Positions 1-64,000 of a stretch of 64,000 nucleotides of DNA are shown here, piece after piece. The translations under genes were made by a program, and so were the position numbers. Within the stretch, counting starts at the first letter, position 1; the number at the start of each line of letters is the position of its first letter. The stretch is from the NCBI GenBank assembly GCA_021824915.1, contig JAKAJP010000022.1, forward strand, positions 23,832-87,831. Direction: 5' to 3'. The DNA is from a bacterium. Its GTDB lineage: Bacteria > Patescibacteriota > Microgenomatia > UBA8517. The notes below the pieces were generated by a model. The model had not been told where the DNA came from. It saw nothing but the letters and a program-made list of their open reading frames with translations, and did not search any database.

Positions 1-755
1 CGGGTCATGTAGGGGGAATTGGTTACAACCAAGAAAAACCTGCAGAGCTATTTGACGACAACATCTTAATGGGAGTGAATGCCATAAAAGCTGCCAAAAC
101 CCGGGGAGTTAAAAAATTCGTAGCCATCGGAACAATTTGCGCCTATCCAAAATACACAAAGGTGCCCTTCAAGGAAAGTGACCTTTGGAACGGTTACCCG
201 GAAGAAACAAACGCACCCTACGGTCTCGCTAAAAAGATGCTTTTAGTGCAATCGCAGGCATACAGAAAGCAATATAACTTCAACTCAATTTTTTTACTCC
301 CCGTAAATCTCTATGGACCCGGGGATAATTTTAACGAAAAATCCTCGCATGTAATCCCAGCCCTAATAAAAAAATTCATGGACGCAAAAGATAAAAATTC
401 AAAGCAGGTCGTAATTTGGGGATCCGGAAAACCGACACGGGAATTTTTATATGTTGAGGACGCCGCCTCCGCAATATTAAAGGCAGCAGAAAAATATGAC
501 AAATCAGATCCTGTTAACATTGGATCCGGCGCTGAAATATCCATTAGTCGGCTTGCAAAATCGATTGCTAAAATATTGAAATTTGACGGTAATATTGTTT
601 TTGATAAATCGAAACCCGACGGACAACCACGAAGAAGACTGAATGTAACCCGTGCCAAGAAAGAATTTGGATTTACAGCAAAAGTGAAATTTCAAATCGG
701 ATTAAAAAAAACAATTAGTTGGTATTCAAACCAGAGGCAAAAGGGTTCTATCTAA
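1..755 (+). CDS. fcl: GDP-L-fucose synthase (GDP-4-keto-6-deoxy-D-mannose 3,5-epimerase/4-reductase), 5'-truncated at window edge
   Basis: Reading frame is open from base 3 (…[27 protein letters not shown]…), so the listed ATG at 69 is internal. SDR-type YxxxK (PYGLAKK), '[12 protein letters not shown]' and '[18 protein letters not shown]' match GDP-fucose synthase. Gmd is encoded at 13.3 kb. Confidence 0.78.
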
Positions 756-1793
756 AATTGGATTAATATCAAATTCTTTTGCCAGTACAATTGCATTTTT
801 TCGGGTATTAATCCAAAATTTTCGATCCATCAAAAACTTTTCGATCGCGTTGAGTAGTTCCTTCTCATTTAGTTTAATCACCACCCCTGCGTTATATTTT
901 TTAATATCAATACTTGTCGCAACCGCGTCTGTAATTATTACGGGAGTTCCACAAGCAAGATATTCCCTGGTTTTCTTCGAATCCCCATAATAAACCCATG
1001 AGTATTCCTTTGAATACGAGTAAATAGAGAGCGCCAAAATTGATTTTGAGACTTCCATTAAGAGTTTGGCATTAGAAAGCTGACCGACCAGTAAAACGGA
1101 TTTATCAATACCCAAACTATTAATTCTCGCCTTTAATTTATTCTGATAACCGCCCGTTCCAATAATTGTAAGTTTTACTCTCGGGAATTTGGAATGGACC
1201 TTCTTAAACACTGAAAGAACCAGATCCAGCGAACGGCTATGCGTCAAGCCCGAAACCATAACAATTTTGTTCCTGTCTATTTTTCCGGCATTCTGTCTTG
1301 GACATTTTCCGAAAGATGGAGAGTTTGGGACTAACTTAATTTTTGAGAAACTAATTCCCTGTGCCTTCCGCAAGTCGACAATACGGCTTGAGACATTCCA
1401 AACCTCATCTGAGTTTGTGGCGGCAAATCTGTCAATCCAGAGATAAATAGAATTAATTAATTTGTTTTCAAACCTTGTCGGGGTATAGTCAACGCAATAA
1501 AAGACGGTCTTTTTCAAAAACCCTATTTTTCTAAGAATAACGCCGGCAAAAGCGTTTAACGGGTCTATACCAATAAAAATATCAACTTTATATAAAATTG
1601 TCTTAAATAAGGTCGTTAAAGTTTCGGAAAATGACTTTATCGGCAGAGGCAGAATTGATGTAAGAGGGTATTTTATTACTTGGTGTTTTATTTTCTTTTC
1701 TACCAAATAATTCTCCACTACATCAATCGGACCGTATACCGGACCTGAACTAGTGGAATAAACGTGGCTTACAAGTAAGACCTTACTAGACAT
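726..1793 (-). CDS. glycosyltransferase family 4 (GT-B, retaining)
   Basis: C-terminal GT4 nucleotide-sugar binding region (…[15 protein letters not shown]…[13 protein letters not shown]…). Start moved to MSSKVLL (Met7) to reduce overlap with the upstream gene. Confidence 0.7.
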
Positions 1794-2664
1794 TTTGGGT
1801 AATATGCTCAAAAACTTTCTTAATCCCGCTCTTTATATCCGTCGCGGGCAGCCAACCAAACTCGCTTTTTAATTTTTCAACCGAATAAATAACTTCTCCG
1901 ACTTTAGATTCATCAGAATTCTGAAAATCAATCTCACACTTTCTTCCACTAATCTTTTCTAAAATTGAAACGAGGTCTAAAATCGAATAATATTTACCAG
2001 TTCCAACGTTATAAATGCCATCAAAATTACCCTCCAAAGAACGTTTAATTAACTCGGAGACGTCATCAACAAAAACCAAATCCCGCTTTTGTTTTCCATC
2101 TCCGTAAATTGTCACTCCTCCCGATTTAATAAAATCGTGGCATAAATTATATATAACCCCCTTTGTATTCCCGGGTCCGTAAATACTGAAAAACCTGAAA
2201 ATTGTAGCTACACCACCATCCTCTTTTGACCACTTCCTAATCATTATCTCGGCTTCAAATTTACTTTCACCATACTCAGTATCCGGATGACAAGTATCAG
2301 TCTCCCTAAACATCTTTCCATTCGAGTCACCATATACTGCTATCGTCGAAGCAAAAATAAATTTTTTAATTTTAGCCGACCTGCAGGCACTAATTAAATT
2401 GGCGGTGGTTTTGATATTTCCCTCCTCCATCGAAGTTTTCCCCGACAAAACCTGACCCGCCAGATGAATAACAACGTCAACGCCATCCAAAAAATTATCA
2501 AGACCTTCCCCATTTAACAAATTTCCTCTAACCACCTTAATTCCATCGGGATAATTATGTCCGTCGAAATCCAATACCACCAGCTGGTGTTTCTCTGTAA
2601 TTAAGCGAGACAGAAGATGACTTCCAATAAAACCCGAGGCGCCGGTTATGGCTACTTTCATCAT
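1786..2664 (-). CDS. NAD-dependent sugar epimerase/dehydratase (extended SDR)
   Basis: N-terminal Rossmann 'MKVAITGASGFIGSHL', catalytic 'YGESKFEAE' (YxxxK), about 290 aa. Confidence 0.75.
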   Translation of the reverse strand: MMKVAITGASGFIGSHLLSRLITEKHQLVVLDFDGHNYPDGIKVVRGNLLNGEGLDNFLDGVDVVIHLAGQVLSGKTSMEEGNIKTTANLISACRSAKIKKFIFASTIAVYGDSNGKMFRETDTCHPDTEYGESKFEAEIMIRKWSKEDGGVATIFRFFSIYGPGNTKGVIYNLCHDFIKSGGVTIYGDGKQKRDLVFVDDVSELIKRSLEGNFDGIYNVGTGKYYSILDLVSILEKISGRKCEIDFQNSDESKVGEVIYSVEKLKSEFGWLPATDIKSGIKKVFEHITQNV

Positions 2665-2679
2665 AATAAGGCCAACATG

Positions 2680-3696
2680 TCACAAAAAACCTTCTTTAAG
2701 TAAAATTTTCTGAAGATCAGCCTTGGTAAGCCTATTGGTTATATCAGATGAATAACGTGTCACACCACCCGCCCTCTTTTTGGTTTTATATTTTGCTTCG
2801 ATAGCCTCAATTTTTATTTGAGGCAAAACAATAAAATAATCGCCGGCATCAATGGTCCTGGATAATTCATGAACCGGTATCAAAGTCTCATGAATCTTCT
2901 CCCCGGGCCTTACCCCAATATTCTCGACTTTTGTTTTACTGCTACCAAGATGTTTAATCATCACATCGGCCAAATCTGAAATTGTGTGACCGGGCGATTT
3001 CCTGACAAAAACTTCTCCTCCAACACCTTGTTCAAGAGCGGCCAGGACCAAATCGACACTTTCTGAGAGACTCATCATAAACCTAGTCATGTTTGGATCT
3101 GTAATTGTAACCGGTTTGCCTTCATTAATAAGTGATTTAAAAAGTGGAACTACAGACCCGCGCGATCCTAAAACATTTCCGTATCGTGTGTTTACAAAAA
3201 CAGTTCTTTTACCGGTATTGTAAAGATTTGCCGTAGTAATAAGTCGTTCCTGAAGAGCTTTGGCCATGCCATACGCGTTTACCGGTTCTACAGCCTTGTC
3301 GGTGGAAAGAGCAACCACCTTATCTACATTTTCATCTCTGGCTGCCTCTATCAGATTTTCAGCTCCAATCACATTGGTCTTAATTCCTTCCCAAACATTA
3401 TATTCAACCTCTGTAATCCACTTTAGAGCTGCAGCGTGAATAATAATATTAACTCCACGAACCGCTTCCCTGATACTCCTAAAATCCCTAATATCACCAA
3501 GAACAAACCTCAACCTGGGTTCATTTTTGTACTCAAGTCTCATAACTCCCTGCTTATCCTCGTCACGGCTAAAAACAATTATCTCTGCCGGACCAAGTTT
3601 CAAGATTTCCCGGATAAACATCTGGCCAAACGACCCCGTTCCTCCGGTTACCAGAACCCGCTTTCCCCTGATAATTTTTTGCCTAGAACTGACCAT
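2680..3696 (-). CDS. polysaccharide biosynthesis protein CapD/PseB-like (UDP-GlcNAc 4,6-dehydratase family)
   Basis: 'RVLVTGGTGSFGQ' Rossmann motif, 'YGMAKALQE' catalytic Tyr/Lys, 338 aa. This is typical of inverting UDP-GlcNAc 4,6-dehydratases (PseB/FlaA1/CapD). Confidence 0.7.
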   Translation of the reverse strand: MVSSRQKIIRGKRVLVTGGTGSFGQMFIREILKLGPAEIIVFSRDEDKQGVMRLEYKNEPRLRFVLGDIRDFRSIREAVRGVNIIIHAAALKWITEVEYNVWEGIKTNVIGAENLIEAARDENVDKVVALSTDKAVEPVNAYGMAKALQERLITTANLYNTGKRTVFVNTRYGNVLGSRGSVVPLFKSLINEGKPVTITDPNMTRFMMSLSESVDLVLAALEQGVGGEVFVRKSPGHTISDLADVMIKHLGSSKTKVENIGVRPGEKIHETLIPVHELSRTIDAGDYFIVLPQIKIEAIEAKYKTKKRAGGVTRYSSDITNRLTKADLQKILLKEGFL

Positions 3697-3713
3697 ATCG
3701 GTATTTTAACCCG

Positions 3714-4526
3714 TCATCGGCTTCCTAGCAAACCATACAAAAAACCCAAAGCCGCCGCCGCCATCTCAAGTCCTTTAAGAATAAACATGCAAGAAGCTAA
3801 AAACGGATATTTAATTAATCTTTTCCATTTCTTAATAAAAACCGGTCTTATAAGCATGTTCCCCTGGGTTGACAAAAGTTCGGGGTGTTTTTTAAGGTAT
3901 ATCCTTGCACGGGAGGCATAATAAAACTTCTTCTTAGCGCTTTTAAGTGGAGAAAAATTTCCCTCGTTGTGAAGTATAAAGCTCCTTACTCGCCCAATTT
4001 TTACTCCCTTCCGTCTCATTCTATACGGCAAATCATAGTCTTCGGGTCCGGTTATCGAAGTGTCATACCCGCCAAATTTTTGGAAAACATCTTTCCTAAA
4101 AAACCTCGCGGCTTCAATTGAAGAATCGCCAACATAAAAACTTCTTTCAAAGGCTTTTACCTTTGCCCAAAATCCAACCCCGACAGATCTTTCAGGAACC
4201 ACAAGAGCTCCATAGGTTTCATTTTCAAACTTCTCTAATCCGTCAAACAAGACGTCCTTTGTCAATTGCATATCCGCGTCAAGAATTAGAACATATTCGC
4301 CTACTGCTTTTTCAACCCCCAAATTTCTCTGAACACTTCTTTCCGGGCCCTTCTGGAAAATTCTTGCACCGTATTTTCTCGCAATTTCTAGCGTTTTATC
4401 TGTCGAAAAATTATCAACCAAGACAACCTCGTAATCGCGTATCGATTGGTGTTTTATACTTTCCAAAAGGTTGCCCAAAACCTTTTCTTCATTTTTTGTA
4501 GTTACTATTACAGAGATCTTTTTCAT
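3714..4526 (-). CDS. glycosyltransferase family 2
   Basis: N-terminal GT-A signature 'KISVIVTTKNEE…', 'VVLVDNFSTDKT', 'LDADMQL' (DxD). Start set at MKKISV so it is ATG-adjacent to the upstream stop at 4528. Confidence 0.75.
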   Translation of the reverse strand: MKKISVIVTTKNEEKVLGNLLESIKHQSIRDYEVVLVDNFSTDKTLEIARKYGARIFQKGPERSVQRNLGVEKAVGEYVLILDADMQLTKDVLFDGLEKFENETYGALVVPERSVGVGFWAKVKAFERSFYVGDSSIEAARFFRKDVFQKFGGYDTSITGPEDYDLPYRMRRKGVKIGRVRSFILHNEGNFSPLKSAKKKFYYASRARIYLKKHPELLSTQGNMLIRPVFIKKWKRLIKYPFLASCMFILKGLEMAAAALGFLYGLLGSR

Positions 4527-4527
4527 T

Positions 4528-6456
4528 TTATGGACTTGTCGCACAAGCTATGCCATGAACAAACAGGGTGTCGACCTTTGTACCCAATATGGCGGTATTG
4601 CCACATTGGCTATTATTTCTAACAAACTGAACAGTGTAATTCAGATCACTAAGCTTAGGATCCTCCCAAGTTTTTAGCTTCAACACTTGGAATTTATTTT
4701 CATCGTATTTGGACAAAGTTGCCCTAAATGTATCTTCATAATACCACCAAGGATACCAAGCAAATTCGTAAATTTGGACATTTTTTGGTTGTATGCCCGT
4801 TTTAACAAGTTTTTCCGCAGTCACCCAAACTACTCCATTGGTAGTATGAAAAATCTTGGTATTAATAAACGAAATAAATAAAACAAACAACACCGCCAAG
4901 ACTGATAAAAATTTATTTAATCCAAACTTTTTTGCAAAAAGTGCCAAGCCAATAAAAACAAATGGCACAAAAGAAATGACGTATTCAAACCAAACATATG
5001 GCAAAGTAATTGTAATTAAAAAAATGGAAATAAAATTAATGAAAAGAAAAAGTTCGATCGACCTTTTTAAATCAAACTTCCTAATTCTCACAAAAAAGCC
5101 GGCGCTTACAACTAATGCCACTAATATTGCAAGTGTTACTAAAAAAAGCCACGATCCGGTAACAATCTCATTAATTGAGTACTTAGGCGAATCGTTAAGA
5201 TAAATCTTGTAAAAATAAACTGAGAAATATGCAATATCGAGAACTACTGCGCCAACATAAAAATAGATGGGCATACGGGGCTTTAGATAAAAATATTTCT
5301 TCCAAAAACTCCTACCCAAACTCAATAACATGATTGAGGCAAACGGAATTGACAGGAGCACTGACCTGTCCCAAAGTATTCTATACCAAATCGCATCATG
5401 CCCACCCCAGAAATTTATAAAACTGAAAATTTCAATCGGGAAAAAAGCACCTTCAAATTTCGGAAAAATCATTTTTGAATACGGAGGAAGATAAAAAACA
5501 AAGGCAATAAGCCCGGCAACCAAAATGAAAAAGACTACGTTCATAAACTTAAACGATTTTTTGATGTGATCTAACTTTAACTTGTAAATCAAAAATGCCG
5601 GCCAGATAAGCCCAACAACCTCCGCAAAGTAAATTCCTATTCTATTAAAAGTTTCTGCATAATACCTTGATACCATACCAACTTTTTGAAGGCTCTGCGG
5701 CCATATCAAATTCTTAAGTATATAAAGAGTTCCTTTATCCCAGGAGAATATCTGAGCCAAAGTTTTATTTCCATCTAAACTTAACCAATACGAATAGGTC
5801 AAAATTGTGACAATGGGAATTGCTAATGACCAGATGATATATTTCAACAATCGCTTAAAATTTTTATCATTGGCGGCCTTGAATACAAATATTATTAGTA
5901 TTGATGGAACAATAATTATCGCAGTCTGACGAACCAAGAAAGAGAAGCTCAAAAAAACGCTTCCTATCAACAACTTACTTAGTTCGTTTTTCTCAAAACC
6001 ACAAATATAGAAATATAGTGAAATCATAAATAGAGAAATAAACGGAATATCTGTCATAAAACTGTAGGCAAATAGAAGGTTCCAAGGAAATGCAAAATAA
6101 AGAATTGAAAAAACGGTAGATTCAAACCTTCCAACATTCAGCCTCCTTAAAATTCCATAAAAGGCAAGTATTCCAAAATAAAAAATCGTTACTGTTGAAA
6201 TTGTTAAAGCCTTGAATGAAAAACCGAAGATTTTAGAAAAAAGTGTCCCCCAATAAGCTTGGAAAATTAAAGTTGCAGTCGACCATTCACTGATCTTCAA
6301 ATACCCGTCAACAACAAGATGTTTAACGGTTTGAGAATAGGCAAAATCATCAAGGAGTGCTTTTCCGTAAATTGGGTTCATCAAAATAAACACACCCCAA
6401 TAAACAACTGAGATAATAATTACACCAAGCGATATCCGCCTCAACATCTTCTTCAT
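4528..6456 (-). CDS. GT-C fold membrane glycosyltransferase (ArnT/PMT-like, GT39/GT83 family), 642 aa
   Basis: More than 10 predicted TM helices. First periplasmic loop carries the acidic motif 'LLDDFAYSQ' characteristic of ArnT/PMT-type GT-C enzymes. C-terminal soluble domain of about 150 aa. Confidence 0.6.
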   Translation of the reverse strand: MKKMLRRISLGVIIISVVYWGVFILMNPIYGKALLDDFAYSQTVKHLVVDGYLKISEWSTATLIFQAYWGTLFSKIFGFSFKALTISTVTIFYFGILAFYGILRRLNVGRFESTVFSILYFAFPWNLLFAYSFMTDIPFISLFMISLYFYICGFEKNELSKLLIGSVFLSFSFLVRQTAIIIVPSILIIFVFKAANDKNFKRLLKYIIWSLAIPIVTILTYSYWLSLDGNKTLAQIFSWDKGTLYILKNLIWPQSLQKVGMVSRYYAETFNRIGIYFAEVVGLIWPAFLIYKLKLDHIKKSFKFMNVVFFILVAGLIAFVFYLPPYSKMIFPKFEGAFFPIEIFSFINFWGGHDAIWYRILWDRSVLLSIPFASIMLLSLGRSFWKKYFYLKPRMPIYFYVGAVVLDIAYFSVYFYKIYLNDSPKYSINEIVTGSWLFLVTLAILVALVVSAGFFVRIRKFDLKRSIELFLFINFISIFLITITLPYVWFEYVISFVPFVFIGLALFAKKFGLNKFLSVLAVLFVLFISFINTKIFHTTNGVVWVTAEKLVKTGIQPKNVQIYEFAWYPWWYYEDTFRATLSKYDENKFQVLKLKTWEDPKLSDLNYTVQFVRNNSQCGNTAILGTKVDTLFVHGIACATSP

Positions 6457-8576
6457 GGCAACTTCTTTAATCCCGTAATTGATATTTCAGCGTTTTGAAA
6501 AATACAGGCGTTTCCAACTTGGGGATCTACCAAAAATATCTGAGCTTTTCTTCCCGGGAACAAAAAAACAAAATTATTATCCGTCCAACCGGTGGCCGTA
6601 ATCGGAACCTGAGGAGTATTTATTGGGTCTGGCTCCTGAACCCATTTACCACCATCGGAGAGAATTGCCACATAACCCGGCTTTGCGTTTTGACACTGGA
6701 AATTTCCGTGCTTAATCTTTATCCCTGTAAGATAAACTTGTTTACCCATATCAATCTTCAACTGAAACCCTGTTGCGTTTTTCTCAAAATTAATAGACTT
6801 CGGTTTATACTGAGCCTCTTCCTTAAATTCTGGTCTGGTATGTGCAAGATCATTTTTCCAAACCTTCAAAAGCGGTACGCCGTCAACACTTGCAATATAA
6901 ACAGGCTCCAAATATTTGTCGTAATATTGAAACGAATACCAATACTTAGGGGGCCATTCAAAATCCATTTCCATTTCATATTCGCCTGCCCTATTTGTTC
7001 CACTCCAATAAGCGTTGGAGAAATCTATATCACTTCTCAACTTCAACCGGGGAACGTTTATCATGTTGGCTATAGGAAGACCCAGCTTGGCGTTTGGTTC
7101 AGCATTCTTATTTAGCCAATTGACGCCTTGCATATAAACATTTCCGTAGGTGTTTCCCCAATAAGGAATGTTTTTGTCTCGCGCTCCGCGAATACCGCCG
7201 ACTATTTGATTGAAATAGACATTCTCGTTGGGATGTATTTTAGCCATCTCATAAACCGAAAAAGCTAATCCCAAAAACATGACCGCATAAGCAAACTTTT
7301 TATTCCTAAGGGAATCTGCTAAAGCTTTTGCTCCAATGCCTGCAAGGATTGCCATAGCCGGAACAAATTCCATTATTTGCCTAACTCCGCCGTAAATACC
7401 GGCATTGGGATACGACGCTCTAATTACCGGTATCAAAAACCAAAGAACAACAAAAAGATAAAATCCGTCACGTCTTCTTAAAAAAATAAATAAACTTGCC
7501 AAAAGACCAAACATAGATAGAAATAATATTGGCACTTGGGTTGTATAGATTATCCAGAGAGTGGGATAAGTATTCCATCCGTGAACTATAAACTTAGACA
7601 TCTCACCTGGCGTCCCGGTACCTATTTGCTCATAAAAACCGAGGACCTTCATAGCCCCACCCATAGGGTCGTGCCATAAAAACGGCCAAAGAATATAGGT
7701 CACCCCCAAAACAACTGGTATATAGAAAAGTAATACGATCAAAAGAGGCCAAATCTTTTTCAAAGAACCAAATCTCTTACGCTTTAGAAAGATTTCCCGA
7801 TAGACTACAAACACGAGCCACGGTCCGATTACAAGCACTGAGAATAAAAGATTTAACTTTGTCCCTAACGCAAATCCAGCAAAAACCGCCGAAGCCAATA
7901 AAATCTTCCAGTTGTTTTTTTCGATACCAAAATAAAAAAGAATTAAGGTTAAGCCAAATAACGCCGCTTCAGGAGGATCTTTTATATTAAAATGGGATTC
8001 AGAAAAAAATAACGGATATGAGGCCAGAGAAATCGAAGAAATTAAAGCCGGAACAACTCCCAACTTCTTAGTGACAAAAATAAAAACTGCAAGAACTAGA
8101 ACCGAGCTCAAAAAAATCTCGTAAAAATGATAAGACTCCAAGTCCCCCATTATCCCCAACTTTTGGTAGAGGAGGTAGTTAAATCCTGCTGCAAAAATAT
8201 CACTTATGGGTGGATGACCCTCGTCATTTTTAACAAAATATTCAAAATTGTAAACATCAGAGGCAAAATAGCTCCTCCTAATGTTTGAGTTATTTGTTTG
8301 TTTGCTTTTTATAGCTTTATCAAAAAGCTCCGACTCACCCTTCAGACTTACAAAATCAGACGAACCCTTAAGTTGTGGGTAGAGAGGAAGATCTAAAAAA
8401 TTTGTTTTGCCAGTTAAAAAATAATGAAGATACGCTTGCCCTCGCTGAAAATGGAATGGTTCATCCCAGTTAATTCCATAATCTTTCATTGTAAAGGTTG
8501 CAATAAAAAGAAAGGCTAGTGCAACAAATAAACCGAGGAGAACCAACCTATTTTTTAGAAACTTCATATGTGGCAA
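6453..8576 (-). CDS. GT-C fold membrane glycosyltransferase with large C-terminal extracytoplasmic domain, 707 aa
   Basis: N-terminal 'YGINWDEPFHFQRGQAYLHY' (DE-motif loop), about 11 TM helices, then a beta-rich soluble domain of about 250 aa. ATGA overlap with the downstream gene. Confidence 0.55.
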   Translation of the reverse strand: MPHMKFLKNRLVLLGLFVALAFLFIATFTMKDYGINWDEPFHFQRGQAYLHYFLTGKTNFLDLPLYPQLKGSSDFVSLKGESELFDKAIKSKQTNNSNIRRSYFASDVYNFEYFVKNDEGHPPISDIFAAGFNYLLYQKLGIMGDLESYHFYEIFLSSVLVLAVFIFVTKKLGVVPALISSISLASYPLFFSESHFNIKDPPEAALFGLTLILFYFGIEKNNWKILLASAVFAGFALGTKLNLLFSVLVIGPWLVFVVYREIFLKRKRFGSLKKIWPLLIVLLFYIPVVLGVTYILWPFLWHDPMGGAMKVLGFYEQIGTGTPGEMSKFIVHGWNTYPTLWIIYTTQVPILFLSMFGLLASLFIFLRRRDGFYLFVVLWFLIPVIRASYPNAGIYGGVRQIMEFVPAMAILAGIGAKALADSLRNKKFAYAVMFLGLAFSVYEMAKIHPNENVYFNQIVGGIRGARDKNIPYWGNTYGNVYMQGVNWLNKNAEPNAKLGLPIANMINVPRLKLRSDIDFSNAYWSGTNRAGEYEMEMDFEWPPKYWYSFQYYDKYLEPVYIASVDGVPLLKVWKNDLAHTRPEFKEEAQYKPKSINFEKNATGFQLKIDMGKQVYLTGIKIKHGNFQCQNAKPGYVAILSDGGKWVQEPDPINTPQVPITATGWTDNNFVFLFPGRKAQIFLVDPQVGNACIFQNAEISITGLKKLP

Positions 8577-9204
8577 TTATACTAAGCACATCAGACCGCT
8601 TTGTCTTTTCCCGAAATCCCATCTTGGATAAGGTTTTATAAAAAATTTCTTCCGTGGACAACCAATGTTTCATAAATCTAATTTCTCCCAAATAGGATTT
8701 TCCGCGCCTTTTAAGAGAAGGCATAAAATTAGCAACGAAAGACGTTGATATGAAATCATAAAAAGACCTAAGGATTGAGCGGTGAGGCTCAATAAAACAA
8801 AGTTTTCCACCATTCTTTAACACTCTTTTAATCTCTTCTATCGCACGATCATACTTCATAAAATGGTGAAAAACAGAATCAACAAAAACCACATCAAAAT
8901 AATTTGCCTTAAAGGGGAGTTTTTCGGCAGAGGCCAAATAAAATTTATTGTCTCTATTTTCTTTCCTCGCAATTGAAAGAAGCTCGGGTGAAATATCAAT
9001 CCCGATCACATCTCTTATACCCATCTTTCTTAATACTTTTACGTTAAGGCCATCACCACAACCCAAGTCCAAAACCCTATCTTTTCTACCAATCTCCAAA
9101 AATGAAATCCGCCTTTTTCTTTCATTGAGATTTCTCCTCGTTTTAATGCAAGCTTCTTCCCAATGGTGAGATTGGCCCCATTTATTAACGTTAGTATTAG
9201 CCAT
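8548..9204 (-). CDS. class I SAM-dependent methyltransferase
   Basis: Motif I 'VLDLGCGDGLN' and motif II 'DVVFVDSVFHH'. Start placed at MANTNV (Met22) to avoid a 59-bp overlap with the upstream aminotransferase. Confidence 0.7.
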   Translation of the reverse strand: MANTNVNKWGQSHHWEEACIKTRRNLNERKRRISFLEIGRKDRVLDLGCGDGLNVKVLRKMGIRDVIGIDISPELLSIARKENRDNKFYLASAEKLPFKANYFDVVFVDSVFHHFMKYDRAIEEIKRVLKNGGKLCFIEPHRSILRSFYDFISTSFVANFMPSLKRRGKSYLGEIRFMKHWLSTEEIFYKTLSKMGFREKTKRSDVLSIIATYEVSKK

Positions 9205-9208
9205 GAAG

Positions 9209-10729
9209 CTATTGTACAACAGGAACGATGTGGGGATAAGTATCAGACTCGGAATTGCTATATTCAATTGATTTTCCCATCACAAAATCCGAGTTTTCCG
9301 CAAAACGAATGGCGTGTGAATATTTAGGCTCCAAAATTACTCCGGATCCTTTTTCTATATCAATTCTTTGTGTCTCTTTAGTCTTAACGTCAATAAGGTC
9401 AACCTTTGCAGATCCACTTGTTAGAAAGAAAAAGACTTTAGTCTTTTTATGAAAATGGTTCCCCATAACTGCGCCTTTTTTCATCGATCCGAGGGATATA
9501 TTTTTCCATTCGCTCCCATTTAATATTTCATTAAATACCCCTCTTTCATCCTCCCTTTTATAAGTTGGCCTTATTATTCTTGCCCCCCTCACTCTTAAAG
9601 ATAAAAGTATCTTAACTACCCGCTCCTGCTGGGATTTTGTTATTCCGAGACCCGAAGGCAAATAAAATCCACGAAGGGCAACATCCTGCGAAACGGGATA
9701 TTTTCTACTTATGTCAGGATATAACGGGTTTTTCCCATTTTTGAAAACCGGCTGCAAACTCATGGATAGATAAAAAAGGTCCGTTCCAACACCCTTCTCG
9801 TTAAGTAACGCCATAACCTCATCGCGTGTTCGTCCGAAAGATTCCTTAATCAAAACTCCAAACATCCAAAAAGTGCTCTTGCCCCATGGCGGAGATTGCA
9901 TGATCTCAATTTCAGGAACGTTCTTGAGTAGTTTCTGATAGTGCCTTGCAATTTCCTGGCGTCTTTTTATTTTTTTATCGATTTTCTCAAACTGGGCATA
10001 GGCAACCGCCGCCTGGATATCAGTCAAACGATAATTAAACCCTATATATCTATGAATGAATCTCGGTTTCTCAAAACCCTGACTCCTTAAAATCCTGGCC
10101 ATGTTGGCAACATTCTCATCGTCAGTTACAATCATTCCACCCTCACCGCTTGTTATATTTTTACTGGCATAGAAACTAAAACATCCGACGTCCCCCATTG
10201 AACCAACCTTTTTGCCACCGACGGTCGCCCCATGGGCCGCACATGCGTCCTCAATTACGTAAAGGTTGTGTTTCTTTGCAATCTTCAATATTGCCTCCAT
10301 ATTCGCAGGGTTACCGTACATATGCACCGGCATTATCGCCCGTGTTTTCCTTGTGATTTTCTCTTCAATTTTAGTTGGATCCATACACCAATATTTATCA
10401 ACATCCACCAAAACCGGTTTAACGCCGGATAATATAGGCATGCTGGCAGAACACATAATCGTAAAATCCGGAATTATTATTTCGTCTCCAGGTCCCAATC
10501 CCAATGAAGTAACCGCAAGATGAATCGCGGTTGTGCCATTACTGCAGGCAACACCATATTTTTTCCCTACCCATTTTGCGAACTCTTTTTCAAACTTTTG
10601 AGTAAACGGGCCATTTGCAGAAATCCAGTTATTTACCTTTATCGCCTCGGTAAGATATTTCAACTCATTTCCATCTAAAACAGGTTCACTGGTGGGAATA
10701 AATTCGCTGTCTGCCATATTGTCCTGCAA
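9209..10729 (-). CDS. bifunctional fusion: DegT/DnrJ/EryC1-family PLP sugar aminotransferase (N-term, about 375 aa) plus FdtA/WxcM-like sugar 3,4-ketoisomerase cupin (C-term, about 130 aa)
   Basis: N-terminal region aligns with nucleotide-sugar aminotransferases ('GDEIIIPDFT', 'HMYGNPANM', PLP-Lys region 'SFYASKNITSGEGG'). C-terminal 'ERGVFNEI…GNHFHKKTKV…SGSAKVDLID…' matches the FdtA cupin including the RGxHAHKK-type His pair. Confidence 0.7.
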   Translation of the reverse strand: MQDNMADSEFIPTSEPVLDGNELKYLTEAIKVNNWISANGPFTQKFEKEFAKWVGKKYGVACSNGTTAIHLAVTSLGLGPGDEIIIPDFTIMCSASMPILSGVKPVLVDVDKYWCMDPTKIEEKITRKTRAIMPVHMYGNPANMEAILKIAKKHNLYVIEDACAAHGATVGGKKVGSMGDVGCFSFYASKNITSGEGGMIVTDDENVANMARILRSQGFEKPRFIHRYIGFNYRLTDIQAAVAYAQFEKIDKKIKRRQEIARHYQKLLKNVPEIEIMQSPPWGKSTFWMFGVLIKESFGRTRDEVMALLNEKGVGTDLFYLSMSLQPVFKNGKNPLYPDISRKYPVSQDVALRGFYLPSGLGITKSQQERVVKILLSLRVRGARIIRPTYKREDERGVFNEILNGSEWKNISLGSMKKGAVMGNHFHKKTKVFFFLTSGSAKVDLIDVKTKETQRIDIEKGSGVILEPKYSHAIRFAENSDFVMGKSIEYSNSESDTYPHIVPVVQ

Positions 10730-10779
10730 TAATGCAATAACTTTCCAAATTTGTCAATCAAATTGAGATCAGCTAGAAT
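10730..10779. promoter_or_regulatory. short divergent intergenic region; possible sigma70-like promoter for the minus-strand operon
   Basis: Minus-strand reading contains TTGACA (complement of 10752-10757), a 17-bp spacer, CATTAT, then about 10 nt to the ATG of the aminotransferase gene. The plus-strand TTGTCA(10751)-N17-TAGAAT(10774) abuts the ATG of the GT4 gene. Confidence 0.25.
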
Positions 10780-12039
10780 ATGGCCGTGGCAAAATCAAAA
10801 ACTAAGAAGTTACCAATATTTATTATTTCCGGTAAATCCCCAATCGGCGCTTTCGGCGGGGGCTACTCCGCATATGCCTACAACTTAGCAAAAATTCTTA
10901 CCGATCTAAAATACAGAGTTTATATTTGCGCACTGGGTGATAAAAACGAAAAGATAAAAACCGAGGTAGGAACATTAATAAGTTTTAAGCCCGCTATTCC
11001 ACTACTGAATATCAAAGTTTACGCCCTTCCCGGACTTCCCTTTTATTCTTTCCTGTTTGCAGAAGGAATTAAGAAAGTTTTAGATAAAGAAAAATATAAA
11101 AAGGTGATTGTCTGGGGAATTGGCCCGTGGGGTTTTGCCGGAGTTATACTCAAAAAACTTTTAGGAAAAAGAATAATCCTTGCCGATAATTACTTTACTA
11201 CTACCCGCCATGAATGGTCACGTGGTGTAAAAGCTCTACGTATTAGCGACTACGGGCTTATACAAAAGTTAAAATACTCAATGATTTATTGGTCGGTCGT
11301 TCAATTTATCGCACTACTCGAGTCAATTCTCCTAAAAAATGCGGATGTAATAATTACAAACTACAAATCTACCGAAAATATTATTAAAAAGGAGTTTAGA
11401 ATAAGAACCAACAAATTTAGGAGGCTCGACTTCTTTGCTAGCGCCCGTAAGCGCGGTCAGGGCAAGATTACATCAAGCAAAAACTTAAAGCTTCCCAAAA
11501 AATACATATTTTATTTTTCGCGACATGATCCAAGGAAGGGGGTAAATTTTCTTCTACATGCATATAAATTGATTTTGGATCTGGGTTATAAAATTCCGCT
11601 CCTTATAGCCGGCGGAGGAGATATGCTTCCCGCAAATAAAAAGCTGGCAGAAAAACTAAAAATCTCAAAACAAACCAAATTTCTAGGGTTTGTCGATGAT
11701 CCTAAGATCATTATGAAAAGATGCTCCGTATTTGCTTTCCCATCTATCGAAGAAGGTGCCGGAGCCTTAACAATTAACGAAGCAATGGAAATGGGAATTC
11801 CAATCGTCTCTACAGCCTGCGACGGAATTACCGAGGATATAGAAAGCGAAAAAGAAGGACTCCTTGTACCCATGGAGGATCCCAAATCGATGGCTTTTGC
11901 GATTACAAGATTGCTTGATGATCCTAAATTTGCACAAAAGTTGGCAAAAAACGCCCGGAAACGATACCGTTCAGATTTTTCCTACTCTAAAATGAAAAAG
12001 GATATTGCAAAGCTCACTTCTTCCTTAGAATCCAGATAA
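10780..12039 (+). CDS. glycosyltransferase family 4
   Basis: C-terminal GT4 motif 'FAFPSIEEGAGALTINEAMEMGIPIVSTACDGITE', 419 aa. One of only three plus-strand genes. Confidence 0.75.
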   Translation: MAVAKSKTKKLPIFIISGKSPIGAFGGGYSAYAYNLAKILTDLKYRVYICALGDKNEKIKTEVGTLISFKPAIPLLNIKVYALPGLPFYSFLFAEGIKKVLDKEKYKKVIVWGIGPWGFAGVILKKLLGKRIILADNYFTTTRHEWSRGVKALRISDYGLIQKLKYSMIYWSVVQFIALLESILLKNADVIITNYKSTENIIKKEFRIRTNKFRRLDFFASARKRGQGKITSSKNLKLPKKYIFYFSRHDPRKGVNFLLHAYKLILDLGYKIPLLIAGGGDMLPANKKLAEKLKISKQTKFLGFVDDPKIIMKRCSVFAFPSIEEGAGALTINEAMEMGIPIVSTACDGITEDIESEKEGLLVPMEDPKSMAFAITRLLDDPKFAQKLAKNARKRYRSDFSYSKMKKDIAKLTSSLESR

Positions 12040-12772
12040 AGTTTGGAAAAACCGGCTCAACCAAACGCCAAAAATTCGCCGGAAAAATCCGTGTTAACCA
12101 GCCAATTTTGGCAATATCTCTAAAACCATAATAGTTTGGGTTTTTAATAATATCGGGCGTAATCTTTTTTACTTCAAAATTCCGGGTTAGTTTAGCAAGC
12201 TGCCAATAATCCATGTATTTTGCACTAAACCCATCTGACCTGCCAAAAATTCGAACCACAAAGTCAGCCAGAAATTTCGGAAGAAATGCTAAAAGCGGAA
12301 GATGGTACTGCGCATCCCAAAGGGTATATTTATTTCTTGCACCAAAAAAAACTAAACCACCATTTTTAACAACCCTAAAAACTTCTTTTATAAAATCACC
12401 GGGATATTCAAAACAATAATAAACTTGATTTGCGACAACAACGTCAAAACTTTCATCCGGTAAGCCAGTTCTTATTGCGTCGCCAACACTAAAGTGAAGG
12501 TTTCTCCGCCTGAAGTTTTTCTTAGCGATAGTAATTGAGTTTTCATCGTTATCCAGTCCGTAAACTTGGCCAAAATATTCCGAAAGGTAGTTAGTAATTA
12601 TTCCTGACGAGCAGCCGATATCAAGCAGGGCCAGTGAGGTAAGTTTTCTATCGCTCAATTCCCTTCTCAAAACACCCCAAATCTGTCTTGCTATCTTTAA
12701 CCTTCCTTTTTTTTCTAAAACAATAGGATTAAAACTCGAATATTCGCGGAAAACTGAAGAAGATGTAGCCAT
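12014..12772 (-). CDS. class I SAM-dependent methyltransferase
   Basis: 'LLDIGCSSGIITNYL…VYGLDNDENSITIAKKN…DVVVANQV' methyltransferase motifs I-III. Confidence 0.7.
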   Translation of the reverse strand: MATSSSVFREYSSFNPIVLEKKGRLKIARQIWGVLRRELSDRKLTSLALLDIGCSSGIITNYLSEYFGQVYGLDNDENSITIAKKNFRRRNLHFSVGDAIRTGLPDESFDVVVANQVYYCFEYPGDFIKEVFRVVKNGGLVFFGARNKYTLWDAQYHLPLLAFLPKFLADFVVRIFGRSDGFSAKYMDYWQLAKLTRNFEVKKITPDIIKNPNYYGFRDIAKIGWLTRIFPANFWRLVEPVFPNFIWILRKK

Positions 12773-12774
12773 TG

Positions 12775-13308
12775 CTACTTAACAAGATTTAGGACCTTTG
12801 CCAATACGTCATGAATTTGACCAATTATTCTGTCACCGTTATCGTCGGTCAAATCTTTTAAAGTTGGGGAGAAAGCGTCAATGTTCTCGATTTTTTTAAT
12901 TACTTCATCTCTCACTTGCGGGGTATCACCGCTATTTCTGGCTTTTTCAAAAAGTTTTTGTGAAGATTCAGCTAGCCCCAACGATTTAGAAAGTGATTTG
13001 TCCGAAAGTTCCAGTTTTCCACCCCGGGCCAACTTCTCAGATTCCAAAATTCGTTTTGTCGCTAGAGTGAGATCATATTCCGCCTTCTTTGCCTCGCCCA
13101 CCAAAAGCATCCCCGAAAACTTCTCTTTCAGTTCTTTAAGAAAAAAAAGTGGAGAATCAAGAGTTAGTCCGGCGCTTAACGGCCAGAAAAGTTCATAGCT
13201 ATTTGGAACGGGTGTAGGACTTGGAACCGGAGTTTTGGCGAAAGCCGGGCTAAAGGAAAACAAAAAAACAGCCAAAGTCAAAATTAACACAGAAAGAGAT
13301 TTTCTCAT
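12775..13308 (-). CDS. secreted hypothetical protein with Pro/Thr/Ser-rich N-terminal segment
   Basis: Signal peptide 'MRKSLSVLILTLAVFLFSFSPAFA' followed by 'KTPVPSPTPVPNS', then a helical Lys/Glu-rich domain. Start taken at Met6. Confidence 0.5.
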   Translation of the reverse strand: MRKSLSVLILTLAVFLFSFSPAFAKTPVPSPTPVPNSYELFWPLSAGLTLDSPLFFLKELKEKFSGMLLVGEAKKAEYDLTLATKRILESEKLARGGKLELSDKSLSKSLGLAESSQKLFEKARNSGDTPQVRDEVIKKIENIDAFSPTLKDLTDDNGDRIIGQIHDVLAKVLNLVK

Positions 13309-13329
13309 ACTTACGAAAAACATTATACT

Positions 13330-14355
13330 TTAGTTTGTATTATCCTGTCCACCAAGTCTATTTATATTCGCATCAACCATCAGAGCAACTAGGTGATTAA
13401 AATCCACTTCAGGCTTCCACCCTAAGGTGCGTCTTGCAAAAGACGAGTCCCCAATCAAAGGCCCAGTTTCGGTTGGGCGGATAAATCTCTTATCTACTAC
13501 AACAAATTTTTTATAATCAAGGCCGACATACGCAAAAGCCTCTCGGCAAAAATCAGACACTTTATGAACCACACCTGTAGCAACAACAAAATCGTTAGCT
13601 TTAGGCTTCTGCAAAGATAGCCACATAGCCTTCACGTAATCCCCGGCAAAACCCCAATCACGTTCTGCAGCAAGATTTCCAAGAGCAACTTTACCACCTT
13701 TGACAATTGGTTCACCTTCTTCGTTCAAATGTTTAGACGTATCGATTCCCAACTTGGCGCAGGCAGCTGCATAGGCGATCTTTTGCGTAACAAACTCCAA
13801 ACCCCGCCTCGGGGATTCATGATTAAAAAGAATTCCACAGGAGATAAACATATCATAACTTTTGCGATAAATCCTGGCGATGCTATGAGCATATAGCTTG
13901 GCAGCAGCATAAGGATTTGCAGGATTAAAAGGTGTTTCTTCGTTTTGCGGAACCTCGCGTGCCCAACCAAACATCTCACTGCTGCTTGCCTGATAAAACC
14001 TAGCTTTCGGACAAACATCTTTGGCTGTCTCAATAACCCTGTGGGCACCCAAACCTGTAATTTGAGCTGTATAAACCGGTTGCTTAAAAGATTCACCCGG
14101 AGAACTTTGTGAAGCCAAATTATAGATTTCATCCGGAGAGACTACCTTAAATATTTTTTTAAGAGAAACCGGGTCAAGAAGGTCGCTATAAAAAAGATTG
14201 ATTTTATCCTGCACGTGAGCAATGTTGTCAAAAGCGCGTTGGCTGGATTTCCTGACAACGCCATAAACCTCGTAATTCTTGGAAAGTAAAAGTTCCGCCA
14301 GATAGCTTCCGTCCTGTCCAGTAATGCCGGTGATCAGCGCTCTTTTTTTGGCCAT
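13330..14355 (-). CDS. gmd: GDP-mannose 4,6-dehydratase
   Basis: 'KRALITGITGQDGSYLAELLL', 'YAAAKLYAH' catalytic YxxxK, 'GILFNHESPRRG'; about 340 aa from MAKKRAL start. Confidence 0.85.
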   Translation of the reverse strand: MAKKRALITGITGQDGSYLAELLLSKNYEVYGVVRKSSQRAFDNIAHVQDKINLFYSDLLDPVSLKKIFKVVSPDEIYNLASQSSPGESFKQPVYTAQITGLGAHRVIETAKDVCPKARFYQASSSEMFGWAREVPQNEETPFNPANPYAAAKLYAHSIARIYRKSYDMFISCGILFNHESPRRGLEFVTQKIAYAAACAKLGIDTSKHLNEEGEPIVKGGKVALGNLAAERDWGFAGDYVKAMWLSLQKPKANDFVVATGVVHKVSDFCREAFAYVGLDYKKFVVVDKRFIRPTETGPLIGDSSFARRTLGWKPEVDFNHLVALMVDANINRLGGQDNTN

Positions 14356-14356
14356 A

Positions 14357-15307
14357 TTAATCCAGCACTTCAGAAATATAATCGCCTTCAAAATTCTCCT
14401 TCTGATTGAAGCTTGTAATCATCTCTGCGAGTAAACCTGTTGAGACAAATTGTACACCCATTATCATTAAAAGAACTCCAAGAAATAGTAGTGGGTATCG
14501 ATACTGAATACTTCCGGTAGTAAATCTAAGATAAGCAATATAAATTCCGATCAAAAACCCTCCGGCGAAACTAATAAACCCGAGAAGTCCGAAGAAGTGC
14601 CCGGGTTTCCTGGTGTAGCGGGTCAAAAAGGCAACCGTTAAAAGATCCAGCAACCCCTTTAATGCTCGCTCGAATCCATATTTCGATTTACCATACTTCC
14701 TTGCCCTATGAGCCACAGGAATCTCTGCAACCCTAAAGTTCCTTTTAACGGCAATGATGGGAATTAAACGGAAGAGTTCTCCATAAAAAAAGTGGATATT
14801 CTCAATAACCTCACGTCTAAAAGCCCGAAAACCACAGTTAACGTCATGAAGCTTAACGCCGGTTACTAATCTACTCACAAAGTTGTAAGCCCGACTCGAG
14901 ACGACTTTGCTAATTGGGTCATGTCTTTTTTTCTTCCATCCAACGACCAAGTCGTAACCCTCTTCAACTTTGGAAATGAAACTCGGGATTTCTTTGGGGT
15001 TGTCCTGAAGATCCGCATCCATCGTAATTATAATTCCGCCAACAGCCTGATTAAATCCGGCCTGAAGGGCTGTCGCTTTTCCCCATCCTCCGCGCAATTT
15101 TATAACTTTTACCCTTCGATCATACTTATGAATTTCCTTAAGTTTCTGAAAAGTTTTGTCTTTTGAGCCATCGTCAACAAAAACTATCTCAAATGATCTT
15201 TTCGCTTTTTTCATAACAGCGGCGATCTCGCTATAAAGTGGTTCGATAGAACCTTCCTCGTCTCTCGCGGGAACAACGAAGGAGATAAATTTATTTATCA
15301 TCGCCAT
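14357..15307 (-). CDS. GT2 polyprenol-phosphate glycosyltransferase (GtrB/ArnC/DPM1-like) with C-terminal TM helices
   Basis: 'FVVPARDEEGSI', 'VFVDDGSKDKT', 'DADLQD' (DxD), followed by two C-terminal TM helices as in GtrB/ArnC. Confidence 0.7.
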   Translation of the reverse strand: MAMINKFISFVVPARDEEGSIEPLYSEIAAVMKKAKRSFEIVFVDDGSKDKTFQKLKEIHKYDRRVKVIKLRGGWGKATALQAGFNQAVGGIIITMDADLQDNPKEIPSFISKVEEGYDLVVGWKKKRHDPISKVVSSRAYNFVSRLVTGVKLHDVNCGFRAFRREVIENIHFFYGELFRLIPIIAVKRNFRVAEIPVAHRARKYGKSKYGFERALKGLLDLLTVAFLTRYTRKPGHFFGLLGFISFAGGFLIGIYIAYLRFTTGSIQYRYPLLFLGVLLMIMGVQFVSTGLLAEMITSFNQKENFEGDYISEVLD

Positions 15308-16416
15308 AAATATACATCATTAATAAGATTTAAGCTAATTTGACGGGACCTTACCCAATCAAAATTTTTGCTCCAGATAGCCGCTCCGCGGACAAGTTTT
15401 TCATAATTCCCCCGATTTCTAGTAACTGATAAAATTGCCTCTTTCATTGAAGAGGGGTTTCTTTCACAAATTAATCCACTAACACCATTCTTAATGGAAT
15501 CAACCAAACCCGCAGAATTATATGCAACAACGGGGGTTCCAACGAAATTTGCTTCTATATTTACCAGACCCCAACCCTCGTGAATGGAAGGATTAATAAG
15601 TAGACATGATTTCGAAAGAAGTCGAAACTTCTTACTTTCATTTACATATCCCCAAAATTTAATACGATTTCCCAAAGGTTTTGCAAAATTCCTGATTTTT
15701 TTCTCGTAATCCTTATTTTCTCCTTTTCCAATTACCCAAAAACGGAAATTATACGAATCTTTTAGGAGCAGAAAACATTTAATCGCATCTTCAATTCCCT
15801 TATCCTTTGACAAAATACCCAAAAAACTTATTGCACCTTTCACTTTGTTGTTTATATTAGTTTTCGGTTTTAGTGCTGGTAAAATGACCCCATGAGGAAC
15901 TATGTAGATTTTATTTCTGGAAATACCATATCCAGCCAAATCTTTTTTCGCAGAATCCGACCCTGTCATGAAAGGTACGTTTCTGTAAAAGAGAAAAAAA
16001 ATCGGTTCAAATAGAAAGCCCAAAGTCCCGATAATTAAATTAAGAGGAAAGGCCAGAGAATTCTTTAACCAAACATCTCTGGCTATTTCTTGAATAACCG
16101 CAAGCTTCGGTTTTCGCGAATAGATGGGTGTAAAAAACGGAACCCCGTGGAACTGATCAACAATAAAATTAAAATTACTCCTATTCTTGATGTAATAAAA
16201 AAATCCGGAAATCTGGACTCCCAGATATTGAAAACCTCCTCTGACAATCTTAACCCCATCTATTTCTTCATCACTTCTTAGACCTCCCGGCTGAGACGAG
16301 AAAAGAGTTACATTATGTCCGGCCGCCACCCAACCCTTCATATGTTCATGCATAACCTGCTCTGCCCCACCGGCAAGTGGGTGTTTCGGGTCCCTCCAAG
16401 AAAAAACTAAGATATT
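15298..16416 (-). CDS. glycosyltransferase family 4
   Basis: 'MNILVFSWRDPKHPLAGGAE' N-terminus and 'LINPSIHEGWGLVNIEANFVGTPVVA' C-terminal GT4 motif. Start set at MNILVF, leaving a 7-bp gap to the upstream stop. Confidence 0.7.
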   Translation of the reverse strand, partial: NILVFSWRDPKHPLAGGAEQVMHEHMKGWVAAGHNVTLFSSQPGGLRSDEEIDGVKIVRGGFQYLGVQISGFFYYIKNRSNFNFIVDQFHGVPFFTPIYSRKPKLAVIQEIARDVWLKNSLAFPLNLIIGTLGFLFEPIFFLFYRNVPFMTGSDSAKKDLAGYGISRNKIYIVPHGVILPALKPKTNINNKVKGAISFLGILSKDKGIEDAIKCFLLLKDSYNFRFWVIGKGENKDYEKKIRNFAKPLGNRIKFWGYVNESKKFRLLSKSCLLINPSIHEGWGLVNIEANFVGTPVVAYNSAGLVDSIKNGVSGLICERNPSSMKEAILSVTRNRGNYEKLVRGAAIWSKNFDWVRSRQISLNLINDVYLWR

Positions 16417-16423
16417 CATAAAC

Positions 16424-18280
16424 CTATTGTACCCTCCAAATCTCAGCATTGGCATTGCTAAAAATTTTTTCAACTCCAAAATCTCCGGGAGAAAAAGGCA
16501 ATTTTTCTACATAGTTCTCAAATTTAACCAAATAAATATATTTCGCACGCAACTTGTCAAACTCAGTTTTTGCCCCTTTCTGGTCTTTGGCGCTAAAAAT
16601 GGTTTTATTGTAAATCACCGGCATACCAGAATACTTACTGACATATCCTCTAAGATTTGAAAACTCGGGAGGTCTGTTTTTAGTGTGCCATGAGCATTGC
16701 AAACACTCTCCGTCGTAAACAACAACATTTCCATATGGTTGAGACTTTAAGTATATTAATGCATAGACCTCACCCTGAGGTATTACATAATCCACTTTCT
16801 TAAAATAATTCCAGCCCCGCCCAATCAATAGATAAAAAAATGCGAGCTTCTGTTTAAAAAAATGCAAGGCTTCGGAAGAAAAACCTTTGATATTAACACC
16901 CATATCCGAAACCAAATTATTAACGATCAAAATCTTAACGCCGCCGTCAACCTTCGTAACATTGACGAGCGCAGACTTCTTTATGAAGTCTGGTACATTT
17001 ATGTTTTTCCCTTTTATCGTAAAGTAGTCGCTACCCGGAATTATTTCAGTATCCCCTCCCAATATCCACAAATCTTTAGAATTTGAGACGTTATCAATAA
17101 CCGCAGGAACATTTTCAGATAGAGTAAATTGAAAGTTCGGAGAATTGTAATAAGGATCTTTCAAACTTGTTCCGTAAATTCTTAGGTCTAAAATCCTTAA
17201 CTCATTGGTGTTATTATCCTTAACATAAAACAAGCGATATCTTGCACCCCCGTACCAAAAAGAGCTTACATTTTCTCCAAGAAGGTCCCTTGATTCAATC
17301 CTGTAATCAGGTGTACCCGAAAATTTCTTTCTGTACCAATCCGAAAAATCGGACATAGTAACAATATTCACACCCCCCACCCTAAGTTCATTTGCGTATT
17401 CAAGTTGTTTTGCATACTCACCTTTATAACCAGCAGGATCAAGGTCTGCCTCTAATCCGATTGTAACTTGAGAAAACCCGTTAAGATTACCGCTTTCAAG
17501 ATATAAATTAACAAGCTTCTTAAAATAACTAATGTTCTGTTTCTCCGGTGCAACCAAATAATCCTGTGTACTATATAAACTGCTTTTGTATCCGTTAAGC
17601 GGATCTCTTGGAGCCCACTGAATATTAACAACGTCCACTTTTGACTCCATATCGGCCGCGGGAACACTAGAATATAGTTTGCTTGGATAATAAGCGAGTT
17701 CCCATGGCTGCCCCCAAATTTGATACCCATCTGTGGAGAATTGATCTGAACAGACAAGGTTTGCTGTCACACCGTACTTGTCATGTATATATGAAAGCGA
17801 ATAAGAATCTGTCCACCAGGAACCAACTGATTTTGGATAATAACCAAATACGCTTTTGAATTTATCAAAAATGGCATCTATTAATTTTTTACGATCTGTC
17901 TGCTCATATCCCGATAGAAAAACACTGCCGGCATGCTGCCAAAAACCCGTATCGTTATAGTTAATATGGGAACTCTGGGCTAAATTTGGCGTGATCTCTA
18001 AAAATATTCCAAATTCCTGATTTTTACCCATGCTACTTACAACTTTCATAACATCTCTATTATCCAAAGCATCATAAGTCAAAAGCCATGTGGCAGGTAA
18101 TCCATGCTCTTTTACAATTCCATACTCGCTTTTAACGCTTTCCCCGGGGTTTTTATTATAGGAAGATATGCGGACTGGATTAACTATGGTTACAAACCTA
18201 TCCGAACTCGATGCATCCACCCGAGGAGGAAAAATAAAAATGAAAAGAGAGAAAAAGAAAAAGAATTTTAACTTAGCCAT
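16424..18280 (-). CDS. secreted hypothetical protein, 618 aa (possible carbohydrate-active/deacetylase-like N-terminal domain)
   Basis: Hydrophobic signal peptide 'MAKLKFFFFFSLFIFIFPPRVDA', no further TM segments, many N-x-S/T sequons. No motif recognised with confidence. Confidence 0.4.
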   Translation of the reverse strand: MAKLKFFFFFSLFIFIFPPRVDASSSDRFVTIVNPVRISSYNKNPGESVKSEYGIVKEHGLPATWLLTYDALDNRDVMKVVSSMGKNQEFGIFLEITPNLAQSSHINYNDTGFWQHAGSVFLSGYEQTDRKKLIDAIFDKFKSVFGYYPKSVGSWWTDSYSLSYIHDKYGVTANLVCSDQFSTDGYQIWGQPWELAYYPSKLYSSVPAADMESKVDVVNIQWAPRDPLNGYKSSLYSTQDYLVAPEKQNISYFKKLVNLYLESGNLNGFSQVTIGLEADLDPAGYKGEYAKQLEYANELRVGGVNIVTMSDFSDWYRKKFSGTPDYRIESRDLLGENVSSFWYGGARYRLFYVKDNNTNELRILDLRIYGTSLKDPYYNSPNFQFTLSENVPAVIDNVSNSKDLWILGGDTEIIPGSDYFTIKGKNINVPDFIKKSALVNVTKVDGGVKILIVNNLVSDMGVNIKGFSSEALHFFKQKLAFFYLLIGRGWNYFKKVDYVIPQGEVYALIYLKSQPYGNVVVYDGECLQCSWHTKNRPPEFSNLRGYVSKYSGMPVIYNKTIFSAKDQKGAKTEFDKLRAKYIYLVKFENYVEKLPFSPGDFGVEKIFSNANAEIWRVQ

Positions 18281-19054
18281 TTAACTCACAATCCAATTTT
18301 TTCGGTTCTTTTCGTCATAATAATGAAGGATTTTTAACCTGTAAAAAACTGCCGCCGTATCCCAGGCCATCCAAAACGAGGTGTTCCATTTTATAGCACT
18401 CGTTTTTCTATCAAACCTAACTTCAATTGGAGCTTCGTAAATCCTGCCAAAGCCTAGGTATTTCGCGACCGACAACATCTCAATATCCATTGCATAACTT
18501 TTTACCAAAAGTCGCGGAAGGATCTTTTCAACAACACTTCTCTTAAATATTTTAATTCCGCTCTGGGTATCAGATAGATGAAGTCCAAAAAGCACCTTAA
18601 CACCCAGATGGTATCCCCAACTTAGTATACGGCGAAGAAAAGGATAATTAACTCTCGAGACCGGATGTTTCTTAGACCCGACAATTATATCAGCGTCGTA
18701 CCAATTCATATGTGCCAGAAGCATCATTATCCCTTTGGGGCTAATATCCATTCCAGCGTCAAGAAAAGAAATAATATCTCCCTTGGCCTTCGCCATACCA
18801 AACCTTACAGCATGGCCTTTACCATGATTATTTTTATAACCATAGACCTTTAGTTTCGTGGATTTGATTTTTGAAGCTTCCTCAAAAGTTCTATCTAAAT
18901 GTCCGTCAACAACGCAGATGACCTCAAAGTTATAGTCCCGTCCAAGCCCTTCATCAAGGGTAAAGAGGATATTTCTCAGGTCTCTATTTATAGTCCGCTC
19001 CTGCCTGTAAGCCGGTACTATAACCGAAAGTATCTTAACCTTTGCTTTTTTCAT
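18281..19054 (-). CDS. glycosyltransferase family 2
   Basis: 'LSVIVPAYRQERTI', 'VICVVDGHLDRT', 'LDAGMD' GT-A signatures. Confidence 0.7.
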   Translation of the reverse strand: MKKAKVKILSVIVPAYRQERTINRDLRNILFTLDEGLGRDYNFEVICVVDGHLDRTFEEASKIKSTKLKVYGYKNNHGKGHAVRFGMAKAKGDIISFLDAGMDISPKGIMMLLAHMNWYDADIIVGSKKHPVSRVNYPFLRRILSWGYHLGVKVLFGLHLSDTQSGIKIFKRSVVEKILPRLLVKSYAMDIEMLSVAKYLGFGRIYEAPIEVRFDRKTSAIKWNTSFWMAWDTAAVFYRLKILHYYDEKNRKNWIVS

Positions 19055-19055
19055 G

Positions 19056-20303
19056 TCACCTAGCGGGCTGATTATACCTCAAGTATGCCGCTTCACCCAA
19101 AAGCATCAGGGTAGAAACAATCAGCGATACCTGGATAACTTCCTTAATGCTTTCATGGAAAATCCAAATGAAAACAATCTGGGATAGAGCCGCAACCACG
19201 GGAAATATTATTACCCTAGTCCTTCCAATAGACAAGGAAAAATTAACCAACAAAACCGCAAGTGTATAGACCAAGATAAAAAAACCCATCCAGATAAGAT
19301 CTTCTGAAGCGGATAAATAAGCATTGCCATACAAAACCCCTATAGCCAGATTTGGGAACAGATAATAGAGAGATACTATAAATAGCGATATAAAAAGAGT
19401 CGCTCCAAAAGACGCCCAAAAAATCTTTTTATATTTACCCCCTTTCGCTACTCTTCCGGAAACAACAGGAAACATCACGGAAGATATCGGAGAAGAGGCA
19501 AAAAAAATGATCTTTCCTAGAGTGGAAAGGGCTGCGTATATTCCGGCATTAAACGGCGAAAGAAAATGCTTAACCAAAATAATATCAGTTGTAAAAAGAG
19601 ATGTAAAAGCCAGAGCTTGTAGTAAAACAGGCAAAGAATACCGCAAAAATGGGTAAATATCATAATCGACACTCCCGACGTCAGATTTAACCAACTTTCG
19701 GATATAGGGCAAGGATACGAAATAAGCCAACACACCGCCCAGCAAAACTCCATACATAGCCCCCAAAACCGAATAACCCAAAGCAATAAGTAAAACGCCC
19801 AATACAATCTTTATTACAGACGAGGCCATATTCGGTAAAACAAAACCCATAAATTTAAGAAGGCCTTGGGATGTTGCTTGGTTGACCAAGGTTATCAAAG
19901 AAAAAAACAGAATTGGTGAAATTAGTATCACCAAAAAAACATTGTTTATATGCAAAAACGAAGCAATAAAAGGCGAGACAAACAATAAAGCAATTGCCAA
20001 AATAAAGGCAATTATTAAGACTAGTTTATTTATCGCAAAATAAATACGTCCCGCGGACTTATCGGTCTCTGCGGAAGAAATAAATTTCACAACAGCAACC
20101 GAAGTTGAAGTCGGAACAATTGCAACAATATAAAGAATCGAGAATAAACTGGCTAAAACTCCGTAGTTTACAGGTCCCAACATCCGTCCAACCACAAGAT
20201 GGTACGCGTAATTAATGACATTGACGGCCATGCTACCACCAATCATGATAGCGCTGCCCGAAAAAAGCGGGTGTCTTAGAAAATTAAAAATTTTCTTATT
20301 CAT
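19056..20303 (-). CDS. oligosaccharide/polysaccharide flippase (Wzx-like, MOP superfamily)
   Basis: About 12 TM helices, and conserved N-terminal region typical of PST-family flippases. ATGA overlap with the upstream gene. Confidence 0.6.
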   Translation of the reverse strand: MNKKIFNFLRHPLFSGSAIMIGGSMAVNVINYAYHLVVGRMLGPVNYGVLASLFSILYIVAIVPTSTSVAVVKFISSAETDKSAGRIYFAINKLVLIIAFILAIALLFVSPFIASFLHINNVFLVILISPILFFSLITLVNQATSQGLLKFMGFVLPNMASSVIKIVLGVLLIALGYSVLGAMYGVLLGGVLAYFVSLPYIRKLVKSDVGSVDYDIYPFLRYSLPVLLQALAFTSLFTTDIILVKHFLSPFNAGIYAALSTLGKIIFFASSPISSVMFPVVSGRVAKGGKYKKIFWASFGATLFISLFIVSLYYLFPNLAIGVLYGNAYLSASEDLIWMGFFILVYTLAVLLVNFSLSIGRTRVIIFPVVAALSQIVFIWIFHESIKEVIQVSLIVSTLMLLGEAAYLRYNQPAR

Positions 20304-21448
20304 GATAACCAATAACCACGGATAAAAAACATCTCTGAAACAATTAAAGAAACCGCCATTAGTATATATAGCAGAAATTTAAAAATTCTGGGAACCTTAT
20401 TCAAATAAAAGGCAACCAGGATAAATGCCGGAAACAATATCAAAACATACCTTGGTATCGATGAAAAACTACCGGAGAATGTCGGCAGCAAATAACCCAT
20501 GGAAAGAAAAAGTGCATAACTAAACCTGAGTTTAATAAATGACCAAACAGATAAAACCAAAAATATTGCTCCTGTAAAAAATTCAAAAAACACAACATAG
20601 ACCGAAGGAAAATAGTTGATATTTAGTGAAGGAATGATTCTAAAAATATATCTGTAAAATACCTGGGGCAACAAAATTAGATTATCAGATCTCTGCGCGC
20701 CAAAAACACTGACGGTATGATAGAAATTAATCGGATCCCCTGTTGCCCGCCAAAGATAGTATATATAGATCAAAAACCCGATCATTGCCAAGGGCAAGAC
20801 TAAAACCAACTTCCACCAACCCCCATCAAGCTTCTTATGGGCCTTATAAAATTCAAAAAAAATAACGGGTACCAAAATTATTCCCACCAATCTTGTAGCC
20901 GAAGATAATCCAGCGAGGATTGCCGAATAAAACCATTTTTTCTTTCTGGCAAAATAAAAAGACCAAACGGATAGTGCCAAAAAAAGACTTTCTGTGTACA
21001 CCGCCCCAAAATAAAATGATGTGGGAAATAATAGAAGAAGAATAAGAGTTGTCTTAGCGACTGAATCTTCGTAGTCCAACTTGACCAGCTTCCATAGACC
21101 AAAAAGAGCAACGATTAAACCGAAATGAGAAACCAGAAGACCGGAAAACACATAGCTTCCGAAACCATTAGCCCAAATTCTTGTAAAAAACCTGATCAAT
21201 AGTGGAAAAAGCGGAAAAAAATAATAGGTCAACGGTCTATATCCCTCGCGTGCTAAGGCAATATAATGCTCTCCGTCAAAATTTGCCCACGACCAAAAAT
21301 ACGGGTTTTTTAGATAATTCAATAGTCCTCCGCCCAAAAAATCATGCTGAAGCGGAAGAAGTCTAATGGCAAGATATTGCAGAAGAAAAAGGGTTAGCCT
21401 CCAAACAACGAAAAGCCCGATTATGAAGTAAATATTTTTCCTAGACAT
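20300..21448 (-). CDS. GT-C fold membrane glycosyltransferase, PIG-V/mannosyltransferase-2-like
   Basis: 'FDGEHYIALAREGY' and 'YYFFPLFPLLIRF' resemble the PIG-V-type DxxWYxxIAxxGY motif. Paralog of 62551..63711. About 9-10 TM helices. Confidence 0.5.
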   Translation of the reverse strand: MSRKNIYFIIGLFVVWRLTLFLLQYLAIRLLPLQHDFLGGGLLNYLKNPYFWSWANFDGEHYIALAREGYRPLTYYFFPLFPLLIRFFTRIWANGFGSYVFSGLLVSHFGLIVALFGLWKLVKLDYEDSVAKTTLILLLLFPTSFYFGAVYTESLFLALSVWSFYFARKKKWFYSAILAGLSSATRLVGIILVPVIFFEFYKAHKKLDGGWWKLVLVLPLAMIGFLIYIYYLWRATGDPINFYHTVSVFGAQRSDNLILLPQVFYRYIFRIIPSLNINYFPSVYVVFFEFFTGAIFLVLSVWSFIKLRFSYALFLSMGYLLPTFSGSFSSIPRYVLILFPAFILVAFYLNKVPRIFKFLLYILMAVSLIVSEMFFIRGYWLS

Positions 21449-22547
21449 TTTTGATTACTCTTTTATAGACATTCAAAGTTTGAGCTGCAGTCTCTCTCCA
21501 GGAAAATTTTTTAGATATAGCTAGTCCGGTATTAACAAGTTGATTTCTTAAAATCTCATCATCATAGACAGATCTAATTTTTTCCGCAAAATCATTTACA
21601 TCATTCGGATCAGCAAAGATCGCGCCGCCTTCTCCAATTTCAACTAATGCCTGAGTTTTACTCGCCACAACAGGCGAACCGGATGCAAACGCCTCAACTA
21701 AAGGCAAACCAAAGCCTTCATATAAGGATGGCTGACAATAAACCGTAGATAATTTATAAATTACTGCCAAATCCTCATCCGGAACAAAACCCAACCTAAA
21801 AACTTTAGGATTATCCTTGAAATCATTTAACAATAATTGATAATGTTCAAGTTCTGGGTGAGGCAACCCAAAAAGAAACCTGACATAATCCATTGGTCCC
21901 TTGAGAGATCTCAGGTCCATGCCACCAGCTTCCAAATCGAGTGCTTGCTTACCCGCAATTACCAAGTTTACATCTGCTACCTTGCAGGCCTTAATGAGAG
22001 TCGGAATATTTTTATTGTAATTAATATCCCCAACATAAAGTACAAATTTGTCCGGCAGCTTATATTTATCCTTAACAACTTTCAATCCGGTTTTTAACCC
22101 GCCAACAAAGGTCTGTCTGGGAGCTAAATAAATAACATGTACTTTCTCGGGTTTGACATCTAGAAACCTACAAATATCCTTTTTCGAAGTTTCAGAAATG
22201 GTTATAATTGCATCCACATTCTTCTTAATAAGAAGTTTATTTATCAAAAACCTGATACCACCTTTAATCCCGGATGGATAATGTTTCGGGTAAATGAGTG
22301 GGATTAAATCATAGATTGTAATTACAAATTTCGTGTGCTTTGGCTTATAAAAAGGCAGGGAAATTTCAAACGGCTTAAACGATGTAAAATGAACAACATC
22401 ATACTTACTCAAGTCTTCGCTTCTGACATCAACCCCATCAATTTTCAAAGCCCTCAGAAGTTCCCTAGCATAGACGCCAATACCCCGAACCGAATGACCG
22501 GAAGAAAGGGGGCCAGAGTCTATGGCAATATTTGCAATTTTAGGCAT
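21441..22547 (-). CDS. glycosyltransferase family 4
   Basis: 'YCQPSLYEGFGLPLVEAFASGSPVVAS' GT4 motif. Start set at MPKIANIAID (Met35) because the longer ORF would overlap the divergent argF. Confidence 0.7.
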   Translation of the reverse strand: MPKIANIAIDSGPLSSGHSVRGIGVYARELLRALKIDGVDVRSEDLSKYDVVHFTSFKPFEISLPFYKPKHTKFVITIYDLIPLIYPKHYPSGIKGGIRFLINKLLIKKNVDAIITISETSKKDICRFLDVKPEKVHVIYLAPRQTFVGGLKTGLKVVKDKYKLPDKFVLYVGDINYNKNIPTLIKACKVADVNLVIAGKQALDLEAGGMDLRSLKGPMDYVRFLFGLPHPELEHYQLLLNDFKDNPKVFRLGFVPDEDLAVIYKLSTVYCQPSLYEGFGLPLVEAFASGSPVVASKTQALVEIGEGGAIFADPNDVNDFAEKIRSVYDDEILRNQLVNTGLAISKKFSWRETAAQTLNVYKRVIKNV

Positions 22548-22570
22548 ATCCAAATTATACTCGAGGTGGA

Positions 22571-23479
22571 ATGAAGAAAAAAGCGAGACGCTTCCTATCC
22601 ATCTCTGACCTATCAACCACTGAAATAAAGAAAGTGCTGAACCTAGCACTCAAGATCAAACACAATCCAAAGAAATATTCGAATAAATTAAAGGGGTTAA
22701 CTCTAGCCATGATTTTCGAGAAACCATCACTTAGAACAAGAGTTTCATTTGAGACCGGAATGACTCAGCTTGGAGCCCACGCAATTTATTTAGGGCCCAA
22801 CGACATTCAAATGGGTGTTAGAGAAACTCCTTCCGACATAGCCAGAAATCTGGAAAGAATGGTCGACATTATTATGGCAAGAGTTTTTGAACATCAAAAA
22901 TTAATTGAGTTGTCAAAAGACACGAAAGTTCCCGTAATAAACGGCCTAAGCGACCTTGAACACCCCTGCCAGGCGATGGCTGATATCCTCACGGTCTTAG
23001 AAAAAAAGAAAAAGCTTAAAGGACTCAAACTAACCTTTATAGGAGATTGTGAAAATAATGTCACCCACTCACTTGCAATTCTTTGCGACAAACTCGGAAT
23101 GAAGTTTTTCTGTTCTGCCCCAAAAGGATATGAAATGAAAAAAGAGGTTGTTAAAACACTCAAAAATAAAATTACTGAGGTCGTTGACCCTAAAAAGGCA
23201 ATCGAAAATGCGGATATTGTTGTTACAGACACATGGATAAGTATGGGTGACGAAAAAGAAAAAAAGACTAGGCTGAAAGTTTTTCCGCCATATCAAATTA
23301 ATTCAAAGCTAATGAAGCGGGCGAAGGCGGATGCAATTTTCTTGCATTGCTTACCGGCATATCGTGGATTTGAAGTGACGGATGATATCATCGATGGACC
23401 CCAATCGGTAGTCTTTGATGAGGCAGAAAATCGCCTTCATGTGCAAAAAGCTCTAATTCTCTTCTTATTGGGAAAGTGA
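22571..23479 (+). CDS. argF: ornithine carbamoyltransferase
   Basis: Carbamoyl-phosphate site 'SLRTRVSFE' (STRTR), 'HPCQAMAD' (HPxQ) and 'HCLP' ornithine-binding motif; 302 aa. Confidence 0.85.
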   Translation: MKKKARRFLSISDLSTTEIKKVLNLALKIKHNPKKYSNKLKGLTLAMIFEKPSLRTRVSFETGMTQLGAHAIYLGPNDIQMGVRETPSDIARNLERMVDIIMARVFEHQKLIELSKDTKVPVINGLSDLEHPCQAMADILTVLEKKKKLKGLKLTFIGDCENNVTHSLAILCDKLGMKFFCSAPKGYEMKKEVVKTLKNKITEVVDPKKAIENADIVVTDTWISMGDEKEKKTRLKVFPPYQINSKLMKRAKADAIFLHCLPAYRGFEVTDDIIDGPQSVVFDEAENRLHVQKALILFLLGK

Positions 23480-24337
23480 ACTGACATACTTAAAGAACGC
23501 AATCGGATAATGCATTGCCGAAAAGAATGCCCACAAAAATCCGGCTACTCCATCAAGAAAACCTTTATGGCGAAAGTAAATATTCACGAAGGTATATAGA
23601 GGTTTACCCAAACAATAACTTACAAAACCCAAGAAATTTGCTTTTACCTTCTTTGATCTAAACTCACCTGCTTGCAAATCGGTATATCTATTCATTCTTG
23701 ATAAATACCTTCTTAGGGTCGGAGAATCATAATGTTTCAGCGGGTTAAAAAGCCACGAGACTTCCCCGTCTACCTCTATTTGCTCATGTACCGATTTTTG
23801 GGGAAATCTTGCTTTTCCATTTTTTACAAGTCGTATAACCCCGTCGGGATAAACACCGCCATATCTCAATGGCTTCCCTAGAAAAATGTTTAATCTCGGA
23901 ATAAAGAAAGCAACAACCACCCCGGTATTTTTTCCTATCTTCCCGTCTCGTTCTTCAATCAAACGCTGGTGCTTCCTAAAATGCGTCTCTTCAAGGGTGT
24001 CAGGGTTAATTCTCTTTTTGATTTCTTCATTTGTCATTCCGATTACTTCTTTTATTTCTCTCGCGAGTTCCGGCGTAACTTCTTCATCCGCATCAAGCTG
24101 AAGGATCCAAACACCGGTAGCTTTCTCTAATGCCTTCTCCTTGGTTATATGAAAAATTTCATGATGAGGTTCAAGATAAACTTTTGCACCAAAACTTTCA
24201 GCAATTTCAGTAGTCCGGTCAGTTGAATGCTCATCAACAACTATTATCTCATCGGCAATGTCTTTAACCGATCCTAAACACCGGGCAATGTTCTTCTCTT
24301 CATTTCTCGTTGCCAAAATAACCGAAAGTTTTTCCAT
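23465..24337 (-). CDS. glycosyltransferase family 2 (paralog of 44149..44874 and 45801..46697)
   Basis: 'LSVILATRNEEKNIARCL', 'IIVVDEHSTDRTTEIA', 'LDADEEVTPEL'. Confidence 0.7.
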   Translation of the reverse strand: MEKLSVILATRNEEKNIARCLGSVKDIADEIIVVDEHSTDRTTEIAESFGAKVYLEPHHEIFHITKEKALEKATGVWILQLDADEEVTPELAREIKEVIGMTNEEIKKRINPDTLEETHFRKHQRLIEERDGKIGKNTGVVVAFFIPRLNIFLGKPLRYGGVYPDGVIRLVKNGKARFPQKSVHEQIEVDGEVSWLFNPLKHYDSPTLRRYLSRMNRYTDLQAGEFRSKKVKANFLGFVSYCLGKPLYTFVNIYFRHKGFLDGVAGFLWAFFSAMHYPIAFFKYVSSLSQ

Positions 24338-24338
24338 T

Positions 24339-25988
24339 TTAATTAGCTACCAAATCAAAGTATTCATAACCATTTGTACCATAAATCCTTTTAATGATAT
24401 TGGCTTCTTTTGGTATTTCTTGAGTGGTGCCCGCTACTAAAGATTCAGGGTATTTGGCTTTAATTTCATCCCAAGTTGTAAATGTAACAAACCTGTATTT
24501 GTCAAAACTTCTGACAGTTGAGAAGCCAAAATTATCTCTTGCTGTCAATGAATGACTTCCCTGAAAATTCTGCGGAAGATACTTTGAGTAAAACAAGAAC
24601 AAAATATAGGGTTGATCATACCTATCCGTGACAACAACATTTTTATATTTTGATTGATTAGCATTAACATAACCAACCAACTCTTTGACTCCATATTGCG
24701 AGGAAAAAGGATATTCCTTGCTCATGTGGACCCAATACATATGTTCATATCTGGCAAAATTCCAAGACACCAAAATAATAACAGTGGATAGATAGATAAC
24801 TTTCAATTTTCTTGTCGGATTTTTATTTATCCACTCAAGTATTTGGTAAAGCCCATAAGCGCTAAAAATTATTAGTGGAATAATCATGTTTTGTGAGCGA
24901 AGCGCATTCGGTGATTGAAATGTAAGCGCTGACGCCATTGGAGCAATTGCTAACCAATAAGTAATAAACTTCCATTCGCGGTTGAATCTTTTGGCAATAG
25001 CGACTACCCCAATAGTCAAGAAGATTATATCGAAAAGATACATTTGTCCGGTTTCCGGAACTTTATTTCTCTGAATTGCATCGCCTGACAAAAACAAAAA
25101 CTCCCCATGATAATGCGATGCCCAGTTTGCTGCAAAAGCCAACCCATAATTCACGGCTTTATTATGTAACGCCTTGGTAAAAATATTATTAAGATCACCG
25201 TGCTCGCCACGCTGCTCATTTATTCGATTTCGTGGGCCGGGGTCTGCAAATAACCCCACCCCAGCAACTCTTGAAAGCGCTCCAGGAGAGGTAAGATCAC
25301 GGGCAAGTGGCACAAGTAAAATCAAGGTAATGCCGGCAAAAACCACATATGGAATAATCTTATTAAATATCTCCTTTTTGTAGAAAAATACTATTCCTAA
25401 CCCAAGGAGCGGAACCACAACTCTGGCGGCATGATAAGTATACAAAGACGCAACTAAAAATACCGAGCTCAAAGCCAGAGAAAAGATTTTCTCCACAAAT
25501 CTTTGTGATCGAGCCCTAAAAAAGAAAAACATTCCCGCAACAATGAAAAACGTGGCGACATTCACTTCCCAACCACCCCGGGAAAACTGCAGATGCCAAG
25601 GAGAAATTGACAAAAGGAACGCAGAGATCAAAGCGAACTTTTTATTTCCAAAAATCTCATTCACCAAAAGATACACAAACAAGATAGTTAATACTCCGAG
25701 GGCAGCGCCCGGAATTCTGACCGCCCACTCATTTAATCCTAATATTTTTACGAATGGCAAAACCAAATAAAAATAAAGACCGGGTTTGTAATCGTTAAAC
25801 GATTGAAAATGAATTGGCCAAGCATTTCCGTGCTCGTCATGCCCGGTCAGTATCAATGAATAAGCGTTGTATCCGATCGCGGCTTCATCTGCATTCAATG
25901 CCGGGTAAACATCAAGTTTGTAAAACCTCAAAAAGATTGCTAGGGAAAGAATCAAAATCAAAATTATATTTTTCTTCAAAAATTGCAT
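24339..25988 (-). CDS. GT-C fold glycosyltransferase, PMT/ArnT (GT39)-like, 549 aa
   Basis: Loop-1 'NADEAAIGYNAYSLILTGHDEHG' (DE motif), 'SPWHLQFSRGGWEVNV', about 11 TM helices, conserved C-terminal soluble domain 'QPYILFLFYSKY'. Confidence 0.65.
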   Translation of the reverse strand: MQFLKKNIILILILSLAIFLRFYKLDVYPALNADEAAIGYNAYSLILTGHDEHGNAWPIHFQSFNDYKPGLYFYLVLPFVKILGLNEWAVRIPGAALGVLTILFVYLLVNEIFGNKKFALISAFLLSISPWHLQFSRGGWEVNVATFFIVAGMFFFFRARSQRFVEKIFSLALSSVFLVASLYTYHAARVVVPLLGLGIVFFYKKEIFNKIIPYVVFAGITLILLVPLARDLTSPGALSRVAGVGLFADPGPRNRINEQRGEHGDLNNIFTKALHNKAVNYGLAFAANWASHYHGEFLFLSGDAIQRNKVPETGQMYLFDIIFLTIGVVAIAKRFNREWKFITYWLAIAPMASALTFQSPNALRSQNMIIPLIIFSAYGLYQILEWINKNPTRKLKVIYLSTVIILVSWNFARYEHMYWVHMSKEYPFSSQYGVKELVGYVNANQSKYKNVVVTDRYDQPYILFLFYSKYLPQNFQGSHSLTARDNFGFSTVRSFDKYRFVTFTTWDEIKAKYPESLVAGTTQEIPKEANIIKRIYGTNGYEYFDLVAN

Positions 25989-25989
25989 A

Positions 25990-27642
25990 TTATTTAACGG
26001 CTAAAATTCTAAAAGCAATATCCCGCCCGTTCAAGTATTTTATCTCGGAAACAAGCTTAAACAGATTTGTATCACTTGAATCCTCCGGAGGAATTCTGAC
26101 CGGATCCGCGACGAATAAAGTTCCGTGTTCTCCCCTATTGACCGACCAATCAATTGGGGCAAACTGTATATTATCAAGTGTCAAAATATAGCCAACATCA
26201 TTTATGTTTCCACTTGAAACAAGCTTCGCATTTTTTTGGTACTTAGCGGGGTCGTATTTCTGATAAAAAAGAAAGTAAATATAGGGTTGGGCAAAAGATT
26301 GTTGGACCTTAATTATTTTGTAGTCTTTCTCAAGTGGCGTAACCGTTTCAACAATTTGTTTATAACCGTAATTCCAATATATAGAATCATGAGCGGGAAC
26401 ATGAACAAAATAAGCATCCAAAAAATAAACAAAACCGGCGACGTAAAACATAGCAAAGAATCCAGACAAAACTAACACCGACGAAGTTTTTTTGAAATTG
26501 TCAAAAAATGTCATCAGCCCGAAAGAAATTAAAATTATTAACGGAACTTGCATATTAATAGCCCGGACGGCATGCACTTGATCCCGCGAAAGTACCGCCG
26601 GGAGCGGGGACAAAACCAACCACAACCAAACAAACAAAGCTTCCTTAGATTTTCCTTTCTTAAGAAAGGAAAATGCTCCGACAACAATCAAAACAATATC
26701 GCCTAAAAGGAGCATCCCCTGATACGGGGCGGATTGTCTGGGGTTACTAAAGTCCCCTTCAAAAAACAGAAATCTTCCAGAAAAATGATTAAAATATCGC
26801 CCCAAGATACCTCGCATGAAGTTTAATCCTTCAGAATGAAATAAATAGTAATTTAAATCACCAATCTTTTCTCCACCCTCATCAAGAAACGCCTGTGTAT
26901 AATCTTTCGGCCTCGGATATGAAAAAACACTAAAGACATCAAGCCGACCTGCCTGACCGTTAAACAAACTCAAAACAATAGGCAAAGAGATAATAATTCC
27001 TAAAGTAATTCCACTAAAAAGATACTTTTTTTCAAATTTAAGAATTTGTTTCCAATAAAGAATCGCCAAAAGCACCACTACGATTCCAGTCGAAAGTTTT
27101 GCTCCTTGATATGTTAATAAAGTTAAGGCAAATAAAACTGATGACAAAACAAAATATTTTGACTTTTCCAACGCCTTAAGAAAAAAATAAATTCCCGCAA
27201 GCGTGAGGGTTAGAGAGACATTAACTTCCCAAGCTCCCCGGGAAAAATAAACCGACCAAGGGGTAACCGAAGTAACGAAAGCCGTAAAAATTCCCACCCT
27301 TTTCCCGAACAGGTTAGAGCAAATTAAATAAATCAGAAAGACCGACAGAATTCCTGCAAGTGCGGATGGTAATCTTGTCGAAAATTCATTCAGACCCAAA
27401 GCCGCTACAAACGGTGTATCGAGATAGATATAAAAACCGGGTTTGTAATCACCGAACGACTTAAAAATTATTGGTAAAAACTTACCATACTCATCCCGAC
27501 CAGTCTTCAATATTGAGTATGCGTTATAACCCAATGCCGCTTCATCGGAAGTTAACCCCGGGGGGGTTGTCCCCAACTTCCAAAGCCGCAAGACGGCCGC
27601 CAAAACTAAAATTGAAATCAAAAGCCAGTTTATTTTTCGCAT
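25990..27642 (-). CDS. GT-C fold glycosyltransferase, PMT/ArnT (GT39)-like paralog, 550 aa
   Basis: 'TSDEAALGYNAYSILKTGRDEYG', 'TPWSVYFSRGAWEVNV', C-terminal 'QPYIYFLFYQKYDPAKYQ'. About 50% identical to 24339..25988. Confidence 0.65.
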   Translation of the reverse strand: MRKINWLLISILVLAAVLRLWKLGTTPPGLTSDEAALGYNAYSILKTGRDEYGKFLPIIFKSFGDYKPGFYIYLDTPFVAALGLNEFSTRLPSALAGILSVFLIYLICSNLFGKRVGIFTAFVTSVTPWSVYFSRGAWEVNVSLTLTLAGIYFFLKALEKSKYFVLSSVLFALTLLTYQGAKLSTGIVVVLLAILYWKQILKFEKKYLFSGITLGIIISLPIVLSLFNGQAGRLDVFSVFSYPRPKDYTQAFLDEGGEKIGDLNYYLFHSEGLNFMRGILGRYFNHFSGRFLFFEGDFSNPRQSAPYQGMLLLGDIVLIVVGAFSFLKKGKSKEALFVWLWLVLSPLPAVLSRDQVHAVRAINMQVPLIILISFGLMTFFDNFKKTSSVLVLSGFFAMFYVAGFVYFLDAYFVHVPAHDSIYWNYGYKQIVETVTPLEKDYKIIKVQQSFAQPYIYFLFYQKYDPAKYQKNAKLVSSGNINDVGYILTLDNIQFAPIDWSVNRGEHGTLFVADPVRIPPEDSSDTNLFKLVSEIKYLNGRDIAFRILAVK

Positions 27643-29279
27643 TAACGATTATCTAATATATCAAATGCCGGTTTACCATCAAGAAAATTTATGCTCTCAA
27701 TTTTTCTCCAACTCACTGGATAATTGCCGGGCGATGTAATCAATAAACACTTAATTTTATTGCAGTCTATTTTAACTTTGCTTTCCGTAATTAAATCCCG
27801 CACTTGCCAATCGTTTACAAACCAAAGTTTATCAAAATGATCAACCCACCACCAATTAGATTGATAAAAAGCAATTTTATCCCGATCCGACTGATATTTA
27901 GCAGGATCATATTTTAAGAAAAACAAAAAATATTCATGCGGTTCGCCGTATTTTTTGGTGACAATTATTTTGTCATAATCCTCATAATGTGCTTTTACAT
28001 AAGTCACAACCTGGTCATATCCATATTGCCAGCTCCACGAATAGGTTGTCCGGTAGGTTGTAAAATAATTAACTAAATAGCTTTCCATAAAAAAGTAATA
28101 TAAACCAAAATAAAGAATTAAAATAATGCCGACAAAATTTTTATTAACTTTCTCCAACACCCAATAAAAGGCGAGAGCGATTAATATATCCGGAACGGGA
28201 AGCATTGTTGTGGCACGGACTACAGCATAACTTTCGTTAGTCAAACTTGCAGGAATTGGCGCGAGAATTAACCATAACACAAGAAACCTAAAATTTCGAT
28301 CATGGAGTGATTTAATTATCAATAAAACTATACCAAGGTAAAAAAATGGCAAACCGGCGAGGTTAATTAATCCAAAGCTTGGAATACTAAATTGGTACTG
28401 GGTGCCTCCATTCAAAAACAAAAATTGAGGAGAAAAATAACCAATGTAATTTTTGAGAAACCGGCCAGCAAAATAAACCGGACGGTTATAGATTATCCTC
28501 TTAAGCGGTTCCGGCAATTTTGAAGAAGTGCGCAGGCTTTCAATCTTATTAATAGCCGCCTGATCAATAATAAATAAGACGTTTCCCCGCGCCGTAGCAT
28601 TAGGACTTACCAAAATATAAGCCGACAGGGCTATAAATAAAGCCACAAAAACATAGATCAACTTGCTTCTGACCTCATTCCTAAAAATCAAAAATGTACC
28701 GAGTAGAAATAGCGGCGAGAAAATTCTCGTTGTGTGATACGAAAATAACGTTAATGTTAGGAGAAGTAGCGAAAGCGGGAATAAAAACCTTTTTTTGTCA
28801 CGATTTACAAAACATGCGGCCGTGGTTATCAGTAAAAAAACCGACAAGTTAGATTGCAAAACAAATCTTGAAGTAAAGACGTACCAAGATCCGGTTGCAG
28901 TCAAAAATGCGGTCAGAAGACTAATATTACGCTTTTTGCTTAATCCAAATGTCAAAAAATACACCGACACTATCGTCAAGACGCCCATAATGGCGTGAGG
29001 AAAACGGATTGCAAAATCCGATAGACCAAAAAGAGAGATAAATGGGATGGTTAAATATAAATTTAATGCCGTAGGGTAATCTCCATAAGCCCTAAAATTA
29101 AAGATTGGGAACTTCATACCCCACTGATCCATACCGGTTTTGAGTATCGAGTAGGCGTTATACCCATGGCTTATTTCATCCCAATTAAGTGAGGGCGGAG
29201 TATAAGTCAGATAGGCAAGCCTCAAGGCCGCACCCAAGATCACAATCAAAAATAAATATATTAGACTTTTTCTCTCCAT
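27642..29279 (-). CDS. GT-C fold glycosyltransferase, PMT/ArnT (GT39)-like paralog, 545 aa
   Basis: 'NWDEISHGYNAYSILKTGMDQWG', C-terminal 'EPHEYFLFFLKYDPAKYQ'. 1-bp TAATG overlap with the downstream paralog. Confidence 0.65.
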   Translation of the reverse strand: MERKSLIYLFLIVILGAALRLAYLTYTPPSLNWDEISHGYNAYSILKTGMDQWGMKFPIFNFRAYGDYPTALNLYLTIPFISLFGLSDFAIRFPHAIMGVLTIVSVYFLTFGLSKKRNISLLTAFLTATGSWYVFTSRFVLQSNLSVFLLITTAACFVNRDKKRFLFPLSLLLLTLTLFSYHTTRIFSPLFLLGTFLIFRNEVRSKLIYVFVALFIALSAYILVSPNATARGNVLFIIDQAAINKIESLRTSSKLPEPLKRIIYNRPVYFAGRFLKNYIGYFSPQFLFLNGGTQYQFSIPSFGLINLAGLPFFYLGIVLLIIKSLHDRNFRFLVLWLILAPIPASLTNESYAVVRATTMLPVPDILIALAFYWVLEKVNKNFVGIILILYFGLYYFFMESYLVNYFTTYRTTYSWSWQYGYDQVVTYVKAHYEDYDKIIVTKKYGEPHEYFLFFLKYDPAKYQSDRDKIAFYQSNWWWVDHFDKLWFVNDWQVRDLITESKVKIDCNKIKCLLITSPGNYPVSWRKIESINFLDGKPAFDILDNR

Positions 29280-30724
29280 GTTTTTAGGGAAAGGATTAAA
29301 AATCCCAAAATCGAAACTAAACTAATTATATTTCCCGTTTTTCTGACCGGGGTGTCGGTAAATCTAACCCCAACCGAAGAAATCAACCCGTTAACCGGGG
29401 TAGCGCCCACCCACCCCGGAAAATAATTTATGGACTTGCCATCTGACGGGGTGTTGGGAATTTTGTGCCCGAAACTGGGCCAATAATCACTTATGGAAGC
29501 TGCCCTCTGACGCACCCACTCCGCACCAGTCAGGAAGTAAGAATCATTGACACTATACCAGATATCTTCCCTAAAAAAGGTGAAATTGAGGAAAAAGGTA
29601 GACAAAATAATAATGATTGTTACAAGAATTTTTTGCCTCACAAACAATCTTACGACAATTCCGGAGGCCAGAGCGAAACAAAAAGTGGCTAGACCCAAAA
29701 ACCGCCACGGAAATTGAATATAGGCCATAGCGGGAGTTAAATTCCAAATAAATGTTGACTTGTTATGTGTCAAAAAGAGATAAAAGCAACCAATCAGAAA
29801 CAAAATTATAAACTCCCATTCGCGCGCTATCTTCCTTCTAACCAATAAAAACAGACCAATAAGAAAAGGTAATATCCATTGAATTTGACCCACCGAAAGA
29901 CTTAAGCCATCATTTGGTCCCCAAGTTGAACCCCCATATCCCCAAAACCTGGAAACGAAAAGCTGATAAAGTGTGACAAAATGCGCTCGGTAATCAAAAT
30001 AACCGGTTATCGTACTCTGTAAATCAACAAATTTTGATTCAAAAGCCACTGGTAGTATATAAAAACTTGAAAGGAGCCCTGCAACAATAAAACCCATCGC
30101 CGACTTCCACCACCGGCGATAAATTATCCAAATAGCTAGTAGAGGCAAAAACATTACAAGAGATAAATTGTGAGTAATAACTAAAATTGCGGTCAGAATA
30201 GAAAAGTAAAAAATGTTTTTCTTTTCGATGGCGAGAATAATCAAAGGAAAAAGGATAAAGGAAAACGCCTCGGGCAAAGCCCCTCTAACCCAAACATCGA
30301 CAGCCCTGTAAGGTGCATATACATATAGTATCGCCGAAACGGTCGCCGCGAAATCACTTTTCCAGATTTCCCTTGCTAAAAAGAACATGGCAACTCCCGA
30401 TCCAAGAAGCGAAATAATAAATAAAATCTTGACTGAATCGATAATATTGAATCCGACCAGGTGAAAAATTTCACCAACCCCGTACACAAACTGTCCGTAG
30501 AAATTGAAAATCGGCTCACCATAACCCAACCCCGCATCCGGCGCCCAACGGCATGGAATCTGCCAAGCTTTTATACATTTATCAAATTCAAACTGCCTAA
30601 AGATGTGAAAATCTTGAGTAGAAAAGATTCCTGGCCGGAGCATTCTATAAAAAGTGGGGACTATCAAGATGAGTAATAAAATCAATATTGAATTTTTCTT
30701 GAGTAGATTAATTGGTTGACGCAT
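29261..30724 (-). CDS. membrane protein of the PF10131 '6-pyruvoyl-tetrahydropterin-synthase-related' family (GT-C-like)
   Basis: 'STQDFHIFRQFEFDKCIKAWQIPCRWAPDAGLGYGEPIFNFYGQFVY' matches the conserved N-terminal block of PF10131 proteins. Paralog of 49807..51534. Confidence 0.55.
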   Translation of the reverse strand: MRQPINLLKKNSILILLLILIVPTFYRMLRPGIFSTQDFHIFRQFEFDKCIKAWQIPCRWAPDAGLGYGEPIFNFYGQFVYGVGEIFHLVGFNIIDSVKILFIISLLGSGVAMFFLAREIWKSDFAATVSAILYVYAPYRAVDVWVRGALPEAFSFILFPLIILAIEKKNIFYFSILTAILVITHNLSLVMFLPLLAIWIIYRRWWKSAMGFIVAGLLSSFYILPVAFESKFVDLQSTITGYFDYRAHFVTLYQLFVSRFWGYGGSTWGPNDGLSLSVGQIQWILPFLIGLFLLVRRKIAREWEFIILFLIGCFYLFLTHNKSTFIWNLTPAMAYIQFPWRFLGLATFCFALASGIVVRLFVRQKILVTIIIILSTFFLNFTFFREDIWYSVNDSYFLTGAEWVRQRAASISDYWPSFGHKIPNTPSDGKSINYFPGWVGATPVNGLISSVGVRFTDTPVRKTGNIISLVSILGFLILSLKTWREKV

Positions 30725-32363
30725 ATTGTTTTAATGATGTATCAAGAACTTCTATGGATTTTCTTCCGTCAGGAAAATAAAAAATTTTCACCGGAGTTTG
30801 ACCAGGTAAGAACTCCTCCGGCAGACCGACGACTAATGTGTTGGGTATCTTTATATCCGTTTTCAAATCTATATTCTTAAACGTATATTTTCCGAGCGAA
30901 TATACCGGAATCTGATCTACCCACGTTTCAACTTTCCAATCCCGCGTGGCATTTTGATAATTCCCCGGGTCCCATTTATTTGCAAAGGCCACATAAATCT
31001 GCGGCTCACTAAGCTTCCGGCTAATTATCACATTTTTACCGTCAGAATTTTGATAAAGCCAAGCGGCCACTTCTATATTTCCACTTAACATTCCGGGGGC
31101 GGCAACTAACGGAGAACTAGTGAAATAAACTCTAAAAACATGCTGGATTTGAAAAATGACAAAAAGAGCAAACACGAAACTAGCCAGAGAAATTACTTTT
31201 TTATCAAATCGCGATAGCAAAACTCCTAAACCATACACCCCAAACACTTCAAGGATCTGGAGAACAGGAACCATCGCCTCTGCCCTATTTGCTGAAAAGC
31301 CCACTCCTGTCGCAAGTGCGGCTGGGATAGGAGCAACAAAAAGCCAAACCAAAAAAATCAAAACAATCTTTCTTGTCCTTTTGTCAAAAACGGCAGGAAT
31401 TAATCCCAAAAGCAAAATGCCCTCAAAAATATATAAAACTCCGACTCCGGGGATCATACCGTAAGTTGTTTCCGCCGCGCCTCGAGTAAATAAAAACCTA
31501 AATGAAAAGTACTGAAGGTAATTGGTAACAAACCTTTGAGCGACAACCTGATATTTATTGTGCAAAAGCTTTGCAAAAGTAGGATTTGTACCTTTCTGAA
31601 TCAACTCAATTTTGGCTTTGGCCCCCTCCTCAAGCGCTCCTTGGAAAATAATACGTTCATTAATACGCCCGGCACCACCGACAACTTGGGAATAGGCAAA
31701 CATCGCAATGAAGAGAAGTAAAATTAAAAGAGGGAACATTAGCTTTCTGATATCAATCCTTTGTAATTGTCTCCAGAAGATGGCAACAAGACCAAAAACG
31801 ACAATGGGAGTGATTAGTTTCGCCGAGTGATAAGTAAACAGGGTTAAACCAAAAACTAATGCAGAGAGGTTATATTTTTTCTTTAAGAAAAGATAAATTC
31901 CGAGCGGAATAAAAAGTGTAACCAAGTTCGCCTCAAACGCGCCCCTGCTCATCATCACTGTCCAGGAATTTATAGAAACTAAAAATGCCCCCATAATTGC
32001 ATATCTCCACGATCCTTTGATTCCTAAACTTGTAAACACTTCTTTGATAAGTAGATAAACAACATAAACGGCCAGAGCTCCGACAATTGCGTTGGGTATC
32101 CTGACCGCAAATACATTCAAACCAAAGATTGCTACCGACGGAATCGTTAAATAAGCATAAAGTGGAGATTTGTAATCGCCAAACGACTTTAGGGTGGTAG
32201 GTAAAAAGTTTCCCCACTGGTCGCGACCTGTATGTAAAATTGAGTAGGCGTCATAGCCAAAGGAGGCTTCGTCAGGGGTAAAACCCACCGGAACTTTATC
32301 AATCCATAAAACCCGAAGAAGAAAACCAAGGAGTAAAATCGCGGGCAAGATAAACCGCTTCAT
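30708..32363 (-). CDS. GT-C fold glycosyltransferase, PMT/ArnT (GT39)-like paralog
   Basis: 'TPDEASFGYDAYSILHTGRDQWG', C-terminal 'EPQIYVAFANKWDPGNYQ'. Start set at MKRFILP (Met34), which abuts the upstream stop at 32371. Confidence 0.6.
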   Translation of the reverse strand: MKRFILPAILLLGFLLRVLWIDKVPVGFTPDEASFGYDAYSILHTGRDQWGNFLPTTLKSFGDYKSPLYAYLTIPSVAIFGLNVFAVRIPNAIVGALAVYVVYLLIKEVFTSLGIKGSWRYAIMGAFLVSINSWTVMMSRGAFEANLVTLFIPLGIYLFLKKKYNLSALVFGLTLFTYHSAKLITPIVVFGLVAIFWRQLQRIDIRKLMFPLLILLLFIAMFAYSQVVGGAGRINERIIFQGALEEGAKAKIELIQKGTNPTFAKLLHNKYQVVAQRFVTNYLQYFSFRFLFTRGAAETTYGMIPGVGVLYIFEGILLLGLIPAVFDKRTRKIVLIFLVWLFVAPIPAALATGVGFSANRAEAMVPVLQILEVFGVYGLGVLLSRFDKKVISLASFVFALFVIFQIQHVFRVYFTSSPLVAAPGMLSGNIEVAAWLYQNSDGKNVIISRKLSEPQIYVAFANKWDPGNYQNATRDWKVETWVDQIPVYSLGKYTFKNIDLKTDIKIPNTLVVGLPEEFLPGQTPVKIFYFPDGRKSIEVLDTSLKQYASTN

Positions 32364-32370
32364 AGCTAAA

Positions 32371-33657
32371 TTATATCTTTCCCGCTCTCGTTTGTCGAAG
32401 AAATCTAATATAAAGAAAGATAAAAAGAAGCAAATTGATCGCACCCAAAACCCTTGGAACAATCCTACCGTCTCCAGACATGAAAGCTACAAGTGAAGGA
32501 ATAAGAGGCATCCACCAAAAGTTATACATATTAAGAAGGCTTATTATGCTTACCGCAGTGTAATTAGCAACCAACTCAATTTGCGTAGCTACCAAGATGG
32601 TAAAGTATGGGAAAACAGGATAAAGATATCTTTCATGCATATTAGTTAAAAGCATAAACGAGGCAAAAGCAGTTATCGCAAGACTCCAGACAGCCGTCTT
32701 AAAATCCTGTTTTCTGTAAACAAAAACCAGAACAGGAGCAAAGAAAAACAAAAACAATATATAACTCCAATATTGGAAAGTTAAACCTAGGAATGGTAAC
32801 GTCTGAGGTTGTTCACTTATACCAGTGAGCGCTGCCCAAAGGTTAAACGCATTTGCCGTTATTATCTGAAGCTGGTTAGTGAAAACCTTATCCTTATAAA
32901 GATTGAGTAACCAGACAAATGGCTCCCCGTTAGAAAAAGGTAGAGTTATTAAACCAATAACAAACAGCGTCGACACGATCGCGATCAGCCATTTTTTTAG
33001 ATTATATTTTTGCCTTAAGGCAATTACGGCGAAAATCGGTAAGAAAATCAAAAGCGAAGCTTTAATATAAAGAGAAATGGAAATTGCTAAGATCGCGGGC
33101 ATTAACTCCCTTTTTAGTAAAAAGTAAAAGGCAAGGAGCGCCAGAAAATTTATTACCGAATCATATTGTCCCCAGATCGTCGAATTATACCAGGTAGCCG
33201 GGTTAATCAAAAAAACTATTGCCCCGATGGTTGCAACTTTTTCGCTCACCTTAAGTTCCTTAAAAATAATTTTGTAAATAACATAAGCTATCCCTAGGTC
33301 AGATAAAATTCCAGGGAGTTTGGTCAGTGCCGGATATAAGCTCTGTTCAAAATACAAAAGAAACGATCCCGGGAACACTTTCAGATCAAAATGGAGATAG
33401 CTGAAAAAAGCAAATAACACCTCATAAAGTTTACGGACTGCCGCGAACATATACATAGTTCCCGGCGGCTGATTTGGCCAAGTAAAACTCCAAACATTAC
33501 TTTCGGGGGCGTAAAACTTGGCGGGTCCATATTGCCAAAATCTTATTCCCCAATCAATATGATTATTTACATCCGGGTGCCAAACCAAAAACGAGACAAC
33601 AAGCTTTAATATAAAAGCAAAAAATAAAACTTTAAAAATCGGTTTTATTTTATTCAT
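32371..33657 (-). CDS. GT-C fold membrane glycosyltransferase, ALG6/ALG8 (GT57)-like or GT87/DUF2029-like
   Basis: N-terminal 'HPDVNNHIDWGIRFWQYGPAKFY…WPNQPPGTMYMF' resembles the D-x-x-H-R-x-W…W…LDYPP block of ALG6/ALG8. About 11 TM helices; 428 aa. Confidence 0.4.
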   Translation of the reverse strand: MNKIKPIFKVLFFAFILKLVVSFLVWHPDVNNHIDWGIRFWQYGPAKFYAPESNVWSFTWPNQPPGTMYMFAAVRKLYEVLFAFFSYLHFDLKVFPGSFLLYFEQSLYPALTKLPGILSDLGIAYVIYKIIFKELKVSEKVATIGAIVFLINPATWYNSTIWGQYDSVINFLALLAFYFLLKRELMPAILAISISLYIKASLLIFLPIFAVIALRQKYNLKKWLIAIVSTLFVIGLITLPFSNGEPFVWLLNLYKDKVFTNQLQIITANAFNLWAALTGISEQPQTLPFLGLTFQYWSYILFLFFFAPVLVFVYRKQDFKTAVWSLAITAFASFMLLTNMHERYLYPVFPYFTILVATQIELVANYTAVSIISLLNMYNFWWMPLIPSLVAFMSGDGRIVPRVLGAINLLLFIFLYIRFLRQTRAGKI

Positions 33658-35408
33658 TTCACACCGGTGAAAAGGTAAAAGGCTGGCTCCCCAGAAGGAT
33701 AAGCAATTGTTTTAATAAGTTTAATGTCTTGTGGAGTTCTTTCAGGTTCCATTATTAAATTTATATTTACCTCCTTAGCATCTGCCAAATACAACGTCTT
33801 TGAGTTAATTTCTTTTCCCCAATCATATAGTCCACCACTAAATGAACCAAAGTAGAACTTATCTATATGTGAAACTTTACCTAAGCCAGGTATATTAACA
33901 TCATTACCTATGGGAAAATTTTTCTGCCATGCTTCCGGAGGGTATTCATACCAAGCGGCAAAAAAGACCCACGGAGGTTCGTTTGCTGTAGAAATAACTA
34001 CCTTGTCATAATTTTTATCGATTTGCTTAACGGATTGTATTGCTTCTTTGTATCCTGCGTGCCACCAGCGCTCACTATTCCACGGATAATGAACGTAGTA
34101 CTCATGGATATATAGCGAAAAGCTAACGGTATATAGAGAGGCAAGAAAAACAAAAAACAAAACTTTATATTTGCTTGATATCTTATTAAAGATTCCTACC
34201 CAGCCGAAAGCAATCAAAAAGATTAGAGGTGGAAGAATAAGTATCAAGCGGGTTGCATGATTTCCTCCGTCTCGGGTTAAAGCCGCCGGAACAACTCCGA
34301 ACAAAATCCAGAGAGCCAACAATATCTTTATCTTTGTGTTCCTGGATTTTTCCGAAAAGAAAAATATGATCCCAAATATCAACGCAATTATCTCTACCCT
34401 GTAAAATTCACCCATTCCGATTGACTGGCGCAAATTTGGATCGCCCTTAACAAAAAGAAAGTTTGTTGAAAAGGCTGAAAGATAATTTTGGATAATTACA
34501 TTTCCGGCAAAAGTAAACTTATTATGTATCACCCTGTCAAAAATTTTTGGAGATAGACCGGTTCCCTTTTCGCCACGCATTCTTGCATCGGTCTCCCGGG
34601 CGTTCCCGACTTCGGTTTCAATCGTCGGATCTGAAAAAACACTTATGTAGTTAAACCTTTGTGTGCCTCCTCCAAAAAGGGTACTATAAGCGATCGGGAC
34701 GCCAACAATTAAACCCACGACTATAGAAGTAATCAGACTGGATTTTCGCATCGAAATTATCTCATTTTTGAATAAAACAAAAAGGGTCACAAGAAAAATT
34801 GGGGTAAAAAGTTTAGCAGTTGAATATACCCACGGCATTAAAACAAAAGAAATAACGCTCATCCAAAGCCATTTGTCATTTTTAAGAGACTTGAAAAATA
34901 ACCACAAACCCATGAGAAGCAGAAATATCATTTGAGTTGCCTCAAATCCGGCGCGTGAGTATTGTAAACTCCAGGGGTTAATTGCCATCAGGAATGCGGC
35001 GAGAAGAGATCGGTAATGTTTTCCCGTTGGCGGCTCCTTAAAACTCAAGAACTCTTTAACAAAAAGATATGTCATCAATACCGACAAAATTCCAAAAATT
35101 GCAGCGGGGAGCCGCACGCCAAAAGGAGTAATTCCGAAAATAGCAACCGTGGGAACAGCAGAATATAAATAAAGTGGTGTTCTCCACTCGGCAAGGGAAT
35201 GAAAATGAATCGGAAACGCGTTTCCGTAATAGTCTTTACCCGTATGTAGAATCGAATATGCCTGATACCCCAGGTCTAATTCATCCCCAAAAAGCGAAAC
35301 AGGGTCAGCCGAAAGTTTGTAAAGCCTTAAAAAAGTCGCCAGAAGTATTATTAAAATCAAAATAAACTTTTGGTTAAAGATCTTCCTAAGCATTATTAAG
35401 TGTATCAC
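33654..35408 (-). CDS. GT-C fold glycosyltransferase, PMT/ArnT (GT39)-like paralog, 584 aa
   Basis: 'FGDELDLGYQAYSILHTGKDYYG', 'NPWSLQYSRAGFEAT', C-terminal 'EPPWVFFAAWYEYPPEAWQ'. Confidence 0.6.
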   Translation of the reverse strand: MIHLIMLRKIFNQKFILILIILLATFLRLYKLSADPVSLFGDELDLGYQAYSILHTGKDYYGNAFPIHFHSLAEWRTPLYLYSAVPTVAIFGITPFGVRLPAAIFGILSVLMTYLFVKEFLSFKEPPTGKHYRSLLAAFLMAINPWSLQYSRAGFEATQMIFLLLMGLWLFFKSLKNDKWLWMSVISFVLMPWVYSTAKLFTPIFLVTLFVLFKNEIISMRKSSLITSIVVGLIVGVPIAYSTLFGGGTQRFNYISVFSDPTIETEVGNARETDARMRGEKGTGLSPKIFDRVIHNKFTFAGNVIIQNYLSAFSTNFLFVKGDPNLRQSIGMGEFYRVEIIALIFGIIFFFSEKSRNTKIKILLALWILFGVVPAALTRDGGNHATRLILILPPLIFLIAFGWVGIFNKISSKYKVLFFVFLASLYTVSFSLYIHEYYVHYPWNSERWWHAGYKEAIQSVKQIDKNYDKVVISTANEPPWVFFAAWYEYPPEAWQKNFPIGNDVNIPGLGKVSHIDKFYFGSFSGGLYDWGKEINSKTLYLADAKEVNINLIMEPERTPQDIKLIKTIAYPSGEPAFYLFTGVK

Positions 35409-36892
35409 CTATTTCTCCAGTAAATAAAATAAGATTCTGTTCCATCCAACTCTCGTATTGTTTCAATAATGTCAAAACTACCAGAACCCACATTTTTTCG
35501 ATCAACCACTACAATGCTGTAAACCGGAAAATTAACAAAGTTTTCCTTATGGGAATCAAAATAGGAAACTGCGGGTGGATAAATACTTAGCTTCCGTTCA
35601 AAGAAATCAAAATAATATTTAGATTGGAAGATATTTTCATCGATATAAACTTTTTTGACCGGCCGGATTTTAGTACTCCTTAAAACCGATTCGAATGCCC
35701 CACCAATATTGTTATTAAAGACTGCACGGCTCCGGATACGATAGTTGCCAAAATAGTCAGTTATAAAAAAAGTAAAAAGTAAAACGTAAAAAGTAAAAAG
35801 TGTGTAGAACACAGGACGAAGCAATTTTTCTTTAGATTCCAAACAAAACCTAATTCCGTAAACCGATAATAGAATTGTAAACGGAATTACAACCAGCGCC
35901 CTTGAGATTCTACCCGGATCATTAATTATTGACGGAGCCAAAGGATATGTTAAAAACCCAAATAACAACAATTTCGAGAAACTAGTTTTCTCTTTGAGTG
36001 CGTATACAAATCCCAGAACTAAAAAGACAAATAACGGAAACAGGAATACGCCAACCCTACCAGTGGAGTGTATAAGAGTACGGTCCCCAGTATTAAACAA
36101 AATGCCGGGGTCAAAGTAAGTAATATAATTTTCCAGAAAATTGGATCCTAAATTTTTGTCTATGCTGGTCGCGTAACTTACTTGGTTCGATAAAGTATCA
36201 GGATGTTTAATTAACCAAGGAACAAAAATTATAATCGGGATTAAGAAACCAACGGTTAAAAGTAAACTTTTCTTTAACAACTTTTCCCTCTGTATCACGA
36301 TAATAGGTATTAACGTTGCTAGGAAATATAGAGGAAAGTAGATCTTTCCGGCATGATAACTATGGACTCCAAAACCCAACACCAAACCCGCCAAAAAATA
36401 ATTTTTTCTGAATAAAAAAATCAGCCACAAAAGAACGAAAAAGATCGGGTAAACATTATCGAGCATTAATCTCGAATTGATAAAAAAGGCCGGAGTGGTC
36501 AATAAAAGAATTCCTGAGATCGATGTCAGATATTTCTTTCCAAAAATCATGTGGGTTAGAAGCATTATTAGCCCTATATCGACAACACCCAACAAGGCCG
36601 TAGGAAATCTCACGCCGGCTTCATTAAAAGGTAAAAACTTCATTAAAAGACTGGACCAATAAACTATAACCGGCGTTGCCCAAAAATTATCCAAATGCCA
36701 AAAATAGAATGGCAGTTTATTACCATAAAAATCGCGTCCAATATCCGAAATCGATTTCGCATTTAATGCAAACATTGCTTCGTCTTGGTTAAGATGCACC
36801 GGAGAAAAAGAAAGTTTAAGTGTGAGTAAAACTAAACCTAAAAGAAGGGTTATGACGTATGGAAAAAGGTTTTTAAGAATTTTTGCCATTTT
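35405..36892 (-). CDS. GT-C fold glycosyltransferase, PMT/ArnT-like (divergent paralog)
   Basis: 'NQDEAMFALNAKSISDIGRDFYG' DE-loop and multiple TM helices. Start ambiguous: 36976, 36943-ish or 36892. All choices overlap the 3' end of the upstream GT2 gene. Confidence 0.5.
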   Translation of the reverse strand, partial: KMAKILKNLFPYVITLLLGLVLLTLKLSFSPVHLNQDEAMFALNAKSISDIGRDFYGNKLPFYFWHLDNFWATPVIVYWSSLLMKFLPFNEAGVRFPTALLGVVDIGLIMLLTHMIFGKKYLTSISGILLLTTPAFFINSRLMLDNVYPIFFVLLWLIFLFRKNYFLAGLVLGFGVHSYHAGKIYFPLYFLATLIPIIVIQREKLLKKSLLLTVGFLIPIIIFVPWLIKHPDTLSNQVSYATSIDKNLGSNFLENYITYFDPGILFNTGDRTLIHSTGRVGVFLFPLFVFLVLGFVYALKEKTSFSKLLLFGFLTYPLAPSIINDPGRISRALVVIPFTILLSVYGIRFCLESKEKLLRPVFYTLFTFYVLLFTFFITDYFGNYRIRSRAVFNNNIGGAFESVLRSTKIRPVKKVYIDENIFQSKYYFDFFERKLSIYPPAVSYFDSHKENFVNFPVYSIVVVDRKNVGSGSFDIIETIRELDGTESYFIYWRNR

Positions 36893-37698
36893 TGGCCAAG
36901 CCAAAGAATAAAAAACAAAACATAATGCCTCAGCCAACCATGGTATATCTTGCTGGAAGGGATAAGCTTTCTCCAACGGACCGCTTCGTCGCTGGCAAGT
37001 TTTTTGAATGTTGCACCATGATAATGCGTGATAACGGAGTCCGGCAGATAGTAAACTTTAAGCCCATTCCTCCATGTTTGACGACAATAATCTATATCTT
37101 CAAAATATGCAAAATAACGCTCATCCAACATTCCCACTCTTTTTAGAGCCAATGGCGTAATAAGAAAGGCAGCACCAACCAAGGAGTCCACGGTGACGGC
37201 CTTTTTTGTAATAGGCGCATATTTATCAAAAAGCCCTTTAGATCCCAACCAATATTCTTTTATGGCATTTGTGATTGTGGGAAAGTGAAAACATGAAGCT
37301 TGAAGAGATCCGTCAATGTTAAGTAGTTTTGACCCAATTACACCAGCATCCGGCGTAACTTTAGCGAATCTAATCAAGTTTTGCAATGCATCCTTATGAA
37401 CAATGGTGTCATTATTAAGCAGCATCACATACTTACCCTCAGCCTTTTTTATCCCCTGGTTATTTGCTTTTCCATAACCGGTATTAGATTTATTAAAGAT
37501 TAAGGTAAGTTTGTTCCTCCAAAAAGATTCCTTTTGCAATGATTTAAGAGCTTCGACCGAGCCATCGGTACTTCCATTGTCGGTTAAAAGGACTTCGTAG
37601 GATAGGCCCTTCCCCTCCTTCTGGATTGATCTCAAACAACCCAGAGTTAAATCTTTTGTGTTGAGATTTACAATAACAATTGATAATTGTGGCTTCAT
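36850..37698 (-). CDS. glycosyltransferase family 2
   Basis: 'LSIVIVNLNTKDLTLGCL', 'VLLTDNGSTDGS', 'MLLNNDTIV' (DxD-like). Start set at MKPQLSI, abutting the upstream stop at 37700. Confidence 0.7.
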   Translation of the reverse strand: MKPQLSIVIVNLNTKDLTLGCLRSIQKEGKGLSYEVLLTDNGSTDGSVEALKSLQKESFWRNKLTLIFNKSNTGYGKANNQGIKKAEGKYVMLLNNDTIVHKDALQNLIRFAKVTPDAGVIGSKLLNIDGSLQASCFHFPTITNAIKEYWLGSKGLFDKYAPITKKAVTVDSLVGAAFLITPLALKRVGMLDERYFAYFEDIDYCRQTWRNGLKVYYLPDSVITHYHGATFKKLASDEAVRWRKLIPSSKIYHGWLRHYVLFFILWLGQKWQKFLKTFFHTS

Positions 37699-37699
37699 A

Positions 37700-38599
37700 T
37701 CACTTAAAACGCGAGAAAATAACCTCGTCGGAAACTTTGGATTCACGGATTTCTTTCTTTCTCTTTGATATAGCAACCCCAAGACGTGTCAGTGCCATTA
37801 ATACAACTCTGATGTAACCGGGATGTTTAATAAATCTCATAAAAACTCCTCCTATATGCTTTCTCGTTAAAGTAGGGCTTGTTATATTCTTCCAAACACA
37901 AAGTAGTTGGTTCCGCTCTCTTACTCTTTGAACATAACTTTTTGGAAATTTGCTAATAGTAGATTCATGGTGATGCTCAACAATTCCACCCGGTTCCCAA
38001 CCTAAAACTAAACCCCTTTTTGCAGCTCTGTAGCACAAATCTATATCTTCCCAATAAAACGGCGAAAGAAGTTTTTCGTCCATTCCCCCCAAGGTTACCC
38101 AATGCTTGCGACTAAAAACCCCGCTTCCACCACTGACATAGAAGCTGCTATGAAACTCTTTACTCTCCTCGCCCATTGCAAGCTGGATGTAGCCATCATA
38201 AAACGCGCCTTTGGCATAACCCATTCCTTTTTCGTGAAGTGAAACTGCAAACATATTCGGTTTATCAAAATGCGGGAGAACAGAAACAAGAAAATCCTTC
38301 TCCGGCAGGACGTCGGTATTGATAAGTAATATCAAATCTCCTTTTGCACTCCTCACACCTGTATTGACAGCCGCAGAAAAACCCCTGTTAACCTTATGAC
38401 GGATAAGCCTGATGCCTGGAAATTTAGCTTTGATGAGCGCGACACTGTCATCCCAAGATCCATCGTCCACTATTATTATTTCGAGTATGGAGTTTGGTGA
38501 ATAATTTTTAGCGGCAATAAGCTTAGGCAAGTTTTTTTCCAAAAGCTCTTTGCCATTTAAGTTTGGCATTACTACTGAAACTTTGTGTGACTTTGTCAT
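37700..38599 (-). CDS. glycosyltransferase family 2
   Basis: 'VSVVMPNLNGKELL', 'IIVDDGSWDDS', 'LLINTDV', C-terminal 'WEDIDLCYRA' (GT2 family Q/WxxRW-like region). Confidence 0.7.
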   Translation of the reverse strand: MTKSHKVSVVMPNLNGKELLEKNLPKLIAAKNYSPNSILEIIIVDDGSWDDSVALIKAKFPGIRLIRHKVNRGFSAAVNTGVRSAKGDLILLINTDVLPEKDFLVSVLPHFDKPNMFAVSLHEKGMGYAKGAFYDGYIQLAMGEESKEFHSSFYVSGGSGVFSRKHWVTLGGMDEKLLSPFYWEDIDLCYRAAKRGLVLGWEPGGIVEHHHESTISKFPKSYVQRVRERNQLLCVWKNITSPTLTRKHIGGVFMRFIKHPGYIRVVLMALTRLGVAISKRKKEIRESKVSDEVIFSRFK

Positions 38600-39252
38600 A
38601 CTTTCCTCACTTTAACCAAGTGTAACATCCCAAGATTAAATTTCCTGTCAACTTCTATCTTAAATCCGGCCTCTTTGCATACGCGTGGTAAATAATTATT
38701 ACGATATGTCTGGATATGAGTATCCCGCCAAACCCAGCCACGCGGATAAAAATGCAACCAAACAAACCAGACAACTCTAAAAAGAAGACTGTCTGACGGA
38801 ACCAAGAAGACCCCATAACCTCCTTTTTTAAGAATTCTTTTTACTTCAGTCAAAACTTTTTTGGGATTAACCACATGTTCTAACACTTCCATCGCAAACA
38901 CGGCATTAAAAGTACCAGACTTAAATTTCAAGTCATGAGCATCCCCAACCATAAATTTCATCCTTTTCTCATGCTTCCAGTGATGTTTTGCCCAGTCAAT
39001 AGAAGTTTTTATCACATCAATCCCTATATATTTGTCTGCTTTGGATTTATTAAATATTACCTTTGAAAAAACTCCGTCTGCACAACCGATATCCAATACC
39101 GTCCCGCCCGTTGGCTCGACCAATTTTGCCACTTCCGTAAATCTCCGCCAGTGCCAATATTTTTGAAGCGGATCAACGCGCAAAGATTGATAGTACCAAT
39201 TGGGAGGTGTGTTCTTGTGCAACTCAACTGCTTTTTCAAATGTAGCGTCCAT
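38596..39252 (-). CDS. class I SAM-dependent methyltransferase
   Basis: 'VLDIGCADGVFS', 'YIGIDV', 'FNAVFAMEVLEHV'. ATGA overlap with the downstream GT2. Confidence 0.7.
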   Translation of the reverse strand: MDATFEKAVELHKNTPPNWYYQSLRVDPLQKYWHWRRFTEVAKLVEPTGGTVLDIGCADGVFSKVIFNKSKADKYIGIDVIKTSIDWAKHHWKHEKRMKFMVGDAHDLKFKSGTFNAVFAMEVLEHVVNPKKVLTEVKRILKKGGYGVFLVPSDSLLFRVVWFVWLHFYPRGWVWRDTHIQTYRNNYLPRVCKEAGFKIEVDRKFNLGMLHLVKVRKV

Positions 39253-39258
39253 TATTTT

Positions 39259-40791
39259 TTACTTGTTTTCAAGCCTTATCCTCTCCTGAACTCTAATCTG
39301 TCCAAAATATTGTTCCTTAACCAAGGTCGAGACTGCATTTTCTTCCTGAATCGTCTGGTCAAGATACTGCGTTGGAACTCCGTCCATTGGTTCAATTATC
39401 AAATAATACAACTTTGTATCTTTTGACGTTGCCGGTAACGAATCTAGCTGTCCTACCTGATCGCGGCCATGCCACTCGGCAATGTAGCCGTAATTTCTAG
39501 CCCCATACCATTTGTAAAGGTATGTCCAAACTATATTTATCCAGAGCGGGCTAGTTACAGAATTTATGCTGAACTTTTTACCTTGAGACTCCATATAGGT
39601 AAAATCTATCGCTTCAACTTCACGCTTTAGGGTCATTTCTTTTTGAATTGAAAAGAGAGTCGCACCCTTAGGATTTTCTCTCTGAATGATAGCAAGATTT
39701 CCCAAAATTAAAATAACTAAAGTGATTACCGCCAAAACCCGATACCCGGAAGCAAACCATCTATAAATACTCATACCAAGTAATATGGAAACTGCGGGCC
39801 CAATTCCTACCATCAAAAACGGCGTTGAGGTACCGCCCAACGAAACAACCGTAGCATGGCTAAAAAGCCAACTGGCTATAAATAAACCCGCCTTCTCTTT
39901 TTTGAAAACGTAATATGCCGCCAGAATAATAACCAGGAGGCCGCCATAAAAAATATTGCCCGGATAAGTATTAAAAGCAAAGATCCTACCTATTTGATTC
40001 AAATATAGAACTAGATAATCACCGACTGAATTCGAGTAAGCAAGGTTTGGTGAACTTGAAGAAAAAAGCGTTTTAACTCCGCCGATTCCTCTAAAGCCAA
40101 ACTTTATTTCTGACATAAATATCGAGGAAAGCACTAATCCCAAGAAAACCAAAAAAACTAAGAGTTGTCTTCTGGTGACGTTTTTTCTTGAAACCCAAAG
40201 CCAAATCGCAAGTGGAATTAAGTGATATGCCAGAAAAATTTCTGATTGGATTGAAAGACCTAGACCCAAAGCGGTGATCAAAGGTGCCCATTTGTTTTTC
40301 TTTTCTATCCACATCCAAAGGCCAAGATACATCAGCGGAACAGTTAATATCGCAGTTGTCGGATTTGAAAGCCATGTTGCATATTGAGTCGCCTCAAAAG
40401 AAATTGAAAATAAAAGTGAAGACAAAATAGCTGCCCAGGTCTTTTTGGTTAATTGATATGTTATCGCAAAAACAATAAAAACGGTTAAGGAATTTATTAA
40501 CGCTATAAAGTAGGCAGCGTTTGCTGGATTTTTTCCAAACGCATAAGCAATTGCCATTACATAATAGTAAAGGACACCATGATTAAGCCCCTGAATGGAA
40601 GCGGGCGGTCCCTGAATTTTTAGATGGCCTCCCAAGATGATTTGGGCATTTATCGCGTCTCTTGCCTGATCATAACCAAATGTTAAATCGTTGTGACTCA
40701 GGTACATAACACGCAAAAAATATCCCAGCAAAAAAATTAGGAAAACTAACGCAAAAATTTTAACGCGGTCGCGATATAGTTCCTTTAACAT
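39259..40791 (-). CDS. GT-C fold membrane glycosyltransferase, ArnT-like 'DQxRD' subfamily
   Basis: Loop-1 'FGYDQARDAINAQ', about 12 TM helices, C-terminal soluble domain ending 'FGQIRVQERIRLENK' (shared with 57800..59338). Confidence 0.5.
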   Translation of the reverse strand: MLKELYRDRVKIFALVFLIFLLGYFLRVMYLSHNDLTFGYDQARDAINAQIILGGHLKIQGPPASIQGLNHGVLYYYVMAIAYAFGKNPANAAYFIALINSLTVFIVFAITYQLTKKTWAAILSSLLFSISFEATQYATWLSNPTTAILTVPLMYLGLWMWIEKKNKWAPLITALGLGLSIQSEIFLAYHLIPLAIWLWVSRKNVTRRQLLVFLVFLGLVLSSIFMSEIKFGFRGIGGVKTLFSSSSPNLAYSNSVGDYLVLYLNQIGRIFAFNTYPGNIFYGGLLVIILAAYYVFKKEKAGLFIASWLFSHATVVSLGGTSTPFLMVGIGPAVSILLGMSIYRWFASGYRVLAVITLVILILGNLAIIQRENPKGATLFSIQKEMTLKREVEAIDFTYMESQGKKFSINSVTSPLWINIVWTYLYKWYGARNYGYIAEWHGRDQVGQLDSLPATSKDTKLYYLIIEPMDGVPTQYLDQTIQEENAVSTLVKEQYFGQIRVQERIRLENK

Positions 40792-43183
40792 TTTTCTTTC
40801 TAATTAACAAAGTATATCCAATCAAGCCCACCAATGCCACGAGCGAAAGTAGCGAGATTTTAACACCACGAAAGAAAGAGTCGGGTCTATATATAAACTT
40901 TACGACATGTTTTCCTTCCGGAACCACTACTCCACGAAAAGCATAGTCAGCTTGTAGGATTTCCGTTTCTTTCCCATCGATGTAAGCCTTCCAACCCGGG
41001 AAAAAAGTATCAGAGACAAATAAAATTCCTTCCTTGGGCGAATCCACATCTATCAAACTCTCTTCCTCCCCATAATGCAAATACCTAACATCTGCATTAA
41101 ATTTACCATCTAAACTCTTTTTAATTCCCGGGTCCTTCAAAAGAACTACCCGCCTATCCCGTGGAAAATCATTTGAGACAATTTTATTAAGAGCTTCAGA
41201 CTTGTTAGTAGCAACATCCCAATCAAACACAACAAATGCTCTCGGGAGCGTGTTTACATTTTCTAAAACAACTGTGGTTTTATCTTCAAAAACCTGTTTG
41301 AAAATCTTTGGGTCAAAAAAATGTGAGACGACCCCATTTGCATCCGGATTACCTTTCTTATCTTTTTTAATGGCAATCGTATACTTAACGTTAACAAAAG
41401 GTAAGAGAGAGGAAAACTCATCATCAACAGTCCCATATCTCCCCAGGGGTGTGGTTCCGGTATGTCCCGTATTTACTGCTGCAATAAATTTTGAAATACT
41501 CAGCGGGTAGACGGCATCATATCCCTCGAGTGACTCTAGTTTATAGGGCATACGCATATTTATTGGTACCACCTTATCCCCCGTAACTCTGAATGGTTTT
41601 TCTTGACTCATTAGAAAATCAAGGACCGGAGTTTTTGGGAAAATCAATTTTCTGTCCGAAAATGGCGTAAACTTCCATCCAAAATTAAATACTTCAACAA
41701 CCATAAGTGCAAATAGCATAAACGCAATAAACACTTTCACAAATCTGATCTTCAAATTTAGATGAAAAACAACGACCGATAAAAACGCCAAAAGAAAAAC
41801 CAGACATGGAATTGCCAAATTTCGTAAAGCTACTACTCTAATTGAGGTTCCGGCTAGTGTATTTCCTTTTGCCAAAAACGCGACGACTATAAAAACCACT
41901 AACAGAGTTCCCGGAACCAAAAATCCGATCCAAAATCTCTTTTTTAATTCTCCAGATAGTAGATAATCAAATCCGAATCCTGATAGTATTGCCATTGCTA
42001 AGTTAAAAATTACCAGCGATCTATGAGCAGAGGCCGCATTAAAACCACCAATTCCGCTTTTCCATAAGAACATTGAAATTGGAGTAGGAAAAGCAAGGAT
42101 TAATGAAACAACCAATAAAAAGAATGCAACCAAGATTTCTTTTTTCTTCTTTACAATCAAAAGAGAATATCCGGCCAAAATAAAGGCAATAACACCAACA
42201 AAACCGGTATTACTTGTATAATCCTGCGGTCCCCAATAATTTCTGGTGGCGTGGTTTCCAAAATAGTTCGGGGCTATAAAGGTTATAACTTTATCTACTG
42301 GTAAAAATGCCCATTCAAAAGGATGCAGCTCAACTTCCCTCTGTGAATATTTAAGAAGTTCAGCGCCGGGAATAATTTGAAAAGCCGACAATCCAAAGCC
42401 TATCAGAAAAAAGGATGCCAAAAAGAATGATTTTTTGAATACTCCTTTTCCTCGCCAAATACGTACAAACCAAAGAACAAAAACCGATAGACCCAAATAT
42501 AGAATTATCTGCGGATAGCCGGATAACATCATCAACGCCAGCGAAACCGAAACCCCCACGCCATAAACCCATTTTTGTTTAAGTAAAAAGTTGTCGCTGA
42601 AAAAAAGTATGAGAGGAATGAAAGCTGCGGCAAGCGTATGTCCGTTCCACTGTGACCAAATTAAGTTAAAACCACCAAATGCATACACCACCGACCCTAA
42701 AACAGACCCAAATTTTGAAATTTTCCAGTGCCTCAAAAGAATGAACGTAAAGACGGCTGCAAAAAAGTGTTGTAAAACAATTTGAAAACCCCATGCCGTT
42801 ATATTATCCGTCAGAAAGTATATGAAGTTGGTTGGCGAAAACGGTGAGGACTGAAAGTTAGCCAAAAGCGGTGTTCCACCCAAGATTAGGGGATTCCAAA
42901 GCGGAAGCTTGCCTGATTTCAAAAGGTCAACTGCCAAAGTCTGCATAGGATATGTAAATGAAACAACGTCAGTTAGTATTGGATTTTGAACCGGCACGCC
43001 AACCGCATATCCCCATTTATAGTCAAGCCATGGATAATAAACCCCGACAATAAAGTCACCGGGGATTGGAATTAAACCTTTAAGAAAAAATTTCCAAAAG
43101 AAAGAGACAACAATAAAAACTATTAACAGATATGGCCAACAAACCTCAAAGAAGTGAAGAGATTTCCTTTTCAAATTTATCAT
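40760..43183 (-). CDS. YfhO-family membrane protein (GT-C-like glycosyltransferase), 807 aa
   Basis: N-terminal 'GDFIVGVYYPWLDY…GKLPLWNPLILGGTPLLANFQSSPFSP' matches the hallmark YfhO block, and the size fits. YfhO is a GT-C enzyme that glycosylates teichoic acids in Firmicutes. Confidence 0.55.
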   Translation of the reverse strand: MINLKRKSLHFFEVCWPYLLIVFIVVSFFWKFFLKGLIPIPGDFIVGVYYPWLDYKWGYAVGVPVQNPILTDVVSFTYPMQTLAVDLLKSGKLPLWNPLILGGTPLLANFQSSPFSPTNFIYFLTDNITAWGFQIVLQHFFAAVFTFILLRHWKISKFGSVLGSVVYAFGGFNLIWSQWNGHTLAAAFIPLILFFSDNFLLKQKWVYGVGVSVSLALMMLSGYPQIILYLGLSVFVLWFVRIWRGKGVFKKSFFLASFFLIGFGLSAFQIIPGAELLKYSQREVELHPFEWAFLPVDKVITFIAPNYFGNHATRNYWGPQDYTSNTGFVGVIAFILAGYSLLIVKKKKEILVAFFLLVVSLILAFPTPISMFLWKSGIGGFNAASAHRSLVIFNLAMAILSGFGFDYLLSGELKKRFWIGFLVPGTLLVVFIVVAFLAKGNTLAGTSIRVVALRNLAIPCLVFLLAFLSVVVFHLNLKIRFVKVFIAFMLFALMVVEVFNFGWKFTPFSDRKLIFPKTPVLDFLMSQEKPFRVTGDKVVPINMRMPYKLESLEGYDAVYPLSISKFIAAVNTGHTGTTPLGRYGTVDDEFSSLLPFVNVKYTIAIKKDKKGNPDANGVVSHFFDPKIFKQVFEDKTTVVLENVNTLPRAFVVFDWDVATNKSEALNKIVSNDFPRDRRVVLLKDPGIKKSLDGKFNADVRYLHYGEEESLIDVDSPKEGILFVSDTFFPGWKAYIDGKETEILQADYAFRGVVVPEGKHVVKFIYRPDSFFRGVKISLLSLVALVGLIGYTLLIRKKNVKGTISRPR

Positions 43184-44168
43184 AAGAAAATTGTACGGCC
43201 CTTTGTCGTGCCAGTTGAGAAATTCTTCTTATTTCTTTTTTATTACCGGAAAGGGATCTGGCCTTTCTAATTAATTCCGAAGTACCTTTCCATAAAAAAC
43301 CATTCTCACCGTTATCAATAATCTCAGGGCTGCCGCCGCCATTAAAAACAAACGGCACCGCGCCGGCCGACATTGCTTCGACAACAGCAATACCGAAATG
43401 TTCCAGTCTCTCCGGGTGTATATTTCCATTAACTCCAAAGCCGGAAGCACTCCAATAAAACTTAGCCCTCCCGTATAAATCTTTTAATGTGTTAAAAGAA
43501 GGACTTTTGATTATCTCAATTGGATATCCTTTAGATTTTTCTTCCAATTTTTTAAGAAAATCCCCTGCCCCAACCTCTGTCCCACCAGCAAGAACCAACT
43601 TCCAATCACCAGCCTGCTCTGAAAACTTCTTGAAAGCATCAATTAAAACCTCCTGACCCTTAGATTGCAAAAGGTGCGAGAAACGTCCTATAGAAATAAT
43701 AAGATTATCTTTTCTCTTTGCCTTGAAACTAGAAATATCAACCGGAGGATAAACTACCACACTCTCAACTCCAAACTCTTTATCAATAACATTTTTAGTA
43801 AAACGCGAGTTACAAACTATCTTATTTATTCTAAAAAGTTTCATCCGATTAATGAGAGATTTACCATTAACATCATGAAACGGAACTTGAAAATGTAGAA
43901 TGTTGCGCCTTCCCTTAAGTACCGGTATTGATCCGTCAGATACCCAGAAGCAGAGATCGTAACCATCTCCCCGTTTTATGTCATTAATCACATTAACATT
44001 ATTTAATTTCAAACCAAACCTGTCACCCAACTTCTGTAATATCCCGCTACTATTCCACTCCAAATCAACTTTGAAACCGTGTGCCAAAAGAACGCGGGCG
44101 ATACCCAAAGTATAACGTTCTCCGCCTCCGAGAGTATCTAAATATGGATTATGAATTGCCGCCCGCAT
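43146..44168 (-). CDS. glycosyltransferase family 4
   Basis: 'GGGERYT' N-terminal region and 'HFGIAVVEAMSAGAVPFVFNGGGSPEII' C-terminal GT4 motif. Start set at MRAAIHN. Confidence 0.65.
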   Translation of the reverse strand: MRAAIHNPYLDTLGGGERYTLGIARVLLAHGFKVDLEWNSSGILQKLGDRFGLKLNNVNVINDIKRGDGYDLCFWVSDGSIPVLKGRRNILHFQVPFHDVNGKSLINRMKLFRINKIVCNSRFTKNVIDKEFGVESVVVYPPVDISSFKAKRKDNLIISIGRFSHLLQSKGQEVLIDAFKKFSEQAGDWKLVLAGGTEVGAGDFLKKLEEKSKGYPIEIIKSPSFNTLKDLYGRAKFYWSASGFGVNGNIHPERLEHFGIAVVEAMSAGAVPFVFNGGGSPEIIDNGENGFLWKGTSELIRKARSLSGNKKEIRRISQLARQRAVQFSYDKFEKEISSLL

Positions 44169-44874
44169 TTCGTATTTGTAATTCCCAAAGCTTAGCATAT
44201 GTTATCAAGCGGGAATAAACTTGATAAATTGTTTCTATAACTCCAACTTTTCCGTCCAAAAATCCCAAATGCATTACTCCTCTATACCAAAATTCTCTCA
44301 CGGCAGCTGATGCAAAACGCAAAAAATTCATCTTCGGATGGTGGGCATCATATAAAAGTTTCGCCTCAACCTCGCTCCACACATTAGTTTTATCAACCAT
44401 CTCAGTCAAACTCCTATGGCTTCTATGAATTAAGGGTTCATTGAGATGACAAATCTCCCCTACAATTTTCGGCTGTTCATGAAGTTCCCCGTACCAACCT
44501 TTAAGTTTATCTTTCTTTATCAATCTCAATACATAATCGGGCCACCAGCCTCCCCAACGCATTTCATGACCAAGAAAAATATTCCGCCTGGGAATCGCGT
44601 ATCCGGAAAATTCATCAGAGCTTATTACCTGCAAAATCCTACTTTTAAGTTCGGGGGTAATTTCTTCGTCTGTATCAACATATAAAAGCCAGTCACCGCC
44701 GGCCATTTTTGCTCCCGCATTCCTCCACTCCGCAAATCCGCCTTTAATGTTCTTTGTTTCGACTTTTATCACCTCGTCACACCACGAAACCGAATCTAAA
44801 CACTTCTTCAGAAGGTTTTTGTCATAATTTCCTCCAATTAAAATTACTACCGAGATCTTCACCTTTTTGCCCAC
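44149..44874 (-). CDS. glycosyltransferase family 2 (small, WaaE/KdtX-like)
   Basis: 'ISVVILIGGNYDKNLLKKCLDSV', 'WLLYVDTDEEITPEL'. Paralog of 23465..24337 and 45801..46697. Confidence 0.65.
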   Translation of the reverse strand: MGKKVKISVVILIGGNYDKNLLKKCLDSVSWCDEVIKVETKNIKGGFAEWRNAGAKMAGGDWLLYVDTDEEITPELKSRILQVISSDEFSGYAIPRRNIFLGHEMRWGGWWPDYVLRLIKKDKLKGWYGELHEQPKIVGEICHLNEPLIHRSHRSLTEMVDKTNVWSEVEAKLLYDAHHPKMNFLRFASAAVREFWYRGVMHLGFLDGKVGVIETIYQVYSRLITYAKLWELQIRNAGGNS

Positions 44875-45797
44875 TGACCCATTCCCTTTCTACACAAAAG
44901 TGCATCAATTGCTCCCCATTTCTGCCAAGTTCTGCCGGCAAAAATAAGTCGGATAGTATCCCTTAAAACCGCGAGTTTTGTCCGAAAGGGAGAATATCTA
45001 ATCGCATAGTAAAACCTATTTCTGGTTAAAAAGTAATCGTTAGTCGGACTACCGCTTCCACCGGTGGAGGCAGAAACTTTATGCCACATCCACGTACCCG
45101 GAAAATACATTACCTTGAAGCCAGCCCGTTTTGCCCGTTCGCTAAAATCGGCATCCTCCCAATACAAAAAGAAAGAGCTATCAAGGAGACCAATTTTCTT
45201 GAAAACTTCGCTACGAATTATCACCACCGCCCCGTTCGCAAAATCCGTTTCGATGGTTTCGTCATATTGTCCGTGATCTACTTCATCAACACCCCGGTGA
45301 ACTGAATAAACATTCTTCCTATCAATTATCCCCCCGGCATACCATATGACTTTCCCTTTTTCTGATTCTTTATACTTATCTTTGTGAAATTCATATCCTT
45401 TAGCAAAATACATTTTGGGGGATGCAACACCGACGTCGGGACTGCCTTCCATATAATCAACAAGTTTTACAATGATATCTTTCGGTAAAATTAAATCGTT
45501 ATTCATTAAAATTATGTAATCAATTCCCCTTCGTAATGCGTCCTTAATTCCAATATTATTTCCACCGGCAAAACCGAGGTTTGCCCCACTCTGAATAAAC
45601 TTATATTTCATATTTGGCAATTTGTAATTTTTAATCGCCCGTTCTGTTCCATCGTGACTGCCGTTATCAACAACAAGGCATTCAACATCAACACTTCTTA
45701 CATCCAGTTTGGCAACATCAACCAGTTGTTCTTTTGTCATTGCAAGAGCATTTGTAGTTAAAATTATTATTGATACGCTAGGAGTTTTTTTGAACAT
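44859..45797 (-). CDS. glycosyltransferase family 2 (WbbL/rhamnosyltransferase-like)
   Basis: 'VSIIILTTNALAMTKEQL', 'CLVVDNGSHDGT', 'ILMNNDLIL'. Confidence 0.65.
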   Translation of the reverse strand: MFKKTPSVSIIILTTNALAMTKEQLVDVAKLDVRSVDVECLVVDNGSHDGTERAIKNYKLPNMKYKFIQSGANLGFAGGNNIGIKDALRRGIDYIILMNNDLILPKDIIVKLVDYMEGSPDVGVASPKMYFAKGYEFHKDKYKESEKGKVIWYAGGIIDRKNVYSVHRGVDEVDHGQYDETIETDFANGAVVIIRSEVFKKIGLLDSSFFLYWEDADFSERAKRAGFKVMYFPGTWMWHKVSASTGGSGSPTNDYFLTRNRFYYAIRYSPFRTKLAVLRDTIRLIFAGRTWQKWGAIDALLCRKGMGQWAKR

Positions 45798-45800
45798 AGA

Positions 45801-46697
45801 CTAGAGGCCAAACTTCTTCTTAATCCGGTAAGAAATATTTTTTGTTTCTTTATAAAGGGCGTCGTTTTGCCAAAAACGAAATTCTTTTTCCTTTTTGCCA
45901 ATTTCAACGACAACCTCCGTTAAACCAATATTCTCCTCCTTAAATTTATTTTTTTGCCAGAGCTTTACATACGTAATGAGTTCAGAAAAAGCTTGCAAAA
46001 GAGAAAGCGAAAAACCGTGAAGTCCATCTTTATACCCCTCTCCGGTGAAATATCGGTTAATAAACTCTCTCATCGGTTTATTAATAAAGTCCTGCCAACC
46101 AAATTTATAATCACCCCTTGCCAGTAGATCCGCCTGAACAGAAGTATATCTATTCAATTTTTCGAGGTATTGCTCAATAGAATCATAATTATGATGAAGT
46201 ATCGCCAGATCTTCTTTTGTCGGAATGTCAAAACCAACTCCGGTAACCATCGGGACGGAATGAATAACTTCAGACCAACTGACTTTTCCTTTCTTAAAAA
46301 GTCTTGTTTGATAATCCGGCCACCAAAGGGTGTGATTAATCCACTTGCCAAAAATTATATTTTTCCTAGGGATTCGGTAAAAATCAGCTTTTGGACTTTT
46401 CAAAATTTCCTTAATTTTTTTGGAAAGCGCACTGGTAATCTCTTCATCGGGGTCCAAAACTAAAATCCAATCCCCAGCTGCTTTCCCAATAGCAAAGTTT
46501 CTGGCCAGTTCAACATAACGCACACTTTTATACTTAAAAACTTTTGCGCCCAAGTTTTTTGCAACCTCTCCCGTTTTATCAGTTGAGCCTTGATCAATCA
46601 CTACAATTTCGTCAGCAAGATTTTTAATTGAGGCAATCGCGCGTAATAAGTCAGGTTCCACATTCTGAGCATTAATAACTACCGATAGCTTCGCCAT
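45801..46697 (-). CDS. glycosyltransferase family 2 (small, WaaE/KdtX-like)
   Basis: 'LSVVINAQNVEPDLLRAI', 'IVVIDQGSTDKT', 'LVLDPDEEITSAL'. Confidence 0.65.
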   Translation of the reverse strand: MAKLSVVINAQNVEPDLLRAIASIKNLADEIVVIDQGSTDKTGEVAKNLGAKVFKYKSVRYVELARNFAIGKAAGDWILVLDPDEEITSALSKKIKEILKSPKADFYRIPRKNIIFGKWINHTLWWPDYQTRLFKKGKVSWSEVIHSVPMVTGVGFDIPTKEDLAILHHNYDSIEQYLEKLNRYTSVQADLLARGDYKFGWQDFINKPMREFINRYFTGEGYKDGLHGFSLSLLQAFSELITYVKLWQKNKFKEENIGLTEVVVEIGKKEKEFRFWQNDALYKETKNISYRIKKKFGL

Positions 46698-46699
46698 AT

Positions 46700-48361
46700 T
46701 TATGATTCTACCATGAAAATATCCACTTCTTTATTTTCAAAGATTTTAATTAATCCCAGCTGTCCCTCACCAAAGAATGCTCTTTGGCCTTTTAACCAAT
46801 AGACATATTTTATATGGTTTTCCTTCAAAAATTCCCTTGCCTTCGCTTGATCTTTTTCTTTATACCAGTTCTCGACTTCAGACTTTCTCTCCCTCCAGTT
46901 ATAACCAGTTATATCTAAATTGATCTCATCTTCCAAAAATGTTGGATGACTACTTATGGCGGAAACGTAAGCCGTTGACGCGTATAAATACAGCGGTCTC
47001 GGAGGACTACCCTCTGCCTCCTTTGCCTTCGTCTCATCAAATGGATATGTTAAGACAATTCCGTCAGGTTGTTTTCTCAAAAAATTCAGTGCGGAAAGTT
47101 CTTCACCATCTAATTTTGCCGGAGGTCGAGACGGCAAATAGACATCCTTCAAAGTAAAAATTGTGATTGGAATGGTGGCCAGTACTATTAACGTTGCGAC
47201 CAACCTGTTCCTAATCCTCGAGGCCGCAACCCCAGCTAGAATCGCCGAAAAGAATAGAGAATAATAGAAAAATTGAATTGTGTTCCACGGTGTGCCCTTT
47301 TGTAAAAAAAACATCGGGATTGCCCCACCGGCGATAATTACCGAGGCAACAAAAACTTCAATCCAGCTAAGATTCTTAAGATTTTTAATCCACCTAAAAA
47401 TCTCAGCTTCTTTAAGAATCCTAGTTCCCATATTTCCCACCCAAAAGATAGCAAAGGCAAGAGAGTAGGCAAGTATTTCCTTAACCCATACATGACCGGC
47501 TTTATAGGTCGTCATTGCTGAATAAAACTTAAGCCAGCCCACTCTATCAGTTAAACCCATCATTGTTTCCAAAAACCAAAATGGCTGCCAGACGACTAGT
47601 CCGACTGAAGATTTATTAAGTGGTAGATAAATCGTTAGCGAGATAGCAAGTGATCCAAAAAAAACTAAAAGATGATCGAACTTTTTTTGTTTAATTAATT
47701 GATAGATCCCGCTGACAAAAAGTGCTCCTAAAGATAAAATTCCCGCATATGCTTTTACTTCAATCAAAATTCCAAAAAAAATCGCCGCCAAGACAAGTTT
47801 TCGTCTTTGAAGAAAAATCAATCCAGAAAGAATAAAGATCAGAGATAGTGCAAACGGTGGATTAATAAGCGTCGATATCGCCTGCTGGGACCAAAATGTC
47901 GATTCACCTCTACCAATCAGATAACCGAAACTACCTCCAAAATAAACGAAGAAAACCGCCCAGAGGCTCGCCTTTTCGGACCTCGTCCAGTCTAAAACAA
48001 AAATGTAACTTAAATAACCAATAAAAAAAGCAAAAATCGGTGGCAAAATCTGAAAATAAATATTAACAACTGGTATAGCGGTAATTTTATTTAATAGCGT
48101 TAAAAGCAAATCAAAACCAATATGATAATTTTGCAAGGAACTACCAGTAAACACCGGCATTGTTAGCGACCACCTACCCAAACTCTCGGCCAGCGCAATG
48201 TGCCAAATTGCGTCATGTCCATTTGCCCCCCAAAAACCCATCCCGAAAGAATAGATCAAACCACTTTTGACCATTGTCAACGACCAGACAATAGATCCGG
48301 TTATGATCAAAGACCAAAGTTCAACTCTTTCCCAAAATTGTTTTGAAGCTTCTTTTAGCAT
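46700..48361 (-). CDS. polytopic membrane protein with C-terminal extracytoplasmic domain (possible GT-C or polymerase-like)
   Basis: More than 10 TM helices, loop motif 'GANGHDAIWHIALAESLGRW', soluble C-terminal domain of about 140 aa. Family not recognised. Confidence 0.35.
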   Translation of the reverse strand: MLKEASKQFWERVELWSLIITGSIVWSLTMVKSGLIYSFGMGFWGANGHDAIWHIALAESLGRWSLTMPVFTGSSLQNYHIGFDLLLTLLNKITAIPVVNIYFQILPPIFAFFIGYLSYIFVLDWTRSEKASLWAVFFVYFGGSFGYLIGRGESTFWSQQAISTLINPPFALSLIFILSGLIFLQRRKLVLAAIFFGILIEVKAYAGILSLGALFVSGIYQLIKQKKFDHLLVFFGSLAISLTIYLPLNKSSVGLVVWQPFWFLETMMGLTDRVGWLKFYSAMTTYKAGHVWVKEILAYSLAFAIFWVGNMGTRILKEAEIFRWIKNLKNLSWIEVFVASVIIAGGAIPMFFLQKGTPWNTIQFFYYSLFFSAILAGVAASRIRNRLVATLIVLATIPITIFTLKDVYLPSRPPAKLDGEELSALNFLRKQPDGIVLTYPFDETKAKEAEGSPPRPLYLYASTAYVSAISSHPTFLEDEINLDITGYNWRERKSEVENWYKEKDQAKAREFLKENHIKYVYWLKGQRAFFGEGQLGLIKIFENKEVDIFMVES

Positions 48362-49856
48362 CCTCTATTAAACTGACTCCCATCATTGCAATCATCAAAA
48401 CCGCGTAGGCAACAATACCGATTACAACTAAAACTTCTAACGAATAAACACTTTCGGGGAGGACCCTTCTCATTATCAAAAGCATAACCCCCATGAGTAG
48501 AGCCCCCAAGGCCGGCTTAATAATAGAATCCGTTATTGAAAAATTAACAAAACGTTTTGCGATTGCAATTGCAATAACAGATGAGGCCCCAACCAAAGCA
48601 TACCCGGCTGCGGCTCCATTAACTCCAAATTTTACCGATGAAATCGGAATTATTAGCCATGTAAGGACGGTCCACATAATCATTAAATAAAAAGTAATTT
48701 TTATCTTTCCGATTGCATTAAGAAGATTTGTAAGCTGGGTTGTTGCCGCAGCAAAGATAAAATTGATCGAAATAAAAACAACGGGGATTATTGCCGGATT
48801 CCATTGACCATATCGCGGAATAACATTGACCAAAACCGGAGTCAAGATTGCAATTCCCACTAAGCTTGGAAAAACTAAAAAGCAAATAAAAAATATCGAT
48901 CGGGTTACGCTTCGTGCTAAATCTTCACCTTTATCCTGCATTCTTGAAAAGGCAGGAAAAGTTACGCGTGTTACGGTATCCATAAAAAATGTTAAAGGAT
49001 AACGCGCAATTTTTTGGGCGAAAGAAAGTATGCCAATCCCAGCTGGACCTAAAATTCCGCCCAAGATCAGGGTCATACCATCGTCTTTGAATGTGGCAAG
49101 TAAGGTGTTCACCTGATAAGGGATCCCAAACTTGAATAGACCGGATAAGGTTTTTCTGGAAAACGCCAATCCCGGAACCCATGGCTGCAAGATGTAAATT
49201 GCAACCAAACCGACGATGCTTCGAAGCGCAATTGCGATTGAAAAGCTCGATATTCCAAAACCCTTCATCGCAAAAACCACAAGTGTAAGGTTGTATACCA
49301 GCTGCTCCAAGATTTGTGGAAAAACAAGTTTCACAAATTCAAGTTTCCTCTCCAAAAGCACCGATGGAATACTTTTAAGGGATGAGAATAAAAGTGAAAA
49401 ACTCAAAACATAAAGCAATACCCGTCCATCTGCATGAAGACCATATTTTTGGCTAAAAAATGGTGCCAAAATAAAAACAACCGCAATTATCGCCAAGACC
49501 AAAATTTGTTGAACAGTGAAAGTTGTCCTCAAGTCCGTCTCGGTGGGTTTTTCTTTCTTTTGTATTAAAGCGGCCGCCAAACCAATATCAGAAAAATAAA
49601 CCAAAAAATTGATAATTGCCGATACAATTGCAAAAACACCAAATTCATACTTACCAAGATATGCGAATAAAAAAAGCTGGGCAACAAGACCTATAACCTG
49701 AAGAATAAATGTCCGGCCAGTTAGAACAACCACCCCACGTACCGATCTTTCCTTCACAGTTTCAAGAGAAATTTCACTTCCGGGATCAAGATGTTCCTGA
49801 TTTAACTCATCCACGCCTAAATTGTACCATGCGGAGCCTACGCATTGCGAAGGCAA
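48321..49856 (-). CDS. polysaccharide biosynthesis protein / Wzx-like flippase (PST family)
   Basis: 'VFAIVSAIINFLVYFSDIGLAAALIQKKE' is characteristic of the PST family; about 12-14 TM helices. True start may be an internal GTG near 49757 because the ATG ORF overlaps the upstream gene by 50 bp. Confidence 0.6.
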   Translation of the reverse strand: MPSQCVGSAWYNLGVDELNQEHLDPGSEISLETVKERSVRGVVVLTGRTFILQVIGLVAQLFLFAYLGKYEFGVFAIVSAIINFLVYFSDIGLAAALIQKKEKPTETDLRTTFTVQQILVLAIIAVVFILAPFFSQKYGLHADGRVLLYVLSFSLLFSSLKSIPSVLLERKLEFVKLVFPQILEQLVYNLTLVVFAMKGFGISSFSIAIALRSIVGLVAIYILQPWVPGLAFSRKTLSGLFKFGIPYQVNTLLATFKDDGMTLILGGILGPAGIGILSFAQKIARYPLTFFMDTVTRVTFPAFSRMQDKGEDLARSVTRSIFFICFLVFPSLVGIAILTPVLVNVIPRYGQWNPAIIPVVFISINFIFAAATTQLTNLLNAIGKIKITFYLMIMWTVLTWLIIPISSVKFGVNGAAAGYALVGASSVIAIAIAKRFVNFSITDSIIKPALGALLMGVMLLIMRRVLPESVYSLEVLVVIGIVAYAVLMIAMMGVSLIEDAKRSFKTILGKS

Positions 49857-51534
49857 GAAGACTAATCCACGTTAAGAGAGAAATGATATTGGCAACACTC
49901 CGTAGTGGTGTATTATACAGCCTCAAAGTAATAATGTGCCGACCGGCCGCCACATCTATATACATCCTTCCCCACGCTTCGCTTTCGGGTACATAATTTT
50001 TGACCTCCTTACCGTCAATATAGGTTTTCCAAACCGGGTATTGAAAAATACCGACCCTAATAGTTGAAGCTGAATCTGCATTTATATTAAAACTCGCCCA
50101 GTTAGTCCCCTCTTTCGGACTTTCGACACTTCCCTTACCAGTCATGAATTCTGCTAATAATTTTTGTCCCTCTTTGGGATTTTCTCGGGCCGCTTGCGGC
50201 AAGTAGTCAAAAATTCCGGCGGTGCGTTGCAAATCCCAAGCTGCGCCACTAAATTTCTGTGTATCGGTTAGCGGTCCCATCTTGCCTCCCTGTGGCAAAA
50301 AATAATTCCAATTCCAAACAATCAACCCAACCAAGACAATGGGGGCAATAAATTTAATTATCTTGTTTGGAAAAAGTATAACAACCGATCCTGCAATAAA
50401 TGAAAAACAAAGAATAACTATTGTTAAAAATCTCCAAGGAAACTGAACGAAGGCAAGAGGGCTAAAAAGCTTCCAGATAAAAGTTGATTTCTCATGAGCC
50501 ATAAAAGCCGCAAACCAGCCGGCAAGAAAAATGTAGAGTATTGTAAAAAGTGTTTGCCTACTCAGTTTAGATTTATTCTTACCTAAAAACATTGCGACAA
50601 CGACAATTCCTATCAGAATTGAAAGTATCCAATGAATATGACCTATTTGAAACGACATTCCATCATTTATACCCCAAACCGAAGGCCCATATCCCCAAAA
50701 TCTGGAAAATAAAAGCTGGTTAATTGTTGCAAAGTGGGCAATATATTCGTAATAACCCTTGACCAGAGTATCAACGTGTACATACTTTTGCTCGAAGGCT
50801 GCGGGTAACTTGAAGAAGGCAGACAATCCTGCAGCAAGTAGTCCTGCTTTAAGTAACTCCCAAATCTTTTTCCATCCTTTAGCCTTCAACCAGAAAAGAA
50901 GACACCAGCCGGCAAAAACCGGCGTAAAAATAAGAACCATCAAATTGTGAGATAAAAGAAGTCCGGTCCAAGAAAGACCAAGGGCAATAATCCATCTCGT
51001 AGTTTTACTCTTTTGAACTATCAATTTATATGAAGTCAGAAGTATTAATGGGAACCATATTAACGCCCAACTTTCGTTCATCGCTCCCCTAACGTAAGCA
51101 TCGACCGAATGATACGGAGCCCAAACATAAAAAACTGATGAAACCACACCACCCCATTTTCCAAAAAATTCTTTTGCAAGGTAGTACATTGTTAATCCCG
51201 ATGCCATAAAAGCCAGCAAGAATAAAATTTTTGCCGTATCAACAAAAGAAAAATGAGCAATTCTAAAAAGTTCACCAACTAAATACGGAAGTGGCGGATA
51301 GTAATTAAAAAGAGGAAAACCGAATCCATAACCCATATCCGGAACCCAGCGGCATGGGATTTGTCCATCCAAAAAACATTTTTCCATTTCTAGCTGGCGC
51401 ATCATTTGCAAGTCATCGTGCATGTTGAAGTATCCGGGTGTTAAGAATGTTCTTCCGGCTAAAATCGCCGAAATCAAAACTATTAGAAGTGGCCAAAAAT
51501 TAGAACTTGAAACAATTTTCTTCAAAAATTTCAT
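49807..51534 (-). CDS. PF10131 'PTPS-related' family membrane protein (GT-C-like), 575 aa
   Basis: 'HDDLQMMRQLEMEKCFLDGQIPCRWVPDMGYGFGFPLFNYYPPLPY' is the hallmark N-terminal block. Paralog of 29261..30724. Confidence 0.55.
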   Translation of the reverse strand: MKFLKKIVSSSNFWPLLIVLISAILAGRTFLTPGYFNMHDDLQMMRQLEMEKCFLDGQIPCRWVPDMGYGFGFPLFNYYPPLPYLVGELFRIAHFSFVDTAKILFLLAFMASGLTMYYLAKEFFGKWGGVVSSVFYVWAPYHSVDAYVRGAMNESWALIWFPLILLTSYKLIVQKSKTTRWIIALGLSWTGLLLSHNLMVLIFTPVFAGWCLLFWLKAKGWKKIWELLKAGLLAAGLSAFFKLPAAFEQKYVHVDTLVKGYYEYIAHFATINQLLFSRFWGYGPSVWGINDGMSFQIGHIHWILSILIGIVVVAMFLGKNKSKLSRQTLFTILYIFLAGWFAAFMAHEKSTFIWKLFSPLAFVQFPWRFLTIVILCFSFIAGSVVILFPNKIIKFIAPIVLVGLIVWNWNYFLPQGGKMGPLTDTQKFSGAAWDLQRTAGIFDYLPQAARENPKEGQKLLAEFMTGKGSVESPKEGTNWASFNINADSASTIRVGIFQYPVWKTYIDGKEVKNYVPESEAWGRMYIDVAAGRHIITLRLYNTPLRSVANIISLLTWISLLAFAMRRLRMVQFRRG

Positions 51535-51606
51535 TTTTCGGTAGGTTTAATTATGAACTAATTTCAGAATTATTCATATAATCTGGCGTTAGCCCTCAAA
51601 ACGAGG

Positions 51607-53190
51607 CTAAATGCCGAGCTTTGAAGGAGATTCTATTTCAAAAAAGTAGAAAGTGTCAAATGGTCCATACCATTTATACTCATGGGTATCTTTCTCACGC
51701 CTGTCAGCTTTTTTATAAGTTGCAACAACTTTCAGACCTTTTGAGCTAAAATCCCCAGGTTTAATTTTTAACCTTGAACTATTCACAACCAAATAAGTTT
51801 TTGTGCCAGAATTAAAGGAAACCTTGAGTTCGTTTGGTACGTCGTTAAAGTCCAAACCCGTTCCTATAACGGTAACATTGGGGATGTTATTCAAATATAT
51901 TTGAAGTCCATCAGGCAAAGTTCCAAAGTATCCTTCTGTCCCGACAACTATTTTTTCATTCGGATTGGCTATATGCTCGTTCTTAATAAAACTAGCCACT
52001 TCGTAGATCCCCGTCCCCGCCGTCCATTCTTCCAAATACCCACTTCGCTCGCTGCTTGGTAAATTGGCTTTATCGGGATTTGTTAACAATCTGCAATCAA
52101 AAAAGATCGCGGTTCCGGCAAAAATAACCAAGAAAACATAATATAAGATTTTTATATATCTATTCTTATTCAAAGATCCTAGCCCCGAAATTATAAAAAC
52201 TGGAGGAAGTGTATAAAGAATATAACGGACGGTAAAAACTTTTGCATATTCACTTTGAACCAAGACCGGAAATAAAAACCAGGCAGTCAAAAGTAACAGT
52301 TCTTTCCAATATTTTTTGAGTCCGGCAAGATATCCAAGTAACCAAATAAACAAAATCGGCCAAGGCCCCATTTTGATAAACCAGTCCTTAAAAATTTCTT
52401 CAATATGAAAAATAAAAGGATCTTTGGGATTGAGCCATAGGTGACTAATCGGAAAGACGTAGTCCTCATTCCTGCTTGAAATTAAATTAAAATTCGGGCC
52501 AAGCCGCAAAATATTATAAAGTCCGTAAGCAATTAAATATGTCGGAATTAAAAGGATGGAAAGATGAAATAAATGTGATAAAAGTTTCTTTTTGTCTTTT
52601 GGGCAGTCGGACAAAATCCAAACGGTTGGGACAAGAAGCGACATAAAAAGTGCTGGAGTTTTAGTCAAAAGCGCACCCCCTAAAGCAAAACCCGTTATCA
52701 TTGCAAAATCAAGTCTTTTTGTTTTTGCAGTTAAAATTGCAAAAAATAAAGTCCAGACTCCGAACATTGCAAGAAACGAATCAACCAGGCTTAACCTGTC
52801 AAAAAAGAAAGAAAATGGAGATAAAACATAAATTAGAGAAGCAATTAGGGATGCAATTTTATTTTTGAAAAGCAAATAGGATACTGCAAAAACTCCGATC
52901 ATTGTTCCAAACCCAGAAGCAACCGAAAGGAGGCGCCCCGCAACTAAAGGATCGCTCATTCGTCTGACATAAAACATTAAAATCCACATAAAAAGAGGTT
53001 GTTTCCCGTCAGAAAGAGGCAAAAATCGTAGAGTTGATTCCGCCGACATTATTTGACTCCAGCGGATATAAATTGCCTCATCTGCAAAAACGGGCAAGAT
53101 TGTTAAATGATAAAGACGGACAAAATAAAGAAGAACAATCCCTAACCCCACCAAAATATAAATCCAATTAACTCTGACGAATTTTCTCAC
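51607..53190 (-). CDS. GT-C fold membrane glycosyltransferase, ArnT (GT83)-like
   Basis: 'PVFADEAIYIRWSQIMSAES' (ArnT-type DE motif followed by aromatic/Arg); about 12 TM helices with a C-terminal soluble domain. Confidence 0.55.
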   Translation of the reverse strand: MRKFVRVNWIYILVGLGIVLLYFVRLYHLTILPVFADEAIYIRWSQIMSAESTLRFLPLSDGKQPLFMWILMFYVRRMSDPLVAGRLLSVASGFGTMIGVFAVSYLLFKNKIASLIASLIYVLSPFSFFFDRLSLVDSFLAMFGVWTLFFAILTAKTKRLDFAMITGFALGGALLTKTPALFMSLLVPTVWILSDCPKDKKKLLSHLFHLSILLIPTYLIAYGLYNILRLGPNFNLISSRNEDYVFPISHLWLNPKDPFIFHIEEIFKDWFIKMGPWPILFIWLLGYLAGLKKYWKELLLLTAWFLFPVLVQSEYAKVFTVRYILYTLPPVFIISGLGSLNKNRYIKILYYVFLVIFAGTAIFFDCRLLTNPDKANLPSSERSGYLEEWTAGTGIYEVASFIKNEHIANPNEKIVVGTEGYFGTLPDGLQIYLNNIPNVTVIGTGLDFNDVPNELKVSFNSGTKTYLVVNSSRLKIKPGDFSSKGLKVVATYKKADRREKDTHEYKWYGPFDTFYFFEIESPSKLGI

Positions 53191-53229
53191 ATCTCAATTC
53201 TAACCCGAACCAATTTTTGAAGCAATAAA

Positions 53230-53883
53230 TCAAAGAGTTGCGGATGTATCTCCATAGATAGTTTGTGAAGCAATATTTGAAAATAGAAAAGGAGCCGACC
53301 TACTTTCTGATTCAGAGGCCGCACTTGATAACGATCTAAAGAGGGCTTTTCTCATTTCAAATCTCGATCTTTTATCGGCATCCGCAACCGAGTGTCCCTT
53401 TATTAAAGTCGTGGCTACAAGGTTTGACGGCTCCAAAAACATTCTTGCTATCGGATCCAAGTAGGGTCTCGTAATATAATCTGTATCAATTAAGAAAACA
53501 AAATCTCGCGAATAACCAATAAATGCTTTCGCTCCGCCATGTGTAACCACCTTTTTGCCAAAAAATACTGCACTTCTACAACTCCTGGAATAAAGAACTT
53601 TACCATCTAATTTTTTAGAAATTATACTCTGGTCATCTAACAAAACCTCATCATTATATCCGGCAATTACGTCTTCTGAACCGTGGCCATTTAGAAAAAT
53701 AAACCCAGGATCATTTGATCTTAAGTAACTCTCAAAATATTTTCTATTAGCTTTTTTACTTTCAAGATCCAAGACTTTGAAATCATGTTTGACTGCTATA
53801 TCCAAAACTGGTTTACTCCAGTAATACAAATAATCAGTTGTAGAGTCGTGATTGGGCCGCGTAACTAAAAGGGTTTTATTCAT
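53230..53883 (-). CDS. hypothetical protein; possible caspase-like (clan CD) fold
   Basis: 'GFIFLNGHGSEDVIAG' (His-Gly) followed about 35 aa later by 'LYSRSCRSAVFFG' (Cys). The spacing resembles the caspase/gingipain catalytic dyad. No signal peptide. Tentative. Confidence 0.3.
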   Translation of the reverse strand: MNKTLLVTRPNHDSTTDYLYYWSKPVLDIAVKHDFKVLDLESKKANRKYFESYLRSNDPGFIFLNGHGSEDVIAGYNDEVLLDDQSIISKKLDGKVLYSRSCRSAVFFGKKVVTHGGAKAFIGYSRDFVFLIDTDYITRPYLDPIARMFLEPSNLVATTLIKGHSVADADKRSRFEMRKALFRSLSSAASESESRSAPFLFSNIASQTIYGDTSATL

Positions 53884-54130
53884 CCTGAAAGATTTTTCCG
53901 CTAGTTAACTCTTTCAGAAACTGAAGCTGTATCTCCGCCATCTGTTTCCCAACATCATCACCTTTTTGAACATGACTCATTATTTCTTCTTTTGTATACT
54001 CACTACCACCAACCGATATCTGTAGATTTGAGGGAATCGATTTTATTCTCTCAACCACTAGTTGTTTCAACTCTTCAGAAAACTCGAATTTATCTTCCTC
54101 CGTTTTAGTCGCTTGAGAATTATTGTCCAT
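53876..54130 (-). CDS. small acidic hypothetical protein (84 aa)
   Basis: ORF only; coding-like codon usage. Overlaps neighbours by 8 and 11 bp, which suggests translational coupling. Confidence 0.35.
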   Translation of the reverse strand: MDNNSQATKTEEDKFEFSEELKQLVVERIKSIPSNLQISVGGSEYTKEEIMSHVQKGDDVGKQMAEIQLQFLKELTSGKIFQDE

Positions 54131-54323
54131 TTTCCTTTTTCAAGATACCAAGTTGCTCTAAAATTTCTAGCGCCTTTTTACCTTTTTCTGTATCAGCCTC
54201 TACTTCCAACCTTAAAACATTCCACGTCATCGGTTCACCGTCAACGACAACCACTATTTCATTTCTACTCGGAAGCGGTAGGTTGGCATAAATATCATTA
54301 AATAAGGCTTTTTTATCGACCAT
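54120..54323 (-). CDS. small hypothetical protein (67 aa)
   Basis: ORF only; 11-bp overlap with the downstream small ORF. Confidence 0.3.
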   Translation of the reverse strand: MVDKKALFNDIYANLPLPSRNEIVVVVDGEPMTWNVLRLEVEADTEKGKKALEILEQLGILKKENGQ

Positions 54324-54385
54324 GACAACCCATTATACAATAATAACACGGTGCAACCCTATCCAAAGTCTCACAAACATCAAGC

Positions 54386-54676
54386 TCATTTTTCACAATT
54401 TGTTTGCTTTTGCAAATTATCGCTACTTAGCTTATGTAGTTCATCCTGAAGTGTGTCAAATTTAACCCTATCATTAGGCATACAGTAACTATCAGATTGG
54501 CAATATTTTTGAAAAACATTTCTCCGTTCCAAGTCAAAATTATTTTGAACAACAGAAAGGCATTTTCTCGCTCTGAAGTCCCTGAGCATAGGCCAACCAA
54601 CGAAGACTAATAACGCCACAACCACAATCAAAAGAATATTCACAATAATATAAAGAGTCAATTTTTTATTCACCAA
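54386..54676 (-). CDS. small N-terminally membrane-anchored Cys-containing hypothetical protein (96 aa)
   Basis: Single N-terminal TM 'LTLYIIVNILLIVVVALLVFVGW', then a soluble part with four Cys (C-x-n-C-x5-C…C). Confidence 0.35.
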   Translation of the reverse strand: MVNKKLTLYIIVNILLIVVVALLVFVGWPMLRDFRARKCLSVVQNNFDLERRNVFQKYCQSDSYCMPNDRVKFDTLQDELHKLSSDNLQKQTNCEK

Positions 54677-54707
54677 GAAAATTATAGCACTCCAAATTTC
54701 GAAAACG

Positions 54708-55490
54708 TCAAATCTCGTTTTCTCGATCAGACATAAGCTTTTTAACGTGGTCTGTTGTATTAATCAATTCCATCAATCTTTCAAAGTCTATCTCTTCGGC
54801 TAGTTTTTGAACCTTATCGGTCGTTCTCTGAATGTATTGAGCAGGAATTAGTAAAAACGGCGCAGGTTTGCCTCTGGCAATTTTTTGCTGGTATAGTTTG
54901 TCAGATTCAGAGGCGAAACAATAATCCGCTCCGGTTTGATCAAATAAATTTTTATAATGAACGCTTGCGTCTACCCCCTCGGGTTTTTCCGGCAAGACAC
55001 TGACTAAAACATTCGGATCATAATACGACCACATAGAGACTCTTGCCCGCAAATCTAAATATGGACCACCTCTTTCTTTAGAATCAACATACCAATCGCG
55101 TTCAAGAAGAAGGATTGGGGAAACAAAACTTCTCATCCAATTCGCTGCAAATCTATGTCCCCCATGTCCCTCAAAACCGCCAGCAAATAAAACGCCGTAC
55201 TTTCCTCCATCAACTAGATTACTTTTTATTTTCTCAAATGGAACCAAAAGACCTCGATCCTCATTCTTTTTATTTCCCAGAAATCTCACCCACCAGCCAA
55301 TCCAATCATCCGCATGTTCTCTCCTAAAACCTAAGTTGGGGCCTGGGATTGTTTTCAAATTTTCAAGTGCTTGCCCAAGATATTCAACTAGAGTATTTTT
55401 GTCCTGAGGCCTATTGTCTGCCAACATCTGATCAATATTTCCCGAAAGAAGATCGGGGCGAAAATTGCGTAAATATTCTTCGTTTGCCAT
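54708..55490 (-). CDS. hypothetical protein (260 aa) with HxGH-like motif
   Basis: 'GVLFAGGFEGHGGHRF' resembles the (T/H)xGH signature of cytidylyltransferase-like nucleotidyltransferases, but its position (about residue 105) is atypical. Confidence 0.3.
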   Translation of the reverse strand: MANEEYLRNFRPDLLSGNIDQMLADNRPQDKNTLVEYLGQALENLKTIPGPNLGFRREHADDWIGWWVRFLGNKKNEDRGLLVPFEKIKSNLVDGGKYGVLFAGGFEGHGGHRFAANWMRSFVSPILLLERDWYVDSKERGGPYLDLRARVSMWSYYDPNVLVSVLPEKPEGVDASVHYKNLFDQTGADYCFASESDKLYQQKIARGKPAPFLLIPAQYIQRTTDKVQKLAEEIDFERLMELINTTDHVKKLMSDRENEI

Positions 55491-55563
55491 CTTGGCGCAA
55501 TTCTACCATTTTTGAGCCCTAAATTTCAGAAACGTAAAATGGATTCAAATCACACTCACCACT

Positions 55564-56313
55564 TTAGACTTTATATTTTCCTTGAAGTGCATTAATGCGA
55601 ACACGGAGGAGGTCGCGAAGGCCTTCCCAAGAGTCGCGGATTGCGTTTATTCTTTCACTTTCTTTATGGTTCCAAGTAACGGGAACTTCTGCAACTTTAT
55701 ATTTTAGTTTTCTGGCCAAATACAAAACTTCCAAATCAAATCCCGCAGTAACTCCGGCCCCTTTTCCTTGTCCTTTCTCGGAAAAAACTTTCATCCTCTT
55801 AAAAATTTCTCTCGAGGCTTCATTCCTAAAAGCCTTAAATCCACACTGGGTGTCTTTATAGGGAAGGCGCAAAATTATTGTTCTTAAAAAAGCAAAGCCA
55901 TAAGCCATGAGTTTTCGTAAAAGAGGTGCTCCTTTTCTACCGGAACGGGATCCGATTACAATATCATACCCTTCTTCAAATTTAGGCAAGAATTTCTCCA
56001 CCTGATCGATCGGAGTTGCTTGATCTGTATCCGTAAAAAGAATAACATCCCCCTTGGCTCTAAGCATTCCGGCAATAACCGTTCCACCTTTACCTCTATG
56101 TGGTTCTTTCAAAACAAAAAAGTTTTTGTGATTTTTGGAAAAATCGTCGGCAATTTTTGCGGTCGCATCACTACTTCCGTCATCAACGAACAAAACTTCC
56201 CAAGAGTATTTTTGTTTCTTCAAATAGTCACTAACCAAATCCAACACTCCAGTCCGAAGATTGTACTCTTCGTTGTACGCAGGAATTACTACCGATAAAT
56301 AAACATTTTTCAT
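55564..56313 (-). CDS. GT2 polyprenol-phosphate sugar synthase, DPM1-like (soluble type)
   Basis: 'LSVVIPAYNEEYNL', 'VLFVDDGSSDAT', 'TDTDQATP', 'DTQCGFKAFR'; no C-terminal TM. ATGA overlap with the downstream GT-C gene. Confidence 0.65.
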   Translation of the reverse strand: MKNVYLSVVIPAYNEEYNLRTGVLDLVSDYLKKQKYSWEVLFVDDGSSDATAKIADDFSKNHKNFFVLKEPHRGKGGTVIAGMLRAKGDVILFTDTDQATPIDQVEKFLPKFEEGYDIVIGSRSGRKGAPLLRKLMAYGFAFLRTIILRLPYKDTQCGFKAFRNEASREIFKRMKVFSEKGQGKGAGVTAGFDLEVLYLARKLKYKVAEVPVTWNHKESERINAIRDSWEGLRDLLRVRINALQGKYKV

Positions 56314-57803
56314 TGCTTTGTAGTAAACAAAATCATAGGATCGGTTAAGTTTGTATCCTCACCCTGACAACTTTTACTTATCCGGTCTTCAGTATAGCGT
56401 TTATAATCCGGCAAAACCAAACCCAAAACCCCGAAATTCACATCCGTTCTTCCAACTTTAGATAGTGGAAAAGCAACCGTATAAACTGGAATATCTTTTT
56501 GTGGGTGTTTGAGTTTAAGTTTATCTAACCAAATTAGATACCTGTAACCCAGATCATATCCTGGATCCGTTATGTAAGAAATTGAAACACAATCGAAACG
56601 CCTTTCCAAAGAATCCTTTTTAATAAAATCAATTAGGGCTTTCCTTTCTACATATCCATTCCCGTTTTCTGCATAGGTAAAAAGCCTATAAAAACTCACT
56701 CCCAGGAAAAGCGCCAGAGCAACAAATACTAACCACTTTAGCCCTTTGAGATTGTAAATGAAGTTAATTGAAAGTGCAGTTGAGGTCAACCAAACAATAT
56801 TTAACCCGTTAAAGTAATATTCGGAAAGGGAAATTTTGCTAAAAGTAAAAAACAAAACGTAAGCCAGAGTCCACACACCAATTACAGCTCCAATTTTCCA
56901 ATATCCTCTATTTTTAAGGAACGCAAAAAAAGTTACAAATGTAAGAACAAAAAACGGCAGAGTATCAGGAACCAGTGGTGTCTTTCTTATAAAAATCCGG
57001 GTTGTGTTTTTATAGACAATATCAGCAACTTTCCAAAATTGATCGGAAAAGGTGTTATTAAGACCGGCGTTGTTTAGATTTTTTCCTTCAATCGCCAAGG
57101 TTATTGCCCGACTCTGCTGAAATCCGTGCCGTGTCTCAAAAAATAAAAAGGGTAAAGCAACAATAAAAAAAACAACCAAACCAGTTAAAACCCACTTAAA
57201 ATTAATTTTTCTCTTTGACAACACAATAGCAACAGGGATCGCAACTGAAGGAATTGCCAGGGCAAAGTTTATATTCCAAATAAACCCAATAAGTCCAAAG
57301 GAAAGAATGTATCCCAGCTTTTTATTTTTAATAATCAAATAAAGGGAATAAAGATACCAAATACCCCACAACGAAACCGGCATTGTTGGAACAACCTCCT
57401 GATTGTTAAGCACGAAGTAATAAGACACGGAATACAAAAAAGCCCCGATCAAACCGATTTTATTATCAAAAATTCTCGAAAAAACAAAATAAATACTTAC
57501 TATTGTCAAAACCGACAAGAATGTTACAAGCGCAATCCCGCCGATTGGATTCATCCCAAAAATTAAATAGAAAGGAACAATAAGGTAGTAAAACACAGAA
57601 CCAATAAAAACTCCGGGAACGCTTGTTTCTTGTCCAATAAGCCTCAAATGACCGCTTAGAACGTCACGTACGAACCAACCAATGAGATCTTGATCATGCG
57701 AGTATGTAAAGCGAGGAACAACTCTATAAAGACGCAGGAAAAGGCCAATGGCAATTATCAAAATCAGAATCCAGTTTTTCTTGAAAAATTTTATAAGCTT
57801 CAT
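56310..57803 (-). CDS. GT-C fold membrane glycosyltransferase, ArnT-like 'DQxRD' subfamily
   Basis: 'FTYSHDQDLIGWFVRDV', about 12 TM helices, C-terminal soluble domain. ATGA overlaps on both sides. Confidence 0.5.
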   Translation of the reverse strand: MKLIKFFKKNWILILIIAIGLFLRLYRVVPRFTYSHDQDLIGWFVRDVLSGHLRLIGQETSVPGVFIGSVFYYLIVPFYLIFGMNPIGGIALVTFLSVLTIVSIYFVFSRIFDNKIGLIGAFLYSVSYYFVLNNQEVVPTMPVSLWGIWYLYSLYLIIKNKKLGYILSFGLIGFIWNINFALAIPSVAIPVAIVLSKRKINFKWVLTGLVVFFIVALPFLFFETRHGFQQSRAITLAIEGKNLNNAGLNNTFSDQFWKVADIVYKNTTRIFIRKTPLVPDTLPFFVLTFVTFFAFLKNRGYWKIGAVIGVWTLAYVLFFTFSKISLSEYYFNGLNIVWLTSTALSINFIYNLKGLKWLVFVALALFLGVSFYRLFTYAENGNGYVERKALIDFIKKDSLERRFDCVSISYITDPGYDLGYRYLIWLDKLKLKHPQKDIPVYTVAFPLSKVGRTDVNFGVLGLVLPDYKRYTEDRISKSCQGEDTNLTDPMILFTTKQ

Positions 57804-59338
57804 TTAATTCTGATCCTTTCCTGAACAGTTATACCACCAAATTTTTCTTCCTTGATCACGTGCCCAATCCCTTTTTGTCTATCGAGCCAGGCGTTCAAAC
57901 GCTCCGGATGCGGCGGGTCAACTTCATATAAGGTATATAAGAGAACGGCCCGATTCGAATCGGGAAGTTTATGATATTTATAAGTCCCCAGCCATTGAAA
58001 TAAATAGTTGTACGCATAGGGGATAACCGGAGGTACATAAACATCCACATTAAAACTTCTTTCACCTGCATCTTTATATATCCAGTCTATCGCCTGTTTT
58101 TGATCGAAAAATAAAATTGATTCGGATGAGCTCGTTGTTTTTAATCTTGGCAAAATAATCGACAGGTTGGCAAAAAGAAAAAGGTAAAGAAAATAAAGAA
58201 CAAATAATTTACCGATCTTAAACCTCCAGATATCACCCAAGACAAGCGAGAGAAGAAGAACAAAGATTAGATAATACCCAGTCATATAATAATCGTATAA
58301 AACACCTTCGTTGCCCTGGAAAAAATAAAGTCCGATAACAGGAGAAATCAAAAGAAGAATTAAAATAACGTAGCCTTTGTTTTTGATATATTTGGGTAAG
58401 TTAATTAAAAACCAAAGCGCCGCTATTCCCAAAACAATCTTTTCTAAAGTTCCGCGGAAGTCAAAAATCAGTTTGGTAAAAACGTTGTAATAAAAATTAG
58501 TCCGGTCTAAAAATAACGATTTGATGGATACCGAAAAACTCTTTTCGGTGACAAATGTTTGGTAAAAATTGTTGGCCAAAATATGCCCGTGTTTGAAATC
58601 AAAAAATACAAGCGGAGCGAAAGTTACTGCAAAAAGAAAAATTGATAAAATAAGATTTTTAAGATCCGGTAAATTTTTTCTTTGCCAAATTGCAAAGGTT
58701 ATGACGGCGGGTACATAAAAAAGTTCTCCTGAACTTCCGAAATTAAACAGCGAAAGACCGATACAAAAAGAAATTACCGGCCAACCCCATTTCTTTCCTT
58801 CGGTTACCTTTAACATCGACCAAACCAAGATCATCGAAAGAACAAGCATTGGGGTAGGGTTACTTAACCACTTTGAACCGGTAACAATATAAAAAGAAAA
58901 AGAGGCGATAGTGGCTGCAATTATCCCCGCAATCCTTCCTTGAATTTTCATGCCAAGGTAGTAAATAAACCCAACAGAAATTATTGATGTAAGAATTAAA
59001 AAGATATCAGGATAGATAGGACTTCCTCTACCAAGAAAGTAAAACGGCGCAATTAAGTAGTAATAATAAGGTCCTCTAAAAATTCCGGCTAAACCAGTGG
59101 TCGGTCCTATCAAAAACCATTTGTGGTTATTCAAAAAATCCCAGATGATGAGAGCGTCCCGCCCCTGATCATAATAAAAACCCAGAAGATCGTTTATTCT
59201 ATAAACACGGATGGCGAATGCGGCAGTTAAAATTAGCGCTAAAAGAGAATAAACAAATGGACGGTTTTTAATCTCTTTAAGAAGTTTTTTGAGCATACTT
59301 TCTGGCGGTTGCCAAAACTTTCTTGGTAGCCTCACCAA
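57800..59338 (-). CDS. GT-C fold membrane glycosyltransferase, ArnT-like 'DQxRD' subfamily
   Basis: 'GFYYDQGRDALIIWD', 'GPYYYYLIAPFY', C-terminal 'GGITVQERIRIK' (shared with 39259..40791). Confidence 0.5.
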   Translation of the reverse strand: MVRLPRKFWQPPESMLKKLLKEIKNRPFVYSLLALILTAAFAIRVYRINDLLGFYYDQGRDALIIWDFLNNHKWFLIGPTTGLAGIFRGPYYYYLIAPFYFLGRGSPIYPDIFLILTSIISVGFIYYLGMKIQGRIAGIIAATIASFSFYIVTGSKWLSNPTPMLVLSMILVWSMLKVTEGKKWGWPVISFCIGLSLFNFGSSGELFYVPAVITFAIWQRKNLPDLKNLILSIFLFAVTFAPLVFFDFKHGHILANNFYQTFVTEKSFSVSIKSLFLDRTNFYYNVFTKLIFDFRGTLEKIVLGIAALWFLINLPKYIKNKGYVILILLLISPVIGLYFFQGNEGVLYDYYMTGYYLIFVLLLSLVLGDIWRFKIGKLFVLYFLYLFLFANLSIILPRLKTTSSSESILFFDQKQAIDWIYKDAGERSFNVDVYVPPVIPYAYNYLFQWLGTYKYHKLPDSNRAVLLYTLYEVDPPHPERLNAWLDRQKGIGHVIKEEKFGGITVQERIRIK

Positions 59339-60269
59339 ACGGAATACCCCTCAATACCGCAGCTCCGGCCTGTTTATGTCCGCCACCACCCAACTCATTA
59401 GCAATCTTTGAGATATCAAAACCCATCTTGGCTCTAAAACTTACATTCAAGAAATTCTTCTTTTCTTCAACCATTATCATCCCAAAATCCGCACCCTGAA
59501 CCGAAGCCGCGTAAAGTCCGGCCGCCATACTTTTAATACCAAAGGATCCTGGATATTGCGAAATCTCTTCAAATGGGACAGCCGACCAAACAAACCTATT
59601 CTCTTTATCAATTTGCATATTCTTAGTTATTTCCGTCATCGCTTTAACCATATCAAAATTAAGATTTCTAAAAATATTGGAGATAATTTTATTTTTATCA
59701 GCGCCCAGCTCCATCAATTTCACAAAAATTTTGGCAGTATCCACATCCGCACTCGAGTGTTCTAAGCAAGATGTATCATAAATAATTCCCGTCAGGAGAT
59801 CCTCAGCAGTCTCCCCATCTACGAGAACTCCCCAATCGTCAAAAATTTTATATAAAATTTCAGATGTTGAACTCCTTTCCTCATCAACCAAATTTATTAC
59901 TCCAAACTTTTCATTCGTAAAATGATGATCAATATTAATTTTTTTAATCGATGGCTTTTTTTCTTTTCCAAATCCAAGGACTTGACTCCACTCTGCTGAA
60001 TCAAGAATTATAAACAAATCGTACGGCGAGAAATCAAAATTATCATAGTCAATTTTCTTAACTACATCTGATGATTTTAAGAACTTTGAATCACCCGAAA
60101 CATTATCCGGACAAACTATTTCAACCTCCTTGTCCATTCCCAACAATATTTTTCTCATGGCAAGAGCTGAACCCACACTATCCGGGTCCGGACTTCTATG
60201 GCAATTAAGTAAAATCCTTTTTGCCTTTTTAATTTCCTCTAATACTTTTGGTGATAAATCGTAATTCAT
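59277..60269 (-). CDS. nrnA: DHH-family phosphoesterase, NrnA-like (oligoribonuclease / pAp phosphatase)
   Basis: DHH motifs 'HRSPDPDSVGSA', 'DHH' (NIDHHFTN) and DHHA1 'GGGGH'; 330 aa. Confidence 0.75.
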   Translation of the reverse strand: MNYDLSPKVLEEIKKAKRILLNCHRSPDPDSVGSALAMRKILLGMDKEVEIVCPDNVSGDSKFLKSSDVVKKIDYDNFDFSPYDLFIILDSAEWSQVLGFGKEKKPSIKKINIDHHFTNEKFGVINLVDEERSSTSEILYKIFDDWGVLVDGETAEDLLTGIIYDTSCLEHSSADVDTAKIFVKLMELGADKNKIISNIFRNLNFDMVKAMTEITKNMQIDKENRFVWSAVPFEEISQYPGSFGIKSMAAGLYAASVQGADFGMIMVEEKKNFLNVSFRAKMGFDISKIANELGGGGHKQAGAAVLRGIPFGEATKKVLATARKYAQKTS

Positions 60270-61813
60270 TTTGTATGTATCAATTTATAAACAGTTACCC
60301 CATCAACTATCCAACTATTCTCTATTTTACTCCATCCGAAGTTGGCAACCTCTGCCTGAGGTGCGTTAACCGGATTACATTTTGATTGTTCTTTTTCACA
60401 AACAACAAAAAGTTGGCTTGTAATAGTACTCGGGACTTGTGCATCAATATCGATAACTTTGTCACCGTTCTTAATTAGAAAATATTTATAACCATCCGGA
60501 TAATTTCTTTCGGCAATTACAGCCACATTAAACTCGCGGCCGCCCGCTTCCTGTTCTATTTTCCCAGCCACATCTTCTGCACGCTTTAGCTGATAATTTG
60601 GTGGGTATTTCAGAGGGCTATTATAGACATTTACACCGATGAGACCCGCAAAAACAACTCCCAAGAAAGGTATTACCCTTTTATATGATGAAAGAAATTG
60701 AAAACATGCACCCAGAAGAATAAACATGGCCGCAAAAATAAATCCGAAATAATGGTCATAAATTTGTTGTTTATATAACCCTAAACCGATAAGCGCAAAT
60801 GCGAGCCATAAAAACAAGAGATAGTAATTTGTATTTTGCAAATAACGCTTTCGGAAGATAAATAAAATACCAACAAAGACGGCCAAAATCACCGAAACGA
60901 CAACGCCAACAACGACATTCTTTGCGCTTATTAAGCTGTCGCTTATCTGAGCAAAAATAACTGGGATAACCGGAATTGCGTTCCATGGTTTTATTGAAAC
61001 TGTGGCCTGTCTCTCTGTAAAAAATTTATAAATTGCTCTGGAATTTATCCAATTATGTCTGATATCAAAAAATAACAGTGGCGACATTAGAAGTAAAAAT
61101 ATAATCGAAGCAAAAATAGAATAACGAATCAGGTTAATTCTTTGTTGCCTTTCTTTCCAAACTCTTAAAAGAACAAACAACCAAAATATAAAAATTGTTG
61201 GAACAAGTAAAAGGCCAAGGTAGTGGGATTGTAATACAAAGGCAAACGCAAAGCCGGTGACCAAAAGCCACTTAAATTGGTTAAACTTCCAAACGCGCCA
61301 GACAGAATAAATGGTTAAAAGCGAAAAGAAAGGCATGATGTTCGGGTTCCATGAACTTCTGGAATAAACAATTATCGTCGGAGCTACCGCGTAGAGAGCG
61401 GCGGATGTAACTCCCGCCACTTTACCAAACCATTCACGCCCCACCCACCAAACAAAAACTATTGTAATAATTCCCAAGATAGCAATTTCAATAGCAGGAC
61501 CGACTGGCGAAAAATTGGCGACTAAAAGGGCGGGAGCCATAAAATAGTAATAAAGCGGGCCTAAATACATATTCCCTATTGAAGTCCCCGGGCCAATTAG
61601 TGGGGGGTGACCTTCCACCAAAAGACGCCTGACAGTTATTACATCACGACCTTCATCTCCCAAGAATGTCATATAGGCATCAATTTTGTAAAGCCGACAA
61701 AAAGCCCCGACAACTAGAATTGCCAGAAGAACATAAAACTCAACCGGATTTTTCTTAATCCAATTCTTAATACTTAACATATAATTCTTCATGTTTATTT
61801 TAATTTTCGCCAA
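60266..61813 (-). CDS. GT-C fold membrane glycosyltransferase, ArnT-like 'DQxRD' subfamily
   Basis: 'FLGDEGRDVITVRRL', 'GPLYYYFMAPAL', about 12 TM helices, C-terminal soluble domain with two Cys. Confidence 0.5.
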   Translation of the reverse strand: MAKIKINMKNYMLSIKNWIKKNPVEFYVLLAILVVGAFCRLYKIDAYMTFLGDEGRDVITVRRLLVEGHPPLIGPGTSIGNMYLGPLYYYFMAPALLVANFSPVGPAIEIAILGIITIVFVWWVGREWFGKVAGVTSAALYAVAPTIIVYSRSSWNPNIMPFFSLLTIYSVWRVWKFNQFKWLLVTGFAFAFVLQSHYLGLLLVPTIFIFWLFVLLRVWKERQQRINLIRYSIFASIIFLLLMSPLLFFDIRHNWINSRAIYKFFTERQATVSIKPWNAIPVIPVIFAQISDSLISAKNVVVGVVVSVILAVFVGILFIFRKRYLQNTNYYLLFLWLAFALIGLGLYKQQIYDHYFGFIFAAMFILLGACFQFLSSYKRVIPFLGVVFAGLIGVNVYNSPLKYPPNYQLKRAEDVAGKIEQEAGGREFNVAVIAERNYPDGYKYFLIKNGDKVIDIDAQVPSTITSQLFVVCEKEQSKCNPVNAPQAEVANFGWSKIENSWIVDGVTVYKLIHTK

Positions 61814-62499
61814 AGCCGGAATAGATCAATAAAACTCTTTATGATCACATTGATATTTCTTCCGGTTCCGGCTCCTTTTGTTCGGGGATAATGCGTAACA
61901 GGAACCTCGGCAAACCTAAATCCTTTTTTCTTTGCTTTAATCAAAAGCTCACTGCTAATGAATGCTCCCCGCTGGCTTTCAAGCTTTGGAATTTTATCTA
62001 TTACCTCTTTTCTAATCAGCTTAAAACCGCAATCAATATCGTGGACTTTCAATCCAAAAAGAATAAACACCGCAAGCTCCCAAAGGCGGCTGGTTAATAT
62101 CTTGAATTTGGAAACCCGTCGTTTTTTATAATAACCAATCACCAAATCCGCCCCAGCCTCTTCCTGCTTCTCAAAAAATTTATTAATTTCTGAAAAATCG
62201 AATTGTCCGTCGGAATCAGTAAAGGCAATCCAATTATATTTTGAATTATAAAAACCATCTGCGAGGGTTGCCCCATAGCCCAAATTTGTTTCATGACTTA
62301 TAACCTTAATCCGCGGGTCACTTTTGGATAAATCTATGGCAATTTTTTGAGTCGAGTCACTACTCCCATCGTTAACTATTATTAACTCCCACTTTTCCGT
62401 CATTTTTTGCAGGATATCCTTTGTATTCAAGACAACTTTACTAATTATTCCTTCTTCGTTGTACGTTGGTAAAAAGACGGAAAGTTCCTTAATTTTCAT
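61795..62499 (-). CDS. GT2 polyprenol-phosphate sugar synthase, DPM1-like (soluble type)
   Basis: 'LSVFLPTYNEEGII', 'LIIVNDGSSDST', 'TDSDGQF', 'DIDCGFKLIR'. Confidence 0.65.
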   Translation of the reverse strand: MKIKELSVFLPTYNEEGIISKVVLNTKDILQKMTEKWELIIVNDGSSDSTQKIAIDLSKSDPRIKVISHETNLGYGATLADGFYNSKYNWIAFTDSDGQFDFSEINKFFEKQEEAGADLVIGYYKKRRVSKFKILTSRLWELAVFILFGLKVHDIDCGFKLIRKEVIDKIPKLESQRGAFISSELLIKAKKKGFRFAEVPVTHYPRTKGAGTGRNINVIIKSFIDLFRLWRKLK

Positions 62500-62550
62500 G
62501 ATTCAACCTCAAGTCTAGCATACGCATAACCTCCATGCTAATATTGGAAT

Positions 62551-63711
62551 ATGGCTGGAAAAATAAAAAATCTGGTTGCGGTAGCCCTTATATCACTTGT
62601 TCCCACCATCCTAATCTGGCTGCCGTTCTTCCTACGGCTACCTTCGTTTTGGAACATTCCACTACCCACCAACGGGCTTGCCACAATCGTTTCCAATTAC
62701 GACGGCCCACTATACTTAGTCGCCGCAAAAACGCTTTACAATAAAAGTGCAATTGAGGCAAATTTCCAATTCCCGCTCCCGGCCGAATACTACACGGCCC
62801 ACTTCCCCCTTTTTCCCCTTCTAATAAGACTGGTCGGTGTGGTCACAAACTATCCTTATGCAATGCTTATTATCACACTTCTCTCCTCCATCCTCGCCAT
62901 CCACTTCTTCTATAAATTAATAGGAAAATACGTTGACAAAAAAGACGCTTTTTTTCTGACAATACTCTTTTCAGTCTTCCCGGCAAGGTGGCTTATTGTC
63001 CGATCGGTTGGTGGAGCCGACCCATTGTTTGTTGCGTCAATCATCGCTTCAATCTATTACTTCAAAGAAAAAAGATATTTATATGCAGGGCTTTGGGGAG
63101 CGGTTGCCCAGTTAACAAAATCTCCAGGAATACTTTTATTCATCTCCTATTTCATCTTCCTACTAATTCCCTTTATTCGTAGAAAAATCGCAGTGACGGG
63201 AAATAAATTACTTGAGAACCTGGATCTAAAAAGAACTTATCCCCTACTTTTGATACCACTCGCCCTTCTTGCAGTATTTGGATTCTATAAAATCACACAA
63301 GGAAGCTTTCTTGCCTACTTCCATTCAGGGGACAACATTCATCTTTTCTTCCCTCCTTTCCAGATTTTTAACTATTCGGCTCCATGGGTCGGCACTTTCT
63401 GGCTCGAAGAAGTCATCTTTATTTATCTAATAGGAGCGGTCGGTGTCTATCGGCTTTTTGCAAAACAGGAATATGAACTAGCAACTTTCTCGGCCGTGTT
63501 TTTCTTCTTAACCCTATTCATAGCACATAGAGACTTAATGCGATATTCCCTACCGTTATTTCCATTCCTCTACGTAGCGTTCGCTGATGTTCTAATCAAA
63601 AAAGAATTCAAGCTCGCGCTCATTATAATCGTTATTCCTATATATCTTTTTTCTTTAAGCTTTATTTCCCAAAACGTGATGCCAATAAGCAATTGGGCGC
63701 CGTTTTTATAA
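62551..63711 (+). CDS. GT-C fold membrane glycosyltransferase, PIG-V/mannosyltransferase-2-like (paralog of 20300..21448)
   Basis: 'YDGPLYLVAAKTLY' and 'YTAHFPLFPLLIRLVGVV' parallel 'FDGEHYIALAREGY…YYFFPLFPLLIRFF' in 20300..21448; about 10 TM helices. Confidence 0.5.
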   Translation: MAGKIKNLVAVALISLVPTILIWLPFFLRLPSFWNIPLPTNGLATIVSNYDGPLYLVAAKTLYNKSAIEANFQFPLPAEYYTAHFPLFPLLIRLVGVVTNYPYAMLIITLLSSILAIHFFYKLIGKYVDKKDAFFLTILFSVFPARWLIVRSVGGADPLFVASIIASIYYFKEKRYLYAGLWGAVAQLTKSPGILLFISYFIFLLIPFIRRKIAVTGNKLLENLDLKRTYPLLLIPLALLAVFGFYKITQGSFLAYFHSGDNIHLFFPPFQIFNYSAPWVGTFWLEEVIFIYLIGAVGVYRLFAKQEYELATFSAVFFFLTLFIAHRDLMRYSLPLFPFLYVAFADVLIKKEFKLALIIIVIPIYLFSLSFISQNVMPISNWAPFL

Positions 63712-63712
63712 C

Positions 63713-64000
63713 TTAGTAGCTATCTACAAACCTTACCCTGTCGATATAAATAAGTTTTTTGGAGTCAATAACTTCAACCGTCTCATCATAAGTTGCAAAC
63801 ACATTTTTCAATTTTCTAAATTCTTCCTCTTTCATCCAGATATTCTCCCCCTCCAAAACTTTAGCTTTTAATTTTCCACCGACACCGTCCACCCGAAAAA
63901 CCCAGAAATATTTATCCTCAAGTAATTTTCCCTTCTTATGAAAATGGTGATAATGAACAATCCCTTTGAGCGTAAAGTCTCCTGTTAATCCAGTTTCCTC
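63713..64000 (-). CDS. hypothetical protein, 3' end only (gene continues beyond window)
   Basis: Manual translation of the minus strand from 64000 gives a 95-codon stop-free frame (…GIVHYHHFHKKGKLLEDKYFWVFRVDGVGGKLKAKVLEGENIWMKEEEF…VDSY*) ending at TAA 63713-63715. It is absent from the ORF track only because the start lies outside the window. Confidence 0.4.
   Translation of the reverse strand, partial: EETGLTGDFTLKGIVHYHHFHKKGKLLEDKYFWVFRVDGVGGKLKAKVLEGENIWMKEEEFRKLKNVFATYDETVEVIDSKKLIYIDRVRFVDSY

Follow-up and report, generated by a model that had tools for sequence, protein, structure and literature searches.

Eight back-to-back membrane glycosyltransferase genes, tightly packed on the minus strand from 24339 to 36889, lie in the tiny genome of a member of the Woesebacteria (CPR). 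Six of the eight encode ArnT/PMT-like GT-C proteins; the other two are YfhO/PTPS_related-like and weakly ALG6/GT87-like. What does a cell of this kind use so many related enzymes for, and do they share one task? The array was analysed in its surroundings, the window being the whole stretch of 64,000 nucleotides, and genes are named here by their first coordinate.

Organisation of the gene array

The first-pass annotation had proposed eight consecutive minus-strand genes, and open reading frames were found at each of these positions. The array and its neighbours are as follows.

38596-39252, minus strand: SAM methyltransferase upstream of the array, co-directional
36850-37782 and 37700-38599, minus strand: GT2 genes upstream of the array, co-directional
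35405..36889, minus strand: GT-C paralog 6, PMT_2-type, 494 aa from ATG 36889 (maximal ORF to TTG 36976)
35408-35740, minus strand: C-terminal domain of paralog 6, shorter (111 aa)
33654..35408, minus strand: GT-C paralog 5, PMT_2-type, 584 aa, GTG start with GGAG upstream
33657-34085, minus strand: C-terminal domain of paralog 5
32371..33657, minus strand: ALG6/GT87-like polytopic membrane protein (weak), 428 aa, of a different GT-C class
30708..32363, minus strand: GT-C paralog 4, PMT_2-like (below gathering score), 551 aa
30711-31112, minus strand: C-terminal domain of paralog 4
29261..30724, minus strand: YfhO/PTPS_related-like GT-C candidate, 487 aa
27642..29279, minus strand: GT-C paralog 3, PMT_2/PMT-type, 545 aa, in the near-universal core trio
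27645-28052, minus strand: C-terminal domain of paralog 3
25990..27642, minus strand: GT-C paralog 2, PMT_2 57.6 bits, 550 aa, the modelled member
25993-26400, minus strand: C-terminal α/β domain of paralog 2 (residues 415-550), predicted to face outside
24339..25988, minus strand: GT-C paralog 1, PMT/PMT_2-type, 549 aa
24342-24722, minus strand: C-terminal domain of paralog 1
23465..24337, minus strand: cytoplasmic GT2, 290 aa, Pfam Glycos_transf_2, 1 nt past the last GT-C gene
20300-21448, minus strand: conserved 382-aa membrane protein, weak PMT_2 match (E 4.4e-4)
19056-20312, minus strand: Wzx-like flippase, Pfam Polysacc_synt_3 (E 8.5e-16)
14357..15307, minus strand: ArnC/GtrB-like GT2, candidate polyprenyl-phosphate-sugar synthase, 316 aa

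Two of the reading frames begin further downstream than first listed. Translation of the 30708 gene probably begins at ATG 32363 and that of the 35405 gene at ATG 36889, and both positions match independent gene calls on a public contig. The start of the 35405 gene is overlapped by 40 nt by the GT2 gene at 36850-37782. Its stop overlaps the start of the 33654 gene by 4 nt (GTGA), and the 32371 gene overlaps the 33654 gene to the same extent (ATGA). A gap of 7 nt separates the 32371 gene from the 30708 gene, and the following junctions are overlaps of 17 nt (29261 and 30708 genes), 19 nt (27642 and 29261 genes) and 1 nt (TAATG; 25990 and 27642 genes), and finally a 1 nt gap (24339 and 25990 genes). 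The TAATG and ATGA overlaps had been described before, but the range of -1 to +8 bp given with them was too narrow because the two longer overlaps were missed; the actual range is from a 19 nt overlap to a 7 nt gap.

The array sits within a longer run of genes that all point the same way (23465-53190), in which no gap exceeds 72 nt. From the gene spacing, a single operon is plausible; promoter and terminator scans gave results no better than those for shuffled sequence.

Six paralogs of one GT-C subfamily

The six anciently diverged paralogs form one ArnT/PMT-like GT-C subfamily. Five exceed the gathering score of the Pfam model PMT_2 (PF13231; 28.7-57.6 bits, cut-off 26.1), with the 30708 gene falling below it at 21.2 bits, and two are also above the gathering score of the PMT model. 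A profile built from all six retrieved ArnT (5ezm, E 4.9e-5) as the sole significant sequence-profile match in the PDB. Alignment bore out a common loop motif and a C-terminal soluble block in these genes, although the motif is not complete in each. The D and E, directly after TM1, are invariant in all six, whereas paralog 6, the most divergent member, lacks GY.AYS and TG, the rest of its motif being degenerate. Pairwise identity, measured by BLASTP and alignment over the full length, is 23-33% and not the 40-50% estimated previously. The paralogs are diverged and are not the near-identical copies that an assembly duplication would leave.

Two specific identities were considered and rejected. 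The equivalog model for ArnT proper, the lipid A Ara4N transferase (NF009784), matched one paralog only, scoring 16.9 bits where the cut-off is 567. For canonical protein O-mannosyltransferases (GT39), no match to MIR or PMT_4TMC was found in any paralog at E <= 0.01.

Topology and the C-terminal domain

Hydropathy, charge and the helices of a structural model all contributed to the predicted topology. Each of the six paralogs has 11 predicted TM helices with the N-terminus inside, and in each the density of K+R is higher in predicted inside loops (0.26-0.45) than in short outside loops (0.09-0.14). The charge distribution places the loop with the acidic motif outside, as in the GT-C family of the PMT_2/ArnT-PMT clan, and the polar residues conserved across the family (D33, E34, D50, S134, R135, E139, Y178, R233 and R360) are all in predicted outside loops. 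With 11 helices and an inside N-terminus, the C-terminal domain would lie outside, on the same side as the catalytic loop.

An AF2 model of paralog 2 (pLDDT 86.4, pTM 0.88), in which the DE motif is residues 33-34, is predicted to adopt a GT-C fold. Its closest Foldseek match is ArnT (5f15, E 4.9e-8, TM 0.55), followed by STT3/AglB/PglB, ALG12/ALG9, Pmt4 and AftA/B/D, all with probability 1.00. The ArnT-like model and the positive-inside pattern agree with the extracytoplasmic position proposed earlier for the C-terminal domain. With this predicted topology and the divergence of the paralogs, neither of the objections raised in the first-pass annotation itself, a cytoplasmic C-terminal block or near-identical copies, holds.

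The C-terminal domain (111-143 aa) follows the last TM helix, is specific to the family and is present in all six paralogs; a profile of the domain, run against the six-frame translation of the window, matched only these six ORFs. In databases the same profile retrieved 2262 clusters at 50% identity, and of the 150 listed almost all carry the domain at the C-terminal end. Its predicted fold is α/β, and a search of solved structures with the domain gave no confident match, ArnT not being retrieved at domain level. Acceptor-binding C-terminal periplasmic modules are found on other GT-Cs, namely the GT136 enzyme, EmbC and AftD (PMC11127046), and by analogy the domain described here may have a role in acceptor recognition. 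Those modules are β-sandwich carbohydrate-binding modules, whereas the array domain has a predicted α/β fold and is not a module of that type.

The ratio of identity within orthogroups to identity between them is 1.93 for EL4, 1.81 for the C-terminal domain and 1.33-1.47 elsewhere. EL4 and the C-terminal domain are the regions of greatest difference between paralogs, with orthologs still conserved, and paralog-specific recognition would reside mainly there. Between paralogs the C-terminal domain is 24% identical, among the most divergent regions, and divergence this strong fits different rather than identical ligands.

What the array family has in common with ArnT (GT83; 5EZM/5F15) is membership of PMT_2, an acidic motif in outside loop 1 and a soluble domain that follows the final TM helix on the outside. 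ArnT differs in having 13 TM helices, against the 11 predicted for the array family. CPR bacteria are not known to synthesise lipid A, so the acceptor must differ from that of ArnT. The PMTs (GT39: Pmt1/2/4 and actinobacterial Pmt), which have 11 TM helices, share this number, the loop-1 DE, the PMT model in two paralogs and the Foldseek match to Pmt4. They differ in the MIR domain, which in PMTs is inserted in a large loop of the membrane domain, and in PMT_4TMC; the array paralogs are without both and carry their soluble domain at the C-terminus.

The two interleaved genes

One of the interleaved genes (29261) had been assigned to PF10131. It has no direct Pfam match at E <= 1 and no PDB match, but its relatives point to this assignment: its orthologues carry PF10131/PF09586, and it is 38% identical to gene 49807 of the window, a YfhO/PTPS_related gene (YfhO 30.4 bits, cut-off 28.5) that also matches PF10131. 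Not all of the related loci contain this gene; it occurs in a part of them.

The second gene (32371) was described as ALG6/GT87-like, and such a signal is present but weak, its own scores being below threshold for both GT87 (PF09594; E 0.0067, 16.6 bits, cut-off 25) and Alg6_Alg8 (PF03155; E 0.15, 11.4 bits). One orthologue matches Alg6_Alg8 at E 8.9e-6. The protein is without the C-terminal domain and has no sequence match in the PDB, and the position of its gene is conserved in most related loci.

Conservation across Microgenomates

The array is ancient, and its gene order has been preserved throughout Microgenomates. Five orthogroups, with one member per locus, occur in the fixed order 33654>30708>27642>25990>24339>GT2 in about 80 species, and this collinear order is found in Woese-, Blackburn-, Shapiro- and Amesbacteria. 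It had been regarded as a tandem family expansion, but a local event does not fit an array that is collinear across four lineages. The old duplications proposed with it are borne out: each paralog has its own one-to-one orthologues in other Microgenomates (40-68% identity), which are closer to it than the paralogs are to each other (about 30%).

A neighbour-joining tree of 390 sequences (stop-to-stop ORFs, no bootstrap) was used to examine the orthogroups. The largest is that of 25990 (84 loci), followed by those of 27642 and 24339 (77 loci each, the latter without duplicates), 30708 (66 loci, without duplicates) and 33654 (at least 44 loci, a count bounded by the 10-kb flank). The 35405 orthogroup includes only 5 of the 390 sequences. 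The genes of the trio 27642-25990-24339 are always neighbours and are retained together. Some lineages carry this trio only, e.g., L072, or just one member (L083, L084). In each of L004-L007 the gene after the 24339 orthologue is a GT2, which ends the conserved operon. Downstream of the array, orthologues of the 382-aa membrane protein are present in most related loci, and a flippase gene is found in L006 and L007.

Proposed function and alternatives

Candidate polyprenyl-phosphate-sugar synthases of the ArnC/DPM1-like GT2 type are encoded in the surrounding island at 14357, 55564 and 61795. The first matches NCBIfam PRK10714 over its full length (E 2.1e-53), below the equivalog cut-off, and PgfS at E 1.9e-41. 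Wzx-like flippases are encoded at 19056 and 48321, and a scan of the ORFs of at least 120 aa showed flippases of the Wzx type only, with no small GtrA-type flippase.

Most likely, the array builds a cell-surface glycan outside the membrane, with the paralogs as a non-redundant set using polyprenyl-phosphate sugars. Family membership, topology, fold, the ancient orthogroups and their collinearity come out of the analysis itself; what we infer is the kind of donor, the non-redundancy of the paralogs, a part for the C-terminal domain in acceptor recognition and any set sequence in which the enzymes act. In this scheme, the cytoplasmic GT2 and GT4 enzymes of the island, together with the ArnC/DPM1-like synthases, would produce lipid-linked precursors and polyprenyl-phosphate sugars, which would be exported by the Wzx-type flippases. 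On the outer membrane face, each GT-C paralog would then transfer a sugar with a linkage or acceptor-site specificity of its own, so that the paralogs jointly build up a conserved surface glycoconjugate, attached to protein or to a lipid or polymer. With moderate confidence, the array can be viewed as an operon for glycosylation outside the cytoplasm that is conserved in Microgenomates (CPR), with non-redundant paralogs and recognition by EL4 and the C-terminal domain.

A stricter version, possible but tentative, is an ALG-like assembly line, in which the enzymes act in a fixed sequence, each adding one residue to a single growing lipid- or protein-linked glycan, and the C-terminal domain holds the common acceptor. 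In the eukaryotic luminal ALG3/9/12/6/8/10 system and with the mycobacterial PimE/Mpt/Emb/Aft enzymes, several GT-Cs extend one glycan outside the cytoplasm with polyprenyl-phosphate sugars, once it has been primed in the cytoplasm and flipped. The island holds parts analogous to the ALG system: its Wzx flippases, cytoplasmic GTs and DPM1/ArnC-like synthases parallel the ALG/RFT1/DPM1 logic, and ALG12, ALG9 and Aft enzymes are among the structural matches. The collinear gene order, the one-per-genome orthogroups, the catalytic residues kept in all paralogs and an ALG6-like member within the array would also fit such a line. However, the known enzymes belong to other families (GT22/57/58/59/87/53/85 and others) and for the most part do not form a single-subfamily set of paralogs encoded in one operon, and only the 32371 gene of the array has an ALG6/GT87 signal. 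The lineages with the trio only or a single member, and a C-terminal domain so divergent that it fits different ligands, also count against a strict line.

More speculatively, and rather improbably, the array could be a lineage-defining extracytoplasmic glycan assembly line of Microgenomates and a counterpart in bacteria to luminal elaboration by the ALG enzymes, with five to seven anciently duplicated GT-Cs from a single subfamily and the YfhO-/ALG6-like GT-Cs acting in sequence on one acceptor. The previously undescribed α/β domain would be a paralog-specific acceptor reader, and the product a conserved surface glycan. If true, ultra-small and probably episymbiotic cells would need this glycan for their envelope or for host attachment.

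It is rather unlikely that the paralogs are parallel decorators, each modifying a different target (surface proteins or wall-polymer positions) or using a different polyprenyl-phosphate sugar, in the manner of Gtr-/YfhO-type three-component systems or of PMT-type protein O-glycosylation. GT-C side-chain additions are common in bacteria (PMC11127046), and three-component systems (GtrABC; CsbB/GtcA/YfhO; Citrobacter GT136, PMC11127046) combine a polyprenyl-phosphate-sugar synthase, a flippase and a GT-C acting outside the membrane. YfhO-like genes occur in both array and island, as in the CsbB/GtcA/YfhO systems, and are weakly similar to PgfM2 of the Streptococcus Pgf protein-glycosylation system, as the GT2 genes of the island are to PgfS. 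The several candidate synthases, the differing outside-facing regions and the two PMT matches above gathering score are likewise consistent with separate targets. Three-component systems, however, use one GT-C per modification, whereas the array has five to seven conserved paralogs, and five orthogroups so strictly conserved together, and in an unvarying order, in very small genomes go beyond what is usual for independent decorations. The lack of a GtrA-type flippase among the ORFs scanned, and of MIR or PMT_4TMC domains in the paralogs, also speaks against it.

Less probable still is a hetero-oligomeric membrane complex, with overlapping genes ensuring matched stoichiometry and the C-terminal domains serving as interaction surfaces. 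Pmt1-Pmt2 and EmbA-EmbB are complexes of paralogs, and the stop/start overlaps or gaps of 7 nt or less at all seven junctions, as well as the adjacency and co-retention of the core trio, would suit such a complex. All members nevertheless have full catalytic motifs, and a complex could exist alongside the other models and does not compete with them. An assembly artefact or a recent local duplication of one gene, suggested by the tandem arrangement only, has a negligible probability, being refuted by the 23-33% identity, by independent assemblies of the same locus in several samples and by the separate orthogroup that each paralog has in many species.

Organisation of the GT-C array

Eight ORFs of GT-C type lie in a row on the minus strand between 24339 and 36976, as the first-pass annotation had described. 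Named by their left coordinates, they are:

24339 (minus): PMT_2-type paralog, 549 aa
25990 (minus): PMT_2-type paralog, 550 aa
27642 (minus): PMT_2-type paralog, 545 aa
29261 (minus): YfhO/PTPS_related-like, 487 aa
30708 (minus): PMT_2-type paralog, 584 aa as an ORF; start at ATG 32363, 551 aa
32371 (minus): weakly ALG6/GT87-like, 428 aa
33654 (minus): PMT_2-type paralog, 584 aa
35405 (minus): PMT_2-type paralog, 523 aa as an ORF; start at ATG 36889, 494 aa

The starts of 30708 and 35405 were moved downstream after start-codon inspection and comparison with independent gene calls from a public contig with an identical locus. Going 3′ to 5′ through the junctions, a 1-nt gap is followed by overlaps of 1 (TAATG), 19 and 17 nt, a 7-nt gap, and two 4-nt overlaps (ATGA, then GTGA); the last GT-C gene overlaps the upstream GT2 gene by 40 nt. 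Most starts have no Shine-Dalgarno sequence, which fits translational coupling. The array is part of a longer co-directional gene string (23465-53190) with no gap larger than 72 nt. Promoter-like and terminator-like sites did not exceed those in shuffled sequence, so the scans neither support nor break an operon, and we infer one from gene spacing only. One promoter-like site (32398-32370, minus strand; TCGACA-17-TATAAT, 11/12 matches) lies within the 3′ end of 32371 and places its -10 box 7 nt ahead of the 30708 ATG; it may act as an internal promoter for a nearly leaderless transcript, or be a chance match.

Families and predicted topology

Six array genes match Pfam PMT_2; five exceed the gathering score, and the PMT model is passed by two as well. 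All six retain the D-E pair that follows TM1; the longer loop-1 motif proposed earlier is closely matched in five paralogs and degenerate in 35405. Within the window, a profile built on the C-terminal 111-143 aa finds these six ORFs and no others, bearing out the shared C-terminal block first noticed there, and no Pfam model covers this region. Canonical PMT membership was rejected because the MIR and PMT_4TMC domains are absent, and ArnT function on equivalog score and organism type. Public records already annotate the array proteins as GT39 or ArnT-family glycosyltransferases.

The interleaved gene 29261 has no direct Pfam match; it is 38% identical to the YfhO/PTPS_related gene 49807 of the window, and PF10131/PF09586 are present in its orthologues. 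Gene 32371 has only sub-threshold matches to GT87 and Alg6_Alg8, and one of its orthologues matches Alg6_Alg8 at E 8.9e-6. Sequence-profile searches of the PDB with these two families found nothing.

An AF2 model of the 25990 protein (pLDDT 86.4, pTM 0.88) has ArnT as its best Foldseek match (E 4.9e-8, TM 0.55), followed by STT3/AglB/PglB, ALG12/ALG9, Pmt4 and the Aft enzymes; the sequence profile of the six paralogs also matches ArnT (E 4.9e-5). From the model helices and hydropathy, 11 TM segments are predicted. Across the six paralogs, K/R density is 0.26-0.45 in the predicted inside loops and 0.09-0.14 in the short outside loops. This pattern places the N-terminus inside and predicts an extracytoplasmic position for the C-terminal domain, the DE loop and the long EL4. 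The outside position proposed earlier for the C-terminal domain thus agrees with the prediction, and a cytoplasmic C-terminal block, which would have spoken against that proposal, is not what the topology shows.

Orthogroups and conserved gene order

The 25990 protein has homologues (up to 60-78% identity) whose sources name them Candidatus Woesebacteria or Patescibacteria. At least 537 related stretches turned up when species-representative genomes were scanned, and the best 80 of these loci are all from Microgenomates (Woese-, Blackburn-, Shapiro- and Amesbacteria, and 'Microgenomatus'). Many records carrying the array at 40-66% identity (L009, L012-L015 and others), including chromosomes of 0.6-0.8 Mb, are titled 'uncultured Gammaproteobacteria bacterium', as are several of the best 80 loci; such titles look like placeholders or taxonomic errors.

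Best-hit mapping, together with a neighbour-joining tree of 390 GT-Cs with the C-terminal domain (stop-to-stop ORFs, without bootstrap), gave five well-populated orthogroups, named after the window genes: 24339 (77 loci), 25990 (84), 27642 (77), 30708 (66) and 33654 (44, a count that the 10-kb flank restricts). Each of the first four has essentially a single member per locus. The gene order is fixed: 33654 > (32371) > 30708 > (29261) > 27642 > 25990 > 24339 > GT2. Orthologues share 40-68% identity, compared with about 30% between paralogs. Taken with the single copies and the fixed order, this indicates that the duplications predate the divergence of the candidate phyla.

A 'tandem family expansion', in the sense of a local event, is therefore not what the orthogroups and the collinearity across candidate phyla show. 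That the duplications are old and diverged is upheld; full-length alignment gives 23-33% identity among the six PMT_2 genes, instead of the 40-50% first reported. An assembly duplication or recent expansion was rejected on the same values, on independent assembly of the locus in several samples, and on the separate orthogroup to which each paralog belongs.

Orthologues of the sixth paralog, 35405, are uncommon (only 5 of the 390 tree sequences fall in its clade). Some small genomes have reduced arrays, either the trio 27642-25990-24339 only (L072) or a single member (L083, L084). In another related locus, L006, an inserted α/β-hydrolase gene (9130-10008) separates the 27642 and 25990 orthologues, the terminal GT2 is followed by an AbiEii toxin/DUF6922 pair (14108-15026), and the YfhO-like gene is present in three copies.

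The C-terminal domain and regions of specificity

A profile search with the C-terminal domain against 1.84 billion representatives matched 2262 clusters, 866 of them at E <= 1e-10. Among the 150 matches listed, full-length proteins (about 530-590 aa) carry the domain at the extreme C-terminus, shorter ones resemble gene fragments, and the domain occurs in no other architecture. Foldseek against the PDB gave no match to the domain below E 0.06. Acceptor binding has been shown for the C-terminal β-sandwich CBMs of GT136, EmbC and AftD (PMC11127046), whereas a module of this kind was rejected for the six paralogs on predicted fold.

Region-wise, EL1 is the most conserved both within (identity 0.61) and between (0.46) orthogroups, and probably represents shared catalytic machinery. 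The lowest identity between orthogroups (0.24) is found jointly in EL4 and the C-terminal domain, with values of 0.47 and 0.44 within orthogroups and within/between ratios of 1.93 and 1.81; the remaining regions have ratios of 1.33-1.47. This is expected if both regions carry paralog-specific specificity, and is indirect evidence that they may do so. In the PMT_2 paralog at 51607-53190 the C-terminal region is of another kind and gives a weak, below-threshold match to IPT/TIG (β-sandwich; E 0.005), which suggests that island GT-Cs might carry interchangeable outside-facing C-terminal modules.

Proposed role of the array

The best-supported interpretation is a conserved, non-redundant set of putative extracytoplasmic GT-C transferases, which would build a surface glycoconjugate from polyprenyl-phosphate sugars. 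How the paralogs would divide this work may be viewed in three ways that are not mutually exclusive. A strictly sequential, ALG-like line is possible and is put forward tentatively; enzymes decorating in parallel are a slightly less probable arrangement, and a hetero-oligomeric complex is improbable.

CPR genomes are about 0.6-0.9 Mb and many biosynthetic pathways are missing. That about 12 kb of paralogous membrane glycosyltransferases is kept in fixed order in several candidate phyla, despite such small genomes, implies an important surface glycoconjugate. The array is also a natural set of related GT-Cs whose specificity differences would map to EL4 and the C-terminal domain, and would help in studying acceptor choice by these enzymes. 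A sequential mode of action and a lineage-defining glycan, if true, would raise its interest. Searches of the available library for CPR or Microgenomates GT-C arrays yielded no paper on the conserved array or its C-terminal domain; a Microgenomates genome paper mentions only '29 genes of glycosyl transferases' (PMC7143001).

The surrounding glycan island

The whole 64-kb window is a glycan-biosynthesis island (about 7% of the genome if this is 0.9 Mb), nearly all on the minus strand. It contains about 15 PMT_2-type genes, three YfhO-like genes (one being 29261) and one ALG6/GT87-like gene; tRNA and Rfam scans of it found nothing. Genes besides the array include:

4528, 6453, 39259, 51607, 56310, 57800, 60266, 62551: PMT_2 genes (at least eight)
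20300: ninth further gene, weakly PMT_2-like
40760, 49807: YfhO-like genes
19056, 48321: Wzx-like flippases
14357: ArnC/GtrB-like GT2 (E 2.1e-53), candidate polyprenyl-phosphate-sugar synthase
55564-56313, 61795-62499: small DPM1/PgfS-like GT2, candidate polyprenyl-phosphate-sugar synthases
others: many GT2 and GT4, sugar-nucleotide modifying enzymes, methyltransferases

A second PMT_2 subfamily (39259-40791, 56310-57803, 57800-59338 and 60266-61813; 24-27% mutual identity) is without the C-terminal domain of the six paralogs. Two of its members adjoin the small DPM1/PgfS-like GT2 genes and look like donor-synthase/GT-C pairs.

Two large minus-strand ORFs, 16424-18280 (618 aa) and 46700-48361 (553 aa), have no Pfam/NCBIfam match and might be polymerase- or ligase-like components; several related loci retain the former close to the array (43-55% identity). 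A 506-aa ORF (9209-10729, minus strand) has a full DegT/DnrJ aminotransferase domain followed by about 110 aa with weak Polysacc_synt_C, Cupin_2 and FdtA matches; it represents a fusion or else an ORF run-on.

The few plus-strand genes are 69-755, 10780-12039, 22571-23479 and 62551-63711. The third of these encodes an ornithine/aspartate carbamoyltransferase and runs convergently into the operon-terminal GT2 (15-nt overlap); contigs L001-L003, of the same species, carry it and L004-L007 lack it at that position, which suggests a lineage-specific insertion. Every 2-kb block of the window shows negative GC skew (-0.05 to -0.27), and this, with the near-uniform minus-strand genes, is reminiscent of another Microgenomates genome for which a disparity in strand composition has been reported (PMC7143001).

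What the first reader, a model, noticed from the sequence alone, without database searches (positions are those of the whole stretch)
29261..30724. Two PF10131 ('PTPS-related' membrane) paralogs embedded among GT39-like genes
29261..30724 and 49807..51534 share the block 'D/H-D-x-x-x-x-x-R-Q-x-E…GQIPCRW[A/V]PD…GYG[E/F]P[I/L]FN[F/Y]Y'. I recognise this as the N-terminal signature of PF10131, a family of uncharacterised archaeal/bacterial membrane proteins that structure prediction places in the GT-C fold.

Their position inside GT-C operons strengthens a glycosyltransferase role for this family. It also offers a genomic context in which its acceptor could be identified.
Basis: partly seen in the sequence, partly recalled or inferred. 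Interest (0 to 1): 0.5.

Follow-up and report, generated by a model that had tools for sequence, protein, structure and literature searches.

The report
Two paralogous GT-C membrane glycosyltransferases
Two related membrane-protein genes in a candidate-phyla-radiation bacterium are very probably lipid-sugar-dependent glycosyltransferases of an uncharacterised but already catalogued family (PF10131/YfhO-like), sitting in a large conserved sugar-decoration gene island; a solid but fairly ordinary annotation.

Summary
Observation confirmed. 29261..30724(-) (A, 487 aa) and 49807..51534(-) (B, 575 aa) are real paralogs: 38% identity, E 7e-100, sharing the quoted N-terminal block.

Family call partly right.
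- A has no Pfam hit.
- B passes YfhO (PF09586; 30.4 bits, cutoff 28.5) and fails PF10131 (17.7 bits, cutoff 26.4).
- Orthologs of both pass PF10131, as do 49 of 86 diverse relatives at about cutoff level.
- The quoted block lies N-terminal to where the PF10131 model starts, so it is not that model's signature.

The inferred topology is 12 TM helices, N-terminus inside. It puts every conserved polar residue outside, including the loop-1 Asp (D38 in A, D40 in B).

The context is a conserved Microgenomates island holding about 19 GT-C genes, ArnC/DPMS-like GT2s and Wzx flippases. In 76 of 80 related genomes a PMT_2-like gene lies within 10 kb.

Most likely both are polyprenyl-phosphate-sugar-dependent transferases acting outside the membrane. 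The acceptor is unknown, and the context does not reveal it. PF10131 is already in Pfam's GT-C clan, so this is a new member of a known kind.

The parts
29261..30724 (-). Gene A, 487 aa. It is a PF10131/YfhO-like GT-C membrane protein of the short type: 12 predicted TM helices and no beta-sandwich domain.
30482..30631 (-). Region of A coding for the first extracytoplasmic loop (residues 32-81). It carries the conserved block: D38, R43, E46, C50, C58, R59, W60, D63 and GYGEPIFNFY.
   Evidence: Invariant columns in 100 orthologs and at least 90% conserved in diverse relatives. It lies directly after TM1.
49807..51534 (-). Gene B, 575 aa, paralog of A. It has the GT-C core, a C-terminal beta-sandwich and a C-terminal TM anchor.
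51283..51435 (-). Region of B coding for the first extracytoplasmic loop (residues 34-84), with H39-D40-D41 (a 'DD' motif), R46, E49, C53, C61, R62, W63 and D66.
49918..50154 (-). Region of B coding for the eight-strand beta-sandwich (residues 461-539) between the last two TM helices. A lacks it.
40760..43183 (-). Third, distant member in the window: a canonical YfhO-family GT-C protein, 807 aa.
   Evidence: Pfam YfhO 85.3 bits. It is hit by the HMM of the A/B family at E 2e-17, including the C-terminal part.
30708..32363 (-). PMT_2-like GT-C gene immediately upstream of A. Its stop overlaps A's start by 17 nt.
24339..29279 (-). Three consecutive PMT_2 GT-C paralogs immediately downstream of A. 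The first starts 19 nt before A's stop.
   Evidence: The same order occurs in L005 and L008.
51607..53190 (-). PMT_2/PMT GT-C gene immediately upstream of B.
   Evidence: Conserved in L006 and L007.
48321..49814 (-). Wzx-type flippase (Polysacc_synt_3) immediately downstream of B. A candidate GTG start overlaps B's stop by 8 nt.
   Evidence: Pfam 185.8 bits. Sequence. Conserved after B in L006 (one gene further on) and L007.
14357..15307 (-). ArnC/GtrB-type polyprenyl-phosphate glycosyltransferase (GT2), a candidate maker of the lipid-linked sugar donor.
   Evidence: Full-length match to ArnC 9hwj (E 1.7e-46) and GtrB 5eke (E 2.2e-29).
55564..56313 (-). DPMS/GtrB-like GT2 catalytic domain. Paralogs lie at 18281..19054 and 61795..62499.

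Best explanation
A and B are two anciently duplicated paralogs of one subfamily of GT-C-fold integral membrane glycosyltransferases. The subfamily lies on the border between Pfam PF10131 (PTPS_related) and PF09586 (YfhO).

Inferred mechanism:
1. Cytoplasmic GT2 enzymes of the ArnC/GtrB/DPMS type, encoded in the same island, load a monosaccharide onto a polyprenyl phosphate.
2. The lipid-linked sugar is flipped across the membrane. A Wzx-type gene is probably translationally coupled to B.
3. A and B transfer the sugar to an acceptor on the outer face of the cytoplasmic membrane. They would use the conserved first-loop Asp (D38 in A, D40/D41 in B) together with conserved outside-facing residues R59/W60, D143/R147/E152, H185 and E229.

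B carries an extra beta-sandwich between its last two TM helices that may bind the acceptor glycan. A has lost it and may depend on the PMT_2 proteins whose genes overlap it.

Shown here: the paralogy, the fold, residue conservation, the synteny, and the presence of donor-synthase and flippase genes.

Inferred only: catalytic activity, the lipid-phosphate-sugar donor, the roles of individual residues, and the acceptor. The acceptor is probably a cell-envelope glycopolymer or surface protein of this Microgenomates bacterium.
For: - Paralogy.
- Family: 67 of 86 relatives match PF10131 at E<=1e-3 and 49 of 86 at E<=3e-6. Orthologs P0104 and P0129 pass the PF10131 cutoff. B passes the YfhO cutoff. 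The family HMM hits the window's own YfhO protein at E 2e-17.
- Topology: model helices plus the positive-inside rule give 12 TM helices with the N-terminus inside. All conserved polar residues fall outside.
- Architecture: an outside domain between the last two TM helices, as described for B. subtilis YfhO (PMC5836110).
- Donor machinery: an ArnC homolog at E 1.7e-46 and a DPMS/GtrB-like GT2; a Wzx gene next to B.
- Conserved context: PMT_2-A-PMT_2 and PMT_2-B-Wzx synteny in three other genomes. In 80 species-level loci, 76 have a PMT_2-like ORF within 10 kb (median 4), 73 have an ArnC/DPMS-like GT2 and 53 have a Wzx.
- Precedent: the CsbB/GtcA/YfhO and GacI/GacK/GacL multi-component systems (PMC8035078).
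Against: - No biochemical or genetic data exist for any PF10131 protein in the searched literature.
- A has no Pfam or NCBIfam hit of its own.
- No sequence-level match to any solved structure.
- A has a single Asp where B and the family consensus have 'DD'.
- The co-occurrence count has no genome-wide background control, and the 80 loci are phylogenetically related.
- No GtrA-type flippase was found in the window.
- The context does not point to any acceptor.
Confidence: 0.75

Rival explanations
1. A and B are orthodox YfhO-type enzymes. They would add GlcNAc (or another sugar) from C55-P-sugar to a teichoic-acid-like polymer, as in Bacillus, Staphylococcus and Listeria.
For: B passes the YfhO Pfam cutoff. 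The architecture is the same, with an outside domain between the last two TM helices. A CsbB/ArnC-like GT2 is in the island.
Against: Most relatives match PF10131 rather than YfhO. Against the window's own YfhO protein, A and B give only a partial 130-column hhalign match and no BLAST hit. The outside domain is 75-130 aa, against 389 aa in B. subtilis YfhO (PMC5836110). No teichoic-acid synthesis genes were seen in the window.
Confidence: 0.1
2. A and B are protein glycosyltransferases of the O-mannosyltransferase or oligosaccharyltransferase kind. They would modify pilins, S-layer proteins or other surface proteins.
Confidence: 0.12
3. A and/or B are non-catalytic GT-C-fold proteins. They could be scaffolds like PIG-U, or they could flip or recycle the lipid carrier, accompanying the neighbouring PMT_2 enzymes.
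Against: Charged outside-facing residues (D38, R43, R59, D63, R147, E152, H185, E229) are invariant across 100 orthologs, as expected of an active site. Catalytic GT-C enzymes score much higher than PIG-U.
Confidence: 0.03

Closest known systems
[quoted passage not shown]
   Same: It is the best-matching family for the relatives of A and B: 49 of 86 match at about cutoff level, best E 8.7e-18. Orthologs of both A and B pass the cutoff. It is a polytopic membrane protein family with the GT-C fold. No function has been tested in the searched literature.
   Different: A itself has no hit and B is below the cutoff. Only the first half of the model (positions 1 to about 310 of 621) is matched. The conserved loop-1 block lies before the model's first position. 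No pterin-synthase domain is present, so the family name is a misnomer here.
YfhO (PF09586): GT-C enzymes that glycosylate lipoteichoic or wall teichoic acid together with CsbB (GT2) and GtcA (flippase) in Bacillus, Staphylococcus and Listeria
   Same: B passes the YfhO cutoff. Homology to the window's own YfhO protein extends over the TM core and the C-terminal part. The layout is the same: an outside domain between the last two TM helices (PMC5836110). A GT2 lipid-sugar synthase and a flippase gene lie nearby.
   Different: A and B are much shorter (487 and 575 aa, against more than 800 aa), with a small or absent outside domain. Most relatives score better on PF10131. The host is Patescibacteria, with no evidence of teichoic acids. 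The flippase next to B is of the Wzx type, not the GtrA type.
ArnT / PMT / STT3-PglB-AglB / AftD: solved GT-C enzymes
   Different: Sequence identity is only 9-14% and there is no sequence-level match. The loop-1 block (D..RQ.E..C..QIPCRW.PD..G.G.P.FN.Y) is specific to this family. The C-terminal TM anchor after the outside domain is not a feature of those enzymes. That last point rests on my own knowledge of those structures and was not tested here.

Membership tests
Pfam PF10131 PTPS_related | hmmscan whole-protein score at or above the gathering cutoff of 26.4 bits | tested here: not met
   A has no hit even at E<=10, and B scores 17.7 bits. Orthologs do pass: P0104 (59% identical to A) at 33.8 bits and P0129 (64% identical to B) at 38.2 bits. 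Of 86 relatives, 49 match at E<=3e-6. Membership therefore holds by homology at family level, not by the model's own threshold for these two sequences.
   Model position 1 aligns at residues 67-77 in all eight hits examined, after most of the block.
Pfam PF09586 YfhO | hmmscan score at or above the gathering cutoff of 28.5 bits | tested here: inconclusive
   B scores 30.4 bits and passes marginally, while A has no hit. Only 7 of 86 relatives match at E<=3e-6.
GT-C fold glycosyltransferases | Polytopic membrane core of 8-13 TM helices that superposes on solved GT-C enzymes | tested here: met
GT-C fold glycosyltransferases | Conserved acidic residue or modified DXD motif in an extracytoplasmic loop, normally the first | tested here: met
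   D38 in A and D40-D41 in B lie 8-9 residues after TM1. The Asp is invariant in 100 orthologs and at least 90% conserved in diverse relatives. Spatial equivalence to the catalytic Asp of ArnT, PglB or PMT could not be checked because no model coordinates were available.
GT-C fold glycosyltransferases | Use of a polyprenyl-phosphate-linked or polyprenyl-diphosphate-linked sugar donor | not testable with these tools
   Only indirect evidence exists: ArnC/GtrB/DPMS-like GT2 genes in the island.
Multi-component transmembrane glycosylation system (GT-A + flippase + GT-C) | A membrane-associated GT2 lipid-sugar synthase and a flippase encoded with the GT-C enzyme | tested here: met
   GT2 at 14357..15307 matches ArnC at E 1.7e-46. 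A Wzx-type gene abuts B. In 80 related loci, 73 have such a GT2 and 53 have a Wzx within 10 kb. Functional coupling was not tested.
GT39 / PMT-like (the neighbouring genes) | Match to the PMT or PMT_2 models | tested here: met
   Thirteen paralogs match PMT_2, and most are above the 26.1-bit cutoff. Their joint profile is closer to ArnT 5ezm (E 4.7e-11) than to yeast Pmt1 (E 2.3e-4). 'ArnT/PMT-like' is therefore more accurate than 'GT39'.

The most novel reading that the evidence does not exclude
The conserved island of about 60 kb, with about 19 GT-C genes in fixed order including A and B, several polyprenyl-phosphate-sugar synthases and two Wzx flippases, could be an extracytoplasmic assembly line. 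It would build a complex envelope glycan of Microgenomates almost entirely from lipid-linked monosaccharides outside the membrane, much as mycobacteria build arabinogalactan and LAM with the Emb/Aft/Mpt enzymes. In that reading the PF10131-like A and B would catalyse specific linkage steps, and the short form A might work as a complex with the PMT_2 enzymes whose genes overlap it.
Probability: 0.2. Interest if true: 0.6.

Novelty: new member of a known kind. Interest (0 to 1): 0.27.

Why it matters
It turns two 'hypothetical' genes, one of them with no Pfam hit at all, into confident GT-C glycosyltransferase candidates. It also defines a conserved loop-1 motif and a short and a long form of the PF10131/YfhO-like lineage.

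The genes belong to a strongly conserved, GT-C-dense glycosylation island covering at least 64 kb. The related Microgenomates chromosomes seen here are only 0.6-1.1 Mb, so that is a large share of the genome. This points to an elaborate surface glycan as a central feature of these uncultivated bacteria.

It does not change what is known about GT-C enzymes, and it does not reveal the acceptor.

Tried and rejected
- NCBIfam scans of A, B and three neighbours gave nothing meaningful.
- A profile search of the family against all PDB sequences gave no hit at E<=10. Single PMT_2 neighbours against PDB gave no hits either.
- The afdb50 fold library was unavailable, so the nearest annotated AlphaFold models could not be listed.
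It was repeated with A1.
- hhalign of the family profile against the unassigned membrane ORFs 46700..48361 and 16424..18280, and against a PMT_2 neighbour, gave no significant match. Single-sequence templates make this test weak.
- Literature searches for the function of PF10131/PTPS_related and for GT-C enzymes in Patescibacteria or Microgenomates found nothing beyond the Pfam clan listing.
- I considered Haloferax AglS, a Dol-P-Man mannosyltransferase acting outside the membrane, as a possible characterised relative. I could not establish its family from the texts read, so it is offered only as a functional analogy.
- A real pterin-synthase role was rejected, because no PTPS catalytic domain is present.
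- The GT-C subclass (A or B) was left unresolved, because ALG12 scores as high as STT3, ArnT and PMT.
Full report
**1. The observation**

Both coordinate pairs are exact open reading frames on the minus strand: A = 29261..30724 (487 aa) and B = 49807..51534 (575 aa). BLASTP gives 38% identity over 448 columns, E 7e-100, so the paralogy is not in doubt.

The quoted block is present:
- A: ...TQD38FHIFR43QFE46FDKC50IKAWQIPC58R59W60APD63AGLGYGEPIFNFY76
- B: ...MHD40DLQMMR46QLE49MEKC53FLDGQIPC61R62W63VPD66MGYGFGFPLFNYY79

A has Q-D and one residue fewer before R-Q. 'GQIPCRW' reads 'WQIPCRW' in A. The aligned B segment reads GFGFP.

The block is the most conserved part of the protein. D38, R43, C50, P57, C58, R59, W60 and D63 are invariant in an alignment of 100 orthologs of A and B. 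D38, R43, P57, R59 and W60 remain at least 90% conserved in 86 cluster representatives that are only 29-54% identical to A.

**2. Which family**

Pfam hmmscan results for the two proteins themselves:
- A has no hit, even at E<=10.
- B scores 30.4 bits on YfhO (PF09586), just above the 28.5-bit cutoff.
- B scores 17.7 bits on PTPS_related (PF10131), below the 26.4-bit cutoff.

The family around them is, however:
- Of 86 diverse relatives, 67 match PF10131 at E<=1e-3 and 49 at E<=3e-6, which is roughly cutoff level. The best E-value is 8.7e-18. YfhO gets 11 and 7, and PMT_2 gets 17 and 5.
- An A ortholog (P0104, 33.8 bits) and a B ortholog (P0129, 38.2 bits) pass the PF10131 cutoff.
- Public names for orthologs vary: 'hypothetical', 'YfhO family', '6-pyruvoyl-tetrahydropterin synthase-related' and 'glycosyltransferase family 39'.

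In all eight PF10131 matches examined, model position 1 aligns at residue 67-77 and only positions 1 to about 310 of 621 are used. The conserved block therefore lies almost wholly in front of the Pfam model, and it cannot be called that model's N-terminal signature.

An HMM of the diverse relatives detects the window's own canonical YfhO protein (40760..43183, 85 bits on PF09586) at E 2e-17. The match covers the membrane core and the C-terminal part. The A/B lineage thus sits between PF10131 and YfhO.

The family is large. There are 15,902 50%-identity clusters at E<=1e-3 and 4,799 at E<=1e-30.

**3. Fold**

With alignments of 100 and 119 sequences, AlphaFold2 gives the following:
- A: mean pLDDT 93.1, pTM 0.93
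- B: mean pLDDT 96.5, pTM 0.94

- For A: STT3B 18.3, AftD 17.7, AglB 17.2, ArnT 17.0, ALG12 17.0, Pmt4 16.8, AftA 16.1, PglB 14.9.
- For B: Pmt4 20.9, STT3B 20.5, AglB 20.4, AftD 20.1, Pmt2 19.2, ALG12 18.6, AftA 18.5, ArnT 18.1, PglB 16.9.
- The scores then drop to about 7 for unrelated helical or beta-sandwich proteins.

Foldseek agrees. There is no sequence-level match to any solved structure.

**4. Anatomy and topology (inference)**

I combined the model's helices, hydropathy and the positive-inside rule. This gives A twelve TM helices with both termini inside. The short cytoplasmic loops are rich in K and R: K122, EKK168-170, RRWWK203-207, RRKIAR296-301, RLFVRQK359-365 and KTWREK483-486.

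All invariant polar residues fall on the outside face:
- the loop-1 block
- D143/R147/E152 at the TM3-TM4 turn
- H185/N186
- E229
- the W261-G279 loop
- H320...Q337FPWRF342
- D413

This is the arrangement expected for a GT-C active site. B and the family consensus carry 'HDD', a modified DXD motif as defined in PMC5836110, whereas A keeps only the first Asp. Two conserved cysteines in loop 1 may form a disulfide, which was not tested.

Both proteins end with an outside segment followed by a C-terminal TM helix:
- In A that domain is deleted; family-HMM positions 445-516 are missing.
- A-type orthologs are consistently about 470-510 aa and B-type orthologs about 565-595 aa.

B. subtilis YfhO has the same layout, with a much larger 389-aa loop between its last two helices (PMC5836110).

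**5. Context**

The window has 38% G+C. It matches a Patescibacteria MAG assembly, GCA_021843035.1. It is almost entirely one minus-strand glycosylation island, which contains:
- 13 PMT_2 paralogs. They share an invariant loop-1 Asp, and their joint profile is closest to ArnT (5ezm, E 4.7e-11) rather than to yeast Pmt1 (E 2.3e-4).
- two weak PMT_2-like genes, a weak GT87-like gene, A, B and the YfhO protein
- eleven GT2 genes and five GT4 genes
- two Wzx-type flippases
- nucleotide-sugar enzymes and methyltransferases

Local arrangement around the two genes:
- A's start overlaps the stop of the upstream PMT_2 gene by 17 nt. Its stop is overlapped by the next PMT_2 gene by 19 nt.
- B follows a PMT_2 gene. 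Its stop overlaps a candidate GTG start of a Wzx gene by 8 nt.

Donor-synthesis genes are present. ORF 14357..15307 is a full-length homolog of ArnC (E 1.7e-46) and GtrB (E 2.2e-29). ORF 55564..56313 matches the DPMS/GtrB/ArnC catalytic domain.

Both neighbourhoods are conserved in other genomes at 59-65% protein identity:
- PMT_2 - A - PMT_2 - PMT_2 (- PMT_2) - GT2 - GT4, in L005 and L008
- GT2 - PMT_2 - B - Wzx - unknown membrane protein - several GT2 - GT4, in L006 and L007

A-type and B-type genes lie on the same contigs. In WNFL01145911.1 the fetched 21-kb regions around the two genes lie about 40 bases apart, so the genes are roughly 20 kb apart. This points to an old duplication kept as two orthologous groups.

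A scan of one genome per species found 551 relatives. The best 80 loci are all Microgenomates-type CPR: Woesebacteria, Amesbacteria, Blackburnbacteria, Daviesbacteria and Shapirobacteria. Within 10 kb of the family gene in those 80 loci:

| Feature | Loci (of 80) |
|---|---|
| At least one PMT_2-like ORF (median 4, maximum 8) | 76 |
| A PMT_2-like ORF directly adjacent | 56 |
| An ArnC/DPMS-like GT2 | 73 |
| A Wzx | 53 |

Two caveats apply. There is no genome-wide background, and the loci are related to one another.

**6. Mechanism**

[quoted passage not shown] A GT2 makes a polyprenyl-phosphate sugar, a flippase exposes it, and the GT-C enzyme (A or B) transfers the sugar to an extracytoplasmic acceptor.

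The fold, residue conservation, synteny, and presence of donor-synthase and flippase genes are shown here. Catalysis, the donor, residue roles and the acceptor are inferred.

The rivals are specific versions or a negation of this reading:
- a teichoic-acid YfhO role
- protein glycosylation
- a non-catalytic scaffold role

They are listed with evidence in the Rival explanations section.

**7. Novelty**

PF10131 is already listed in Pfam's GT-C clan (PMC7801869). YfhO is an experimentally supported GT-C enzyme (PMC5836110). No paper on PF10131 function was found.

The finding is therefore a sound annotation of new members of a known kind. It adds some useful details: the loop-1 motif, the long and short forms, and the conserved GT-C-dense island. 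It is not a new kind of system.

The most novel reading not excluded is that the island is an extracytoplasmic glycan assembly line analogous to mycobacterial arabinogalactan/LAM synthesis. I give it a probability of about 0.2.

Noticed in passing
window 1..64000 (whole window): The window is one almost unbroken minus-strand glycosylation island. It holds about 19 GT-C genes: 13 PMT_2 paralogs, 2 weak PMT_2-like genes, 1 weak GT87-like gene, A, B and a YfhO gene. It also holds 11 GT2 and 5 GT4 genes, 2 Wzx flippases, nucleotide-sugar enzymes and methyltransferases. The related chromosomes seen are only about 0.6-1.1 Mb, and the gene order is conserved in other Microgenomates genomes.
   Followed up: partly
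window 46700..48361 (-): A 553-aa polytopic membrane protein with no Pfam or NCBIfam hit. It is conserved directly after the Wzx gene in two other genomes (565 aa in L006, 552 aa in L007). It could be a further GT-C enzyme or a Wzy-like polymerase.
   Followed up: partly
window 16424..18280 (-): A 618-aa ORF inside the island with no Pfam hit. It lies between a GT4 gene and a GT2 gene.
   Followed up: no
window 59277..60269 (-); L006 4714..5700; L007 3772..4758: A DHH/DHHA1 phosphoesterase gene is wedged between two PMT_2 genes and overlaps them. It holds the same position in two other genomes. Its role in a glycosylation island is unexplained.
   Followed up: no
window 22571..23479 (+): An ornithine/aspartate carbamoyltransferase gene is the only plus-strand gene inside the island. 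It overlaps both of its neighbours' ends. It is absent from the equivalent position in L005.
   Followed up: no
window 9209..10729 (-): A DegT/DnrJ-type sugar aminotransferase (residues 19-375) carries an extra C-terminal part of about 110 aa. That part weakly matches the Polysacc_synt_C, Cupin_2 and FdtA models. It may be a fusion, or an over-extended TTG-start ORF.
   Followed up: no
window 40760..43183 (-): A canonical 807-aa YfhO-family protein (85 bits) lies in the same island.
   Followed up: yes
L006 1..1055; L007 1..347: Orthologous islands begin with a GT2 fused to a GtrA_DPMS_TM domain. The equivalent gene would lie just beyond the end of this window. It may supply the GtrA-type flippase or anchor function that was not found in the window.
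   Followed up: no
L009-L088 record titles: Many of the species-representative MAGs that carry this Microgenomates-type island are titled 'uncultured Gammaproteobacteria' or 'uncultured Pseudomonadales' in their records. Judging from gene content and their named relatives, these look like placeholder or wrong taxonomic labels.
   Followed up: no

Follow-up and report, generated by a model that had tools for sequence, protein, structure and literature searches.

In the streptococcal Pgf system, which carries out the O-glycosylation of Ser/Thr-rich surface proteins, a GtrB-like synthase is paired with GT-C enzymes of the PMT_2 type. In the three-component schemes of periplasmic glycosylation, GtrA/GtrB/Gtr(type) and ArnC/ArnE-F/ArnT, the synthase adjoins the GT-C transferase (PMC11127046). 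Mycobacterial helix-less synthases, which produce polyprenyl-P-monosaccharides, are paired with or fused to a membrane partner (Ppm1-D2/Ppm2, PpgS/Rv3632), and several mycobacterial GT-C enzymes, namely PimE, Mpt, Emb/Aft and Rv3779, use these lipid-linked donors on the outer side of the membrane (PMC3485146). Human DPM1 (type II) has no membrane helices and requires a membrane partner (PMC4728340). The type III enzyme PfDPMS comprises a GT-A domain with a DXD(LQ) motif, an Arg and a Ser in the acceptor loop, and interface helices (PMC5526996).

The stretch of DNA considered here (GCA_021824915.1 JAKAJP010000022.1:23832-87831, 64,000 nt, hereafter the window) stems from an uncultivated Microgenomates (CPR/Patescibacteria) bacterium. 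We consider it likely, with a probability of roughly 0.7, that the region forms the 5' portion of a long array of glycosylation genes on the minus strand, made of synthase-then-transferase units. Judged by sequence, the small GT2 proteins of these units probably charge a membrane lipid carrier with sugars, and the membrane enzymes next in line probably move the sugar to the surface. We count four to five synthases and some 18-20 GT-C-like genes in the array. All open reading frames of the initial annotation were recovered with their coordinates, on the minus strand.

Polyprenyl-phosphate glycosyltransferase-like proteins

The window encodes four synthases of this kind:

61795..62499, minus strand: GT2a, a helix-less polyprenyl-phosphate glycosyltransferase-like GT2 of 234 aa (Pfam PF00535, Glycos_transf_2, E=4e-30)
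55564..56313, minus strand: GT2b, a helix-less polyprenyl-phosphate glycosyltransferase-like GT2 of 249 aa (PF00535, E=8e-31)
18281..19054, minus strand: GT2d, a further helix-less polyprenyl-phosphate glycosyltransferase-like GT2 (PF00535, E=1e-18)
14357..15307, minus strand: GT2c, an ArnC/GtrB-type synthase of 316 aa (ArnC, E=1.7e-46 over residues 6-298; GtrB, E=2e-29)

The initial annotation had counted three distinct synthases. These share only 30-37% identity with one another, and the count rises to four within the window with GT2d, which had been missed (28-30% identity to GT2a, GT2b and GT2c). Some 0.9 kb beyond the window a fifth synthase is encoded, in which a GT2 and a GtrA_DPMS_TM domain are joined; its full-length match to PfDPMS (E=6e-36) takes in the GtrA-like membrane domain.

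PF00535 is found in all four window synthases (E 1e-18 to 8e-31). Among solved structures, DPMS, GtrB and ArnC alone stand closest to them in sequence, any other being at least 100-fold weaker in E-value. GT2a is closest to ArnC (E=7e-17), followed by GtrB (5e-13) and DPMS (5e-11); GT2b matches DPMS (E=1.8e-15), GtrB (3.3e-15) and ArnC (1.4e-14) at similar strength, and GT2d has DPMS as its best solved relative (E=2.5e-12). In BLAST comparisons the synthases form a group that stands apart from the conventional GT2s of the window. A Kyte-Doolittle scan, used throughout for hydrophobic segments, detects none in GT2a or GT2b, in agreement with their earlier description as GT2s without membrane anchors. 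The assignment of GT2c to the GtrB/ArnC type likewise holds, given its full-length ArnC match and two C-terminal membrane helices (239-257 and 273-291).

The accompanying label 'DPM1-type' for GT2a and GT2b holds for the helix-less architecture and not for the affiliation. GT2a is nearer to ArnC than to DPMS. A rough neighbour-joining tree, built with PfDPMS, ArnC and GtrB as its only references, gives GT2a and GT2b clades of their own and groups only the GT2-GtrA fusion with PfDPMS. Against these references, an assignment of either protein as a DPM1-type DPMS gains no support. All GT2s score below the NCBIfam equivalog cut-offs, the highest score being the 181 bits of GT2c against ArnC (NF007986, cut-off 529 bits), followed on this model by GT2a (69), GT2b (63) and GT2d (31); GT2c, in spite of its ArnC architecture, was hence not accepted as an ArnC equivalog. 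Among the annotated open reading frames of the window none was identified as arnA, arnB or arnD. The earlier suggestion that three synthases stand for three donor sugars, for example Man, Glc and an amino- or deoxy-sugar, gains no support from these family scores.

The catalytic motifs, for which those of PfDPMS (89-DADLQH) and GtrB (94-DADLQD) served as references, are conserved among orthologs. DXD-type motifs are present in GT2a (DSDGQ), GT2b (DTDQ) and GT2c (DADLQD, the same as that of GtrB), the exception being GT2d (DAGMD), in which the second Asp is replaced. Among 68 GT2b orthologs, E15, D95, D97, G121, R123, R126, R133 and a DTQCGFK motif are at least 95% conserved, as are both Asp of DTDQ, with its Gln conserved to at least 90%. 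The acceptor-phosphate ligands of PfDPMS (R117, R131, S135) and GtrB (R122, R200) served as a second point of comparison. GT2b conserves GSR123 and R133 and carries Ala at the position of PfDPMS Ser135; in GT2c these positions align with Lys and Ser; the acceptor-loop residues K128, R141 and S145 of GT2d are invariant. In GT2a, DSDGQ, R127, K133, S137 and R206 are invariant among 23 orthologs, with an ambiguous register to PfDPMS R117/GtrB R122 in the MAFFT alignment. GT2a has 3608 homologs, the best 120 of which are 69-100% identical (69-82% without the exact match).

GT2a is the sole GT2 for which a structural model was considered (AF2, pLDDT 90). In a Foldseek comparison to the PDB, the first 21 matches are without exception ArnC, GtrB or DPMS (TMq 0.64-0.82), with alignments of the 234 residues covering 210-250 columns. 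The model contains two interface helices (131-148 and 216-233), of which the C-terminal one is amphipathic (muH 0.68).

GT2a and its GT-C partner

GT2a, a core gene of Microgenomates, opens the run of six genes between 55564 and 62499, and is flanked by two genes for membrane proteins:

60266..61813, minus strand: GTC60, an ArnT/PMT-like GT-C membrane glycosyltransferase (PMT_2 52.7 bits, PMT 27.4 bits)
62551..63711, plus strand: M386, a GT-C-like membrane protein, divergent from GT2a (PMT_2 33.6 bits)

M386 is the divergent upstream neighbour of GT2a in 44 of 64 genomes and scores 40 bits against the NCBIfam AZOBR_p60025 family, under the cut-off of that family. GTC60 probably starts at the ATG at 61792, in agreement with a public protein of 508 aa, which leaves a gap of 2 nt to GT2a. 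It has nine hydrophobic segments and no match to any solved structure at the sequence level. Its AF2 model (pLDDT 91, the sole GT-C modelled) is predicted to adopt a GT-C fold: the top 37 Foldseek matches are all GT-C enzymes, with ArnT (5f15, TMq 0.60) first, followed by AglB, STT3, Pmt4 and PglB. For the neighbouring membrane proteins the same fold is predicted from PMT_2 matches. The loop after the first helix of GTC60 carries the motif GDEGRD, with D46-E47-G48-R49-D50 at least 90% conserved in 42 sequences.

A GTC60-type gene directly follows GT2a in 68 of 71 Microgenomates loci. In three assemblies (P0164, P0182, P0236) both are fused into a single open reading frame in the same slot, and the fusions represent at least two diverged lineages. 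Conserved adjacency and natural fusions tie the synthase to the GT-C.

The fusions also bear on an alternative, according to which the helix-less GT2s are ordinary cytoplasmic GT-A enzymes of a Wzx/Wzy-type pathway, where they would extend a polyprenyl-PP-oligosaccharide or some other acceptor, and their closeness to GT-C genes would reflect only a shared glycan cluster. The window does contain two Wzx-like flippases, along with seven GT2s of the conventional kind and five GT4-type enzymes, the helix-less GT2s stay under every curated family cut-off, and weaker matches extend to soluble GT2s (chondroitin synthase, TarP). Nevertheless we regard this alternative as unlikely: in sequence and in fold, the best matches are to polyprenyl-phosphate glycosyltransferases only, the BLAST group is separate from the conventional GT2s, GT2a retains two interface helices, and in some lineages GT2a is joined head-to-tail to a GT-C.

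Conserved and variable genes around GT2b

Three further genes are located between GTC60 and GT2b:

59277..60269, minus strand: DHH/DHHA1 phosphoesterase, NrnA/TM1595-like (Pfam DHH, E=6e-16; DHHA1, E=1e-6)
57800..59338, minus strand: GTC57, a GT-C paralog (PMT_2 33.5 bits; 27% identical to GTC60)
56310..57803, minus strand: GTC56, a GT-C paralog (PMT_2 36.6 bits)

The run had been described as translationally coupled, in line with three ATGA stop/start overlaps, the 2-nt gap after GT2a and one overlap of 20 nt, the latter based on the ATG start of the public gene call of 498 aa, the probable start of GTC57. GTC60, GTC57 and GTC56 have seven to nine hydrophobic segments and exceed the Pfam cut-off for PMT_2. 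All three possess an acidic motif in the first loop, which by GT-C topology would face the extracytoplasmic side. The earlier designation as 'DQxRD' enzymes is exact for GTC57 (YDQGRD) and fails for GTC60 (DEGRD) and GTC56 (HDQDLI); in the window the exact motif occurs only in the genes at 57800 and 39259. A more general D[E/Q] motif after the first helix is shared by 13 of the 15 PMT_2-type paralogs. The DHH protein is related to TM1595 over its full length (5o1u, E=1e-31) and to NrnA proteins (about 1e-19); DPD, DHH and GGGH motifs are visible, and the NCBIfam NrnA score is 63.8 bits (cut-off 350). TM1595 being a dinucleotide phosphodiesterase, the full-length relationship suggests a housekeeping role.

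On the other side of GT2b the following genes are found:

53230..55490, minus strand: five small genes (260, 96, 67, 84 and 217 aa) between GT2b and GTC51
51607..53190, minus strand: GTC51, a GT-C (PMT_2 39.6 bits, PMT 27.8 bits)
49807..51534, minus strand: YfhO-like membrane protein of the GT-C type, belonging to the conserved downstream core (PF09586, 30.4 bits)
48321..49856, minus strand: Wzx-like MOP-family flippase (Polysacc_synt_3, E=1.4e-54; thirteen hydrophobic segments)
46700..48361, minus strand: M46700, a multi-pass membrane protein of 553 aa, last of the conserved core (eight hydrophobic segments)

Gene order was compared across 80 species-level Microgenomates genomes, mostly of one class, so that part of the synteny may reflect shared ancestry. 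In 55 of 56 genomes GT2b lies on the downstream side of GT2a, and 43 of 53 loci have a gene of the GTC51 type right behind GT2b; GTC51 itself carries the motif ADEAIY after its first helix. The downstream order GTC51, YfhO-like protein, Wzx-like flippase, M46700 is kept in relatives; M46700 has no Pfam or NCBIfam match, and the flippase is a candidate exporter of the lipid-linked sugar. The five small genes are an insertion confined to this genome, with homologs absent from the other compared loci; their composition is not anomalous, and searches against Pfam, NCBIfam, PHROGs and PADLOC gave no match.

These patterns bear on the view that GT2a and GT2b enclose a self-contained module in which both supply the three inner GT-C enzymes and to which the DHH protein integrally belongs. 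In its favour, the six genes are packed tightly with ATGA overlaps, many Woesebacteria-type genomes show the order GT2a, GT-C, DHH, GT-C, GT2b, and three relatives carry the DHH gene as a tandem duplicate. Against this, the number of GT-C genes between GT2a and GT2b varies from 0 to 5 across genomes: GTC57 differs in presence among loci, GTC56 is missing from many relatives, and in Shapirobacteria-type loci the order is GT2a, GTC60, GT2b, GTC51 with nothing in between. The DHH gene, present in 32 of 56 related loci, is an optional passenger whose relationship to TM1595 suggests housekeeping. The constant neighbour of GT2b, GTC51, lies downstream and hence outside the block 56310-61813 that the initial annotation had taken as the unit. 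A closed module is thus quite improbable. What stands of the proposed synthase-plus-transferase logic is two units of conserved adjacency, GT2a followed by GTC60, with fusion in some lineages, and GT2b followed by GTC51; the bracketing and the DHH gene as a fixed part do not. We note that gene adjacency reflects co-inheritance and probably co-expression, and does not tie a given GT-C to the product of a given synthase.

GT2c and GT2d

Toward the other end of the window, GT2c and GT2d are accompanied by the following genes:

13330..14391, minus strand: GDP-mannose 4,6-dehydratase (PF16363, E=5e-108), overlapping the end of GT2c by 35 nt
19056..20312, minus strand: Wzx-like flippase (Polysacc_synt_3, E=8.5e-16)
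20300..21448, minus strand: M382, a GT-C-like membrane protein and paralog of M386 (PMT_2 20.9 bits, below cut-off)

The Wzx-like flippase and M382 are conserved upstream neighbours of GT2d, with the same order in the loci L091 and L092; GT2c is absent at the equivalent place in L092. GT2d has 5037 homologs, the best 120 of which are 71-100% identical (71-88% without the exact match). That GT2d, and possibly others, are non-catalytic or perform another chemistry, a metal-binding Asp of the DXD motif being missing (DAGMD where PfDPMS has DADLQ), is very improbable: in 24 orthologs of 71-100% identity D99-A-G-M of the variant motif LDAGMD is invariant and D103 nearly so, the counterparts of PfDPMS R131 and S135 (R141 and S145) are invariant as well, and this conservation points to a selected, functional variant in which the Asp at the position of the metal-binding Gln93 could take over metal binding.

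Proposed pathway

In the array of synthase-then-transferase units, GT2a, GT2b, GT2c, GT2d and the GT2-GtrA fusion would transfer the sugar of a nucleotide sugar onto polyprenyl phosphate at the cytoplasmic face, by homology yielding a polyprenyl-P-monosaccharide. GT2a would be held on the membrane by its amphipathic interface helices and probably also by the adjacent GT-C. The lipid-linked sugar would then be flipped, candidates being the Wzx-like proteins at 19056 and 48321, the GtrA-like domain of the fifth enzyme, or the GT-C itself. A small stand-alone flippase gene of the GtrA/SMR type is not present in the window, which leaves no unassigned gap or small multi-helix open reading frame; the sole GtrA-like element, the fused domain of the fifth GT2, lies past the window. 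At the outer face, the ArnT/PMT-like GT-C enzymes would transfer the sugar to an acceptor, either a protein of the surface or a glycopolymer of the wall, putatively by means of the Asp of the D[E/Q] motif in the loop after the first helix.

Comparison with known systems

As in DPMS, a GT-A catalytic domain is combined with a DXD-type motif and, in the model of GT2a, with interface helices; the true look-alike of DPMS is only the fifth enzyme. No DPM2- or DPM3-like gene was seen. GT2b and GT2d have the N-terminal catalytic part of PgfS as their best NCBIfam match (80 and 48 bits, respectively), well under the cut-off of 500; PgfS, unlike these two, has membrane helices. The resemblance to the Gtr and Arn schemes consists in a polyprenyl-P-sugar synthase adjoining a GT-C, in ArnT as the closest fold of GTC60, and in the architecture of GT2c with its DADLQD motif and two C-terminal helices. 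Unlike GtrB and ArnC, GT2a, GT2b and GT2d lack the two-helix anchor (the tetramer stalk of these enzymes), the window has no stand-alone GtrA or ArnE/F-like flippase, and the one-of-each composition is replaced by multiple synthases and GT-C paralogs.

The mycobacterial Ppm1 and PpgS systems likewise place a helix-less synthase beside, or fused to, a membrane partner and have many GT-C paralogs. GT2a aligns across the whole NCBIfam PpgS model (4-221 of 226), although with 55.8 bits against a cut-off of 370 and in a CPR host. The partner, fused in relatives, is here the GT-C itself and not an Lnt-like or a small GtrA-like protein. The combination of synthase and GT-C is thus of a kind already known, of which the Microgenomates array is a lineage-wide and previously uncharacterised example: the logic is familiar, yet the gene order is maintained throughout a little-known lineage.

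The synthase genes and their neighbours

The window has a G+C content of 38%, and nearly all of its genes lie on the minus strand, so that they are transcribed from high to low coordinates. The initial annotation described two soluble polyprenyl-phosphate-sugar synthases around three 'DQxRD' GT-C genes, together with a third, membrane-anchored synthase elsewhere. The observation is confirmed with corrections, whereas the interpretation is partly supported. Both GT2 genes without membrane anchors are in place (GT2a and GT2b, by Pfam and a hydropathy scan), as is the ArnC-like GT2c with its two C-terminal helices. The count of three synthases has to be raised by a fourth within the window (GT2d) and a fifth, a GT2-GtrA fusion, just beyond its end.

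Glycosyltransferase genes considered here and the intervening DHH/DHHA1 gene (window coordinates unless indicated)
GT2a: 61795-62499, minus, 234 aa; GT2 without membrane helices, Glycos_transf_2 E = 4e-30 (Pfam)
GTC60: 60266-61813, minus, 515 aa; GT-C, PMT_2 above the Pfam cut-off
DHH: 59277-60269, minus, 330 aa; DHH and DHHA1 domains (Pfam)
GTC57: 57800-59338, minus, 512 aa; GT-C, PMT_2 above the Pfam cut-off
GTC56: 56310-57803, minus, 497 aa; GT-C, PMT_2 above the Pfam cut-off
GT2b: 55564-56313, minus, 249 aa; GT2 without membrane helices, Glycos_transf_2 E = 8e-31 (Pfam)
GT2d: 18281-19054, minus, 257 aa; no membrane segment, groups with GT2a, GT2b and GT2c in an all-against-all BLAST of window ORFs
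GT2c: 14357-15307, minus, 316 aa; aligned to ArnC over residues 6-298, E = 1.7e-46
GT2-GtrA fusion: L001:269-1417 (same contig, approximately window 64897-66045), minus, 382 aa; GT2 and GtrA_DPMS_TM domains

In the hydropathy scan, GT2a and GT2b are free of membrane segments, and GTC60, GTC57 and GTC56 have seven to nine each; in GT2c the ArnC alignment takes in the two C-terminal helices (239-257 and 273-291). Three junctions of the run from GT2a to GT2b consist of an ATGA stop/start overlap. At the GT2a/GTC60 junction the ATG of the public 508-aa protein sits 2 nt past the GT2a stop, and at the DHH/GTC57 junction the end of DHH overlaps the start of the public 498-aa protein by 20 nt. Between 51000 and 64000, predicted promoters and terminators were no more numerous than in shuffled sequence and set no operon boundaries.

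Assignment of the transferases and synthases

The GT-C type of the three transferases stands, being indicated by the PMT_2 matches, whereas the exact DQxRD motif is found in GTC57 alone of the three (DQGRD) and, in the rest of the window, only in the gene at 39259; GTC60 has DEGRD and GTC56 DQDLI. A D[E/Q] pair is located just past the first helix in 13 of the 15 PMT_2-type paralogs of the window, and the GDEGRD following the first helix of GTC60 is at least 90% conserved. A sequence search of solved structures with GTC60 returned nothing at E<=0.1, and its fold was therefore assigned from a predicted model (42 sequences, pLDDT 91). The top 37 Foldseek matches of this model are all GT-C enzymes, with ArnT first (TMq 0.60), followed by AglB, STT3, Pmt4, PglB, ALG12/9 and Emb, and the predicted fold of GTC60 is accordingly GT-C. 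The model covers GTC60; the other GT-C assignments derive from Pfam and from paralogy with GTC60.

For GT2a, GT2b, GT2c and GT2d, the closest solved structures in a sequence search are exclusively ArnC, GtrB and DPMS, the next-best matches having E-values at least 100-fold weaker. The best solved relative of GT2d is the archaeal dolichyl-phosphate mannose synthase (PfDPMS, E = 2.5e-12), which the GT2-GtrA fusion, located on a contig continuation known from public assemblies, matches over its full length (E = 6e-36). The AlphaFold2 model of GT2a (pLDDT 90) consists of a GT-A core and two long helices (131-148 and 216-233), the second of which is strongly amphipathic (muH 0.68); against the PDB, Foldseek ranks 1-21 are all ArnC, GtrB or DPMS (TMq 0.64-0.82). 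In BLAST, the remaining seven GT2s of the window cluster apart from these, as conventional GT-A enzymes.

The five enzymes were aligned to fragments of PfDPMS, ArnC and GtrB rebuilt from alignment printouts, and their motifs were compared using the published functional residues (PMC5526996, PMC4728340). A rough tree with the same fragments as references places GT2a and GT2b in clades of their own and joins only the GT2-GtrA fusion to PfDPMS.

Donor/metal motifs and acceptor-loop residues of the five synthase-like enzymes
GT2a: DSDGQ; R127, K133, S137 and R206 invariant, register relative to R117 ambiguous
GT2b: DTDQ; GSR123 and R133 conserved, Ala at the position of PfDPMS S135
GT2c: DADLQD, identical to GtrB; Lys and Ser at the aligned acceptor-loop positions
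GT2d: DAGMD, second Asp absent; K128, R141 and S145 invariant
GT2-GtrA fusion: DADFQH versus DADLQH in PfDPMS; GSR, R and S all conserved

The motif residues of GT2a are invariant across 23 orthologs, and the key residues of GT2b are at least 90-95% conserved (n = 68 orthologs). In 24 orthologs of GT2d (71-100% identity), D99-A-G-M is invariant, D103 is nearly so, and the counterparts of PfDPMS R131 and S135 are invariant too; the retention of the variant motif points to a selected variant rather than decay. A loss of catalytic residues is rejected for GT2a, GT2b and GT2c, while the motif of GT2d is altered yet conserved. Near-identity of the enzymes is likewise ruled out: the GT2s share 28-37% identity, GT2d being 28-30% identical to each of GT2a, GT2b and GT2c (BLAST), and the synthases of the initial annotation are indeed distinct. 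Judged from these similarities, GT2a to GT2d probably belong to the polyprenyl-phosphate glycosyltransferase group. None of the GT2s reaches an NCBIfam equivalog cut-off (GT2c comes closest, with 181 versus 529 bits for ArnC); they are thus not orthologs of any characterised enzyme from which a donor sugar could be read. The guanine-contacting D39 of PfDPMS aligns with Asp in the UDP-using ArnC and GtrB too; with this residue common to GDP- and UDP-type enzymes, donor-sugar specificity does not appear to be predictable from sequence.

Conservation across Microgenomates

GT2a has 3608 homologs, of which the best 120 are 69-82% identical (exact match excluded). A scan with one genome per species found a relative in at least 569 genomes, and the best 80 of these belong to Woesebacteria, Shapirobacteria, Amesbacteria and other Microgenomates. 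At related loci, ORFs were called and then classified by BLAST against the window proteins. A GTC60-type gene lies directly 3' of GT2a in 68 of the 71 loci with room for it, GT2b follows within 10 kb downstream in 55 of 56, and a GTC51-type gene (window 51607-53190, a further GT-C) is next after GT2b in 43 of 53. The number of GT-C genes between GT2a and GT2b varies from 0 to 5 (one in 16 loci, two in 16, three in 19). The Shapirobacteria-type order is GT2a, GTC60, GT2b, GTC51, YfhO, Wzx and a membrane protein, with no extra genes in between, which indicates that the inherited units are synthase-then-transferase pairs. In the window, the pairs are followed by the YfhO-like gene (49807-51534), the Wzx-like flippase (48321-49856) and the unassigned membrane protein (46700-48361). 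GTC57, GTC56 and DHH would then be variable insertions between the pairs, and the proposal that the two synthases bracket a GT-C module gives way to conserved units of GT2a with GTC60 and of GT2b with GTC51. Upstream of GT2a, a GT-C-like membrane protein (62551-63711, plus) is the divergent neighbour in 44 of 64 loci, and the GT2-GtrA fusion is found in 45 of 64, beside trmD. Across Microgenomates classes, identity amounts to 57-73% for GT2a versus 34-69% for GTC60: conservation of the core synthase exceeds that of its neighbours.

Over its full length the DHH protein is related to the Thermotoga dinucleotide phosphodiesterase TM1595 (E = 1e-31) and to NrnA proteins, and it has a complete set of DHH/DHHA1 motifs. 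The initial annotation counted this NrnA-like gene as part of a donor-synthase-plus-transferase module, which is ruled out as a general rule by its presence in only 32 of 56 loci; being optional, it is most simply regarded as a housekeeping passenger. Two- or threefold tandem duplication of the gene occurs in three relatives (L033, L059, L069). In one further relative the usual DHH slot (L095:5846-7091) holds a 234-aa unknown protein and a 183-aa RNase_T/Rv2179c-like exonuclease; another type of small-RNA nuclease may have taken the place of DHH there.

Between GT2b and GTC51 stand five small genes (260, 96, 67, 84 and 217 aa; 53230-55490, minus), an insertion seen in this genome only. Pfam, PHROGs and PADLOC gave no match for them, nor did NCBIfam for the two that were searched, and related loci hold no homolog; their composition is normal, and the 260-aa protein bears a GGFEGHGGH motif. 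Parts of a diversity-generating retroelement lie beside the block in two relatives (L007:4235-5773 and L091:10655-11029; reverse transcriptase with bAvd, or bAvd alone). We note that the Microgenomates-type block also occurs under the titles 'uncultured Gammaproteobacteria', 'Pseudomonadales', 'Bdellovibrionales' and 'Chloroflexota' (many of L013-L090); gene content and identity to Woesebacteria make these look like mislabels or mis-binned contigs.

Other synthases and the wider glycosylation island

GT2d, with 5037 homologs (the best 120 being 71-88% identical, exact match excluded), is likewise a core gene. The order of a GT-C-like membrane protein, a Wzx-like flippase and GT2d is shared by the window and two relatives. 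Directly after GT2d lies a gene (16424-18280, minus) whose 618-aa product has a hydrophobic segment at the N-terminus and matches nothing in Pfam, NCBIfam or PHROGs; in one relative, the gene after the GT2d ortholog encodes 614 aa (L091:8774-10618). The GT2c gene and a GDP-mannose 4,6-dehydratase gene share 35 nt, and the absence of this pair from the matching site of one relative gives it the look of an accessory cassette. A tempting inference, from adjacency only, is that GT2c could load a 6-deoxy or amino sugar via the adjoining dehydratase.

Nearly all of the window is devoted to glycosylation, with approximately 18-20 GT-C-/YfhO-like membrane proteins, 11 GT2s, 5 GT4-type enzymes, 2 Wzx-like flippases, 5 sugar-nucleotide enzymes and 3 methyltransferases. 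Six GT-C paralogs within 24339-36976 (minus; at 24339, 25990, 27642, 30708, 33654 and 35405), interleaved with a YfhO-like paralog (29261) and an unassigned membrane protein (32371), look like an old tandem amplification: five are mutually 27-34% identical, and the one at 35405 is 23-27% identical to those five. An aspartate/ornithine carbamoyltransferase gene inside the island (22571-23479), one of only four plus-strand ORFs in the window, overlaps the start of the adjoining GT4 gene. In a DegT-type aminotransferase ORF (9209-10729, minus, 506 aa), about 110 aa at the C-terminus form an extension with weak, conflicting matches (cupin/FdtA-like, Polysacc_synt_C); the ORF is a fusion or was called too long.

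Genome size in CPR/Patescibacteria is around 1 Mb, and their cell surface is almost uncharted. Related complete genomes measure 0.8-1.1 Mb and the source genome is probably close to 1 Mb, so that at least 60 kb given to glycosylation, with four to five lipid-sugar synthases, is a large share. The conservation of GT2a relative to its neighbours marks extracytoplasmic, lipid-donor-driven glycosylation as a central lineage trait.

Proposed function and known parallels

The most likely scheme, to which we assign a probability of roughly 70%, has three steps. The synthases would form polyprenyl-phosphate monosaccharides at the inner membrane face, the lipid-linked sugars would be flipped, and the GT-C paralogs would pass the sugars to surface acceptors. 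A narrower claim, in which every GT-C draws on the product of the synthase directly upstream, is given less confidence. There is no room for an unannotated small GtrA-like gene anywhere in the window.

The strongest available evidence for GT2a and GTC60 acting together are natural fusions. Three clusters of GTC60 homologs are proteins of 719-734 aa, in which an N-terminal GT2a-like domain leads straight into the first GT-C helix, an arrangement that fits a cytoplasmic N-terminus of the GT-C. Two of the three clusters could be traced to contigs, P0182 in two NCBI assemblies and the diverged P0236 in a third, and both occupy precisely the GT2a/GTC60 position within the conserved block, as single ORFs of 733-734 aa (L093:7001-9202, L094:4359-6560 and L095:3645-5849) that represent two diverged lineages. 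Their occurrence in diverged sequences and independent assemblies makes an assembly error unlikely. A bolder reading, which we consider rather improbable, is that GT2a and GTC60 form an obligate complex, in which the GT-C anchors the synthase (the role of DPM3/Ppm2) and receives, perhaps flips, the polyprenyl-phosphate sugar. This would constitute a two-component, flippase-free system with a core, probably essential function in the Microgenomates envelope, and the fusions would be its covalent, single-chain version.

The pairs of GT2a with GTC60 and of GT2b with GTC51, together with the natural fusions, are concrete candidates for heterologous reconstitution, which could reveal the sugars on CPR surfaces, likely mediators of host attachment. 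No description of this block in CPR bacteria came up in the literature that was searched. The scheme itself matches published three-component glycosylation systems (PMC11127046). It agrees as well with the mycobacterial Ppm1/Ppm2 and PpgS/Rv3632, in which a synthase without helices has a membrane protein as its partner or is fused to it (PMC3485146). The GT2/GT-C system is of a known kind, though itself uncharacterised, and is conserved across the lineage; its logic is already known from mycobacteria, enterobacteria and streptococci, and the finding extends the principle without overturning it.
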